Notes under the pieces: model-generated
Told to the model about the DNA's origin: nothing
What the model saw: the letters and a program-made list of their open reading frames with translations, nothing else
Databases searched by the model: none
Translations under genes and position numbers: made by a program
Virus record (IMG/VR): IMGVR_UViG_3300002301_000007
Span: 1-36,513 of that record
Origin: a virus
Taxonomy: Duplodnaviria; Caudoviricetes
Strand: one strand, 5' to 3'
Length of the DNA: 36,513 bases
Shown: one piece after another, positions 1 through 36,513 of the stretch
Position numbering within the stretch: position 1 is the stretch's first letter
How the letters are laid out: each line of letters opens with the position of its first letter

Positions 1-45
1 TGCCCCGGTTCCTTCACCCCCCGAACCTGCGCCACCCTTGAAACT
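1..45. repeat. Terminal direct repeat (left copy), circular-contig overlap
   Basis: 1-45 is identical to 36469-36513; the scaffold reading frame continues across the join. Confidence 0.97.
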
Positions 46-660
46 TGCTTTAACAAGATGAGGCCGATCGGTTAAGAACTTCTTTATTCCTGCCTCAACG
101 GGCATTTCAATATCAACACCGTTGGCATCTTTTCCGGGAATAACAACTTGCCCGGCTGCATTCAATTTGGCCTGACCTTTAATCATTGCCAAAACTTCTT
201 CATTGAAACCACCTTGCTTGCTGATCTCATTTGTTAAGGCGTGTTCAATGCGCAAATTATTAATCTCCAAATCCTTTGCGCTTAATTTTGTTGAAAAATC
301 GTTGATCTGCTTTTTAAGATTCCCCTCGGCTTCTTCATACTTTTTTTGTTTAACCAATTCTTCCTGCTTGCCTTGTTCTTGAGATTTTTCAAAATCTGTT
401 TTAAACTTTTTCAGATCATCGATCTCTTTTAAAGCAGGTTCATACTTCGCTTTGATTTCGCCAACGCGGGCATCGAGAGTTTTATCAAAGAAGGCTTGTT
501 GCTCTGCCGTAAATTTAACAGCCCCGGCAGCTTCGCCTTCACCTCTTTGGTTAAACAATAAAGCGCGGATCATGTTGCCAATGTCCATGCTTTTACGCAT
601 AATTAAATGCCCTATGATTCCCGTTGTGAATAATGCTAAAGCGATTTGAATTTTACTCAT
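1..660 (-). CDS. Capsid scaffolding protein, 5' part (268 aa in total; continues at 36468..36322)
   Basis: Not in the ORF track; translated by hand. ATG at 660 overlaps the portal stop (TAATG). MSKIQIALALF..NQRGEGEAAGAVKFTAEQQ, charged coiled coil, KFLTDRPHLVK plus Gly-rich tail; lies between portal and capsid. Confidence 0.88.
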   Translation of the reverse strand, partial: MSKIQIALALFTTGIIGHLIMRKSMDIGNMIRALLFNQRGEGEAAGAVKFTAEQQAFFDKTLDARVGEIKAKYEPALKEIDDLKKFKTDFEKSQEQGKQEELVKQKKYEEAEGNLKKQINDFSTKLSAKDLEINNLRIEHALTNEISKQGGFNEEVLAMIKGQAKLNAAGQVVIPGKDANGVDIEMPVEAGIKKFLTDRPHLVKASFKGGAGSGGEGTGA

Positions 661-2345
661 TACTTACCCCCTTGATTTTGACCCCCGGCTTTCCCGGTAT
701 TTTGGCCTGCGCCCGTTGCGCCTGCCCCTTGTGGCTGTAACTCATACGGCCCACCTGCTACCATTTGCTTCATCTTTTGAGCGAAACTATTCGCCAAACC
801 TTGCTGCGGAGCATTGGATTTTTGCGTGTTCTTTTTTTCCAATACTGTTATTTCATCAATCATGGTTTGAATATCTTCATCGCTTGCGCGAGGGAATTTC
901 TTCTTAACGATCGCTGACTTAACATCGATCATAAATGTTTCACCCATGCCCAAAGTTGCTTCGGCTTCGGCTTCTGTAATGTCGTCCATAATGTCGGATA
1001 TGGAAAACTCGTTTGGATATTGAATACTGCCGTCAAACTCCTTACCTTCCCAAGCTGCAAACAACTGCCAGATCCGCAATTCGCCTTCTTCAAAATTGGA
1101 AGCCTTGGTTGATAAAGATGAGTTGGTTTGATTAAATGACCACGCCTTTGATACACCGCTTTGAGTATCAACAGTTGCGCCACCTGCGGGCAATGATTTC
1201 GCGGATCCGCTGACACTTGCCCCGGCATCGATCTTTGCCAACTGAAAGATCTTAATGATTTGGCGATCGATATGATCGAAGTAAGTTGTTGCGTTGCTTG
1301 ATGGCGGAGAAACGTATTCTGGCTTGTTCATTCCTTCCGGGTATAGCAATCCCTTACCAGTACCAAGATCAAGCCCTGCGTAGGCATCGCTGTTGCCCTG
1401 TAGGGCCAAGAAAGCGAACGTCTGATCCCGCAAGATCTGTCTTAACTCGCTTGACGAGTTATAAATATCCCGGGCAATAAAAGCAATGTCTGCGATCTGT
1501 GAGATACCTAAGAAATTGCGTTGACGTTTGCTTTTCTTGTCATAAATGCAAACGATGGGAACTTGACCAAGGCCATGAACGCCATACTCAAGTTGGTTGT
1601 AATCCTTATCGTACAAAGTCCAATCTGTGCGAGTCCAAAGACGATATTGGACTTTCTCATTAACATCCCGATCGAACTGCAAAGGATCATCGTTTGCATC
1701 CGAGCATTCACGAACTAAAACCCAATATGGAAAACCAAATTCATCCAAGGCCCAATTCAAAATGTTTTGCGGTGAAAAAATTGTGAGGTAAGGAAATGCG
1801 CGATTCTCGATCTGATCCAAGCGCGTAACGATTGGCTTTGTCTTGGATATATTTGGACTATCCACAATGACAAAGCAATGTCCATAAACTTGCGCTGAAT
1901 CTGCGATCATTTTGCGGAAATCCTGAATGCAAGTTCCCATGCGATCAATATCATCTGTTACCTGCAAGATCGTTGATTCGATGGATCCCCAATCTTCAAC
2001 AACTGCTTGCTTAAAAAGATGATCTGAATAAATATCAATGATCGGAGCGCAGAAATTGTAATAATAACTCATGCCAACGCGCTTGTTATAATCATCGGCG
2101 CGCTCTTTAGGGTGCATGAATAAATTGCCGTAAATGATTTGCGTATTTTGTGCCTGACCGTTGACGTATAAATTCCACATCGAATCGAACGGCGCGCCAT
2201 ATTGCTGTTGATGCAAAACGCGGGAGTTTGAATAATCAATCCCGCCTTCGTAACTCTGCAAAAGAAATTCCCAATAACCATGATAACGCCGTTGGATCCA
2301 ATGAGGCGTTTCAATCAAATCTTTCAAATTAAGTTTTTGATCCAT
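660..2345 (-). CDS. Portal protein
   Basis: 561 aa downstream of the terminase; YYYNFCAPIID, DIDRMG, HGLGQVPIV and SGVSKA motifs typical of portals. Confidence 0.9.
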   Translation of the reverse strand: MDQKLNLKDLIETPHWIQRRYHGYWEFLLQSYEGGIDYSNSRVLHQQQYGAPFDSMWNLYVNGQAQNTQIIYGNLFMHPKERADDYNKRVGMSYYYNFCAPIIDIYSDHLFKQAVVEDWGSIESTILQVTDDIDRMGTCIQDFRKMIADSAQVYGHCFVIVDSPNISKTKPIVTRLDQIENRAFPYLTIFSPQNILNWALDEFGFPYWVLVRECSDANDDPLQFDRDVNEKVQYRLWTRTDWTLYDKDYNQLEYGVHGLGQVPIVCIYDKKSKRQRNFLGISQIADIAFIARDIYNSSSELRQILRDQTFAFLALQGNSDAYAGLDLGTGKGLLYPEGMNKPEYVSPPSSNATTYFDHIDRQIIKIFQLAKIDAGASVSGSAKSLPAGGATVDTQSGVSKAWSFNQTNSSLSTKASNFEEGELRIWQLFAAWEGKEFDGSIQYPNEFSISDIMDDITEAEAEATLGMGETFMIDVKSAIVKKKFPRASDEDIQTMIDEITVLEKKNTQKSNAPQQGLANSFAQKMKQMVAGGPYELQPQGAGATGAGQNTGKAGGQNQGGK

Positions 2346-2360
2346 TTAACGGGCCTCGCT

Positions 2361-2717
2361 TTATTTGCCGTATTTTCTTGGCTGTAACTTTGAACCTGTT
2401 TTAATTTCGGCTGCGGGTGCGCCAACGGTTGTCTGCGCGCCCTGATCGTTTTCAACGATTTTATCGGGATCCTGACCTAAATCTATCATCATCTGACGAT
2501 ATTGACGATCGCGCTTTGCTTCCTGTGATCTCTTTTGTAAGTCTTTTTCTTCCTGCCGGGCATTCTTATCGCGCAAATTGTTTTCCTCTGCTTTAACATC
2601 GCGAACCATTTCTGACTCAAATCCCTCTGCAACAATTTGGCTTGACTTCATGCCTTGACGGATTTTGGAACGTATGATTTCGCGCTGCGCGATCTTGTTC
2701 TTTTGGGTTGCGTCCAT
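2361..2717 (-). CDS. Hypothetical charged/coiled-coil protein
   Basis: ATG at 2717 preceded by GGAGG; 118 aa. Confidence 0.7.
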   Translation of the reverse strand: MDATQKNKIAQREIIRSKIRQGMKSSQIVAEGFESEMVRDVKAEENNLRDKNARQEEKDLQKRSQEAKRDRQYRQMMIDLGQDPDKIVENDQGAQTTVGAPAAEIKTGSKLQPRKYGK

Positions 2718-2797
2718 ATTGCCTCCGATAGATTGATTCTTATTAACGGTATTGCTTCGCCTTTGTAAATAATATGATTTTTTAGTCGCATGAAAAA

Positions 2798-2875
2798 TTA
2801 AATTAGAACGCTTGCTTCGTCCCAAGCAAACTCTGAATCCTCTTGACCATACGATTTATCATTTGGCGTTTCCAT
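2798..2875 (-). CDS. Possible 25-aa acidic peptide (METPNDKSYGQEDSEFAWDEASVLI)
   Basis: ATG 2 nt after the terminase stop; no other support. Confidence 0.35.
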   Translation of the reverse strand: METPNDKSYGQEDSEFAWDEASVLI

Positions 2876-2876
2876 T

Positions 2877-4178
2877 TTAATATTTAAGAATCTCGGCCCT
2901 TGCCTTGTTCAATGAAAATTCACGTTCAATCATGTACCCAAAGCCGTCCGATGGATGCGTTAAAGAAATATCCCGCGTCTTATCGATCATGGTTGTCCCG
3001 GGCTTAAAAGAAACCTGCTCGAGATCGCGCACTAACTTGGGGCATTTGATTGGATTGACCAATACTTTTCTGCGTCCCTTTGAATCGCAGATCATTGCGT
3101 TCATTGCGTTAATGCGATCACGCTCTGCCGGATTTGCTAACGGAACTCGAGTTGTGATGCCGTAGGATCCGAGCAGGTCTTTGATGATTTTCCAGTTCGT
3201 AACATTGGAAGAAGAATGCCGGGCCTTTCCTGTCGCATCGCCGTATAAATTAATTCCGAGTCGATGTGAAGGATAACGCTGTTGGAAAACCTTGCAGCAT
3301 TCTTCCGTATTAGAGTTTTGAACAAAGATTTCATCGAATACCCTTACTTCTTTTAATCCATCTGGTCGCAAAAACGTATGTGCTAATGTCCATGCCATCG
3401 GATCAACGTTGAAGTCGCAACAAAGATCGATAGCCATATTTTTGTTATACTGGCAAACTTTGAATGCGAGATCCCCTGCATTTTCTTTTCGATTAAATGT
3501 GTAATAAACTGCGCCTTGGAAAATAACAAATTTGCCTGCGATCTCTTGTTCGGCAAACTTCGCATCGTAACTCGCGGATAAATCATCAATCGCTGCTGCA
3601 TCCAAATATGTGTTTTGATACGTTGGGAAAGAAACAATCCCATAACCTTTACGCTTCTCCGCAACAAAAATTTCGTGCATCTCATCAAAAGAGTTTGGGC
3701 TTGATGTTATGATGCCTTTGCCATTAGTTGACAAAACGCGCCCGATCAATACCTGCCAGATCTTTCTAAAGTTTTTCCATTCCCTGGCCTCATCACCCCA
3801 AAAGCCGACAAAGGTTGCATTACGCAAACGATCCGGGTTTTCCGCACTAAATCCATGAACTTGTCTATCGTTTTTCAAAATGATTATTTTCTTTGATTCG
3901 ATCTCATGCTTAATAATGTCTTGATTCGCTTCGCGAAATTCCATCCACGTTGTACGATCGAGCATATTGTAAGTTGGCGCGATGATACCGTAAACGCCCT
4001 TTGCTGTGGCTGCCAATGCTTCATCCCCGGCTTGTCTGGCCCCCGCAACTGTTTTCCCGCCACGAATGCCAGATAATAGCAAACAAAATCGATAGAGATT
4101 ATTTGCTGCGTAATGAAAAGCGATCTGCCCTTGATGGGGATTGTAATTTAACAGATCAATATATTTAGTTTTGGTCAT
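2877..4178 (-). CDS. terL: Terminase large subunit
   Basis: PHQGQ motif, Walker A SGIRGGKT, Walker B FWGDEA, nuclease CDFNVDPM and HPSDGFGY; start moved to MTKTK at 4178. Confidence 0.95.
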   Translation of the reverse strand: MTKTKYIDLLNYNPHQGQIAFHYAANNLYRFCLLLSGIRGGKTVAGARQAGDEALAATAKGVYGIIAPTYNMLDRTTWMEFREANQDIIKHEIESKKIIILKNDRQVHGFSAENPDRLRNATFVGFWGDEAREWKNFRKIWQVLIGRVLSTNGKGIITSSPNSFDEMHEIFVAEKRKGYGIVSFPTYQNTYLDAAAIDDLSASYDAKFAEQEIAGKFVIFQGAVYYTFNRKENAGDLAFKVCQYNKNMAIDLCCDFNVDPMAWTLAHTFLRPDGLKEVRVFDEIFVQNSNTEECCKVFQQRYPSHRLGINLYGDATGKARHSSSNVTNWKIIKDLLGSYGITTRVPLANPAERDRINAMNAMICDSKGRRKVLVNPIKCPKLVRDLEQVSFKPGTTMIDKTRDISLTHPSDGFGYMIEREFSLNKARAEILKY

Positions 4179-4680
4179 AAAATTTTGCAAACTCTTTGTC
4201 TGACTTCGGATTTCTTTCAGTTGGCACACCATTAAATCGTAAACGAGCATTTAAGAATCGATCATCTTGCTCTGGTTCCGGCTGTCTTGTAAACTCGGCC
4301 TTGCATTTATTTGTAAGCCAGATCGCTAATGACGTTGCATTGGGCGCATACTGTTTAACGGTTGTTGTCCGCATAAACTTACCCTTGTCTTTATCGTAAT
4401 GGATAACTTCTTCAAGATTAGAATATCCGCAAGCCGATTCGTACAAGGAACGCTTCACCCGCATTGATGCTTCTTTTTCCCACTCTTTTATAGTGTCCAA
4501 AAATTCCGGGTTATCTGACAGCCATTTATAAAAAGTTGATCGGGAGATCTTATAGAATAACGCAATATCGCCGTCGGTAAAGCCACGAAGAACCAACTGT
4601 TTTAATTGCTCTTTATCAATCGTTTTTGTTTTGGAAGGACGACCCGCACGTTTAGGCTTGATCTTTGCTTTGGCTTTCAT
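4165..4680 (-). CDS. terS: Terminase small subunit
   Basis: GRPSK, HTH (TDGDIA..ISRSTFYKW), VKRSLYESACGY, AIWLTN; directly upstream of terL; GGAG before ATG 4680. Confidence 0.88.
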   Translation of the reverse strand: MKAKAKIKPKRAGRPSKTKTIDKEQLKQLVLRGFTDGDIALFYKISRSTFYKWLSDNPEFLDTIKEWEKEASMRVKRSLYESACGYSNLEEVIHYDKDKGKFMRTTTVKQYAPNATSLAIWLTNKCKAEFTRQPEPEQDDRFLNARLRFNGVPTERNPKSDKEFAKFYDQN

Positions 4681-4785
4681 TGGATCTCCCGGTTGATTTA
4701 AGTATATGCACATAAAATCCCATGCGTAAAGAAATAACTGAAAAATCTTTTTACGCAAGCCTTTTTATATGTTATAGATAAAACC

Positions 4786-5505
4786 ATGCAAGACAAAAAA
4801 ATCCTTATTCTTTGCCCTTCCCGCGAACGTCCTGAACTCTGCGAGAAAATGCTTAAATCAATTAAATCGACTTCTTTGAGATCTTCTATCCGATTATTAT
4901 TGGACATGGATGATCCAACGCTTGAGCAGTATAAAGAGCGTTGTTATAAATTTTGCGATAGCATGGTTATTGACTTCCGGCAGCCGATCACAGATCTAAT
5001 CAATAAAAACTTCATGTTTTCCGCAGATTGTTTTGGATGGTTTTCCGTAACCAATGATGATTTCATTTATAAAACTGATGGATGGGATCAGAAGTTGATA
5101 GATCTTTTGGATGGTAAGCCCGGCATTGCTTATGGCAATGATCTAATGCAGGGCCACAACCTGCCAACAACTTCTGTTATTTCCCGGGAGATCCCGGAGT
5201 TGCTTGGATGGTTACAGATGCCAACGCTCACGCATCTATTTGGCGATACCGTTTGGCTGCATCTTGGTATTGGCGCAAAGTGTATTTATTACGCCAAGGA
5301 CGTTATCATTGAGCATTGCCATTACTTCAACAACAAAGCCACGCAAGATGCCATTTACAAGCGCACGAATGGCAAAGAAATGTACGATCACGATGTGCTT
5401 GCTTTTCTGCGTTGGAAACATAACCAATTACCTAAAGAAGTTGAACTGCTCCAAGGATTGCTTGCCGATTATCACGCTGCCCGCGCATTGAACCCAAAAG
5501 ACTAA
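4786..5505 (+). CDS. Glycosyltransferase, GT-A fold (GT2-like)
   Basis: ILILCPSRERPE start, TNDDF metal motif, HLFGDT, IIEHCH. Confidence 0.82.
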   Translation: MQDKKILILCPSRERPELCEKMLKSIKSTSLRSSIRLLLDMDDPTLEQYKERCYKFCDSMVIDFRQPITDLINKNFMFSADCFGWFSVTNDDFIYKTDGWDQKLIDLLDGKPGIAYGNDLMQGHNLPTTSVISREIPELLGWLQMPTLTHLFGDTVWLHLGIGAKCIYYAKDVIIEHCHYFNNKATQDAIYKRTNGKEMYDHDVLAFLRWKHNQLPKEVELLQGLLADYHAARALNPKD

Positions 5506-5520
5506 GCCAAAAGAATTTTC

Positions 5521-5580
5521 TTGACATTGCCCGGCTATCTGTTAAACTTAACGTAACTGGAAACGTAACCGTCAACGTAA
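5521..5580 (+). promoter_or_regulatory. Sigma70-type early promoter with tandem hexamer operator
   Basis: TTGACA-16nt-TAAACT with extended -10 TGn, followed by AACGTAA x3 at a 12-bp period. Confidence 0.75.
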
Positions 5581-5594
5581 AGAAAGGATTGGAT

Positions 5595-5885
5595 ATGAGA
5601 AATACATTCGAGCGTAACCATACAGCAAGCGCATATAGAGGTATCCGAAAACTATTGCGCGGTACGCCCCCGGATCCCGGTATTGCACAGGCCCGGCAAG
5701 AGGTATCGATTCTAAACGGCATCTTAATTAAAGCATTTTTGGTTTTCGCTCTTGTGGTTGCTTTCTGCATTATCGCCAAGGCCGATCAATGCCAAGATCC
5801 TGCATTAAAGCCGGAACTTGTGAAAGCCTGTTATCAGATGGAGAAGGTTTGTAAAGAAATCGGATGCAGCGTTGCGCTGCGTTAA
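5595..5885 (+). CDS. Small membrane protein
   Basis: One hydrophobic helix, Cys-rich C-terminus; AAGGA upstream. Confidence 0.6.
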   Translation: MRNTFERNHTASAYRGIRKLLRGTPPDPGIAQARQEVSILNGILIKAFLVFALVVAFCIIAKADQCQDPALKPELVKACYQMEKVCKEIGCSVALR

Positions 5886-5912
5886 TTAAACAACAATAAA
5901 AAAGGAGCAGAA

Positions 5913-6089
5913 ATGGCAATCGAGTTATTAACAGAGCGTTTGGAAATTCGCTTAACAAAGCGCGACAAAAAGATCGCTCAAAAACTTTCAACCAAATTGA
6001 GCGTTGATCGTAGGATAAGCGAAGCGAAAGTTATGCGCATGGGCCTGATCGATCTCGCGCATAAGCACAACGTAAAAACTGACAGTTAA
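5913..6089 (+). CDS. Ribbon-helix-helix-like DNA-binding protein (58 aa)
   Basis: Not in the ORF track. AAGGAG RBS; MAIELLTERLEIRLTKRDKKIAQKLS..ISEAKVMRMGL fits the beta-alpha-alpha pattern. Confidence 0.7.
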   Translation: MAIELLTERLEIRLTKRDKKIAQKLSTKLSVDRRISEAKVMRMGLIDLAHKHNVKTDS

Positions 6090-6116
6090 ACGAAGTCCCT
6101 ATTCTTTGGAGGCATC

Positions 6117-7559
6117 ATGGAAGCAAAATTAAAGATCACGAAATTACGCATTAAGAATTTGTTTGGCATCAAAGAGTATGAATCGGATGGCAGCGATGTT
6201 GAATTGACAGGAACCAACGGAGCCTGCAAAACTGCCGTCCTTGACGCGATCCGCTATGGTTTCACCAATAAAAGCGATCGCGAATATTTAATCCGCAAGG
6301 GCCAGAGCGAAGGCGAGATATTGATCGAACTTTCCAATGGTCTAAAAATTCTCCGCAAACCCCGCATTGATAAGGCCGATTATCGATCGATCCGCGTTGG
6401 TGAAGATAAGGCAGAAAAATCCGAAGGCTTCTTGCGCGAGATCTTTACCGAACTACAACTCAATCCAATCGATTTCCTGTTTATGACAGAGCAGGAGCAA
6501 AATCGCATTATCTTGGACATGATCGATTTTAAATGGGATCTGAATTGGATCAAAGAGCAGTTTGGCGAAATCGTTCCCGATGTTAATTATGAACAAAATA
6601 TCTTAAACGTCTTGCATGAGATCCAAGCGGACGAAGGATATTATTTTCTCACCCGGCAGGATCTTAACCGCGAAGTCCGCAACAATCTGGCATTCATTGA
6701 AGATATAGGCGCAACACTTCCGCCCGGCTATGATGCAGCGCATTGGGAAGAAATAAGCCTTGGGGATCTCTATAAGAAAATCGCCAAGATCAAGGCTGAC
6801 AATTCCATTATCGAAAAGGCCAAGGCTGCGCTTAAAGATCGCGACGCTAAGATCAAGCAATTCAAAACAGATTTTGAATTGGAGAAGGAACGTTTAATCA
6901 ATAAAGAAAACGAATATCTTTCTCTACAAAATACCGTTATTGCGGATCTTGAAAATAGCCTCATTCAAGCAAAAGAGCGCATAAAAGAGATCCAACGCAA
7001 TGCAACCAAAAACCATGAGATCAACGAATCAAATTATAAAGCCAACATCGCATCGTTTGAAGGGGAAGTTAAAACACATGAGAAGGCAGCAACGCTCGAG
7101 CCGAAGCCATTCAAAGAATTGCAGGACGAAGCCGAGAATGCTGAAAAAATGAAAGCCTTCATCAATGAATATAAGCGCATGATCGAATACCAAAAAGAGA
7201 TCGTTAAGTTAAATAGGAAGGCCGACAAACTCACCGAGAAGATCGAACACGCCCGCGCATTGCCCGGCGTTATCTTGGAAACGTCAAAGATCCCGGTTAA
7301 AGGTTTGTCGATCGTTGATGGGATCCCGCTTATCAAAGGGCTGCCAATATCCAATCTCTGCGAAGGTGATAAGTTGGAATTATGCGTTGAAGTCGCAATG
7401 AAAGGCGTTGACACCTTAAAACTCTTGCTGATCGATGGCGTTGAACGTCTTGCAACTGTCAATCGTGAATCATTGTATAAAATGCTTAAACGCCGGGGCG
7501 TTCAATTCGTCGCCACGCGCACAACGGATGATGAAGATCTAACGGTTATACACCTATGA
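6117..7559 (+). CDS. SMC/Rad50-like coiled-coil ATPase
   Basis: Walker A GTNGACKT, long coiled coil, LCEGDK signature-like motif, Walker B LLLIDG. Confidence 0.85.
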   Translation: MEAKLKITKLRIKNLFGIKEYESDGSDVELTGTNGACKTAVLDAIRYGFTNKSDREYLIRKGQSEGEILIELSNGLKILRKPRIDKADYRSIRVGEDKAEKSEGFLREIFTELQLNPIDFLFMTEQEQNRIILDMIDFKWDLNWIKEQFGEIVPDVNYEQNILNVLHEIQADEGYYFLTRQDLNREVRNNLAFIEDIGATLPPGYDAAHWEEISLGDLYKKIAKIKADNSIIEKAKAALKDRDAKIKQFKTDFELEKERLINKENEYLSLQNTVIADLENSLIQAKERIKEIQRNATKNHEINESNYKANIASFEGEVKTHEKAATLEPKPFKELQDEAENAEKMKAFINEYKRMIEYQKEIVKLNRKADKLTEKIEHARALPGVILETSKIPVKGLSIVDGIPLIKGLPISNLCEGDKLELCVEVAMKGVDTLKLLLIDGVERLATVNRESLYKMLKRRGVQFVATRTTDDEDLTVIHL

Positions 7560-7798
7560 GCGCGCATAATCCTTGTCGATGTGAGGGTAAAGACAGAAAG
7601 AAAAATTGGGTTGTTATCCAACGTAACTGCAATCATTCGGCCTTTAATGGGTATAAAAAAACATGGTCGAGATATTCGCACGTTATTTGCTTAACGCCGG
7701 GCTGCATGGGATCATTCAGAACAAAAAGCGAAATTGTTTTATCATTACCAAGCGCAAAATTAAATGAATATGGACAATGGGAAAGGTTAAGGCTATGA
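7556..7798 (+). CDS. Hypothetical Cys/His-rich protein
   Basis: ATGA coupling on both sides. Confidence 0.65.
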   Translation: MSAHNPCRCEGKDRKKNWVVIQRNCNHSAFNGYKKTWSRYSHVICLTPGCMGSFRTKSEIVLSLPSAKLNEYGQWERLRL

Positions 7799-8064
7799 GC
7801 GACATTGGAAAGATCCCGGTTAAGGGAAAATGTAAATGCGGGCAAGAGATCGTTTGGGTTAAAACAAAGACGGGCCGGAATATGCCCGTCAATGTTCCAA
7901 AATTCGATGATGGCGAAAGCAGGCATGAAGCCATCACAACCGCGATCGAATTTAACCCGGACTATATGACCTCACATTTCGCAACCTGTCCTTTTGCTGC
8001 CAGATTTAGAAAGCCAAAAGAAACAATCATTGGCGATGGCACAACGATTGGCGGTGTCTTGTGA
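7795..8064 (+). CDS. Hypothetical Zn-binding phage protein
   Basis: CKCG..IVW..T..G.MPV and SHFATCP motifs; ATGA-coupled start. Confidence 0.7.
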   Translation: MSDIGKIPVKGKCKCGQEIVWVKTKTGRNMPVNVPKFDDGESRHEAITTAIEFNPDYMTSHFATCPFAARFRKPKETIIGDGTTIGGVL

Positions 8065-8279
8065 AATTCTCTGAACATCCAAAAGTTATCGCTGCTAAGA
8101 AGTTGCTTAAAGAAGCAGAGTTGGAATTTATCGCAGAAGCAAAGGAAAGAGAATCAAACCATCTTTGCCAATGCGGTCATGCCCGAAAAGATCATGGCCC
8201 TGCGCATAGCATTAACTATACAGGCGGATCTTGTAATAAATGCGAATGCCTAAACTTTTTGTTTGACAAACGCCCCTGA
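8061..8279 (+). CDS. Hypothetical Zn-finger protein
   Basis: CQCGH..H..C..C.C; GTGA-coupled start. Confidence 0.65.
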   Translation: MKFSEHPKVIAAKKLLKEAELEFIAEAKERESNHLCQCGHARKDHGPAHSINYTGGSCNKCECLNFLFDKRP

Positions 8280-8316
8280 TCTGATAGAATATCCGTAACA
8301 GTAAACGTAAACGTAA
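8263..8316 (+). promoter_or_regulatory. Sigma70-type promoter with tandem hexamer operator
   Basis: TTGACA-16nt-TAGAAT with TGn, then CCGTAA CAGTAA ACGTAA ACGTAA. Confidence 0.75.
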
Positions 8317-8331
8317 TTAACAGGAGGGAAT

Positions 8332-9249
8332 ATGGGAGCAAACGAATTAAGCGCAGAGGTTATAAAAGAAAAGGGAGCAGCGCAAGATATGATAGTTAGT
8401 CGCGTTGCCCAAGAGGTACAGGCATCAATGATCGTCGCCAAGAAATTTCCCCGGGATGAAAACGAATCGCACAAGAAGATCATGCGCTCATGCGCCCGGA
8501 TCGGATTGGCGCAGGTTGCAGAATATACCTATCCCCGAGGAGATAAGAAGGTTAGCGGGCCATCTATACGTTTGGCAGAGGCCATTGCGCAGGGATGGGG
8601 AAATATTGATTATGGCATCATTGAACTTGAAAACTCCCGGGGAAAATCCGAAATGATGGCTTATGCTTGGGATAAAGAAAGCAATACTCGCGTTACAAAG
8701 GTTTTTAGCGTTGAGCATAAGCGCGATACTCGCCAAGGATCCTATGCCTTGACAGATGCCCGCGACATTTACGAAGCAACGGCAAACTTTGGAGCGCGTC
8801 GCGTCCGGGCCTGCATACTTGGGATCATTCCGGGCGATGTTATCGATGCAGCAATCAAGGAATGCCGAAAGACGATCAAAGGCGAGAATAAAACGCCGAT
8901 CGAGGATCGGATCAAGATAATGCTCACAACGTTTGAAAAGGAGCATCGCATCGATACAGCAGCGATTGAAGAATATATTGGCTGCAAGGTTAAAGCGTTT
9001 ACAGAAAATGATCTCTTTAAATTGCTTGGCATCCATCAATCGATTATGGATGGAATGTCTGCCCCGGCAGATTATTTCGGCAGGCCCGAAGCTGCAAAGC
9101 CAGTTGTTGAGGTCAAGGATGCTCTTGGCGAGAAGAAGGCCAAGGAGTTTGAAGCGATACGAGTTAAACTTCGTAAAACCTATCCTACCGAAGAAGATTG
9201 GCAGATCGATGCCCGGGCCAAAGAGATCCAAGAAGGCGGAGCAAAATGA
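8332..9249 (+). CDS. Putative ssDNA-annealing/recombination protein
   Basis: AKKFPRD and GPSIRLAE motifs; coupled to an exonuclease gene; AGGAGG RBS. Confidence 0.65.
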   Translation: MGANELSAEVIKEKGAAQDMIVSRVAQEVQASMIVAKKFPRDENESHKKIMRSCARIGLAQVAEYTYPRGDKKVSGPSIRLAEAIAQGWGNIDYGIIELENSRGKSEMMAYAWDKESNTRVTKVFSVEHKRDTRQGSYALTDARDIYEATANFGARRVRACILGIIPGDVIDAAIKECRKTIKGENKTPIEDRIKIMLTTFEKEHRIDTAAIEEYIGCKVKAFTENDLFKLLGIHQSIMDGMSAPADYFGRPEAAKPVVEVKDALGEKKAKEFEAIRVKLRKTYPTEEDWQIDARAKEIQEGGAK

Positions 9250-10043
9250 TACTAACATCCGAGAACTATCATTCAAAACCAATGCGCAAAAAATTCTTTG
9301 GCGTTTCTCAATACAAAGATTTTTGCGGAACACTTGGACAACCCGGATGCGAAGCGATGGCCGTCGCCAAGATGAAAGGCGAATGGGAAGAAGAATTAAC
9401 GCTTCCGCTTTTAATAGGATCATACGTTGATGCTCACTTTGAAGGAACTCTCGGAGTTTTCAAAGCGCAGCATCCACAATTATTCAAACGCGATGGCGAT
9501 ATTAAATCTGCATTCGTAAAAGCAAATGACATTATTAAAAGGATCGAACGGGATCCCGTTTTTATGATGCACATGGCAGGCAAGAAGCAGGTTATTTATA
9601 CCGGGATGCTTTTCGGCGTTGAATGGAAAATAAAGATCGATTCGTTTATAAAAAATATCGCAGCCGTTGACTTAAAAATCATGGCATCTTTGCGAGATAC
9701 TTTTTGGGTTAAAGATTATGGCTATATGTCTTTCGTTCCGTTTTGGGGATACGATTTACAGGCAGCCATTTATCAAAAGATCATTGAGATCAATACCGGG
9801 AAGATCGTTCCATTCTATATCGCAGCAGCTTCCAAGGAACCTGTTACCGATATTGAGATCATCGGCTTTAGACAGGGTGATCTTGATGATATTCTTCCAT
9901 CCGTTGAGGCCAACGTAAAAAGGATCGATCAGATCAAAAAGGGAAAGATCACGCCCGATCGATGCGGGATCTGCGATTATTGCAAATCAACAAAAGTATT
10001 AACCAAACCAATTCACTTCTCGGAGTTAATCACTAAAGTTTAA
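9246..10043 (+). CDS. PD-(D/E)XK exonuclease (RecE/DUF3799-like)
   Basis: LTSENYHS start, KIKID..VDLK, GYDLQAAIY, CGICDYC. Confidence 0.88.
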   Translation: MILTSENYHSKPMRKKFFGVSQYKDFCGTLGQPGCEAMAVAKMKGEWEEELTLPLLIGSYVDAHFEGTLGVFKAQHPQLFKRDGDIKSAFVKANDIIKRIERDPVFMMHMAGKKQVIYTGMLFGVEWKIKIDSFIKNIAAVDLKIMASLRDTFWVKDYGYMSFVPFWGYDLQAAIYQKIIEINTGKIVPFYIAAASKEPVTDIEIIGFRQGDLDDILPSVEANVKRIDQIKKGKITPDRCGICDYCKSTKVLTKPIHFSELITKV

Positions 10044-10052
10044 GGATCTCTT

Positions 10053-10322
10053 ATGGAAAATCAGAAAACAGAAATTAAAGAAGTCGATCAAATTGAAATG
10101 AAAGCGATCCTTGATCGTGAGATCCCGAAAGCAAAAGCATTGCTCGAGTTGCCCGGCATAGAAGGCTTTGCGGTTATGGTTGTTTCAAATCGATTTGGCC
10201 TAAAGGCATCAATCCATGCTCCAAACGATGCTGCCTATCAAATCGTTTGCATGATGGATAGGTATCAAGTAAGCATTGCGGACGTTATTAAAAAATATTT
10301 GGAGAAGGGAGGTAAAACATAA
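10053..10322 (+). CDS. Hypothetical protein
   Basis: RBS and operon position. Confidence 0.65.
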   Translation: MENQKTEIKEVDQIEMKAILDREIPKAKALLELPGIEGFAVMVVSNRFGLKASIHAPNDAAYQIVCMMDRYQVSIADVIKKYLEKGGKT

Positions 10323-10492
10323 TGGCAGGAACGCTTGGTTTTATACTAATGTTGGTCTTGTATTTTTTGCCAACTTTAAACGCTTTCCATTCGGGCCATA
10401 AGAACGCGCAATCGATATTTGCGGTTAATCTTTTGTTTGGATGGACGCTGATTGGTTGGGCAGTTGCTTTAATTTGGTCATTGAGTGAATAA
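10322..10492 (+). CDS. imm: Superinfection immunity protein (T4 Imm-like, 56 aa)
   Basis: Not in the ORF track. YFLPT..H.N...IF..NLLFGWTLIGWAVALIWS is the family signature; TAATG coupling. Confidence 0.9.
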   Translation: MAGTLGFILMLVLYFLPTLNAFHSGHKNAQSIFAVNLLFGWTLIGWAVALIWSLSE

Positions 10493-10498
10493 TTTAAC

Positions 10499-10585
10499 TG
10501 ATCGCCCGGCGCGCTTAGACGGCATGGGCCGAAATTAGCACCGCGCCAAACGGCATGGGCCAAATCGGAGGCAATAGGGCGATCA
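10499..10585 (+). other. Structured intergenic element (candidate RNA)
   Basis: 9-bp closing stem TGATCGCCC/GGGCGATCA, inner GGCGCG/CGCGCC stem, two ACGGCATGGGCC copies. Confidence 0.5.
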
Positions 10586-10605
10586 TCCTAATCTTTGGAG
10601 GGTAT

Positions 10606-11076
10606 ATGTTCAAACGTTTAATTAGAAATGCAGTTTTATCGATCATTCAAGAAATATCGAGCAGGCCAAAACCTGTCGGTATTGCGTTATTCAGATCCTA
10701 TACCTCATGTATGGGCATGGGAACAACGTTCGCGCATCCTGATACGCCGTATGTTGGTGGCCCGGGTTTTAACGCATTCGATTATCACGAATTTACTAAA
10801 GATGATATTACAGACGATGTTGATGGCATGATTAAGATCAAGGGCGTTTGGTTCAAAGAAGATGAGGTTTTCTTTTATAGCAATCCTGCATTGACAGACT
10901 ATAAAAAAGTTATGGGCGTTAAATACCCAAGCCTTGGGCCTTGGACTTCTATCCATACGCTTTACGATCATGGGTTAAGCGTTTCTTATGGTTTGTTCGG
11001 AGCAGAGAATCACTTTTACGATCGTAAATTGCGTGAAGAAATCGAAAAGAAAATGCAGGAGATAACTTCAAAATGA
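10606..11076 (+). CDS. Hypothetical protein
   Basis: GGAGG before ATG 10606. Confidence 0.65.
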   Translation: MFKRLIRNAVLSIIQEISSRPKPVGIALFRSYTSCMGMGTTFAHPDTPYVGGPGFNAFDYHEFTKDDITDDVDGMIKIKGVWFKEDEVFFYSNPALTDYKKVMGVKYPSLGPWTSIHTLYDHGLSVSYGLFGAENHFYDRKLREEIEKKMQEITSK

Positions 11077-11399
11077 ACGCCCACAAAGAAGAAAACATTG
11101 ATGAGGCGAAGCGACTTTTTAAGGCTGCCGGGTTTGAATGGGAATCGTTCAATAATGGTTATCATTGGAAAGTCGCGGGCCTTGACTTCTATCCATCGAC
11201 GCATAAATGGATGGATCTCAAAAATGATTTTCGCGGTGAAGGTGTTGAAGAATTTATTAAATACACCCAAGCCCGGAAGCATAAGGAAGTTGCCGGGCGT
11301 ATATTAACAGTTGAGCAGATCTTCGATCTGGCAAAAGGATCCAAAGACAAAAGCCTTTTCGGTATCTGCGAAACAATCCATCGAGGTATATATCCATGA
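11073..11399 (+). CDS. Hypothetical protein
   Basis: ATGA coupling; NNGYHW..DFYPST.KW motif. Confidence 0.7.
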   Translation: MNAHKEENIDEAKRLFKAAGFEWESFNNGYHWKVAGLDFYPSTHKWMDLKNDFRGEGVEEFIKYTQARKHKEVAGRILTVEQIFDLAKGSKDKSLFGICETIHRGIYP

Positions 11400-11629
11400 A
11401 TGCAAATCAAGGACAAAAAGCACAGATCCTAAATCATCTTAAACTTTTCGGCTCGATAACAAGTTGGGAAGCAATAGAGAAATACCATATCACTCGATTG
11501 AGTGAATATATTAGGTCGCTTCGCAATGATGACGGATTAAGAATAACTGATGCTTGGAAAGAAAAAGATGGTAAGCATTGGAAAGAATATTATTTATCAA
11601 CAAATGACGGCCAATTAAGTTTTGCATAG
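11396..11629 (+). CDS. Winged HTH protein (HTH_39-like)
   Basis: ILNHL..GSITSWEA....ITRLS.YI..LR pattern. Confidence 0.8.
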   Translation: MNANQGQKAQILNHLKLFGSITSWEAIEKYHITRLSEYIRSLRNDDGLRITDAWKEKDGKHWKEYYLSTNDGQLSFA

Positions 11630-11637
11630 GAGGATTT

Positions 11638-11829
11638 ATGGAGAAGTCGCCAATTCATGCGCAAGTTATCGATAGGTTTAAAAACGAACTTCTCATTGTT
11701 CTTGTTAGGAGGCTTGGAGGAAAAGTATCTATTCCCTGCAATGAAATCGACGCTACCGAAGGAACGGCTTTAAAATTTAATATTGATGCGCAAAGAAATT
11801 TTAATTTTGAATTGGTATATAAAAAATAG
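11638..11829 (+). CDS. Hypothetical protein
   Basis: AGGAGG RBS. Confidence 0.65.
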   Translation: MEKSPIHAQVIDRFKNELLIVLVRRLGGKVSIPCNEIDATEGTALKFNIDAQRNFNFELVYKK

Positions 11830-11840
11830 AGAGGAAAACT

Positions 11841-12086
11841 ATGGGAAAAGGCAAAGGATGGCAGAACGATAATATGGAAAGAGAACTTCATTCGATCAAG
11901 TGGATTGACAATAATACCGCAACTCGCTTAACCAATGAAGTTAATTTGCATTGTGAGATCTTTGACGAAGGTGGTCTTTGGTCTATTAAATTGCTCGGCA
12001 CAGCAGATCACGAACACCATCTTGTCGAGGATGCAGCAATTTTATTAAAAAAGATGGCAGAGGTTAAATGTGGAGGTGGGCATTGA
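11841..12086 (+). CDS. Hypothetical protein
   Basis: GAGG RBS, operon position. Confidence 0.55.
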   Translation: MGKGKGWQNDNMERELHSIKWIDNNTATRLTNEVNLHCEIFDEGGLWSIKLLGTADHEHHLVEDAAILLKKMAEVKCGGGH

Positions 12087-12271
12087 AAAACACAATGAAG
12101 CAAGCCATGATTAAAGTTTCGGATGTTCCTGAAATCCCGGGCCGTCTTTTTCAAGTCATGGTTCCATTATATCAAATCGAGCGCGATCGTTTTTGGCAAT
12201 ATCGCGTTATTTGGTGGTTAATTGTTTTGGTTTGGAAAAACAAAATCACAAAGACAGGAGGAATAAATTGA
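12083..12271 (+). CDS. Hypothetical protein
   Basis: GGAGG then TTG overlapping the upstream stop; start uncertain. Confidence 0.45.
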   Translation: MKNTMKQAMIKVSDVPEIPGRLFQVMVPLYQIERDRFWQYRVIWWLIVLVWKNKITKTGGIN

Positions 12272-12639
12272 AAAGACAAGAAGAAAGAAATATCCAAATA
12301 GTTTTTGTAGGATGGATCCGGGACAACTATCCAGAGGTTATAACGATAATTAGTCCTATCGTTAAGTTTGGTGGATCTCCAACGCAAAGACTTATCCAAG
12401 GACGAACGCAAAAATTAATGGGTTACATGAAAGGAACGCTTGATATTTTCTTTCCACATCCCCGCAATGGATTTCATGGCCTATTTATAGAGTTAAAGCA
12501 AGAGGATGGGTCAACATCGGTGGAGCAAAAAGATATGATCCAACGTCTTAACGTTCTTGGTTATGTCGCAGTTTCGGCCTATGGGCTTAATGAGGCCCGC
12601 AGGATCTTCCAAGAATATTATCTTGGTAAATTTCAATGA
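12268..12639 (+). CDS. VRR-NUC nuclease (Holliday junction resolvase-like)
   Basis: EE..Q, G..KGTLD, GLFIELK, S.EQK motifs; AGGAGG plus TTG start. Confidence 0.85.
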   Translation: MKRQEERNIQIVFVGWIRDNYPEVITIISPIVKFGGSPTQRLIQGRTQKLMGYMKGTLDIFFPHPRNGFHGLFIELKQEDGSTSVEQKDMIQRLNVLGYVAVSAYGLNEARRIFQEYYLGKFQ

Positions 12640-12866
12640 CAAAATTACAGATCAAACAAATCGCTGCGCAGGCTTCAAACAACGAGAGCAGATCTTGTAA
12701 AGGCAAAGTTCGATACAAAAGCCTAAAGGCCATCAAGAATGCGATCGAACAGATTAAGCAAAAACGCAGCGTTCAAATAAAAGGATTTAATAACGAAGCC
12801 TATCATTGCCAGTTTTGTGATGGTTGGCATTTAGGAAATAAGGTGAAATATGCAAAAAACGCATGA
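12636..12866 (+). CDS. Hypothetical Zn-binding phage protein
   Basis: C.GK.RY and AYHCQFCDGWHL motifs. Confidence 0.7.
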   Translation: MTKLQIKQIAAQASNNESRSCKGKVRYKSLKAIKNAIEQIKQKRSVQIKGFNNEAYHCQFCDGWHLGNKVKYAKNA

Positions 12867-13362
12867 ATTAAAAATCTTGCCCTATTGGTTTAAGGCTTTA
12901 CGCGACGGAAGAAAAAAGTTTGAAGTAAGATTAAATGATCGCGACTATAGCCCCGGAGATCTTGTGGTCTTTAAAGAGTTTACAGTTGAGAATCAACAAT
13001 ATACAGGAGAAAGATATTGGGCGCAGATTGGCTTTGTTCAAGAACTTGGCCCCGGAATAAAAGAGTGTTACTGCGTCTTTGGCATTGAGCATGGATCCCG
13101 GATACAAAAGAGGAAATATAATAAAATTTATCGCTTGAATCATAACGAAAAAAGAAACAAGGATCGCAAGAATAATTACTCAAAATCTCGTCCAGAAAAA
13201 AGAAAAAGTAACGCTTGGACAGAAGCCGATATAAATAAATTGCGTCTTGCTCATTGGCATAAAACAGATCGTCAATTAGCAAAAGAATTAGCAAGATCAG
13301 TTCAAGCGATTCAACAAAAAAGATATAAATTAAATCTTGACGCAAAAAAGAATCTCATTTAA
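12850..13362 (+). CDS. ASCH/DUF3850-like domain fused to a C-terminal HTH-like domain
   Basis: HELKILP..F....G.KKFEVR.NDRDY..GD; C-terminal WTEAD..L..TDRQLAKELARSVQAIQ. Confidence 0.8.
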   Translation: MQKTHELKILPYWFKALRDGRKKFEVRLNDRDYSPGDLVVFKEFTVENQQYTGERYWAQIGFVQELGPGIKECYCVFGIEHGSRIQKRKYNKIYRLNHNEKRNKDRKNNYSKSRPEKRKSNAWTEADINKLRLAHWHKTDRQLAKELARSVQAIQQKRYKLNLDAKKNLI

Positions 13363-13365
13363 ACT
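13337..13365 (+). promoter_or_regulatory. Sigma70-type promoter facing the origin
   Basis: TTGACG-17nt-TAAACT. Confidence 0.6.
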
Positions 13366-13373
13366 TTTAACCA

Positions 13374-13535
13374 TGTCTTGCGAAAAAGGAAAACATGAAA
13401 GCAAACCAAACCATCACATATCCGTCGATTAATAGTCGTCGGCTTTTTTATGCCCGCAAGGGCGAGATCCCCGGTTCCTTTCTCGCAAGACAGGATTCGA
13501 GAGCCTTAAAACAGCTTTCCCGGGGATTCTTTTTG
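13374..13535 (+). ncRNA. Candidate antisense/attenuator leader RNA
   Basis: 17/18 complementarity between 13374-13391 and 13475-13492; GCCC-GCAA-GGGC hairpin; ATCCCCGG/CCGGGGAT stem; two U-tracts. Confidence 0.5.
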
Positions 13536-13536
13536 T

Positions 13537-13793
13537 TGTGCATAACATTGCATAACCTGTTGATAACTCAACTTCCCAATGCTTATATATATGGCAGCAA
13601 AGTTATCCACATATTAACAGCCCCTACTACTACTATTTTCCTCTTTCGAGGATCGAAAAGCAGCAGTATTAGTAAAGCGATTGCCTGTGGATAACTTGAT
13701 AAAAAATGTCGTAACTAAACAAAAGAGCAATAACTTACAACAATTCACAATCTGTTAATATCCTGTGCATAACCTGTTAACAGTTGTGGATAA
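13537..13793. promoter_or_regulatory. oriC-like replication origin (DnaA boxes plus DnaA-trios)
   Basis: Perfect TTATCCACA at 13603, 13686(rc), 13785(rc); TTATGCACA(rc) at 13537 and 13764; degenerate boxes at 10-11-bp phasing; CTACTACTACTA at 13624-13635. Confidence 0.85.
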
Positions 13794-13809
13794 CTTAAAA
13801 GGAGATCGT

Positions 13810-14358
13810 ATGCCAGTTGTAGCCCCAATGCCAGTAACAGTTTACGCTAAATATGAATTTAGCGAAGATGAAAAGAAGCAGTTAGGCCAAGAATTAGCCG
13901 GGAAGATCGACCGGGCCGAAGGATTAAAGACGGAAAAGAAAAGCCTTGTTTCAGAGATTAATGAGCGTATCGATGGCGCGCTTAATGATATTAAAAAGAT
14001 CTCGAGCAATATCAACCTTGGATTTGAAACAAGATCCTATACCTGCAAGGTTGAGAAAAATTTTAAATTGAAGATCAAAGAGTATTACTGTATCCATTCC
14101 GGCAAGTTGATCGAAACAAAGAAATTTGAACCGCATGACTTCCAACAAACCTTCGATGATGTAAAGCAAGATGATAAAAAAGAGATCTCAAAATCCGGGA
14201 AGGATATAAATCCATCGATAGGACAAGGACTTGATATTTTAGCGACCAAGGAAGAAAAGAAAAAGGCCGTTGGCAAAGCGTTTGATAAAGAAGCAACAAA
14301 GATCTTAAATAAAGCTGGGATCAAAAAGAACGGTCAACCATCAAAGGCGAAAAAATGA
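13810..14358 (+). CDS. Hypothetical coiled-coil protein
   Basis: AAGGAG before ATG 13810. Confidence 0.7.
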   Translation: MPVVAPMPVTVYAKYEFSEDEKKQLGQELAGKIDRAEGLKTEKKSLVSEINERIDGALNDIKKISSNINLGFETRSYTCKVEKNFKLKIKEYYCIHSGKLIETKKFEPHDFQQTFDDVKQDDKKEISKSGKDINPSIGQGLDILATKEEKKKAVGKAFDKEATKILNKAGIKKNGQPSKAKK

Positions 14359-14780
14359 TATTGATCGTCTATCTTGTGGTTTGCGCGCTTATCACGCATT
14401 GCGATTTAATGTTCCGCATGATCCCTGACCGATTTGTTTTGGTTGGAATTATTGGAGCAATGATATTAAATTGCGATCGATCTCTTGGGTTTATTGGATC
14501 CGTTGAAGGAATGCTGATCGGCGGTGGATCTATCTTTATCGCAGGCATCCTTTGTTTTCTTATATCGAAGAAGCCCGCGCTTGGTGGTGGGGATCTTAAA
14601 TTACTTGCCATGATCGGCGCATTTTGGGGATGGCAGGTTGCTTTAACAACCTTTGCCATCGCCCCGATCATGGGATCACTTTGGGCCGGGATCCTGAATC
14701 GAACAAAATTGCCTTATGGAATCTTTTTAATCGTGGCATCATTTATTGCCTTAATTATTGGGAGAGTTTATGGATATTAA
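14355..14780 (+). CDS. A24-family (prepilin) aspartic peptidase, short TadV/CpaA-like form
   Basis: Multi-TM; catalytic Asp motifs HCDLMFRMIPD and LGGGDLKLLAMIGAF; C-terminal LPYG. Confidence 0.93.
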   Translation: MILIVYLVVCALITHCDLMFRMIPDRFVLVGIIGAMILNCDRSLGFIGSVEGMLIGGGSIFIAGILCFLISKKPALGGGDLKLLAMIGAFWGWQVALTTFAIAPIMGSLWAGILNRTKLPYGIFLIVASFIALIIGRVYGY

Positions 14781-15597
14781 AGTTTCGCTGTTTGCTTCTG
14801 CTGTCCGGATACCATTTTATAAAGTGTTTCTAGATTCTTTGGTTGGAACGACGGAGAAGATCGAAGTTGTTTTCTGTGGCCCGAATACTGAAAAAGAGAT
14901 CATGGAAGGCTTTCCCGGCTGCCTTTTTATAAAAGAGGAAGATTTTATAACCGAAGGGTTTTTAACAACGATGAATTATAAGGGAATCTTGTTTAAATAT
15001 CTTCATTCCAAAAATATCAAACCTGCGCAATGTTACGAAGCTGCGCGCCGGGCCTGTCGTGGTGAAACAATCGCTTGGACGGCTGACGATGCAGAGCATA
15101 CGCCAGATTTATACGGCAAAGCATATCGATTTTGGAAAGATCTTAATAATGAGAAAGCAATCCTTTCAATCCAAACCGAAGAAAATGGTATGTACTGCAA
15201 TATGAAAGTTCATTCCTTTTTTGGCTGCCAGTTCCATACGCCGTTAATGGCTCCGCTTGCCCTTATGTCCGGGGCTTATTGCGAGAAACTTGGCGGATTT
15301 GATAGACGATATATATGTGGACAATATGAAAATGAGTGTGTTATGATGGCCGTTGCAGATGGAGGATGTGTAAAAATATTTGGAGATAGAGAAAATAAAA
15401 TCATCCTCGATCACTATCGCAGGCATGGAATAAAACGGCCCTTTGCCACAGGATATAATCATGATCGAGAGATCCTTGAAAAATCTTGGACAGATGGTAA
15501 AGGTAAAGTTTCTTTAGTTCGGAATGATAACCATGAGCCATATGAATCAGAAGGGATTTTAGAAACCTCTCAATCTTATAAAGGACAATGGGAATAA
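14770..15597 (+). CDS. Glycosyltransferase, GT-A fold
   Basis: VSLFASAVR, CRGE.IAWTADD, LGGFDRRY. Confidence 0.8.
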   Translation: MDIKVSLFASAVRIPFYKVFLDSLVGTTEKIEVVFCGPNTEKEIMEGFPGCLFIKEEDFITEGFLTTMNYKGILFKYLHSKNIKPAQCYEAARRACRGETIAWTADDAEHTPDLYGKAYRFWKDLNNEKAILSIQTEENGMYCNMKVHSFFGCQFHTPLMAPLALMSGAYCEKLGGFDRRYICGQYENECVMMAVADGGCVKIFGDRENKIILDHYRRHGIKRPFATGYNHDREILEKSWTDGKGKVSLVRNDNHEPYESEGILETSQSYKGQWE

Positions 15598-16002
15598 ATG
15601 CCAAGTGGAATTTATAAAAGAAAGCCTGAACAAATTAAAGCACTCGTGGAAATGAACAAGTCGATTTCTCATCGCAAAAAAGTTAGCAAGTCTTTAATAG
15701 GACATAAATTCACAAAAGAAACACTTAAAAAAATGAGCAAAAATCATGCCGATTTTAATGGTGATAAAAACCCTAATTGGAAAGGCGATAAAGTTGGAGT
15801 TATTGGAGTCCATATTTGGTTAAAAAAATATTTTAAAAAAACTATGATTTGTTATTTTTGTAGGAAGAAATGCCTTACAGATTATGCTTTACTTAAAGGT
15901 AAAAAATATCAAAGAATGCGTGAAAATTTTGTCGAATTATGCCGTAAATGTCATGTTCATTACGATAGAAATATCACAACCTACATTGTGGAGGGTAAAT
16001 GA
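15598..16002 (+). CDS. NUMOD3/HNH homing-endonuclease-like protein
   Basis: GHKFTKETLKKMS, NPNWKG, CYFC..LCRKCH; AT-rich. Confidence 0.8.
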   Translation: MPSGIYKRKPEQIKALVEMNKSISHRKKVSKSLIGHKFTKETLKKMSKNHADFNGDKNPNWKGDKVGVIGVHIWLKKYFKKTMICYFCRKKCLTDYALLKGKKYQRMRENFVELCRKCHVHYDRNITTYIVEGK

Positions 16003-16964
16003 GCGAAAACATACTAATTACAGGAATTACGGGATCCGGTGGATCTTACCTTGCCGACTATATTCTCGAATATCATCCCCGCGTTAAGATCTTCGGCCTG
16101 CATCGATGGCATTCCGCAGGAACATTAAACAATATCGAACATATAAAGGATAAGATAACCGTCCTTGAATGCGATCTCTTGGATCTTTCATCCATAATCC
16201 GGGCCTTAGAGATCTCTAAGCCTTCGCGGATATTTCACCTCGCAGCCTTTGCAAATGTTCGCAAGTGTTTTGATACCCCGATCGCAGTTGTTAATAATAA
16301 CACGATGGGAACCGCAAATCTTCTTGAGGGGATCCGATTAGTTTGCCCGGAAACTGTTTTGCAAATGTGTTCAACTTCCGAGATCTATGGCAATCCTCTT
16401 AATTTCCCCATGACCGAGCAACATCCAATGAAACCTGTTAATCCCTATTCGGCTTCTAAATTAGCGCAGGAGGCTTTATCTTATGCTTATTTTAAATCAT
16501 TCAACCTCAAGGCTATTATTACAAGGATGTTTGCTTATATTAACCCCCGTCGAAGGGATTTGTTTGCTACTGCTTTTGCGTATCAGATCGCAGAAATTGA
16601 AGCGGGAAAGAGGAAATTTTTATCTCATGGGAATCTTGATAGTATTCGTACCCTTATTGATGTTCGCGACGCTATGCGCTCTTATTGGATAGCATCGGAA
16701 CAATGCGTTTTCGGTGAAGCATATAATATCGGCGGAGTTGATGTTATTTCTGTTGGCGATTTCCTTGAGATATTAAAAAAGCATTCCAAGGTTGAGATCA
16801 TATCCAAACAAGATCCCGCGCTCATGCGCCCGGTGGATGTTACCAAACAGATCCCGGATACAACAAAATTTGATGCTTTAACAGGCTTTAAATGCAAATA
16901 TTCTCTCGACAATTCTGTTGATTTCCTTCTTGAGCAAGTAAGAAGGGAGGTTAACGCAAAATGA
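15999..16964 (+). CDS. GDP-mannose 4,6-dehydratase / GDP-6-deoxy-hexulose reductase family SDR (Gmd/Rmd-like)
   Basis: LITGITGSGGSYLA, FHLAA, STSEIYG, PYSASK, GNLDSIR, LMRPVD. Confidence 0.88.
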   Translation: MSENILITGITGSGGSYLADYILEYHPRVKIFGLHRWHSAGTLNNIEHIKDKITVLECDLLDLSSIIRALEISKPSRIFHLAAFANVRKCFDTPIAVVNNNTMGTANLLEGIRLVCPETVLQMCSTSEIYGNPLNFPMTEQHPMKPVNPYSASKLAQEALSYAYFKSFNLKAIITRMFAYINPRRRDLFATAFAYQIAEIEAGKRKFLSHGNLDSIRTLIDVRDAMRSYWIASEQCVFGEAYNIGGVDVISVGDFLEILKKHSKVEIISKQDPALMRPVDVTKQIPDTTKFDALTGFKCKYSLDNSVDFLLEQVRREVNAK

Positions 16965-17050
16965 TATTTATATTTGTCGGCATCTTCTTTTTAGGATTTA
17001 TTGTTGGCGGGACAACTGTTTTTATGTTAATCATTCGCAATTTTAAATAG
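16961..17050 (+). CDS. 29-aa single-helix membrane peptide
   Basis: GGAGG plus ATGA coupling; MIFIFVGIFFLGFIVGGTTVFMLIIRNFK. Confidence 0.5.
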   Translation: MIFIFVGIFFLGFIVGGTTVFMLIIRNFK

Positions 17051-17058
17051 GAGCAAGC

Positions 17059-17202
17059 ATGACACAGGACGAATTTAAAAAAGTTCTATTGGACGAGATA
17101 ACCTCGCATCCAAAGACAACATGGATCCCATACGCAGATGCTTGCGCTATCGTGGATGTAACGTTTGAAACGTTAAAAAAATTAAGCGAGGAGATTAAGT
17201 GA
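17059..17202 (+). CDS. Hypothetical 47-aa protein
   Basis: AGGAG RBS; stop overlaps the next GTG. Confidence 0.55.
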   Translation: MTQDEFKKVLLDEITSHPKTTWIPYADACAIVDVTFETLKKLSEEIK

Positions 17203-17561
17203 ATTGCTTAGATTGTGGGAAAATTACTTCTATAAAGAGCAAAGCAAGATGTATTTCTTGCGCAAATCGTCATAGAAACATAACACATAGAGGCGATAAA
17301 AGTTATTTTTGGAAAGGAAAAGACGCTTCTTATGTGCAAAAACATAAATGGATCAATCAAATTTTAGGGCAAGCCACTTTTTGCAACGAACCTAATTGCT
17401 CAAAAACTTCAAATTTTTATGAATGGGGAAACATTTCGGGTAAGTACCTTCGTGATGTTTCAGATTATAGGTCAATGTGTCATTCTTGTAATATAAAAAT
17501 GGACAATAGAAAGAGAGATAAAAATGGAGTATTTATTAAGCGTTCTTGTTCCGTCTATTAG
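17199..17561 (+). CDS. HNH homing-endonuclease-like protein
   Basis: CLDCG..RCISC, WKG, H.WI, YEWGNISG, MCHSC. Confidence 0.75.
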   Translation: MNCLDCGKITSIKSKARCISCANRHRNITHRGDKSYFWKGKDASYVQKHKWINQILGQATFCNEPNCSKTSNFYEWGNISGKYLRDVSDYRSMCHSCNIKMDNRKRDKNGVFIKRSCSVY

Positions 17562-18375
17562 GCCAAATAATTTACAAAGACTTTATGAATCTATAGAAAG
17601 GTCATTTTTTGGAAGTTTTGAAATGATTGTGATTGGGCCATATCCTTTGCCTGATGTATTGAAGGATAAGAAAAATATTAAATGGATTGAGGATTTTGGC
17701 TCACCTATCAGAGCGCAACAAATTGGATTAAATCATGTGCGGGGAGTTTTTGTTTCGTGGGCAGCGGACGACGGATTCTTTCTTGATAACGCATTAACCA
17801 TTGCATTCAATAAATTCTTTGAAGGCGTGATCGATGCTGCCGTTGCTAAAAACCATGAAGTCATTTTGAAGGCAATGGATTGGCATGACTCTCCCGGGAT
17901 CGCATTCGATTATAAGAAACTCGTCATGGGTAAATATCAAGAAGGGCCACGATTAAACGATGGCATGGAAAAGGATTGGTATTATATTTTATCAAACCAT
18001 GAGTCAATGAAGATGCCCGGTGTTATTAAAGGATTTTATATGCTTAACGTCGGTCTTGTGCCAACTAAACTTTTGCTTGAGGTTGGCGGTTGGGATGCTG
18101 CAAGTTTTGAAGTTTGTCCAATGGCGTACAACGATTGCGCTCTGCGTCTGCAAAACTTTGGCGTTGAGTTTTTAATCCAAGATGAAATGATGTTTTCCTG
18201 CTCTCACTTGCCCGGACTATCGGGAGATCATGGCCCGATACATAACGCGCAAACATATCACGACGAGCCATTGTTTAAAACAATTTATAAAGATCATGCG
18301 GTAACAAGAATATTTATCGATCTTGATAACTGGAAGCAAGCCCCGGATCGATGGCAAAGGAGGTTCGGAAAATGA
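17524..18375 (+). CDS. Glycosyltransferase, GT-A fold
   Basis: LSVLVPSIRP, RG.FVSWAADD, EVGGWD, DCALRLQ. Confidence 0.85.
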   Translation: MEYLLSVLVPSIRPNNLQRLYESIERSFFGSFEMIVIGPYPLPDVLKDKKNIKWIEDFGSPIRAQQIGLNHVRGVFVSWAADDGFFLDNALTIAFNKFFEGVIDAAVAKNHEVILKAMDWHDSPGIAFDYKKLVMGKYQEGPRLNDGMEKDWYYILSNHESMKMPGVIKGFYMLNVGLVPTKLLLEVGGWDAASFEVCPMAYNDCALRLQNFGVEFLIQDEMMFSCSHLPGLSGDHGPIHNAQTYHDEPLFKTIYKDHAVTRIFIDLDNWKQAPDRWQRRFGK

Positions 18376-18581
18376 AACTTATACCATTTAGGATCAAGAG
18401 AAGTGATATTGATCGTCTTATCCACAACCTGCAACACTTAAAGAAAATGTGCGATAAGCAAGACAACCCTCGTCTTGTTTCAGTAAATCTTTTAGAGGCC
18501 AAAAGCGACAAGAAGATCCTTGGCGTATTTCCTCAAAAGCATTACCGGGTTGTTGTGAGCATTGATCGGATGAATCAATGA
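18372..18581 (+). CDS. Hypothetical protein
   Basis: ATGA coupling. Confidence 0.55.
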   Translation: MKLIPFRIKRSDIDRLIHNLQHLKKMCDKQDNPRLVSVNLLEAKSDKKILGVFPQKHYRVVVSIDRMNQ

Positions 18582-18754
18582 GTTCCCAACGTAAGATTTG
18601 CCAACGATGCCGTTGCGAAGTAAAAATTAAGAAAACCCTTACTTATGCCATGGCTATGAGATTTGATATTTCTTGCAGTTGTGTATCAACCCATGGATGG
18701 AGCGAGAAACAGGCATTGAAAGAGTACGCCAAAAAACAAAAGGAGAATCCATGA
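18578..18754 (+). CDS. Hypothetical 58-aa Cys-rich protein
   Basis: Not in the ORF track; ATGA-coupled at both ends; CQRC..CSC. Confidence 0.55.
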   Translation: MSSQRKICQRCRCEVKIKKTLTYAMAMRFDISCSCVSTHGWSEKQALKEYAKKQKENP

Positions 18755-19029
18755 TTAAGAAAATGATTAAGGGCAACAACTTGGAAGTTTATACAGTTGA
18801 AATGACAACCGAAGAATTGGGCCAGTTGATAGATAATGTCATTGAAGCGGTTGACAAATCAAAATTTGGCCCGGTCATGGAATATGGCGGAACGGCTATG
18901 CAGCCTCAAAAGGTCGTTAATCAAGTCGCTTTCCCGGTGTTTTTGCAGGTTTTGACTTCTCTTTTAGGCGATGTTGACACCGTTACCTTGATCCCCGATG
19001 GCCCCAAGTCTGATTTAAGCCTGAATTAA
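18751..19029 (+). CDS. Hypothetical protein
   Basis: AAGGAG before ATG 18751. Confidence 0.6.
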   Translation: MIKKMIKGNNLEVYTVEMTTEELGQLIDNVIEAVDKSKFGPVMEYGGTAMQPQKVVNQVAFPVFLQVLTSLLGDVDTVTLIPDGPKSDLSLN

Positions 19030-19081
19030 CGTTTCACGTTTTATTTCACATAAACTTTAATGTTTATGTTAAACTAAATAC

Positions 19082-19408
19082 ATGATAAAAACTAAAAAGA
19101 CAACTTGCTCCAAATGTAATATATCACCTCACGCAAAAAATTCTAAATACTGCAATGCCTGTCATGCTGCAAATATGAGGGTTTGGCGCATAACTCATGT
19201 GCTTAACCCTCTACAACGTAAGAAAATGGTTTGTCGTAGTTACACTCATGTTTATTTGAAGCGCGGGAAATTAACTAAACAACCTTGTGAAGTCTGCGGA
19301 GATCCTAAATCCCAAATACACCATGACGATTACGATAAACCGCTTGAAGTCCGTTGGTTTTGCAGGCCCCACCACTTAAAAAACCACAAAGAAAATCCCG
19401 GGCTTTAA
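19082..19408 (+). CDS. HNH-like nuclease
   Basis: PCEVCG..IHHDDYDKPLEVRWFCRPHH. Confidence 0.8.
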   Translation: MIKTKKTTCSKCNISPHAKNSKYCNACHAANMRVWRITHVLNPLQRKKMVCRSYTHVYLKRGKLTKQPCEVCGDPKSQIHHDDYDKPLEVRWFCRPHHLKNHKENPGL

Positions 19409-19420
19409 ATCGCCCGGGAT
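19395..19420. terminator. Hairpin at the convergence of the two transcription arms
   Basis: ATCCCGGGC-8nt-GCCCGGGAT; only short U-tracts. Confidence 0.5.
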
Positions 19421-19496
19421 GCTTTCATGGCTACCATACCACGAAATTTTAAAGATCGTTCAACCTACATGGCAAAAAGGCATATAGGAAACGATT

Positions 19497-19841
19497 TTAG
19501 GAGGCACTTGCAGGAGCAGCAGGTGTATTAGCGGTTACGGCTGCGCTAATCTTGGCCTTGTTTGCTTCGACCGCAGCAAAGATCGCATTGATCTTGTCTT
19601 GGTCTGCCGGGGCAACGGTGGTGTTTGCCAAAGCTGCTGCTAATTGCGTTTGAATCGAACCGACTAACGCAATAATGCTATCATCAACGGTTGATTCGGA
19701 TTGAACGTCTGCTAACAACTGATCCAATGTTTCGTTTTCCATTGCTTCCCCCTTGATTAATAGATCGAGTTTATTCTCGATCCGTTTTTGATTTTTCTCT
19801 ATCCTGTCCAACTGATCTTTGAGATCTCTAAGCCAGATCAT
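19497..19841 (-). CDS. Ala-rich helical protein (possible second start at 19742)
   Basis: Two ATGs, each with an RBS-like sequence; last gene of the late arm. Confidence 0.7.
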   Translation of the reverse strand: MIWLRDLKDQLDRIEKNQKRIENKLDLLIKGEAMENETLDQLLADVQSESTVDDSIIALVGSIQTQLAAALANTTVAPADQDKINAIFAAVEANKAKISAAVTANTPAAPASAS

Positions 19842-19853
19842 AGGATCCTTTCT

Positions 19854-20459
19854 TCATGCAGCAGCCGGGGCCGGAGCCGGGGCAACAACCGCAGGAACGC
19901 TTGAAAACAACTTCTCAATACCCAAAACAAGGCTTGGCACAACGCCTAACACGCCCGCTAACACAGGATGGGCAGTTAAATACGTTGTAACAGATGGATC
20001 TGCAACAACTGCAACGATTCCCGTTGTTGCGGTTGCTAACAAACCTTTCCAAATTCTCTGCCAAACTGATGCAGCAGTTGAAGGCGAAGTTGTTGAGGCC
20101 ACCGTAAAAGCCCCGGCAAAAGCGTTTGCTACATCCTGAACCAATCCCGTCCAAAGCCCAACATTGGAAGTCGTAACAACTGGAACGCCACCATTCTTGC
20201 GGATCTGCGTTCCACGCTGAACTGAAAAGATCCATCCTGCAATAAAGGTAACAGCAACACCGATCGGGACAGCAAAAGGAACTGGCAGGCTTGCAACCGT
20301 ATTACCGATCTCTTGGGCCTTAGTTGCCGGGGCAACTTCACCATTAACCATCGGTGTTTGATCGCTCAACTGCTTGTCCGCAACTGCTTGCTTAATTGCT
20401 GCGCAACCGCTTAAAGCCAAAACGCCTATTAAGAATAGGAACAACATTTCTCTTTTCAT
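19854..20459 (-). CDS. Lipoprotein with several hydrophobic helices (lysis candidate)
   Basis: Signal MKREMLFLFLIGVLALSG-C lipobox; about 3-4 further hydrophobic segments. Confidence 0.7.
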   Translation of the reverse strand: MKREMLFLFLIGVLALSGCAAIKQAVADKQLSDQTPMVNGEVAPATKAQEIGNTVASLPVPFAVPIGVAVTFIAGWIFSVQRGTQIRKNGGVPVVTTSNVGLWTGLVQDVANAFAGAFTVASTTSPSTAASVWQRIWKGLLATATTGIVAVVADPSVTTYLTAHPVLAGVLGVVPSLVLGIEKLFSSVPAVVAPAPAPAAA

Positions 20460-20479
20460 ACTTCACCCCCCTTGGTTGA

Positions 20480-20953
20480 TTAGAACATTTTCAATGCCCA
20501 ATTCATCGATATTGCGATCGCCAACGAACGTGCAAGATCTTCCCATAAAAAATCGAAATTGCCAATCTTAAATGCGGATCCGGCCCGGATCTGAAATGCG
20601 CCAATAACTAAAGGCATTCCAAACAAAGCCCAAGGATTATTGCAAACCAAACAAGCGATCGAGATCCCAAGAGAAACCCAAAGCGCGTAAATGATCCGCG
20701 TTTCAGTATCATTTTGTTTGTCGAATTTTGCGATCCAACTTTTTTCACCATAACCGAATGCTAATTCAAATCCAAGCGACCATGCCAGAAATCCCCACCA
20801 CCAAGGATCCGGGCTTTTATCGATGAAATGATGGACAAAATAGATCCCGGAAATACTTAATGCAACGCCGACGGGACGGATCCACTTCATCGTTTGACCG
20901 CCCCACATATAAAACAACACCGCTAAAGGAATTGACCAAGGTATTAAAATCAT
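20480..20953 (-). CDS. Polytopic membrane protein
   Basis: Several Trp/Gly-rich hydrophobic segments. Confidence 0.7.
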   Translation of the reverse strand: MILIPWSIPLAVLFYMWGGQTMKWIRPVGVALSISGIYFVHHFIDKSPDPWWWGFLAWSLGFELAFGYGEKSWIAKFDKQNDTETRIIYALWVSLGISIACLVCNNPWALFGMPLVIGAFQIRAGSAFKIGNFDFLWEDLARSLAIAISMNWALKMF

Positions 20954-21010
20954 ATCCGCACCTTTTACATTTACCGCGCCAAGGGAACAACCCGCAGCGC
21001 GGGCAAGTCA

Positions 21011-21418
21011 TTATAAATTAGCCCAAACAATATTTTGATTTGCCAGAATAGTTGTTAAAGTATCGATCTCCGTTTGATTTAATTTGCTTGCTGATTTAAG
21101 CCCCAATGCCATTACCTTCATCCCTGAAAAATTTTGGAAAGTTGCAAGATCTTTAACTATTGCATAATAAGGTAAGATATTTGCATCCGCAGCAAAAGCA
21201 GTTAAGAGATCAGAGCAAAATTGATCGACATTGAAAACCTGTGCTGCTGTCAAAGGAGCGACGTAAATAACAATCGCATCCAACGTTGCTTGATCTGCAA
21301 CCTCGACTTGAGTTAATCCTTCTGACGGATCGGAATGCTCGCCAATAGGGAACTCGTATTTGCTAACAACATTATTATTTGAATCTTTAAAATATCCGAA
21401 GCCTGTCGTTACTTGCAT
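21011..21418 (-). CDS. Putative tail-fibre assembly/accessory protein
   Basis: GGAGG RBS; follows the tail fibre gene. Confidence 0.55.
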   Translation of the reverse strand: MQVTTGFGYFKDSNNNVVSKYEFPIGEHSDPSEGLTQVEVADQATLDAIVIYVAPLTAAQVFNVDQFCSDLLTAFAADANILPYYAIVKDLATFQNFSGMKVMALGLKSASKLNQTEIDTLTTILANQNIVWANL

Positions 21419-21426
21419 AAATCCTC

Positions 21427-22239
21427 CTAAGATCCTGATGGTCTGAAATACATTGCGGAAGATCCGCCGGGATTAGATAAGTCTATACGATAATAATCAC
21501 CCTTCTTTACTGTAAAAGACATACAATCGCCGATTGTAACGCCCCCGGATCCTTGAAAGTATCCTTTCAATGTGCTTGGACTTGTGCTGCTATCAGTATA
21601 TCCTGCGCCAACTGTTTGAGGGCCACCGTTAACGTTAGTACAATAACCCTCAACGATCCCGTCTGTTGCAGCCTGATAATTTGTTCCGAATGATTTAGAA
21701 ACAGATGCGCCATAACCAACAACGGCCCCGATTGAAACAACATTTGCTTGAAGGATATTATTTGAACCATCGGTTAATAAAGATCCTATCTGACGATAAA
21801 AAGTAAAGCCCGATGGCGCGGATGAACTTGTTGAGAGTTTACAAAGGAATGTTGTTGCGCTCGCATCTGCGACTATATAAACATAATAAGTCGTATTAGA
21901 AGCAACGGAGCCAGTATCAAGCATCGTAAAATCAACTGTCAAAGGTGAAGTATTTCTTCTAAAGCGTAGATTTCCAGATCCATCCGGGATCGAAATTTCT
22001 CCGGCTGCAACCGTTATATTAGACGATGAATTATAAGCAACTAAACATCCTTGCTTATAATTATAAAGCACATTCTTGAACGATTCTGTAAAACTTTGAT
22101 TGCATCCCATAACGCCAAGCATTGTTTCGATCGCTGTTACCTCGTCATAAGGTGAATTAAAAAGAGATGCAACGAGTTTTGTTACCCCGTCAACAACTGA
22201 CGAAAAAGTTTTTAATGTATTCGGATATGATGCCGACAT
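21427..22239 (-). CDS. Tail fibre / receptor-binding protein
   Basis: LDTGS..NTTYYVY, PSGFT.YR.IG, C-terminal YQAATDG..VKKGDYY beta domain. Confidence 0.7.
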   Translation of the reverse strand: MSASYPNTLKTFSSVVDGVTKLVASLFNSPYDEVTAIETMLGVMGCNQSFTESFKNVLYNYKQGCLVAYNSSSNITVAAGEISIPDGSGNLRFRRNTSPLTVDFTMLDTGSVASNTTYYVYIVADASATTFLCKLSTSSSAPSGFTFYRQIGSLLTDGSNNILQANVVSIGAVVGYGASVSKSFGTNYQAATDGIVEGYCTNVNGGPQTVGAGYTDSSTSPSTLKGYFQGSGGVTIGDCMSFTVKKGDYYRIDLSNPGGSSAMYFRPSGS

Positions 22240-22248
22240 AAGATCTCC

Positions 22249-23523
22249 TTAATATTGCTGCAAGTTAGCGAGAGAATTATCAATTCGCTTTAAAATTGCC
22301 ACCGTTAGCAATCGTGTATCTCCAAATTGAATCGTTGCATGGAAGCGATCGGAAGTATCTGACATTGCGTATTGAACGTTATCAATCTGCGCGTTATACT
22401 CTCCACCAACAAAAACATCACTCCCGCCCGTTGCTGCTATGCCGATCGTTATATCGCTTCCGCCACTTGCTGCTGTTCCTATAATATTCCCAACATTGTC
22501 TGTTAACAGATCTCTATCGTAATCAATATCAAAAATGTTGATGAGGCCGATCGGGATCTGATCTTCAAGCCTAAAATTTGTATTGCGAATAACCACCCGC
22601 ATATTTAATTGCGGTTGAGATCCGGCAGCAATCGTATTTCCAAGGTATTCATCGGCAACTGTTTCTGTCGTGATCGATCCATTGTTAACGATAACTTCTG
22701 ATAGATAATAAAGAGCGATGCTGTCTGTGTTTTGAAGTTGAAGTTTAAATTTGGATCCCGCAACGGTTCCACCCACTAAATATGCGCTATTAATTAAAGC
22801 ATCGAAGTTGATCTTTCTTTCAAATGTTTCTACATCATCACCCGCAAAATATCTTTTCCGAACATTAATTCCTTCGGGAACCCAAAAAAAGTTTAAATTT
22901 TGATCGATGCCGTACTCATATCCTTCGGACAATCCAAATAAAGTATTTAGAGCATCGTCAACGGTTGTCAAAAATTGTATTGTATCCGGCGTAAAAGTTC
23001 CCGGCGTTATCGTCCCTGTTTGAATTGGCGTATTTGGTGTAACAAAAGTATTCATTATGTCTTTAACTATTAATGAAACTTCGGTGTTTGTATAGGTTCG
23101 CGTACTTCCGGAAGTTTGAACGATCAATTTTTTAAATAAGCCAAAATATCCAACAACTTGAACTTTGATAACCTGTGGCACTCCAAGCGTCGGGATAGCA
23201 TAAGAAACATATCCGCGATAAACGAGTTTTGATTTTGTTGGATTTGCGGGATCCTTTATTCGGATCTGTATATCATCCCGGGCTTGCCAATCGAATTTTC
23301 GGTAATCCTTGTTTAATGTAATTGAGCAATCGCCACAACCGCCAATTCTATTCCATGTCCAAGATACATCCGTTACCCAAGGAGTTAAGTAACTTTTAAT
23401 ATTGCCGTTTTTATCTCGCAACTCGACGCTATAACCTGACGCAGAAAGATGGCGTTTAGGCGTTGGTAAACCAAGGCCGATCGATAGTTTTAATGGTTGA
23501 ACTTGTACCGTTGTTGTTGGCAT
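22249..23523 (-). CDS. Tail tip / baseplate hub protein
   Basis: Position after the Dit-like gene; beta-rich, 424 aa. Confidence 0.7.
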   Translation of the reverse strand: MPTTTVQVQPLKLSIGLGLPTPKRHLSASGYSVELRDKNGNIKSYLTPWVTDVSWTWNRIGGCGDCSITLNKDYRKFDWQARDDIQIRIKDPANPTKSKLVYRGYVSYAIPTLGVPQVIKVQVVGYFGLFKKLIVQTSGSTRTYTNTEVSLIVKDIMNTFVTPNTPIQTGTITPGTFTPDTIQFLTTVDDALNTLFGLSEGYEYGIDQNLNFFWVPEGINVRKRYFAGDDVETFERKINFDALINSAYLVGGTVAGSKFKLQLQNTDSIALYYLSEVIVNNGSITTETVADEYLGNTIAAGSQPQLNMRVVIRNTNFRLEDQIPIGLINIFDIDYDRDLLTDNVGNIIGTAASGGSDITIGIAATGGSDVFVGGEYNAQIDNVQYAMSDTSDRFHATIQFGDTRLLTVAILKRIDNSLANLQQY

Positions 23524-23532
23524 TGTTTCCCC

Positions 23533-24288
23533 TTAATACCAAGTATCTCGCCATTTAAGATCAACTGTTACGCCGTTTGGCCCTGTATAAACGATTGTGT
23601 TATTGCCCGGCTGCAAAAGAATAAAGTCGCCTTCATAGTTTGGCGAATCGTCCGCAGCGTTATTGGTAATTAAAAAATCATCCGATGTATATCGATTGTC
23701 AACGATGAAAGTATTATACCCTAATAATGTTCCTTCGTATTGGAACGATAAATTGTTAGTTTGATTCTGAATGCCAAGATTCGCAACAATCGGAGAAGAT
23801 AAGGCTGTTATAGAGATCTTGCATCGGGCCGGAGCATTCCCGGCGTTATTAACAACATAACCAACCCCGCTTGTTGGAACCCGCGAATCGTCATTCTCTG
23901 TTTGGGATAACCAAAACGGATAATGCGCAATAAATACGGCCTTGACGGTCATTAGGCGACGAACATTTGTAAAGATCTTGTCAAGTGAACTTAATTGACA
24001 AGTCATATACCGAACACCGTCTAAAGTGAAATTTTGTAAGCCATTTTGCAAGGCAGCCTTTAACGCATCCATGTTAGCTGTCAAATTATTAAAATCTGTC
24101 CCGGTAACTGAAATACCGACGTTGATCGTAATATAATCTCGCTTCCCTAACTCCGCAACTGAACCGTCCGTTTTAGGGATCTTATAAGTATTGACAGTTT
24201 TCGTTTCTTGAATCTCAAGGCCAGAGATTGCATAAGTACCGCCGGAATCTAATTGGAAGGTTCCAAGTTTTAACGTTACTGTATCCAT
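23533..24288 (-). CDS. Distal tail (Dit-like) protein
   Basis: IP..DG, PFW, NAGNAPA, LQPGNNTI, W..Y end; follows tape measure. Confidence 0.8.
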   Translation of the reverse strand: MDTVTLKLGTFQLDSGGTYAISGLEIQETKTVNTYKIPKTDGSVAELGKRDYITINVGISVTGTDFNNLTANMDALKAALQNGLQNFTLDGVRYMTCQLSSLDKIFTNVRRLMTVKAVFIAHYPFWLSQTENDDSRVPTSGVGYVVNNAGNAPARCKISITALSSPIVANLGIQNQTNNLSFQYEGTLLGYNTFIVDNRYTSDDFLITNNAADDSPNYEGDFILLQPGNNTIVYTGPNGVTVDLKWRDTWY

Positions 24289-24292
24289 AGTT

Positions 24293-25849
24293 TTAATGTA
24301 TCCTATTAAACTCGTTATAAAGCCGACGAGAAATTTCTTCCGTTAAAGCCTGTATGTCGCTTGGCTTAGATACTGTCGGGCGATCAACTTGGATGGTAAT
24401 ATAAGTATCGCCTTGATTTTTTGATTGTTGCGATGATGATCCCGATAAAGATAAATCTCCACTTCTAATGGCATCCGAGAAAGTTGGCGGAACGATAATT
24501 TCGTTTTGATGAACTTGGGCAAGCATATCCATTGGAACGCTTGAGGTTCCAACGTCAAAGGATCCTGAAACACCTTTAGCCCCTGCTGCACTACCACCAC
24601 CAAACCCGGCAAACTTCGATGCTCCTGCAATACCCGCCCCGGCTGCCAAAGCTGCTCCTAATGCTGCCGTTCCTGTCGCATCTGCTCCGCCAAGCGTTGC
24701 TATACTGGCAAGGATGGCTGCGGGTGTCCATGCTGCTGCGATCCCTGATGCTGCAACGGTTGTTTGCGCCATTATCGCCGTTCCAAGGGCTGCTGCAATG
24801 AGCATTTGAATACCATATTGAATGACGAAATTAACAATCGTCGTAAGCATCGCAGTACCGAATGCCTTAAATGCTGCGCTCGCGCTCTCGGTTCCTGTAA
24901 TAACTCCTGTTAGGGCCGAAGTCATATTTGTTGAAAATGACGTTATAACCGAGTTTTCAAAATCTTGCATCGTCGAATAAACGGTATGATGGTATGATTG
25001 AAGCGTTTTTAATAAAGTCATGTGCGCATTGGTATTTGCTGTATCATCCTGCAAAGACTTATCACGCATTTGCGCTTCTTCTGTGCTTAATTGCTGCATT
25101 AATTGCATTTCTTTTTGATTCGTCGCTGCTGCTGTATTCGCGCCTTGGGAAATAACGTTATAGTATGCTTGGGCAGTTATTTTCCCATTGAGATACATAT
25201 TATCAACAACCTTTTGAGCGTCGGAAAATTGCTTTGTTTTAATGGTAAATTCATCCTGTGAAGGTATGTTTTGCTTCATCGTATCTTGGAATCGTTTGCC
25301 CATTTCATCAACCGCTTGGCTTGATGTTTTTAAAGCATCTGTTACTGCATCGGCATCTTTAACGCCATGCGATAATTCTGTCCAATAAGCAATCTGGAAT
25401 TGTATCCCGCCAGAAATGCTTTTGAACATATCCGCATAACCGCTTTTAAGTCCTTCAAGCCAAGTCTTACTGCCGTCTGCATTAGCCTTCATGCTTTGGG
25501 TTAACGCATCGATCGTTGGAGCAAGCAAGGATCCAATATTCTCGGATAGCTGTTTGCCTGATTCGCCCAACTGATCCAAGTTATCCCTTGATTGGCTGTT
25601 AACATCGGCCCATGCCTTTGCTGCAATGTTCATCCCAAGGAATGATCCCGTCAAAACCAGTAATCCTTCATGGAAGATCCTCATTTCACGAAAAGAAGAT
25701 CTAAATCCTTGCTCGAAAGTTTGAGTTGCTTTATCACCTTCGACCCCGGCTTTATTGGCTGACGCTCCAACATCATCCAAGGCTGCTTTGGCTGCCCCTG
25801 ACGCTTGATCGTTTAGTGTTAACGTTATTTCCAAATCATTGTCGGCCAT
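24293..25849 (-). CDS. Tape measure protein (short, 518 aa)
   Basis: LEITLTLND.AS start, Ala-rich helices, FDVGTSSVP.DMLA.VH.NE.IVP. Confidence 0.88.
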   Translation of the reverse strand: MADNDLEITLTLNDQASGAAKAALDDVGASANKAGVEGDKATQTFEQGFRSSFREMRIFHEGLLVLTGSFLGMNIAAKAWADVNSQSRDNLDQLGESGKQLSENIGSLLAPTIDALTQSMKANADGSKTWLEGLKSGYADMFKSISGGIQFQIAYWTELSHGVKDADAVTDALKTSSQAVDEMGKRFQDTMKQNIPSQDEFTIKTKQFSDAQKVVDNMYLNGKITAQAYYNVISQGANTAAATNQKEMQLMQQLSTEEAQMRDKSLQDDTANTNAHMTLLKTLQSYHHTVYSTMQDFENSVITSFSTNMTSALTGVITGTESASAAFKAFGTAMLTTIVNFVIQYGIQMLIAAALGTAIMAQTTVAASGIAAAWTPAAILASIATLGGADATGTAALGAALAAGAGIAGASKFAGFGGGSAAGAKGVSGSFDVGTSSVPMDMLAQVHQNEIIVPPTFSDAIRSGDLSLSGSSSQQSKNQGDTYITIQVDRPTVSKPSDIQALTEEISRRLYNEFNRIH

Positions 25850-26121
25850 TATTTTTTCCCCTGCTCATTGTGCCTTTTAATCTCGGCATCCAAAAAAAAC
25901 ATAACCTCGATAAATTTATTGCTTTGCTGCATCCATCCTCCGGCATTTGGCAGCAAACCTTTTTGAAACATCGAATGAGCGATTAACCAACCTGTTACAT
26001 TTTCCGTTACATACGTTAAAGGGCATCGATTGAACTCCATTTCTCCCAATCCCCATCGTCCCGGGATTGGATGATCTCTAAACTTATACTCCTTGCACTC
26101 GAGATCGCATTTATGAAACAA
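25849..26121 (-). CDS. Tail assembly chaperone, -1 frameshift extension (gpT-like)
   Basis: No RBS; GLLPNAGGW..Q motif; in the -1 frame relative to the upstream slippery site. Confidence 0.75.
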   Translation of the reverse strand: MFHKCDLECKEYKFRDHPIPGRWGLGEMEFNRCPLTYVTENVTGWLIAHSMFQKGLLPNAGGWMQQSNKFIEVMFFLDAEIKRHNEQGKK

Positions 26122-26126
26122 GGAGA

Positions 26127-26453
26127 TTATGAGTTTTTTTGATCGTCCTTTAACATTTGGCTTAACTTAGCTGCCTCGCGTATTAACTCCGCAAGAATGT
26201 TTGAATCTGTGATTGTATTAAGCTGCTCCCGGACAGATCCCGCAATATCGAAATTCTTAATCTCAACAACTGCCGTTGAAAGAAAATCGTAAATCTTTGT
26301 TCCTGACAATTTCAATTTGTTTCCTTCGGCATCTTTAAAATTCTCTTGCTCCTCGCCTGATAATGGACGCAAAACAAATATCGTCTTGGGATCGCTCGTA
26401 TCAGTAACGCTTGAGAACTCGATTCTTTGACTCATGTTTAATCCTTTTAACAT
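26127..26453 (-). CDS. Tail assembly chaperone (gpG-like)
   Basis: Between tail tube and tape measure; ends CAA AAA AAC TCA TAA. Confidence 0.8.
   Translation of the reverse strand: MLKGLNMSQRIEFSSVTDTSDPKTIFVLRPLSGEEQENFKDAEGNKLKLSGTKIYDFLSTAVVEIKNFDIAGSVREQLNTITDSNILAELIREAAKLSQMLKDDQKNS
26133..26139 (-). other. -1 programmed frameshift heptamer A AAA AAC
   Basis: X XXY YYZ in the correct phase; the -1 frame is open into 26121..25849. Confidence 0.8.
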
Positions 26454-26495
26454 ACCAACTCCTTTTGTTCGCCCAAAGAATAGGGACTTTTGTTT

Positions 26496-27431
26496 TTAGG
26501 TGTAAACGATGCTATATGAATCGTCGCCATTATTCGCAGCGCATTCGGCCTCTAATTTTTCAAGGACTATATTATTTGCTGCGCCGTAATCGACCTTTGC
26601 CAAGTTTGCTTGAGGAACATTTAGCGTTATCGTGTTCCCTGCTGCTTGGGCTGCTGCAATAATAATTCCCCGGGTTGTTGCCAAAACATCACCTCGGAAA
26701 TTAAATGATGTTATAAATTGGCTTTCGGGATCCAATGTGATCTTTGGATTGCGATCGGTTATTTCAAAACCAACGATGGCGTTTGGATCTGAAAGACTTG
26801 GACGTTTGATAACTTTATTGCCATCGTCAAACTCGACATTGGCAATCACTAATCCAATATAGGCGTTATACGTCAACGTGCAAGATTTACAAACAGGCGG
26901 AACTTTTGCCGTTGTTTCATAAGTAACCGTTGCAGGCAAAGAAGTAACTGTTGGAGCAGCCCAACGACCCTGAAACGTCCACTTAATGACTAACTTTTTC
27001 CCGGCAGCAAAAACCAACTTCCCTGTACCCATGCAGCCAGTAAATTTATGCAATCTTCCATCTAAATAAACATAGATCGTGCAAGATTGATGATTTGCCG
27101 ACGTTGGCGCATAAGTAACGCTTGTATTGGACAAGATCGTTTCAGATTGTCCGGCTGCTTTGTGCAAAACTCCTAACCTTGGGGCCGTACCTGCTGCGCC
27201 GGATCCAAGAACGGGAGTTTCAAACGTAATCTCTCCCATACGATCACCCAAGACAGAAGGTAATTTGTCGAGAGTTTTCCATTGTTCATCGCGAGCAACA
27301 ACTCCAAACATTTCCTTAACCGTTACTGCCGAGGCCATGATTGCGTTGACCGTCGCAGAAGGAACGGGATCCGTATCATAAGTAACCTCGGTTATTGCAA
27401 GCAATACCGCTTTTCTAACATCCATAACCAT
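26496..27431 (-). CDS. Major tail (tube) protein
   Basis: E.TY..DP, GAAGTAP, SCTIY.Y.DG..HK.TG..G; gene position. Confidence 0.85.
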   Translation of the reverse strand: MVMDVRKAVLLAITEVTYDTDPVPSATVNAIMASAVTVKEMFGVVARDEQWKTLDKLPSVLGDRMGEITFETPVLGSGAAGTAPRLGVLHKAAGQSETILSNTSVTYAPTSANHQSCTIYVYLDGRLHKFTGCMGTGKLVFAAGKKLVIKWTFQGRWAAPTVTSLPATVTYETTAKVPPVCKSCTLTYNAYIGLVIANVEFDDGNKVIKRPSLSDPNAIVGFEITDRNPKITLDPESQFITSFNFRGDVLATTRGIIIAAAQAAGNTITLNVPQANLAKVDYGAANNIVLEKLEAECAANNGDDSYSIVYT

Positions 27432-27446
27432 TTTGAACCCCCTTTT

Positions 27447-27866
27447 TTAACTGTAAGTTAAAGCATCAAGAACTTTTAATTGAATTGTCAAAACAAAATA
27501 ACTCTTAACCTCCTCGATCTTCCAAGATTTGTACCGCAAAATTGTGCAATAAGTATTCCAACTCGCCGGATTATCGAATTTTTGAATTAAAACATCCGCG
27601 AGATTTTGCAGCCTATCTTGTTGAATAATTGCGGACTCAACATTTTTCCCATAGGCTATTTGAATTGTCCATTTCTGATCGTCATAAAGAAAAGCCTGTT
27701 GACGCTCATTTTCGGGATCTTCCTGACCTGACAATCGATTTAAAATATAAGTATGCTCATGCTCCTCGGCCCCGGCACTCTTAAAGTTATCCGTTTCTTT
27801 TGATTCTGTGAGTTGTTGGGCGTGAAGCACCGCTTCTAATCCTGCCTTAACTATTGAGTAAGACAT
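27447..27866 (-). CDS. Tail terminator/completion protein
   Basis: Size and position just before the tail tube. Confidence 0.6.
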   Translation of the reverse strand: MSYSIVKAGLEAVLHAQQLTESKETDNFKSAGAEEHEHTYILNRLSGQEDPENERQQAFLYDDQKWTIQIAYGKNVESAIIQQDRLQNLADVLIQKFDNPASWNTYCTILRYKSWKIEEVKSYFVLTIQLKVLDALTYS

Positions 27867-28402
27867 TATTGTTTACCTCGCATGATCGGATCCACTTCCG
27901 TTGTTTCTGCCGGAAGTAAAAGACATTGACAGTTATTCCCGCAAATTGTTGCCCCTGTTCTTGGCAATCCTTCGGCTTCCCATTCATCCCATGTTTGAAC
28001 TTGATTATGCCTCTCCAAGCAATCATCACAAGTATTTATCAAGACAGCAATCCAACGATAGGGCGTATTAACGCCAAGATCTGCGAATATAGCATTATCT
28101 CGAGTTCGGCTAATTGCCCCCTTGGTTGTTGATCTTATCGCGTTTCTAAAGGCTCCAAAGATCCTGCCACCATTGTTTAAATCATCCAATAGATCTGCTT
28201 CAATAACCGCAGGATCCGCACCTTGGGCCAAACGGGTTTGAATATACTCATCGATCGTTACGGCTGCCTGCGATGCCTTAGAAGTCAAAAAGATCTGCAT
28301 CGTTTCGATCTCTTTTGAATTTAGATCGTTGATAATCTGATCTTGTTGAGCCTGTGGATCTTGTGGATCCGGTACGCTTGTATTATCCGGCTGCGATGGC
28401 AT
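27866..28402 (-). CDS. Minor head morphogenesis protein (MuF/SPP1 gp7-like domain)
   Basis: YRW.....TCDDC..RH and CG.NC.C.L motifs. Confidence 0.75.
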   Translation of the reverse strand: MPSQPDNTSVPDPQDPQAQQDQIINDLNSKEIETMQIFLTSKASQAAVTIDEYIQTRLAQGADPAVIEADLLDDLNNGGRIFGAFRNAIRSTTKGAISRTRDNAIFADLGVNTPYRWIAVLINTCDDCLERHNQVQTWDEWEAEGLPRTGATICGNNCQCLLLPAETTEVDPIMRGKQ

Positions 28403-28823
28403 CGTGGATCCTCGATTTCATATAGGCAATGGCGTTATCTTCCATCTCTTGATTTACCCCAAAGAATTTAAAAAATTTTGTTCCAGTTTTTGATCGGATC
28501 CCGCTTACTTGTAAATAACTGGCAATGTCATAACGATTGTATTTGATAGAAATAACAACTGCGTTTTCGCTGACAGGCGAAGCATAAAGCGATTCTATCA
28601 GTTCGCGAGTTGCGATTAACGTCTTGTCGCCTTGTCCCAACTTCTGTTTTCTTGCGATCGTTTTTTTATCAAGATCCGGGAACGCTTCACCATCAATGGT
28701 AACTTGATTCTCAATATTCTGCTGCATGATCGGAATAAAAATCCTCTCTGCAATATTAAGAAGATCTTCGCTAAAATCGAAGTCGGGAACGTGCAAATTA
28801 TTTGTGATATTAACGTTCATCAT
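28383..28823 (-). CDS. Neck/virion morphogenesis protein (Mu gpG-like)
   Basis: DG..F..L...TI.RK....TLIAT..L..S; KFFG. Confidence 0.7.
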   Translation of the reverse strand: MMNVNITNNLHVPDFDFSEDLLNIAERIFIPIMQQNIENQVTIDGEAFPDLDKKTIARKQKLGQGDKTLIATRELIESLYASPVSENAVVISIKYNRYDIASYLQVSGIRSKTGTKFFKFFGVNQEMEDNAIAYMKSRIHDAIAAG

Positions 28824-29110
28824 TTCGCTGCATCCTCTTGGTTCTTTGTAGGATCCTTTGAAGGATCCACAACTACGCGCCGGGCATCAATTACCTTTGC
28901 CAACTTTAAACCGTCAAGATGCGCCAAAGGTTGATATTTGTCGATGATAATATTATTTACTTCCTCTGTTACTCGGCCCAATTCGTTATGCGGATTAGCG
29001 ATTAACGCTTTGATATTCAAAGTTGAAAGGATCTTATCAACCTCGTTTAATACGTCTGCGTTTATCGCATCGATGCCGTCTAAATGTTTATGCAATGCCT
29101 GACTAAGCAT
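28820..29110 (-). CDS. Hypothetical helical protein
   Basis: Overlap-coupled on both sides. Confidence 0.6.
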   Translation of the reverse strand: MLSQALHKHLDGIDAINADVLNEVDKILSTLNIKALIANPHNELGRVTEEVNNIIIDKYQPLAHLDGLKLAKVIDARRVVVDPSKDPTKNQEDAAK

Positions 29111-29813
29111 GAACTGTCGCTTTCTGCCATTTCTTTTTAAAGATCTGGCTGCGGGCCATGCTCGACTTCATATATTCAACATGACCAAGGCAATTCGGAT
29201 TGTTTACCGACGAATTAATCGCATGATAATATTTCCCAATTAAAGTATTCATCCCCGCAGCCCATTGATCGATACCCTTGGCCTGCATTTGCATCCAACT
29301 ATCAAGATCCTCGTATCCATAGCCCGGGCCATAGGATTCATCGAATCGGATCTTCTCAAAAACTTCTCTGCGATAGATCCCATAATAAATGCAATGCCCA
29401 TGATGAATGCGAACGGGATCCAATTTAGAACAATAACTCTCATGGTGTTCGTTTCTAAAAGTATTCTTGCGATTGGTAAACTTATCCGGGAAAAAACCGA
29501 TCGCCTTGCATTCGGGATGCGTATCTAAATAATTCTCAAGCATATTGATTGAATTTGGAACGGGAATAACATCCCCGTCGATCAAAAAGATATACTCTCC
29601 TTTGCTTGCATCCACTCCTTGATTTTTGCCTTTTGAGATCCCGAGATTAGTTGGATTTTTGATTGTCGCAAGATCTTGACAGCCATCGATAGAACCATTG
29701 TCAACGATAATGATCTCTGCTTTTTTTCCCATCAACTCTTGCTTTAGGATCTCAAGCGTTGCGTTTAACGTTGGCAAAGTGTTCCATGTGAGAATATTAA
29801 TTGATAGTTTCAC
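29103..29813 (-). CDS. GT2 glycosyltransferase within the virion module
   Basis: SINILTWN, IIVDNGSIDG, NLGISKGKNQG, YIFLIDGD, GYEDLD. Confidence 0.93.
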   Translation of the reverse strand: MKLSINILTWNTLPTLNATLEILKQELMGKKAEIIIVDNGSIDGCQDLATIKNPTNLGISKGKNQGVDASKGEYIFLIDGDVIPVPNSINMLENYLDTHPECKAIGFFPDKFTNRKNTFRNEHHESYCSKLDPVRIHHGHCIYYGIYRREVFEKIRFDESYGPGYGYEDLDSWMQMQAKGIDQWAAGMNTLIGKYYHAINSSVNNPNCLGHVEYMKSSMARSQIFKKKWQKATVHA

Positions 29814-30715
29814 GATCTTTGTATCCTCAATGATGTAACGGTTTGTTGGGCTTCGGTTCCCCCCTGAACTCCACCGCTTGAATCTTCATCGTAATCAAGG
29901 GCCAATGAACTAAAAGCGTTTTCATATAATTTTTGGTAATCTGCTGCAATTAATCCCCATCGATCGTCCTTTTCTTCGCGCAGATCTAAGGCGATCTGAT
30001 AAATGCAAAGATATATTAACGGGATCCTGATTTGCGAAGATTCCATTATTAAGCAATCACGTTTCCCGCGATCATAGAGCATTTGTTCAATCTTCTCGAA
30101 GCATTGATTAATCAAAGACGAAAACGACTTAACAACTCGATAGGTACTTGTACTATCTGGCGTTGTTGAGAATCCCGGTGTTACTGATAATGTTCCAGTT
30201 GATTGAACAAACCCGGTAACATCGCAGGTCTGGCCCGGGCCTGTACCGCCAAGGATCTCGAGTTGACCGCCTTTCCAATAATCATCACCCTCTTTTAAAG
30301 CCTTGGTATCAACTAACGTGGTTGACGTTGCGCTTTGGGCCGTCCCGGATTTCTGATAGTTCGTTTTCTTTAACGATGGCAATTCATTAAATAAATCTTC
30401 ATCGGTTATAGGTATCGATAGAATGCTTAACACGCAATCAACCAACTGCGTTTCGTAATAGGTGTTGCCATTATAAACATATTGCCAAACAGCCTTATAA
30501 TTTAGATCTACGCTTGGAAAAATATTTGTTCCAATAACAAACGTCATTTCGCCAGTTGTTGTATTGATCGATGCGGTTGTTTGGGCCTGAATAACCGTTT
30601 GACCATCGTTCATATAGAGCGTTATCAATGCGCTTGTTGGGATATTTGCGCAATTTTTGTCATACGTCGTTAAACGTATTGTTCCGCCAATATTTAAAAT
30701 GAATTGTTGCTTCAT
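29810..30715 (-). CDS. Head-tail adaptor-like virion protein
   Basis: Ig-like N-terminus, DDYWKG beta insert, helical C-terminus ending DYDEDSSG..R. Confidence 0.6.
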   Translation of the reverse strand: MKQQFILNIGGTIRLTTYDKNCANIPTSALITLYMNDGQTVIQAQTTASINTTTGEMTFVIGTNIFPSVDLNYKAVWQYVYNGNTYYETQLVDCVLSILSIPITDEDLFNELPSLKKTNYQKSGTAQSATSTTLVDTKALKEGDDYWKGGQLEILGGTGPGQTCDVTGFVQSTGTLSVTPGFSTTPDSTSTYRVVKSFSSLINQCFEKIEQMLYDRGKRDCLIMESSQIRIPLIYLCIYQIALDLREEKDDRWGLIAADYQKLYENAFSSLALDYDEDSSGGVQGGTEAQQTVTSLRIQRS

Positions 30716-31089
30716 GGTAATTCCTTCCCGACGACATTACCTCTATTCTCATAGCCGTCATTTAATGGCCTGCCACCTTTAAACTGCGTATGAAATATTG
30801 CTGAATGAAAATTATCTGATTGCTGCATAAATTGGCTCATTGAATCCGCGATCGCCGTCAATTTTGTCTGTCCATCTTCAAGATTTGAAATCCTGATATT
30901 ATCCTTAATCATAAAAGTCGCGATTGCAAAAAGAGTTACGCCAACTTTTAGCCAATCACCAAGCGGTATCCCGAAAATACCTGTTTGATAGTTTTGATTA
31001 TAAAATCGTTTATCTTCGCCACGATAAACTTCTTTAACTTCCCCTTTTTCGTTAACTTCTTTGACTGATATTAATTTCTTTACCACCAT
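30712..31089 (-). CDS. Single-TM membrane protein (holin-like candidate)
   Basis: One hydrophobic segment followed by a coiled coil; GGAGG RBS. Confidence 0.5.
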   Translation of the reverse strand: MVVKKLISVKEVNEKGEVKEVYRGEDKRFYNQNYQTGIFGIPLGDWLKVGVTLFAIATFMIKDNIRISNLEDGQTKLTAIADSMSQFMQQSDNFHSAIFHTQFKGGRPLNDGYENRGNVVGKELP

Positions 31090-31171
31090 TTAGCCTCCAA
31101 TTTAATTAAGGGCTGGCAACCCTGACTCTTTGTAAGCCCTGCCCTATTTTCCGGCTCATAATTCCGAATTA

Positions 31172-31495
31172 TTAGACAATGCCAGCCCCTCGATGTGCTT
31201 CTGCATGATGTTTTCTGCAAAGCCATTTAACTTCAAGAGGCTTAGAGTAATCTTCGTGATGAGCTTCGCCAACTTCTCCACAATAACAATTTTTCTTTTT
31301 TAATTTTCCAGATTGAACAGCATATTCCACTTTCCGCCAAGCCTTCATTCTTTCCTTTTTTTCGCCTTGAGTTAAATAAACCTTTTCGCTTAAAATGGTA
31401 TATTCTCGATAAAGATAACGCATTCTTGATTTAATTAAGTATTTTTCGCGATGCTTTAAATAATAATTCTTTTTATATTCTGCTCTTTTATCCAT
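31172..31495 (-). CDS. HNH-like nuclease
   Basis: CYCG..EAHHEDYSKPLEVKWLCRKHH; similar to 19082..19408. Confidence 0.8.
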   Translation of the reverse strand: MDKRAEYKKNYYLKHREKYLIKSRMRYLYREYTILSEKVYLTQGEKKERMKAWRKVEYAVQSGKLKKKNCYCGEVGEAHHEDYSKPLEVKWLCRKHHAEAHRGAGIV

Positions 31496-31496
31496 A

Positions 31497-33149
31497 TCAT
31501 AGCCCCGAATGAGTTTGATTATTAACCGCATTTGCTTTCGTTATTCGACGGAGAGCATTAATCTTGTTACTATTTTTGGGCTGTTGATTATGAGTTGCTA
31601 TCGTTATTCGACGGAGAGCATTAATCTTGTTACTATTTTTGGGCTGTTGATTATGAGTTGCTATCCTTATTTGTCGATATACCTCAAGAACTGTTGGAAC
31701 TCCAAGCGATAGCGTTAAGGTGAGAGGCGCAACAATAATCGTCTTGTTAAATGCAAGCGCGATCGCCGGATTGTTCAATAAGAAATTAATTGTTAATGCG
31801 TTTGGTGTCATTAATGCTTGCGGTGTAACACCACCAAGCAAAGACGTTAAACTTAATGGGCCAATGATTGACTTACATTCTTTCGTCGAAGTTCCTAAAG
31901 CCAAGGATGCTGTCAAGGCATTCGGAGAAACCTTTGCTTCTGTGGATGCTGTTTGAAGTGATAGTTGGGCTGACAATGGATTAGGATTTATCGCAACTGT
32001 TGGATTAACACCAACTACGCTAATTGATAAAGATAATGGCCCAACAACAACGATCTTTAATCCGGGGACGGAAACTGTAACAGGATTTAATAAAAGCGTA
32101 ATAGGCAAAGATCCGGGAACATTTATAACCATTGGAATTGCGCCCGGCAGATTTAAAGTTGCCTGTAAAGCATTGGGAGAAACATTGACGATCGTTGTCG
32201 ATGATTGCAATGATAAAGTTGCAGCCAAGGCAGATGCTATGAATTGAACCGTTTTAGTTGGCGCGATCAATGCCGAGGTTATGCTTAGAGGATTTGGGTT
32301 GATCGTTATAGATTTGATAGGTGCGATCAAAGATGATGCTAAAGACAAGGGCGCGGGCAAAATACTGATCGCCGGAACTGGCCCAACAACTGAAATAGAT
32401 AAAGATAATGGAGAAACAGGAACATTTTTAACTGATGCTTTTGAAATACTAACCGATGGCAATGCTAAATTTCCAGATAAAGGAGCAGTTATTTTTAAAA
32501 CTGAATGAGTTGTTGATGGAAGATTTAATGTTAAAGACAAAGCAGATGGAGAAATATTTAAAATTCCACCACCGCCAAAATTATCAAAAATTGACAATCC
32601 GCCTAATTCATTATCTGACCCAAAGCATAAATAAAATGTTCCTGAATATGTAGAATCGTTGGCAGATCCAAGTGATGCCCATGCCCCTGCCCCGGATTTA
32701 TAGTATCCCGTTAGAACGCCTGCGATAAAAGAAATTCCTATACTATCCGCGCTTGAAACTTCTTGATTAAAAGTTCCAAGGGTTGTAAAAACACCATTAT
32801 CTTGACGCGCTAATGTTATAACGTCTGTTCCCGCTTGTTTAGAAACATTTATGTTATACCCACTCGGTGTTGATGATGATATTTTTGATGGAATGATAAC
32901 ATCGATATAAATATCATTTGTTGTTTGTATCGTTGAAATTAAAAAATAGCATTCAATTCCCGGGCCAAAAGTAGTTTTCCAATAATTCTCACAATATCCC
33001 GATGTTCCCACTTGGGTTGTTACTTGATTGGTTACAATTTGTAAAGAATCGGCAGCAGGAGAAAATGGTTCACCCCAATTTGTTGAATTAAGAGGATTTT
33101 CATTTGCTCTATTAAAATTGTCTAATATGCCGTTAATTGGGAAACTCAT
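31497..33149 (-). CDS. Virion decoration/fibre protein: beta-sandwich N-domain plus S/T/P-rich repeats
   Basis: DNFNRA start; roughly 18-19 copies of a V.P.(A/P)L.L.L.L..P strand motif. Confidence 0.7.
   Translation of the reverse strand: MSFPINGILDNFNRANENPLNSTNWGEPFSPAADSLQIVTNQVTTQVGTSGYCENYWKTTFGPGIECYFLISTIQTTNDIYIDVIIPSKISSSTPSGYNINVSKQAGTDVITLARQDNGVFTTLGTFNQEVSSADSIGISFIAGVLTGYYKSGAGAWASLGSANDSTYSGTFYLCFGSDNELGGLSIFDNFGGGGILNISPSALSLTLNLPSTTHSVLKITAPLSGNLALPSVSISKASVKNVPVSPLSLSISVVGPVPAISILPAPLSLASSLIAPIKSITINPNPLSITSALIAPTKTVQFIASALAATLSLQSSTTIVNVSPNALQATLNLPGAIPMVINVPGSLPITLLLNPVTVSVPGLKIVVVGPLSLSISVVGVNPTVAINPNPLSAQLSLQTASTEAKVSPNALTASLALGTSTKECKSIIGPLSLTSLLGGVTPQALMTPNALTINFLLNNPAIALAFNKTIIVAPLTLTLSLGVPTVLEVYRQIRIATHNQQPKNSNKINALRRITIATHNQQPKNSNKINALRRITKANAVNNQTHSGL
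31538..31665. repeat. Perfect 63-bp tandem duplication (21 aa)
   Basis: 31538-31600 equals 31601-31663; IATHNQQPKNSNKINALRRIT. Confidence 0.95.
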
Positions 33150-33631
33150 TATTGAACCCCTTGATCTATAACGGAAACATCACCGCAACTAACTCCAACG
33201 CCATCAAGAACGATAACATCATTCGTTGCATCATAGCGTGGAGTTAGTCGGCGAGTTGCTAAAAATTGCAGTAAATTTTTAAACGTTTTTTGTCCAATAT
33301 CGGATCCAAGGACATTCTGTATTTCTGTCAAAGAATATCCTGCATTTGTTAATTGATTTTTTATTGTTTGCTTAACTGGTGATGATAGATCGGACAGGCT
33401 ATCGCTTAACAGTTTTGTAGGTAGTTGCAAATAAGAAGCAGCAATCAAACTTAAAGTATTCGATGAAGCATTTACTTTAACGATTGCTTGATTTCCAAGA
33501 ACTTCGAGATAAACATATTGTCCGCCATCTGTATTGATAATTTCATTTCTGAAATCATCAATGGCACAATATCTCGTTGGTTTTCTTGCACCTACAAGGC
33601 GTTTATAAGGACAAATAAACCATCCTACCAT
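33149..33631 (-). CDS. Hypothetical protein
   Basis: GGAGG RBS; coupled to the downstream gene. Confidence 0.65.
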   Translation of the reverse strand: MVGWFICPYKRLVGARKPTRYCAIDDFRNEIINTDGGQYVYLEVLGNQAIVKVNASSNTLSLIAASYLQLPTKLLSDSLSDLSSPVKQTIKNQLTNAGYSLTEIQNVLGSDIGQKTFKNLLQFLATRRLTPRYDATNDVIVLDGVGVSCGDVSVIDQGVQ

Positions 33632-33640
33632 AACGCCTCC

Positions 33641-34039
33641 TTATGTTAAACGGATGATTCCCGATGAAGCATATTGGATCGTGAAAGTTCCGCTTGTGAT
33701 TGTTTGAACACCGCCAAAGTCGATCATGCAGATCAACGTATTGCAAGGCGTTTGGTCATACAGTACGGCAAAATAGGCAGAAAACGTTGCCCCGGCCCAT
33801 GAAGTATTTGAAGCAGTAAAAACTGCTGTTGCTGCTTCTGTAATACCGTTGCCAGATAAGGCTGCTCCGCCTGCGCTGTACCCTGTACCGCCGATTTCGT
33901 TGGTTGTCGTGTAAGCGGTATCTGTCGCGGTAAACGCAGCAGAAGCCCCATACAAAGCAACCTTAATGGTATCGTTTACCATGTCATGCAATTTCCTCAT
34001 TAAGTTCGCTTTGAAGCGATTATAAATGCCTGATGCCAT
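33641..34039 (-). CDS. Small beta-rich virion structural protein
   Basis: DTIKVALY..TTTNE..GTGY.AGG..L..DFG...T...GTFTI. Confidence 0.75.
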   Translation of the reverse strand: MASGIYNRFKANLMRKLHDMVNDTIKVALYGASAAFTATDTAYTTTNEIGGTGYSAGGAALSGNGITEAATAVFTASNTSWAGATFSAYFAVLYDQTPCNTLICMIDFGGVQTITSGTFTIQYASSGIIRLT

Positions 34040-34061
34040 AGTATTAATCTCCTCTCGGGTA

Positions 34062-34388
34062 TTACGGCTTGCCCATCGTCATTTCTGGCAAGGTTGCAAG
34101 GCAAGGAACAATGCAAGTTACATCGACCCCGCCTTTGTCATTTCTTTTGCGGATAAAAGTTAAATCGCATTCGATCGTTGTTTCACCATCGCCCGAATGG
34201 ATCTTTCCTTTTTGAATCCGGGTATAAGAATCGCCCGGGCTTTTAAGCAATGCTTTATCCTCTGCATCTTGAATTTCCGAAGGCTCTCCAACAACCATTT
34301 CGGCATTCATGGGAACAATCGATTCTTCAAACTCGCCTGTTACGCCATTTTTGATCTTAACCAACTGCATTCCTTTTGGAATTTCCAT
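34062..34388 (-). CDS. Hypothetical protein
   Basis: Operon position; GGGGT before ATG. Confidence 0.6.
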   Translation of the reverse strand: MEIPKGMQLVKIKNGVTGEFEESIVPMNAEMVVGEPSEIQDAEDKALLKSPGDSYTRIQKGKIHSGDGETTIECDLTFIRKRNDKGGVDVTCIVPCLATLPEMTMGKP

Positions 34389-34403
34389 ATTTACCCCCAA
34401 AGA

Positions 34404-34739
34404 TTAGGCCGTTACACATCGTTTGCATTTGATACAATCCGGGTGATTCGCATTGTATATTTTCAACCTTGCTTCGGCAGCCGATATAACTGGCTGATAG
34501 TAATCCTTAAAATTCTGGATAGGATTGCCATACCGATCAAGTTTTCTTTTCATTAAATGCAAACCAATTCTTTTTGCATCCACCTTATTGATATTCTTTA
34601 AAGCCTGATTCGGCTCCAAAACAAACGGTTCACCACCGGGTTTTAAAAGATAATTGCGCGGGCATTTGATCTTTCGATGCAAAAGCCCACCGCTTTTAAT
34701 TTCCCTGTAACCCTCTTGCATGGCAGTTTCTTGGCTCAT
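34404..34739 (-). CDS. Hypothetical basic protein
   Basis: ATGA coupling; C-terminal C..C..C. Confidence 0.6.
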   Translation of the reverse strand: MSQETAMQEGYREIKSGGLLHRKIKCPRNYLLKPGGEPFVLEPNQALKNINKVDAKRIGLHLMKRKLDRYGNPIQNFKDYYQPVISAAEARLKIYNANHPDCIKCKRCVTA

Positions 34740-35278
34740 TTCCTTTTCACCACTTCACTCTCTGGACGGATTGCAGCGAGAGATTCCTTACCAACGCCAA
34801 ACTGCTTTTCCATAACACCAAGCAATCGATCAACCTGTCCTTCTTTGGTTGATTTATTTTTAGAGGCCCGACGCAATCTTTCAACCTCGGCTGAATCGAT
34901 ATATTCCTTGGTCTTTTTGTATTCCTCAATCCATGCTTCGGATGGCTTGTTTAACGATAACCTGATCCCGACTTCGTTGAAACGCATAAAGGTATCTTCG
35001 GCATTCGTAGCTTCCAAGGGGCCGACTCTCTTACCAACGTTATGGCCTGAAATATGCCATAAGAAAAGACGCTTGGGAAAATTATCCTGCACTTGGATTT
35101 CATTAAGGCCATTACCTCTAACCTTGCGCAAAGAAGCCATTTCTTTGAGCAAATTGCCATCGTTTGCGCCGGATCCGTTTTGATCCTTTGCCTCTAACTC
35201 GGCAACGCGCGCCCTTAATGCTGCCAATTCCTCTGTGTTATCAACGCCAACTTCCGGGACTTCTTTTTGTTTAGCCAT
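34736..35278 (-). CDS. Hypothetical protein downstream of capsid
   Basis: AAGGA RBS. Confidence 0.65.
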   Translation of the reverse strand: MAKQKEVPEVGVDNTEELAALRARVAELEAKDQNGSGANDGNLLKEMASLRKVRGNGLNEIQVQDNFPKRLFLWHISGHNVGKRVGPLEATNAEDTFMRFNEVGIRLSLNKPSEAWIEEYKKTKEYIDSAEVERLRRASKNKSTKEGQVDRLLGVMEKQFGVGKESLAAIRPESEVVKRK

Positions 35279-35375
35279 TTGATTCCTTTCCCACCTTGTT
35301 AGGTGTGCGGGTGAGGCCTAATGCCCCACCCGCGTTTGCGTAGAACTACCACTCGATTCCTAGGCCGAGTTAAAA

Positions 35376-36296
35376 CTATGCAGCGTTCAAAAATTCCATT
35401 TGATCGCCCCAGTTATTTTTGAGGATAGCATCACCCCAAATAACTGAACCTGTTACCTGCCAGCCTAAATTCGGGCCGTTAAACAAAACGTCAATCCGGA
35501 AATCACGTTTAGGAACGGATTTGATCGAATTGCGGGAAAACGCTGCGCCGATAGCGTTGCGGGATGTTGCTGCAACGTTAGCATCGGCATACAAATCGAA
35601 CCCGAAGATCCGACCCGCGAAACCGTTACGCATAAAATCTTCGCCTGTGCTTCCCTGTCCGCCTGCTGCTGCATAGGAGAAATGGGAACTATCTGCAACG
35701 TTGGCGAAGAAGTTAATCAAGCCCTTGCTTGACCAGATTTGGCCGGGATGCAAAACAAGATTGTAAGGCTGTGGAGCAATCTTGATGCGCAGGAAATTAT
35801 AGGCGTCAAACAAATCCTGCGGTGTCATCGCGGTATTCGCTGCACCTTCGTTTTGGGTAAATGAAGAAAACAACCCGCACAAAGTTACGTCTTTTGCGGT
35901 CATAATCGATTGCCCGATCAACTGGCCCGCAACCGCCATAAGATCATCAACCGTACCAAGAACGGCGATCTCTTTTAAGAATACCGTTGAACCCCAAACG
36001 GAAACTGTCGCATTGGAAGGCGACCCGGTATATAACCCGGAATCGATGGCCTGATTAGCCATCGTATCATCGTTTTCTGCTGTCAACTTCGCGATGATAG
36101 GTGTTGAATGAACTACGCCCGGCCCCGGGAATGGATAAGGCGTTACTAACGGCTCAACGATCCCCAACTCTGTCATTTCTAACAGAGCAACCGACACCGC
36201 CGTTGGAATTGCTTCCGTCATGGTGGTTGTGGTTGTTTCGTTTGCCCCGACCTCGTTCAAGGCCCAAAGCAAATACAACTTAAAAATTTCTTTCAT
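35376..36296 (-). CDS. Major capsid protein with 17-aa leader
   Basis: AGGAGG before ATG 36296; follows scaffold; YNLVLHP.Q, G.AGRIFGFDLY...NV typical of HK97-fold capsids. Confidence 0.9.
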   Translation of the reverse strand: MKEIFKLYLLWALNEVGANETTTTTMTEAIPTAVSVALLEMTELGIVEPLVTPYPFPGPGVVHSTPIIAKLTAENDDTMANQAIDSGLYTGSPSNATVSVWGSTVFLKEIAVLGTVDDLMAVAGQLIGQSIMTAKDVTLCGLFSSFTQNEGAANTAMTPQDLFDAYNFLRIKIAPQPYNLVLHPGQIWSSKGLINFFANVADSSHFSYAAAGGQGSTGEDFMRNGFAGRIFGFDLYADANVAATSRNAIGAAFSRNSIKSVPKRDFRIDVLFNGPNLGWQVTGSVIWGDAILKNNWGDQMEFLNAA

Positions 36297-36321
36297 AAAT
36301 CCTCCTGCGTTGAGAAAAGTT

Positions 36322-36513
36322 TTAACGAGCAACCTTCCTGGCTGCTAACATCGCGTTAATTTTTCCCTTGAGTTCAGATCTTAATTTCAGATCTGTGCCT
36401 TTACAGGCTTCGGCGTACTTCACGTTGAGGCTATCAAGTGTATCCTCACCACCGCCCCCGGTCTGACCTGCCCCGGTTCCTTCACCCCCCGAACCTGCGC
36501 CACCCTTGAAACT
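36322..36513 (-). CDS. Capsid scaffolding protein, 3' part
   Basis: In-frame continuation of 660..1 across the join; TAA at 36324-36322. Confidence 0.85.
   Translation of the reverse strand, partial: SFKGGAGSGGEGTGAGQTGGGGEDTLDSLNVKYAEACKGTDLKLRSELKGKINAMLAARKVAR
36469..36513. repeat. Terminal direct repeat (right copy)
   Basis: Identical to 1-45. Confidence 0.97.

What the first reader, a model, noticed from the sequence alone, without database searches (positions are those of the whole stretch)
13537..13793. Bacterial oriC mimic in a phage lacking any replication initiator
Seen: three perfect TTATCCACA boxes (13603, 13686, 13785), two TTATGCACA (13537, 13764) and degenerate boxes in helically phased arrays (13537/13547/13558 and 13753/13764/13775/13785). 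They sit where a replication gene would be expected, and I recognise no initiator, helicase, primase or polymerase anywhere. Inference: the genome replicates as a mini-chromosome on host DnaA alone, possibly as a plasmid-like prophage since there is no integrase. It could alternatively titrate DnaA away from the host origin.
Basis: partly seen in the sequence, partly recalled or inferred. Interest (0 to 1): 0.85.

Follow-up and report, generated by a model that had tools for sequence, protein, structure and literature searches.

The report
Phage carries host-type DnaA replication origin
A complete uncultured tailed phage carries the full DNA layout that bacteria use to open their chromosome origin and has no recognisable replication gene, so it likely starts copying itself with the host's own initiator protein DnaA, a route not found described for phages.

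Summary
The boxes are real: 6 within 260 bp against at most 3 in 300 shuffles. Box 13603 is followed by a second box, a GC run and four CTA repeats (DnaA-trios), the basal unwinding system of bacterial oriC. A weaker second module faces it from box 13686. The same facing layout occurs in 49 of 120 bacterial genome hits. The window is a complete siphovirus with no initiator, helicase, primase or polymerase found. Close relatives lack the element, and at least one has an initiator gene instead. Across IMG/VR, 22 of 42 distinct box-plus-trio hits sit in box arrays, against 0 of 20 with reversed trios. Best reading (0.68): an origin opened by host DnaA. Against it: 2 of 8 other complete lineages with the element also have a probable initiator, profiles can miss initiators, and skew does not mark the site. 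A plasmid prophage is unsupported (no ParA, no repressor hit). Host unknown. Nine paper searches found no demonstration; this scan noted similar elements before in other phages.

The parts
13537..13566 (-). Left phased DnaA-box array: 13537 (1 mismatch), 13547 (3), 13558 (1)
   Evidence: a 35-nt copy of the right array at 71% identity
13603..13619 (+). Tandem box pair of the left unwinding module: perfect box 13603-13611 and overlapping degenerate box 13611-13619
   Evidence: same position as the second box in the matrix from dnaA-adjacent chromosomal origins
13620..13638 (+). GC run (13620-13623) then four CTA repeats (13624-13635) and a fifth in-register N-T-N triplet: DnaA-trios read on the - strand
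   Evidence: sequence; spacing equals the commonest chromosomal spacing, 13 of 39; 40.4 bits, rank 1 of 72,954 positions, next 8.3 (partly by construction)
13644..13658 (.). Central palindrome with a GATC (13651-13654); average duplex stability, not AT-rich
   Evidence: sequence; stability near the genome median
13655..13675 (-). Second, facing trio tract: seven in-register triplets with the central base conserved, two of the three nearest the box match the trio consensus
   Evidence: 7 triplets, reached at 0.09% of window positions; only 7.5 bits on the fixed-spacing matrix, so weaker than the left module
13686..13694 (-). Perfect DnaA box of the right (facing) module; 12-bp perfect inverted repeat with the 13603 box
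13695..13752 (.). AT-rich tract, among the least stable 1-2% of 60-bp windows
   Evidence: 98.4 and 99.0 percentile at 13690 and 13700
13753..13793 (-). Right phased DnaA-box array: 13753 (3 mismatches), 13764 (1), 13775 (4), 13785 (0); ends just before the ribosome-binding site of the gene at 13810
13337..13529 (+). Possible control leader upstream of the origin: promoter-like site, 23-nt inverted repeat covering a ribosome-binding site, terminator-like hairpin, three-way-junction fold. Link to the origin is inferred only
   Evidence: no Rfam family
13395..13694 (+). 99-codon frame with a good ribosome-binding site that runs through the origin and stops inside box 13686; may not be a gene
   Evidence: no family hit
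6117..10043 (+). Recombination module: SMC/RecF-like ATPase, phrog_3657 protein, PD-(D/E)XK exonuclease; candidate for late recombination-dependent replication (inferred)
12193..12639 (+). VRR-NUC / Holliday junction resolvase-like gene

Best explanation
The stretch 13537-13793 has the layout of a bacterial chromosome origin (phased DnaA-box arrays, a box pair with DnaA-trios, a second facing module) and is likely the phage's replication origin, predicted to be opened by host DnaA with no phage initiator. Shown: the layout, its match to chromosomal origins, the complete phage genome, and the lack of detectable replication genes. Inferred from the B. subtilis work: the outer arrays gather DnaA-ATP, the pair at 13603/13611 loads a DnaA filament on the trio strand and melts the duplex, and host helicase, primase and polymerase follow. 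More speculative: the facing module at 13686 does the same on the other strand, giving two forks; later rounds move to recombination-dependent or rolling-circle replication using the phage's own recombination genes, which would free the phage from once-per-cycle control of DnaA.
For: (1) Cluster far above chance. (2) Box pair + trios is the minimal unit DnaA unwinds in vitro (PMC6669920 passages); three trios next to the boxes suffice and the central base matters (10.1101/2022.03.18.484894 passages); the left module has four perfect repeats at the commonest chromosomal spacing. (3) The facing layout is used at bacterial loci: 49 of 120 GTDB pattern hits pass my two-sided test, and 39 of the 120 have dnaA within 3 kb. 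(4) No replication gene by Pfam and PHROG scans of 64 frames, NCBIfam of 28 window frames, six-frame family searches or 17 phage replication proteins searched against all six frames at E<0.5; the two largest unexplained early proteins are predicted not to be winged-helix initiators. (5) Three near-complete relatives have no box cluster or trio module; G036 has an initiator gene and G034 a probable truncated one. (6) Phages with the same recombination genes: 11 of 14 distinct loci have an initiator-type gene within 7 kb (50 of 83 listed frames scanned), 0 of 80 loci have 4 or more boxes in 400 bp. (7) Polarity control: 22 of 42 distinct viral box+trio hits lie in arrays of 4 or more boxes, 0 of 20 with the trios reversed; none of the 32 records tested has dnaA.
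Against: No experiment. Of 8 other distinct lineages with the element and at least 90% complete, 2 have a probable initiator (G028 DnaD-like; G018 HTH_36 gene right after the element) and 2 have their own polymerase A, so the element does not imply that DnaA acts alone; gokushoviruses carry it beside their own Rep. Profiles miss initiators: relative G033 has neither boxes nor any confirmed initiator. The small winged-helix protein at 11396 is unassigned. GC skew follows gene direction and does not switch at the site. The DNA between the trio tracts is not AT-rich, unlike most chromosomal cases. No close relative carrying the element was available, so its conservation is untested.
Confidence: 0.68

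Rival explanations
1. DnaA-assisted origin: host DnaA binds and helps, but a phage protein that profiles cannot recognise (for example the 77-aa winged-helix protein at 11396) is needed to fire it, as in plasmids that use Rep together with DnaA.
For: G018 has an HTH_36 gene directly after its element and G028 has a DnaD-like initiator. In L037 a gene of the same HTH_39 family lies directly before the element. G033 shows that an initiator can escape the profiles.
Against: No iteron-like repeat family other than DnaA boxes in the region. No hit with 17 phage replication proteins. The HTH_39 protein is far shorter than the initiators found here (165-300 aa), and G033, which has no boxes, has a short frame that looks winged-helix-like by eye directly before its candidate initiator (no family hit).
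Confidence: 0.13
2. DnaA sink or transcription switch: the boxes soak up DnaA to stall the host chromosome, or let DnaA control the operon starting at 13810; the phage starts replication another way.
For: The right array ends next to the ribosome-binding site of 13810. T5-like phages carry eight conserved DnaA boxes with a proposed non-origin role (10.1101/866236 abstract). Lactococcus 949-group phages have phased box arrays without clear trios.
Against: Binding or titration does not need trios in the right polarity and spacing. A phage with no replication genes needs some origin, and the matrix finds no other candidate.
Confidence: 0.12
3. Single-strand priming signal: on displaced single strands the two facing boxes pair into a hairpin whose stem rebuilds a double-stranded DnaA box, loading host helicase and primase (like the DnaA-dependent 'ABC' priming system; recalled, not read).
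For: 13600-13700 folds into one long hairpin closed by the 12-bp box stem (z -4.1 with RNA parameters). Single-stranded gokushoviruses carry box-plus-trio arrays.
Against: Any facing pair of modules folds this way by symmetry, and chromosomal loci share the layout. The outer phased arrays only work as double-stranded DNA.
Confidence: 0.04
4. Assembly chimera or a passively captured piece of host oriC without function.
For: One record in the phage collection that matched the element is a host contig with a dnaA-like gene beside the boxes (L296; recognised by eye). Conservation in close relatives could not be tested.
Against: The record is a complete circle with 45-bp terminal repeats. One 36.4-kb contig spans 9000-19000 with no joint or difference (may be the source sample). 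Flanking genes are phage genes, no dnaA or other host origin gene. Same design in 22 distinct viral loci.
Confidence: 0.03

Closest known systems
Basal unwinding system (BUS) of bacterial oriC, B. subtilis incC boxes 6/7 plus DnaA-trios (Richardson et al. 2019, PMC6669920, passages read; 10.1101/2022.03.18.484894, passages read)
   Same: Tandem box pair, short spacer, in-register trios on the correct strand, extra distal boxes.
   Different: On a phage, with no dnaA gene; a second module faces the first; the DNA just beyond the trios is not AT-rich.
Chromosomal loci with two facing box-plus-trio modules seen here in GTDB (Ktedonobacteria and other Chloroflexota, Poribacteria, Dependentiae, Atribacterota, Dictyoglomota)
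   Same: Two modules 53-83 bp apart between the boxes (74 here); some have a palindromic centre (L173, L256, L264).
   Different: Their centre is mostly AT-rich; many lie beside dnaA. One paper search for this layout listed nothing describing it; I did not read the broader BUS survey papers.
DnaA-box arrays of T5-like phages (Davison, 10.1101/866236; abstract and outline seen)
   Same: Conserved, ordered host DnaA boxes in a non-coding phage region.
   Different: Proposed as an injection stop, not an origin; T5 encodes its own replication proteins (recalled); no trios mentioned in the abstract.
Lambda O-type and DnaD-like phage initiators; iteron plasmids using Rep plus DnaA (PMC10797057 passages; otherwise recalled)
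   Same: Host helicase, primase and polymerase are borrowed; DnaA boxes can be present.
   Different: They encode their own initiator and iterons; none found here. That review says published data do not show DnaA binding the single-stranded unwinding element of plasmids.
Ori-Finder predictions in phage genome papers: phage G (PMC12484599), PseuGes_254 (PMC11512268), phiKSM96 (PMC10713843); passages read
   Same: Software-predicted phage origins with DnaA boxes; for phage G a DnaA trio is listed.
   Different: Untested predictions in passing; phage G has its own polymerases, helicases and primases; no claim of DnaA as the only initiator in the passages seen.

Membership tests
BUS-type oriC | Consensus DnaA box with a tandem partner next to the trios | tested here: met
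   13603 perfect, 13611 degenerate; fits the chromosomal matrix
BUS-type oriC | Three or more in-register DnaA-trios in the correct polarity and spacing | tested here: met
   four CTA repeats, spacing equal to the mode of 39 dnaA-adjacent loci; polarity control
BUS-type oriC | Distal DnaA boxes that raise local DnaA | tested here: met
   two phased arrays
BUS-type oriC | AT-rich DNA beyond the trios | tested here: inconclusive
   centre is of median stability; an AT-rich tract lies 60 bp further, beyond box 13686
BUS-type oriC | Located on a chromosome, usually beside dnaA | tested here: not met
   complete phage record, no dnaA
BUS-type oriC | DnaA-ATP-dependent strand separation and origin activity | not testable with these tools
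   needs biochemistry
BUS-type oriC | GC-skew switch at the site | tested here: not met
   skew turns at the gene-direction switches near 4.7 and 19 kb; fourfold sites show no switch at 13.65 kb; weak test in a 36-kb genome
Initiator-encoding phage replicon (lambda O, DnaD-like, replisome organiser) | Own initiator gene | tested here: inconclusive
   none found, but G033 shows that profiles can miss one
Initiator-encoding phage replicon (lambda O, DnaD-like, replisome organiser) | Iterons distinct from DnaA boxes | tested here: not met
   repeat families in 13300-13900 are box copies or short two-copy matches; rest of genome not scanned
Phage-plasmid (P1/N15 type) | Partition ATPase, Rep protein, repressor | tested here: not met
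   no AAA_31/ParA, no Rep or CI-type hit
DnaA titration locus (datA-like; recalled) | Box cluster without an unwinding module | tested here: not met
   trio tracts present; titration as a side effect is not excluded

The most novel reading that the evidence does not exclude
Many unrelated phages have replaced their initiator gene with a swappable chromosome-type origin and replicate as DnaA-fired mini-chromosomes; this one uses a two-sided unwinding module, also found on chromosomes of several little-studied phyla, in which each half opens one strand and so loads one helicase per fork.
Probability: 0.35. Interest if true: 0.88.

Novelty: new variant of a known kind. Interest (0 to 1): 0.7.

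Why it matters
If true, some phages need no initiator gene at all: a 260-bp copy of the host origin design replaces it, which ties phage replication to host DnaA-ATP levels, sets host range by origin compatibility, and puts phage and chromosome in competition for DnaA. It would explain where phages 'without replication genes' start. The facing pair of unwinding modules offers a compact substrate for the open question of how two helicases are loaded at a bacterial origin, and it can be tested with oligonucleotides and purified DnaA.

Tried and rejected
Relatives through the gene after the origin: none in viral or metagenome contigs; five protein homologues without DNA context. Epimerase as single query found none; its alignment did. 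Metagenome scan for the facing layout: 119 loci, none with a clear match to this phage's early genes. Host: not found; closest cultured terminases about 30% identical, prepilin-peptidase and epimerase homologues carry no organism names. No RNA holder listed. dif site: an inverted repeat at 19044-19074 has a XerD-like arm (motif recalled) but 10 bases between the arm cores; rejected as canonical dif. Rfam: nothing above chance at 12800-14400. Structure searches for the 13810 and 10603 proteins gave no significant match; the 13810 model is low confidence (pLDDT 54). G033's 165-aa candidate initiator could not be confirmed. GC skew gave no support. The matrix score of the left module is partly circular, since the training loci were picked with a pattern taken from it; the spacing mode, second box and GC run were not imposed. 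Primase was covered only by whole-library scans and AAA_25; serine integrases were not searched in six frames.

Full report
What the window is. It is a complete virus record with direct terminal repeats (45 bp). It encodes terminase, portal, scaffold, tail tube, tape measure and Dit, so a siphovirus. Early genes run on the + strand from 4786 to 19408: a recombination module (SMC/RecF-like ATPase, phrog_3657, PD-(D/E)XK exonuclease), a superinfection-immunity protein, a 77-aa winged-helix protein, a resolvase-like nuclease, then, after the element, a prepilin-peptidase-like protein and sugar-modifying genes. A run recorded as freshwater holds the whole stretch in one 36.4-kb contig with no joints or differences over 9000-19000; it may be the source of this record, so it is not independent.

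The observation. Six boxes with at most one mismatch fall in 260 bp; 300 shuffles gave at most three. Sites 13547 and 13753 have three mismatches and 13775 four. The cluster fills the largest gap between my gene calls.

What was missed. Box 13603 is followed by an overlapping degenerate box, a GC run and four CTA repeats. This is the basal unwinding system: in B. subtilis a box pair plus adjacent DnaA-trios is enough for DnaA-ATP to separate strands, and distal boxes raise local DnaA (PMC6669920, passages); three trios next to the boxes suffice and the central base is critical (10.1101/2022.03.18.484894, passages). A matrix from 34 distinct sequences at 39 dnaA-adjacent bacterial loci scores this site 40.4 bits, rank 1 of 72,954, the next site 8.3; its spacing is the commonest one (13 of 39). 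The score is partly by construction because the loci were picked with a pattern drawn from this site. From box 13686 on the other strand a second tract of seven in-register triplets faces the first; such a run occurs at 0.09% of window positions, but it scores only 7.5 bits at fixed spacing and has no tandem box, so it is less certain. The DNA between the tracts is a short palindrome of average stability; an AT-rich tract lies at 13695-13752.

The facing layout on chromosomes. 39 of 120 have dnaA within 3 kb and 49 of 120 have trio runs on both sides by my rule, among them Ktedonobacteria, Chloroflexia, Poribacteria, Dependentiae, Atribacterota and Dictyoglomota. So the phage copies a design that bacteria use; it does not single out a host.

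No replication genes found. Pfam and PHROG scans of 64 frames, a lax Pfam scan of 18 window frames, NCBIfam of 28, six-frame searches for DnaA, DnaB_C, HTH_36, phrog_270, polymerase A and AAA_25 and 17 phage replication proteins against all six frames found nothing. The two largest unexplained early proteins fold as a long helical hairpin with strands (13810; low confidence) and a small beta barrel (10603; best Z 3.3), not as winged-helix initiators. The limit of this evidence: relative G033 has no boxes and only an unconfirmed 165-aa candidate initiator, so profiles can miss such genes.

Relatives. G033 and G036 share the head and tail genes (terminase 60-64%, portal 48%); G034 shares only the sugar-modifying block. 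None of the three has a box cluster or trio module. G036 has an initiator gene between its exonuclease and resolvase (phrog_1408, E 1e-32); G034 has a probable one cut by the contig end (E 7e-4); G033 is temperate with an integrase. Among phages with the same recombination genes (80 loci), none has four boxes in 400 bp. From 20 loci picked by hand, 14 were distinct; 11 of the 14 have an initiator-type gene within 7 kb (50 of 83 listed frames scanned; L065, L071, L107 had none). This fits exchange of an initiator gene for a cis-acting origin, but no close relative with the element was found, so its conservation is untested.

Other phages. The pattern box + 7-16 bases + three TAC repeats hit 53 IMG/VR contigs, 42 distinct; 22 of the 42 lie in arrays of four or more boxes within 300 bp. 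With the repeats reversed there were 95 hits, 20 distinct, none in an array (15 of the 95 loci may hold less flank). None of the 32 clustered records tested has dnaA; the control rang in 13 of 14 genomes. Ten are at least 90% complete, eight lineages. G003, G022, G025 and G030 show no replication gene (a few tail-region and repeated frames not scanned). G006/G029 and G012/G017 have polymerase A but no hit to the initiator or helicase families tested. G028 has a DnaD-like initiator and G018 an HTH_36 gene right after the element. None of the eleven, this one included, has a tyrosine integrase or ParA. Gut gokushoviruses carry the same module beside their Rep gene. So the module is widespread and polarity-specific, but it is not confined to phages without an initiator.

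Mechanism. Most likely host DnaA-ATP gathers on the outer arrays, is loaded from the 13603/13611 pair onto the trios, melts the duplex and brings in the host helicase and replisome (0.68). A second filament from 13686 and a later switch to recombination-dependent replication are inferences without direct evidence. Rivals: a hidden phage helper (0.13), a DnaA sink or transcription switch (0.12), single-strand priming (0.04), chimera or relic (0.03). GC skew gives no support. The plasmid-prophage idea has only the missing integrase for it; partition genes, repressor and dif site were not found; I put it near 0.25.

Literature. Nine searches found no paper showing a phage origin fired by DnaA alone or describing trios in phages beyond an Ori-Finder prediction for phage G. 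T5's DnaA boxes are proposed as an injection stop (abstract). The library lacks most subscription papers, including the classic review of phage replication modules (recalled, not read), so absence from print is not established. This scan has noted similar elements in other phages, one with two mirror-image halves; these are unchecked notes and are not counted as support.

Verdict. A real, chromosome-type unwinding module in a phage: a new variant of a known element with an untested but well-supported role as a host-DnaA origin. Interest 0.7.

Noticed in passing
L293:3400-3800 (KT264804) and L295:4180-4400 (MG945381): Gut gokushoviruses (single-stranded DNA, own Rep) carry DnaA-box arrays with a box pair, GC run, trios and AT-rich tract in their non-coding region; one paper search found nothing on it.
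   Followed up: partly
L155-L274 (GTDB loci): Two facing box-plus-trio modules at probable chromosome origins of Ktedonobacteria, Chloroflexia, Poribacteria, Dependentiae, Atribacterota and Dictyoglomota; 49 of 120 hits.
   Followed up: partly
L294:2490-2880 (Lactococcus phage 949) and L297:2500-2580 (AM1): Cultured Lactococcus 949-group phages have phased perfect DnaA boxes beside AT-rich DNA, without clear trios: a laboratory model for phage DnaA arrays.
   Followed up: no
window 13337-13529: Leader with promoter-like site, terminator-like hairpin, three-way fold and a 23-nt inverted repeat that would hide the ribosome-binding site of the frame running through the origin; recalls P1 c4 / P4 CI antisense control (recalled); no Rfam hit.
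   Followed up: partly
window 14355-14780: Phage-borne prepilin peptidase catalytic domain (PF01478), possibly acting on the host's type IV pili.
   Followed up: partly
window 4786-5505, 14758-18375, 29103-29813: Glycosyltransferase-like genes and a GDP-mannose dehydratase-like gene, one inside the head-tail block; shared with relatives G033, G034, G036; suggests sugar decoration of virion, DNA or host surface.
   Followed up: no
window 19044-19074: Near-perfect 12-bp inverted repeat with a XerD-like arm but non-canonical spacing, in very AT-rich DNA before an endonuclease gene.
   Followed up: partly
G018 29409-30661 (L139:11409-12661): A complete high-GC phage with the unwinding module directly followed by a winged-helix gene of about 390 aa: possibly a phage initiator or DnaA helper.
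   Followed up: partly
L296 (MT835860): A record filed as bacteriophage looks like a host contig with oriC and a dnaA-like gene start (by eye).
   Followed up: no
window 5913-6089: 58-aa protein that looks like a ribbon-helix-helix regulator at the head of the early operon (by eye; no family hit).
   Followed up: no

What the first reader, a model, noticed from the sequence alone, without database searches (positions are those of the whole stretch)
14355..14780. Phage-encoded prepilin peptidase as a candidate head-maturation protease
Seen: an A24-like membrane protease with both catalytic Asp motifs; no recognisable prohead protease and no pilin gene in a complete genome; the two co-assembling head proteins both start with leaders ending hydrophobic-N-[Q/E]-x-G. 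Known: TadV/CpaA/PilD cut after the Gly of such leaders, and staphylococcal phage 80alpha has scaffold and capsid leaders removed by the host protease Prp. Inference: this phage uses an analogous route with a pilin peptidase at the inner membrane, licensing or localising procapsid assembly. I know of no described case. Alternative: the enzyme mis-processes host pilins to remove a receptor.
Basis: partly seen in the sequence, partly recalled or inferred. Interest (0 to 1): 0.92.

Follow-up and report, generated by a model that had tools for sequence, protein, structure and literature searches.

The report
Phage pilin-peptidase for head-protein leaders
This uncultured phage carries an intact, stripped-down copy of the membrane protease that bacteria use to trim pilus proteins, and its capsid and scaffold proteins start with short removable-looking leaders that this enzyme likely cuts, which would be an undescribed way to mature a phage head; a complete relative with the same leaders lacks the enzyme, so the host's copy probably does the job by default.

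Summary
14355-14780 encodes an A24 peptidase (Pfam 48 bits, FlaK fold, D17 and D80 invariant in 14 homologues). Capsid and scaffold leaders ending N-x-x-G are conserved at protein level across the family, and leaderless capsid homologues begin where the cut would fall. All five other viral records found with an A24 also have such leaders, four of them in an unrelated phage family whose A24 sits directly upstream of scaffold and capsid. The scan noted that family before on other DNA (e1-3489565/6). Here the gene instead travels with a glycosyltransferase, three homologues of which carry the leader. So the enzyme is optional and the missing prohead protease is the family default. The leaders lack the hydrophobic stretch that follows the cut in true prepilins; theirs lies before it. 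Best reading (0.55): a prepilin-type peptidase, host PilD by default and the phage copy here, clips membrane-tethering leaders from head precursors. No cleavage has been shown. Not found in the papers searched.

The parts
14355..14780 (+). Stand-alone A24 (prepilin-peptidase-type, GxGD) membrane protease, 141 aa, no methylase domain
   Evidence: PF01478 48.2 bits; model matches FlaK Z 11.6; 22 short homologues form one group, support 92
14403..14405 (+). Codon of first catalytic aspartate D17
   Evidence: Sequence; invariant in 14 of 14 and in the second phage family
14583..14594 (+). GGGD motif with second catalytic aspartate D80
   Evidence: Sequence; invariant in 14 of 14
35376..36296 (-). 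Major capsid protein, HK97 fold, 306 aa
   Evidence: Model matches phage capsids, best E 1e-11; tblastn hits annotated major capsid proteins
36246..36296 (-). Capsid leader, residues 1-17, ending LNEVG; predicted cut after G17
   Evidence: AGGAGG before the ATG; predicted helix 2-16 then low-confidence linker 15-24; 86 of 118 classed homologues have such a leader
1..660 (-). Head scaffolding protein, residues 1-220 of 268; continues across the terminal repeat into 36322-36513
   Evidence: phrog_206 head scaffolding protein E 5e-14; circular translation
541..660 (-). Scaffold leader, residues 1-40: hydrophobic segment, amphipathic stretch, FNQRG; predicted cut after G40
   Evidence: 25 of 56 distinct scaffolds carry such a leader
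36322..36513 (-). 3' end of the scaffold gene (last 45 bases repeat the window's start)
14770..15597 (+). Glycosyltransferase-like gene overlapping the A24 stop; leaderless here, but three homologues start with the same leader
   Evidence: PF00535 weak, E 0.005; leaders in P0144, P0150, P0160; adjacent to A24 in G001; contig-length links
15999..18375 (+). Rest of the sugar cluster: nucleotide-sugar dehydratase (15999-16964) and a second glycosyltransferase-like ORF (17524-18375; label inferred from its sequence and neighbours, no family hit)
   Evidence: PF16363 E 2e-61; orthologues in G058 and G033
660..2345 (-). Portal protein, directly upstream of scaffold; no protease gene between portal, scaffold and capsid
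   Evidence: phrog_145 E 4e-66; ORF map

Best explanation
The gene encodes an intact prepilin-peptidase-type membrane protease that likely cuts the short leaders off the phage's own scaffold and capsid precursors after Gly (G40, G17), a job probably done by the host's PilD in relatives that lack the gene. Steps. (1) Shown: enzyme family, fold and both catalytic aspartates; conserved leaders. (2) Inferred: the leaders are removed after the Gly, because leaderless homologues start at that position. (3) Inferred: the hydrophobic or amphipathic leader holds the precursors at the cytoplasmic face of the inner membrane, where A24 active sites lie, so procapsids nucleate there and the cut releases or trims them. 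(4) Inferred: the enzyme recognises the residues before the cut (basic or amphipathic stretch, N-x-[RK]-G), as in prepilins, though the membrane anchor lies on the other side of the cut. (5) Inferred: the phage copy, likely captured from a host PilD (nearest named cellular relatives are Omnitrophota) with loss of the methylase domain, is an optional booster that frees the phage from the level or specificity of the host enzyme. It is not a prohead protease in the HK97/T4 sense and is not needed family-wide.
For: Enzyme. Leader as a removable unit: of 118 classed capsid homologues 86 have an x-x-x-G leader, 25 none, 7 another type; Gly-to-anchor distance is 9 in 62 of 86 and Met-to-anchor is 8-9 in 22 of 25 leaderless ones. 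G17 is at least 90% conserved in 78 close capsids. The motif is kept at protein level: Arg uses all six codons, and only 4 of 33 leaders have an in-frame start codon within four codons of the Gly. The same leader sits on unrelated proteins: scaffold (25 of 56), a LamG-domain protein in G002, glycosyltransferases (3 of 120). All 5 other viral records with an A24 (G001, G046, G047, G048, G054) have leader-bearing head proteins. In four of them, a family whose capsid and portal show no BLAST similarity to the window's, the A24 gene lies directly upstream of the scaffold gene. Prepilins in cellular loci end in similar P-side motifs such as NEKG and NNKG. Precedents: host Prp cuts 80alpha scaffold and capsid leaders, and phage Cp-1 has a same-clan protease (PMC9405229, passages); T4 heads form on the inner membrane and detach after proteolysis (PMC9026906, passages).
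Against: No cleavage has been measured. Complete G058 has leaders on both head proteins and no A24 under two profiles; its orthologous glycosyltransferase cluster is present with another gene in the upstream slot. G041 (75% complete) is similar. The leaders fail the class III signal definition: no hydrophobic run after the Gly (scaffold 15-residue hydropathy at most 1.07 in 20 of 20 scored; capsid median 19-residue maximum 1.14), and scaffold +1 is usually Glu. In this family the A24 gene is 14-21 kb from the head genes, on the opposite strand, and tied to a glycosyltransferase gene. Other relatives use different leader endings (LFA, LIG, LMLG, PIAGG), so the leader may serve mainly as a membrane or folding tag with interchangeable ends. 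In 80alpha cleavage is not needed for viability (PMC5744158, passages). The host assignment rests on two named homologues only.
Confidence: 0.55

Rival explanations
1. The leaders are cut by the host's prepilin peptidase only; the phage A24 acts on host prepilins, changing pilus assembly or receptor display after infection.
For: The gene lies in the early/middle strand away from head genes. G058 shows the leaders work without a phage copy. The enzyme lacks the methylase domain, so it would leave pilins unmethylated (domain roles from PMC10191384). Prepilin peptidases are promiscuous (PMC4471445, passages).
Against: Cutting at the natural Gly yields mature pilin, not a lost receptor (established knowledge). 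All 6 viral A24 records including the window have leader-bearing head proteins, and in the second family the gene abuts the scaffold gene. The genome has a separate superinfection-immunity gene (PF14373).
Confidence: 0.15
2. In this family the A24 belongs to the sugar-modification cassette: it was kept to process the leader of the neighbouring glycosyltransferase or another cassette product, while head leaders are left to the host enzyme.
For: The three leader-bearing glycosyltransferases all link to an A24.
Against: The window's own glycosyltransferase and 9 of the 12 A24-linked ones have no leader, yet the peptidase stays intact. The glycosyltransferase leader has the same motif as the head leaders, so an enzyme that cuts one would be expected to cut the others.
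Confidence: 0.12
3. The leaders are membrane-targeting or folding tags that are not cut by an A24 enzyme (left on, or removed by an unrelated host protease); the likeness to prepilin leaders is superficial.
For: No hydrophobic run after the Gly. Several other leader endings occur in the family. In 80alpha the intact scaffold leader, not its cleavage, is what assembly needs.
Against: A conserved N-x-[RK]-G at a fixed distance from the mature start, on unrelated proteins, and the A24 gene beside scaffold and capsid in a second family are hard to explain without a Gly-specific cut.
Confidence: 0.15
4. The motif is a DNA feature: purine-rich codons forming a ribosome-binding site for an internal start, with the 'leader' a mis-called extension.
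For: The scaffold motif reads AGAGGTGA in the window; 10 of 86 capsids have Met right after the Gly.
Against: Arg uses all six codons, Gly is mostly GGT/GGC, and only 4 of 33 have a start codon within four codons. The capsid's first ATG has a good AGGAGG.
Confidence: 0.03

Closest known systems
Prepilin peptidases, family A24 (PilD/GspO, TadV/CpaA/FppA, archaeal FlaK/PibD; PF01478)
   Same: Peptidase domain, two catalytic Asp, GxGD motif, FlaK fold; methylase-less like the Tad-type enzymes; proposed cut after Gly with basic residue at -2.
   Different: Phage-encoded, 141 aa, forms its own group apart from 56 full-length PilD; no pilin in the genome; proposed substrates are soluble head proteins with the hydrophobic segment before, not after, the cut.
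Prp processing of Staphylococcus phage 80alpha scaffold and capsid, and the same-clan protease of phage Cp-1
   Same: One short leader shared by scaffold and capsid, copied from a host substrate; host enzyme by default, phage-borne copy in some phages; no classical prohead protease.
   Different: Prp is a soluble cysteine protease cutting F|A; here a membrane aspartic protease and a Gly site. No Prp in this genome.
T4 / SPN3US membrane-bound prohead assembly and gp21 cleavage
   Same: Head precursors at the inner membrane, released after proteolysis; offered only as a model for the inferred tethering step.
   Different: gp21 is a soluble serine protease inside the prohead and the anchor is the portal; essential there, optional here.
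Uncultured 41-42 kb phage family with A24 upstream of scaffold and capsid (G046, G047, G048, G054; scan notes e1-3489565, e1-3489566)
   Same: Short A24 with both Asp and [DSN]-[EQ]-x-G leaders on scaffold, capsid and other virion-module proteins.
   Different: Different capsid family (PF13252, about 440 aa) and portal; enzyme in the head operon; only 26-39% identical to the window's enzyme over local matches; one or two origins unresolved.

Membership tests
A24 prepilin peptidase | PF01478 domain above cut-off | tested here: met
   48.2 bits vs 26.5
A24 prepilin peptidase | Two conserved catalytic Asp, second in GxGD | tested here: met
   D17, D80 invariant in 14 of 14
A24 prepilin peptidase | FlaK-like multi-helix membrane fold | tested here: met
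   Z 11.6, rmsd 2.9, 128 aligned; Foldseek TM 0.60, E 0.85
A24 prepilin peptidase | Proteolytic activity after Gly | not testable with these tools
   Needs a cleavage assay
Bifunctional PilD (peptidase plus N-methylase) | N-terminal four-Cys zinc/methylase domain (PF06750) | tested here: not met
   141 aa, domain starts at residue 4, no PF06750
Class III (prepilin) signal peptide, for the leaders | Leader ends in Gly/Ala | tested here: met
   G17, G40; G17 at least 90% conserved in 78 close capsids
Class III (prepilin) signal peptide, for the leaders | Hydrophilic leader | tested here: not met
   Capsid leaders mean hydropathy +0.72, net charge +2; scaffold leaders hold a 15-residue segment of 1.39 or more in 19 of 20 scored
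Class III (prepilin) signal peptide, for the leaders | 20-25 hydrophobic residues after the cut, often Glu+5 | tested here: not met
   Polar sequence follows; no N_methyl or Flp hit
Classical prohead proteases (S78, S77, ClpP-type) | Profile match in the genome | tested here: not met
   S78 and Clp none with controls ringing; S77 search uninformative; 60 ORFs scanned without such a Pfam hit
Classical prohead proteases (S78, S77, ClpP-type) | Gene between portal and capsid, needed across the family | tested here: not met
   A24 lies outside the head operon; absent from 4 of 4 other complete genomes of the family
Prp/L27-type leader processing | Prp enzyme and LQFF|A-type motif | tested here: not met
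   No PF04327 in the genome; the window's leaders end in Gly. It works like this system without being a member.
Prp/L27-type leader processing | Shared removable leader on scaffold and capsid | tested here: inconclusive
   Shared leader shown; removal inferred only

The most novel reading that the evidence does not exclude
Tailed phages of Omnitrophota-type bacteria have turned the prepilin leader into an address tag: it tethers scaffold, capsid, decoration proteins and a glycosyltransferase to the inner membrane, procapsids are built (and perhaps glycosylated) there, and an intramembrane aspartic protease, captured by two unrelated phage families, releases them by cutting substrates whose membrane anchor lies on the opposite side of the cut from any known prepilin.
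Probability: 0.3. Interest if true: 0.92.

Novelty: new variant of a known kind. Interest (0 to 1): 0.72.

Why it matters
If true, it adds a membrane aspartic protease to the enzyme classes known to mature tailed-phage heads and shows that prepilin peptidases can cut soluble, non-pilin substrates with reversed anchor topology, which bears on how these enzymes recognise substrates. It parallels the 80alpha/Prp case, whose purpose is still unclear (PMC5744158), and gives a natural series for testing what such leaders do: leaderless, leader with host enzyme, and leader with phage enzyme all occur in one family. The test needs only three or four genes in a laboratory strain.

Tried and rejected
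Complex prediction of A24 with capsid residues 1-36 gave no verdict (score 0.00, controls not folded); not used either way. No A24 relative among 50,697 annotated phage records; capsid only 24-28% to three records. The genome-collection scan gave one 4-kb contig, no host. The metagenome scan with the A24 alignment returned 80 loci dominated by full-length cellular PilD (many with Cys pairs; some cut by contig ends) and none scoring like the phage type, so no further phage contexts; it covered 6 of 64 parts. Host contigs could not be searched whole, so whether host proteins other than pilins carry this leader is open. Hidden ribosome-binding-site reading rejected. PHROG 'head maturation protease' hit at 27866-28402 read as MuF-like. 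A weak A24 match in G073 has two stops and was dismissed. Promoter and terminator scans were at chance level. No solved-structure sequence hit for the capsid profile. The membrane protein 20480-20953, considered as an alternative protease, gave no family. Trees did not settle whether the two phage A24 groups share one origin: long branches, careful search unfinished. Contig-length matching cannot show absence of A24, since the A24 of G001's phage was itself missing from the lists and 87/90.

Full report
The window is a complete 36.5-kb tailed-phage genome with a 45-base terminal repeat. The minus strand carries terminase, portal, scaffold, capsid, connector and tail genes; the plus strand carries recombination, nuclease and sugar-modification genes.

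The enzyme is real. ORF 14355-14780 hits Peptidase_A24 at 48.2 bits (cut-off 26.5). In 14 short homologues D17 and the GGGD aspartate D80 are invariant. The model (pLDDT 88) matches FlaK best, Z 11.6 against 6.8 for the next chain; Foldseek gave FlaK TM 0.60 but E 0.85. It has no methylase domain. A profile search of 1.84 billion representatives added eight close short relatives. In a quick tree of 89 rows, 22 such proteins form one group (support 92, not starred) apart from 56 full-length PilD. The two nearest cellular relatives that carry a name are Omnitrophota prepilin peptidases, which is my only ground for the host guess.

The leaders are real. Of the best 120 of 150 capsid homologues, I dropped one fragment and one without the anchor motif; of 118, 86 have a leader ending x-x-x-G (the class is defined by that Gly), 25 have none and 7 have another type. 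Independently, G17 is at least 90% conserved in 78 close capsids. The distance from Gly to a downstream anchor is 9 residues in 62 of 86; from Met to the anchor it is 8-9 in 22 of 25 leaderless proteins, so these begin where the cut would fall. The capsid model has HK97 fold, with the leader as a helix followed by a low-confidence linker across G17. Among 56 distinct scaffolds from the fetched loci, 25 have the leader (20 flagged by script, 5 by eye), 6 another leader and 25 none. The leader is optional on each protein separately. Codon use shows selection on the peptide, not on a hidden ribosome-binding site. The same leader starts a LamG-domain protein in G002 and 3 of 120 glycosyltransferase homologues.

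They are not class III signal peptides. By the definition in PMC10191384 and PMC4471445 (passages) a hydrophilic leader ends in Gly and is followed by about 21 hydrophobic residues. Here polar sequence follows the Gly and the hydrophobic part precedes it. What is shared is the end of the leader: prepilins in cellular loci end in NEKG, NNKG, NKKG and the like.

Link between enzyme and leaders. Viral scans found five other records with an A24. G001, a close relative (capsid 69%), has leaders on scaffold and capsid and on the glycosyltransferase right after its A24. G046, G047, G048 and G054 belong to another family, with PF13252 capsids and no BLAST similarity to the window's capsid or portal; in all four the A24 gene lies directly upstream of a scaffold gene with the leader, followed where the record reaches by a capsid with one. 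Earlier scan notes describe what appears to be this second family (e1-3489565, e1-3489566); one is marked as having partly fallen in a later check that I could not see. I confirmed gene order and leaders on these records myself; the notes are not counted as support. One A24 homologue also matches the 38,613-base contig of a close, leader-bearing capsid. Length matching is indirect.

Results against. The enzyme is optional. Of the four other complete genomes of the family, none has an A24. G058 has leaders on both head proteins and the orthologous sugar cluster, with another gene upstream of the glycosyltransferase; no hydrophobic GxGD frame was found in it. G011 and G033 have no leaders, no A24 and the same portal-scaffold-capsid order, so lacking a prohead protease is the family default and is no argument for the A24. 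G014 and the 87%-complete G068 use other leader endings. G041 (75%) has a scaffold leader and no A24 in the part held. Most other records are fragments and say nothing. In the window the gene is far from the head operon and on the other strand.

Mechanism. The simplest account of all patterns is a host-derived processing tag. A prepilin-type peptidase cuts after the Gly; host PilD does so by default; some phages carry their own copy. The hydrophobic leader would place precursors at the cytoplasmic membrane face, where A24 active sites lie. This parallels 80alpha, whose scaffold and capsid share a leader cut by host Prp, with a same-clan protease in phage Cp-1 (PMC9405229, passages), and T4, whose proheads form on the inner membrane and detach after proteolysis (PMC9026906, passages). 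The 80alpha precedent also warns against 'licensing': uncleavable mutants are viable and only the intact scaffold leader is essential (PMC5744158, passages). Cleavage, tethering and release are all inferred here.

Literature. Five searches aimed at a described case gave 24, 11, 0, 0 and 0 papers. I read the listings and opened the relevant passages of five (PMC5431838, PMC7504290, PMC10011098, PMC6563490, PMC12378983); none describes a phage prepilin peptidase acting on head proteins. One Omnitrophota preprint (10.64898/2026.06.07.730766, passages) notes Tad and type IV pilus genes in the phylum and nothing on this. The library lacks most subscription papers, and I read no supplements.

Verdict. 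Observation confirmed; interpretation partly supported. The enzyme is a member of A24 by domain, residues and fold. The system works like Prp-type leader processing but is not a member, and the leaders are not class III signals. It is a new variant of a known kind, seen earlier by this scan in another phage family; new here are a second unrelated family, the tie to a glycosyltransferase and the evidence that the phage copy is optional. Best explanation 0.55; interest 0.72.

Noticed in passing
Capsid and scaffold homologues (P0099, P0103, P0111, P0120; L016, L017, L019, L041, L057, L200): Other N-terminal leader types occur in the same family, ending in PIAGG, LFA, LIG, LMLG or FGLG, suggesting swaps between processing systems or hosts.
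   Followed up: partly
window 36207-36245 (capsid residues 18-30): A run of threonines (ETTTTTM) follows the predicted cut and is conserved in nearly all homologues; with four glycosyltransferase-like genes and a sugar dehydratase in the genome it is a candidate glycosylation site (speculation).
   Followed up: no
window 29103-29813 (-): A family 2 glycosyltransferase sits among head-tail connector genes and is conserved at that place across the family.
   Followed up: partly
window 20480-20953 (-): 157-aa membrane protein with look-alikes near the lysis region of relatives; no family found.
   Followed up: partly
window 10322-10492 (+): Superinfection-immunity protein (PF14373, E 1e-18).
   Followed up: no
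window 31497-31640 (-): The C-terminus of the 550-aa protein holds a direct repeat of about 22 residues (RITIATHNQQPKNSNKINALRR-like), possibly an assembly or recent duplication.
   Followed up: no
L003:5701-7194: A LamG-domain virion-module protein starts with the same leader (FLNNRG).
   Followed up: yes
G046 966-2599; G054 21105-23016: Further virion-module proteins of the second family start with DEKG, DEQG, DERG or DESG leaders.
   Followed up: partly
window 27447-27866 (-): Weak hit to the C-terminal end of phrog_133 (labelled head maturation protease, E 0.004); by position it is more likely a tail-completion protein.
   Followed up: partly
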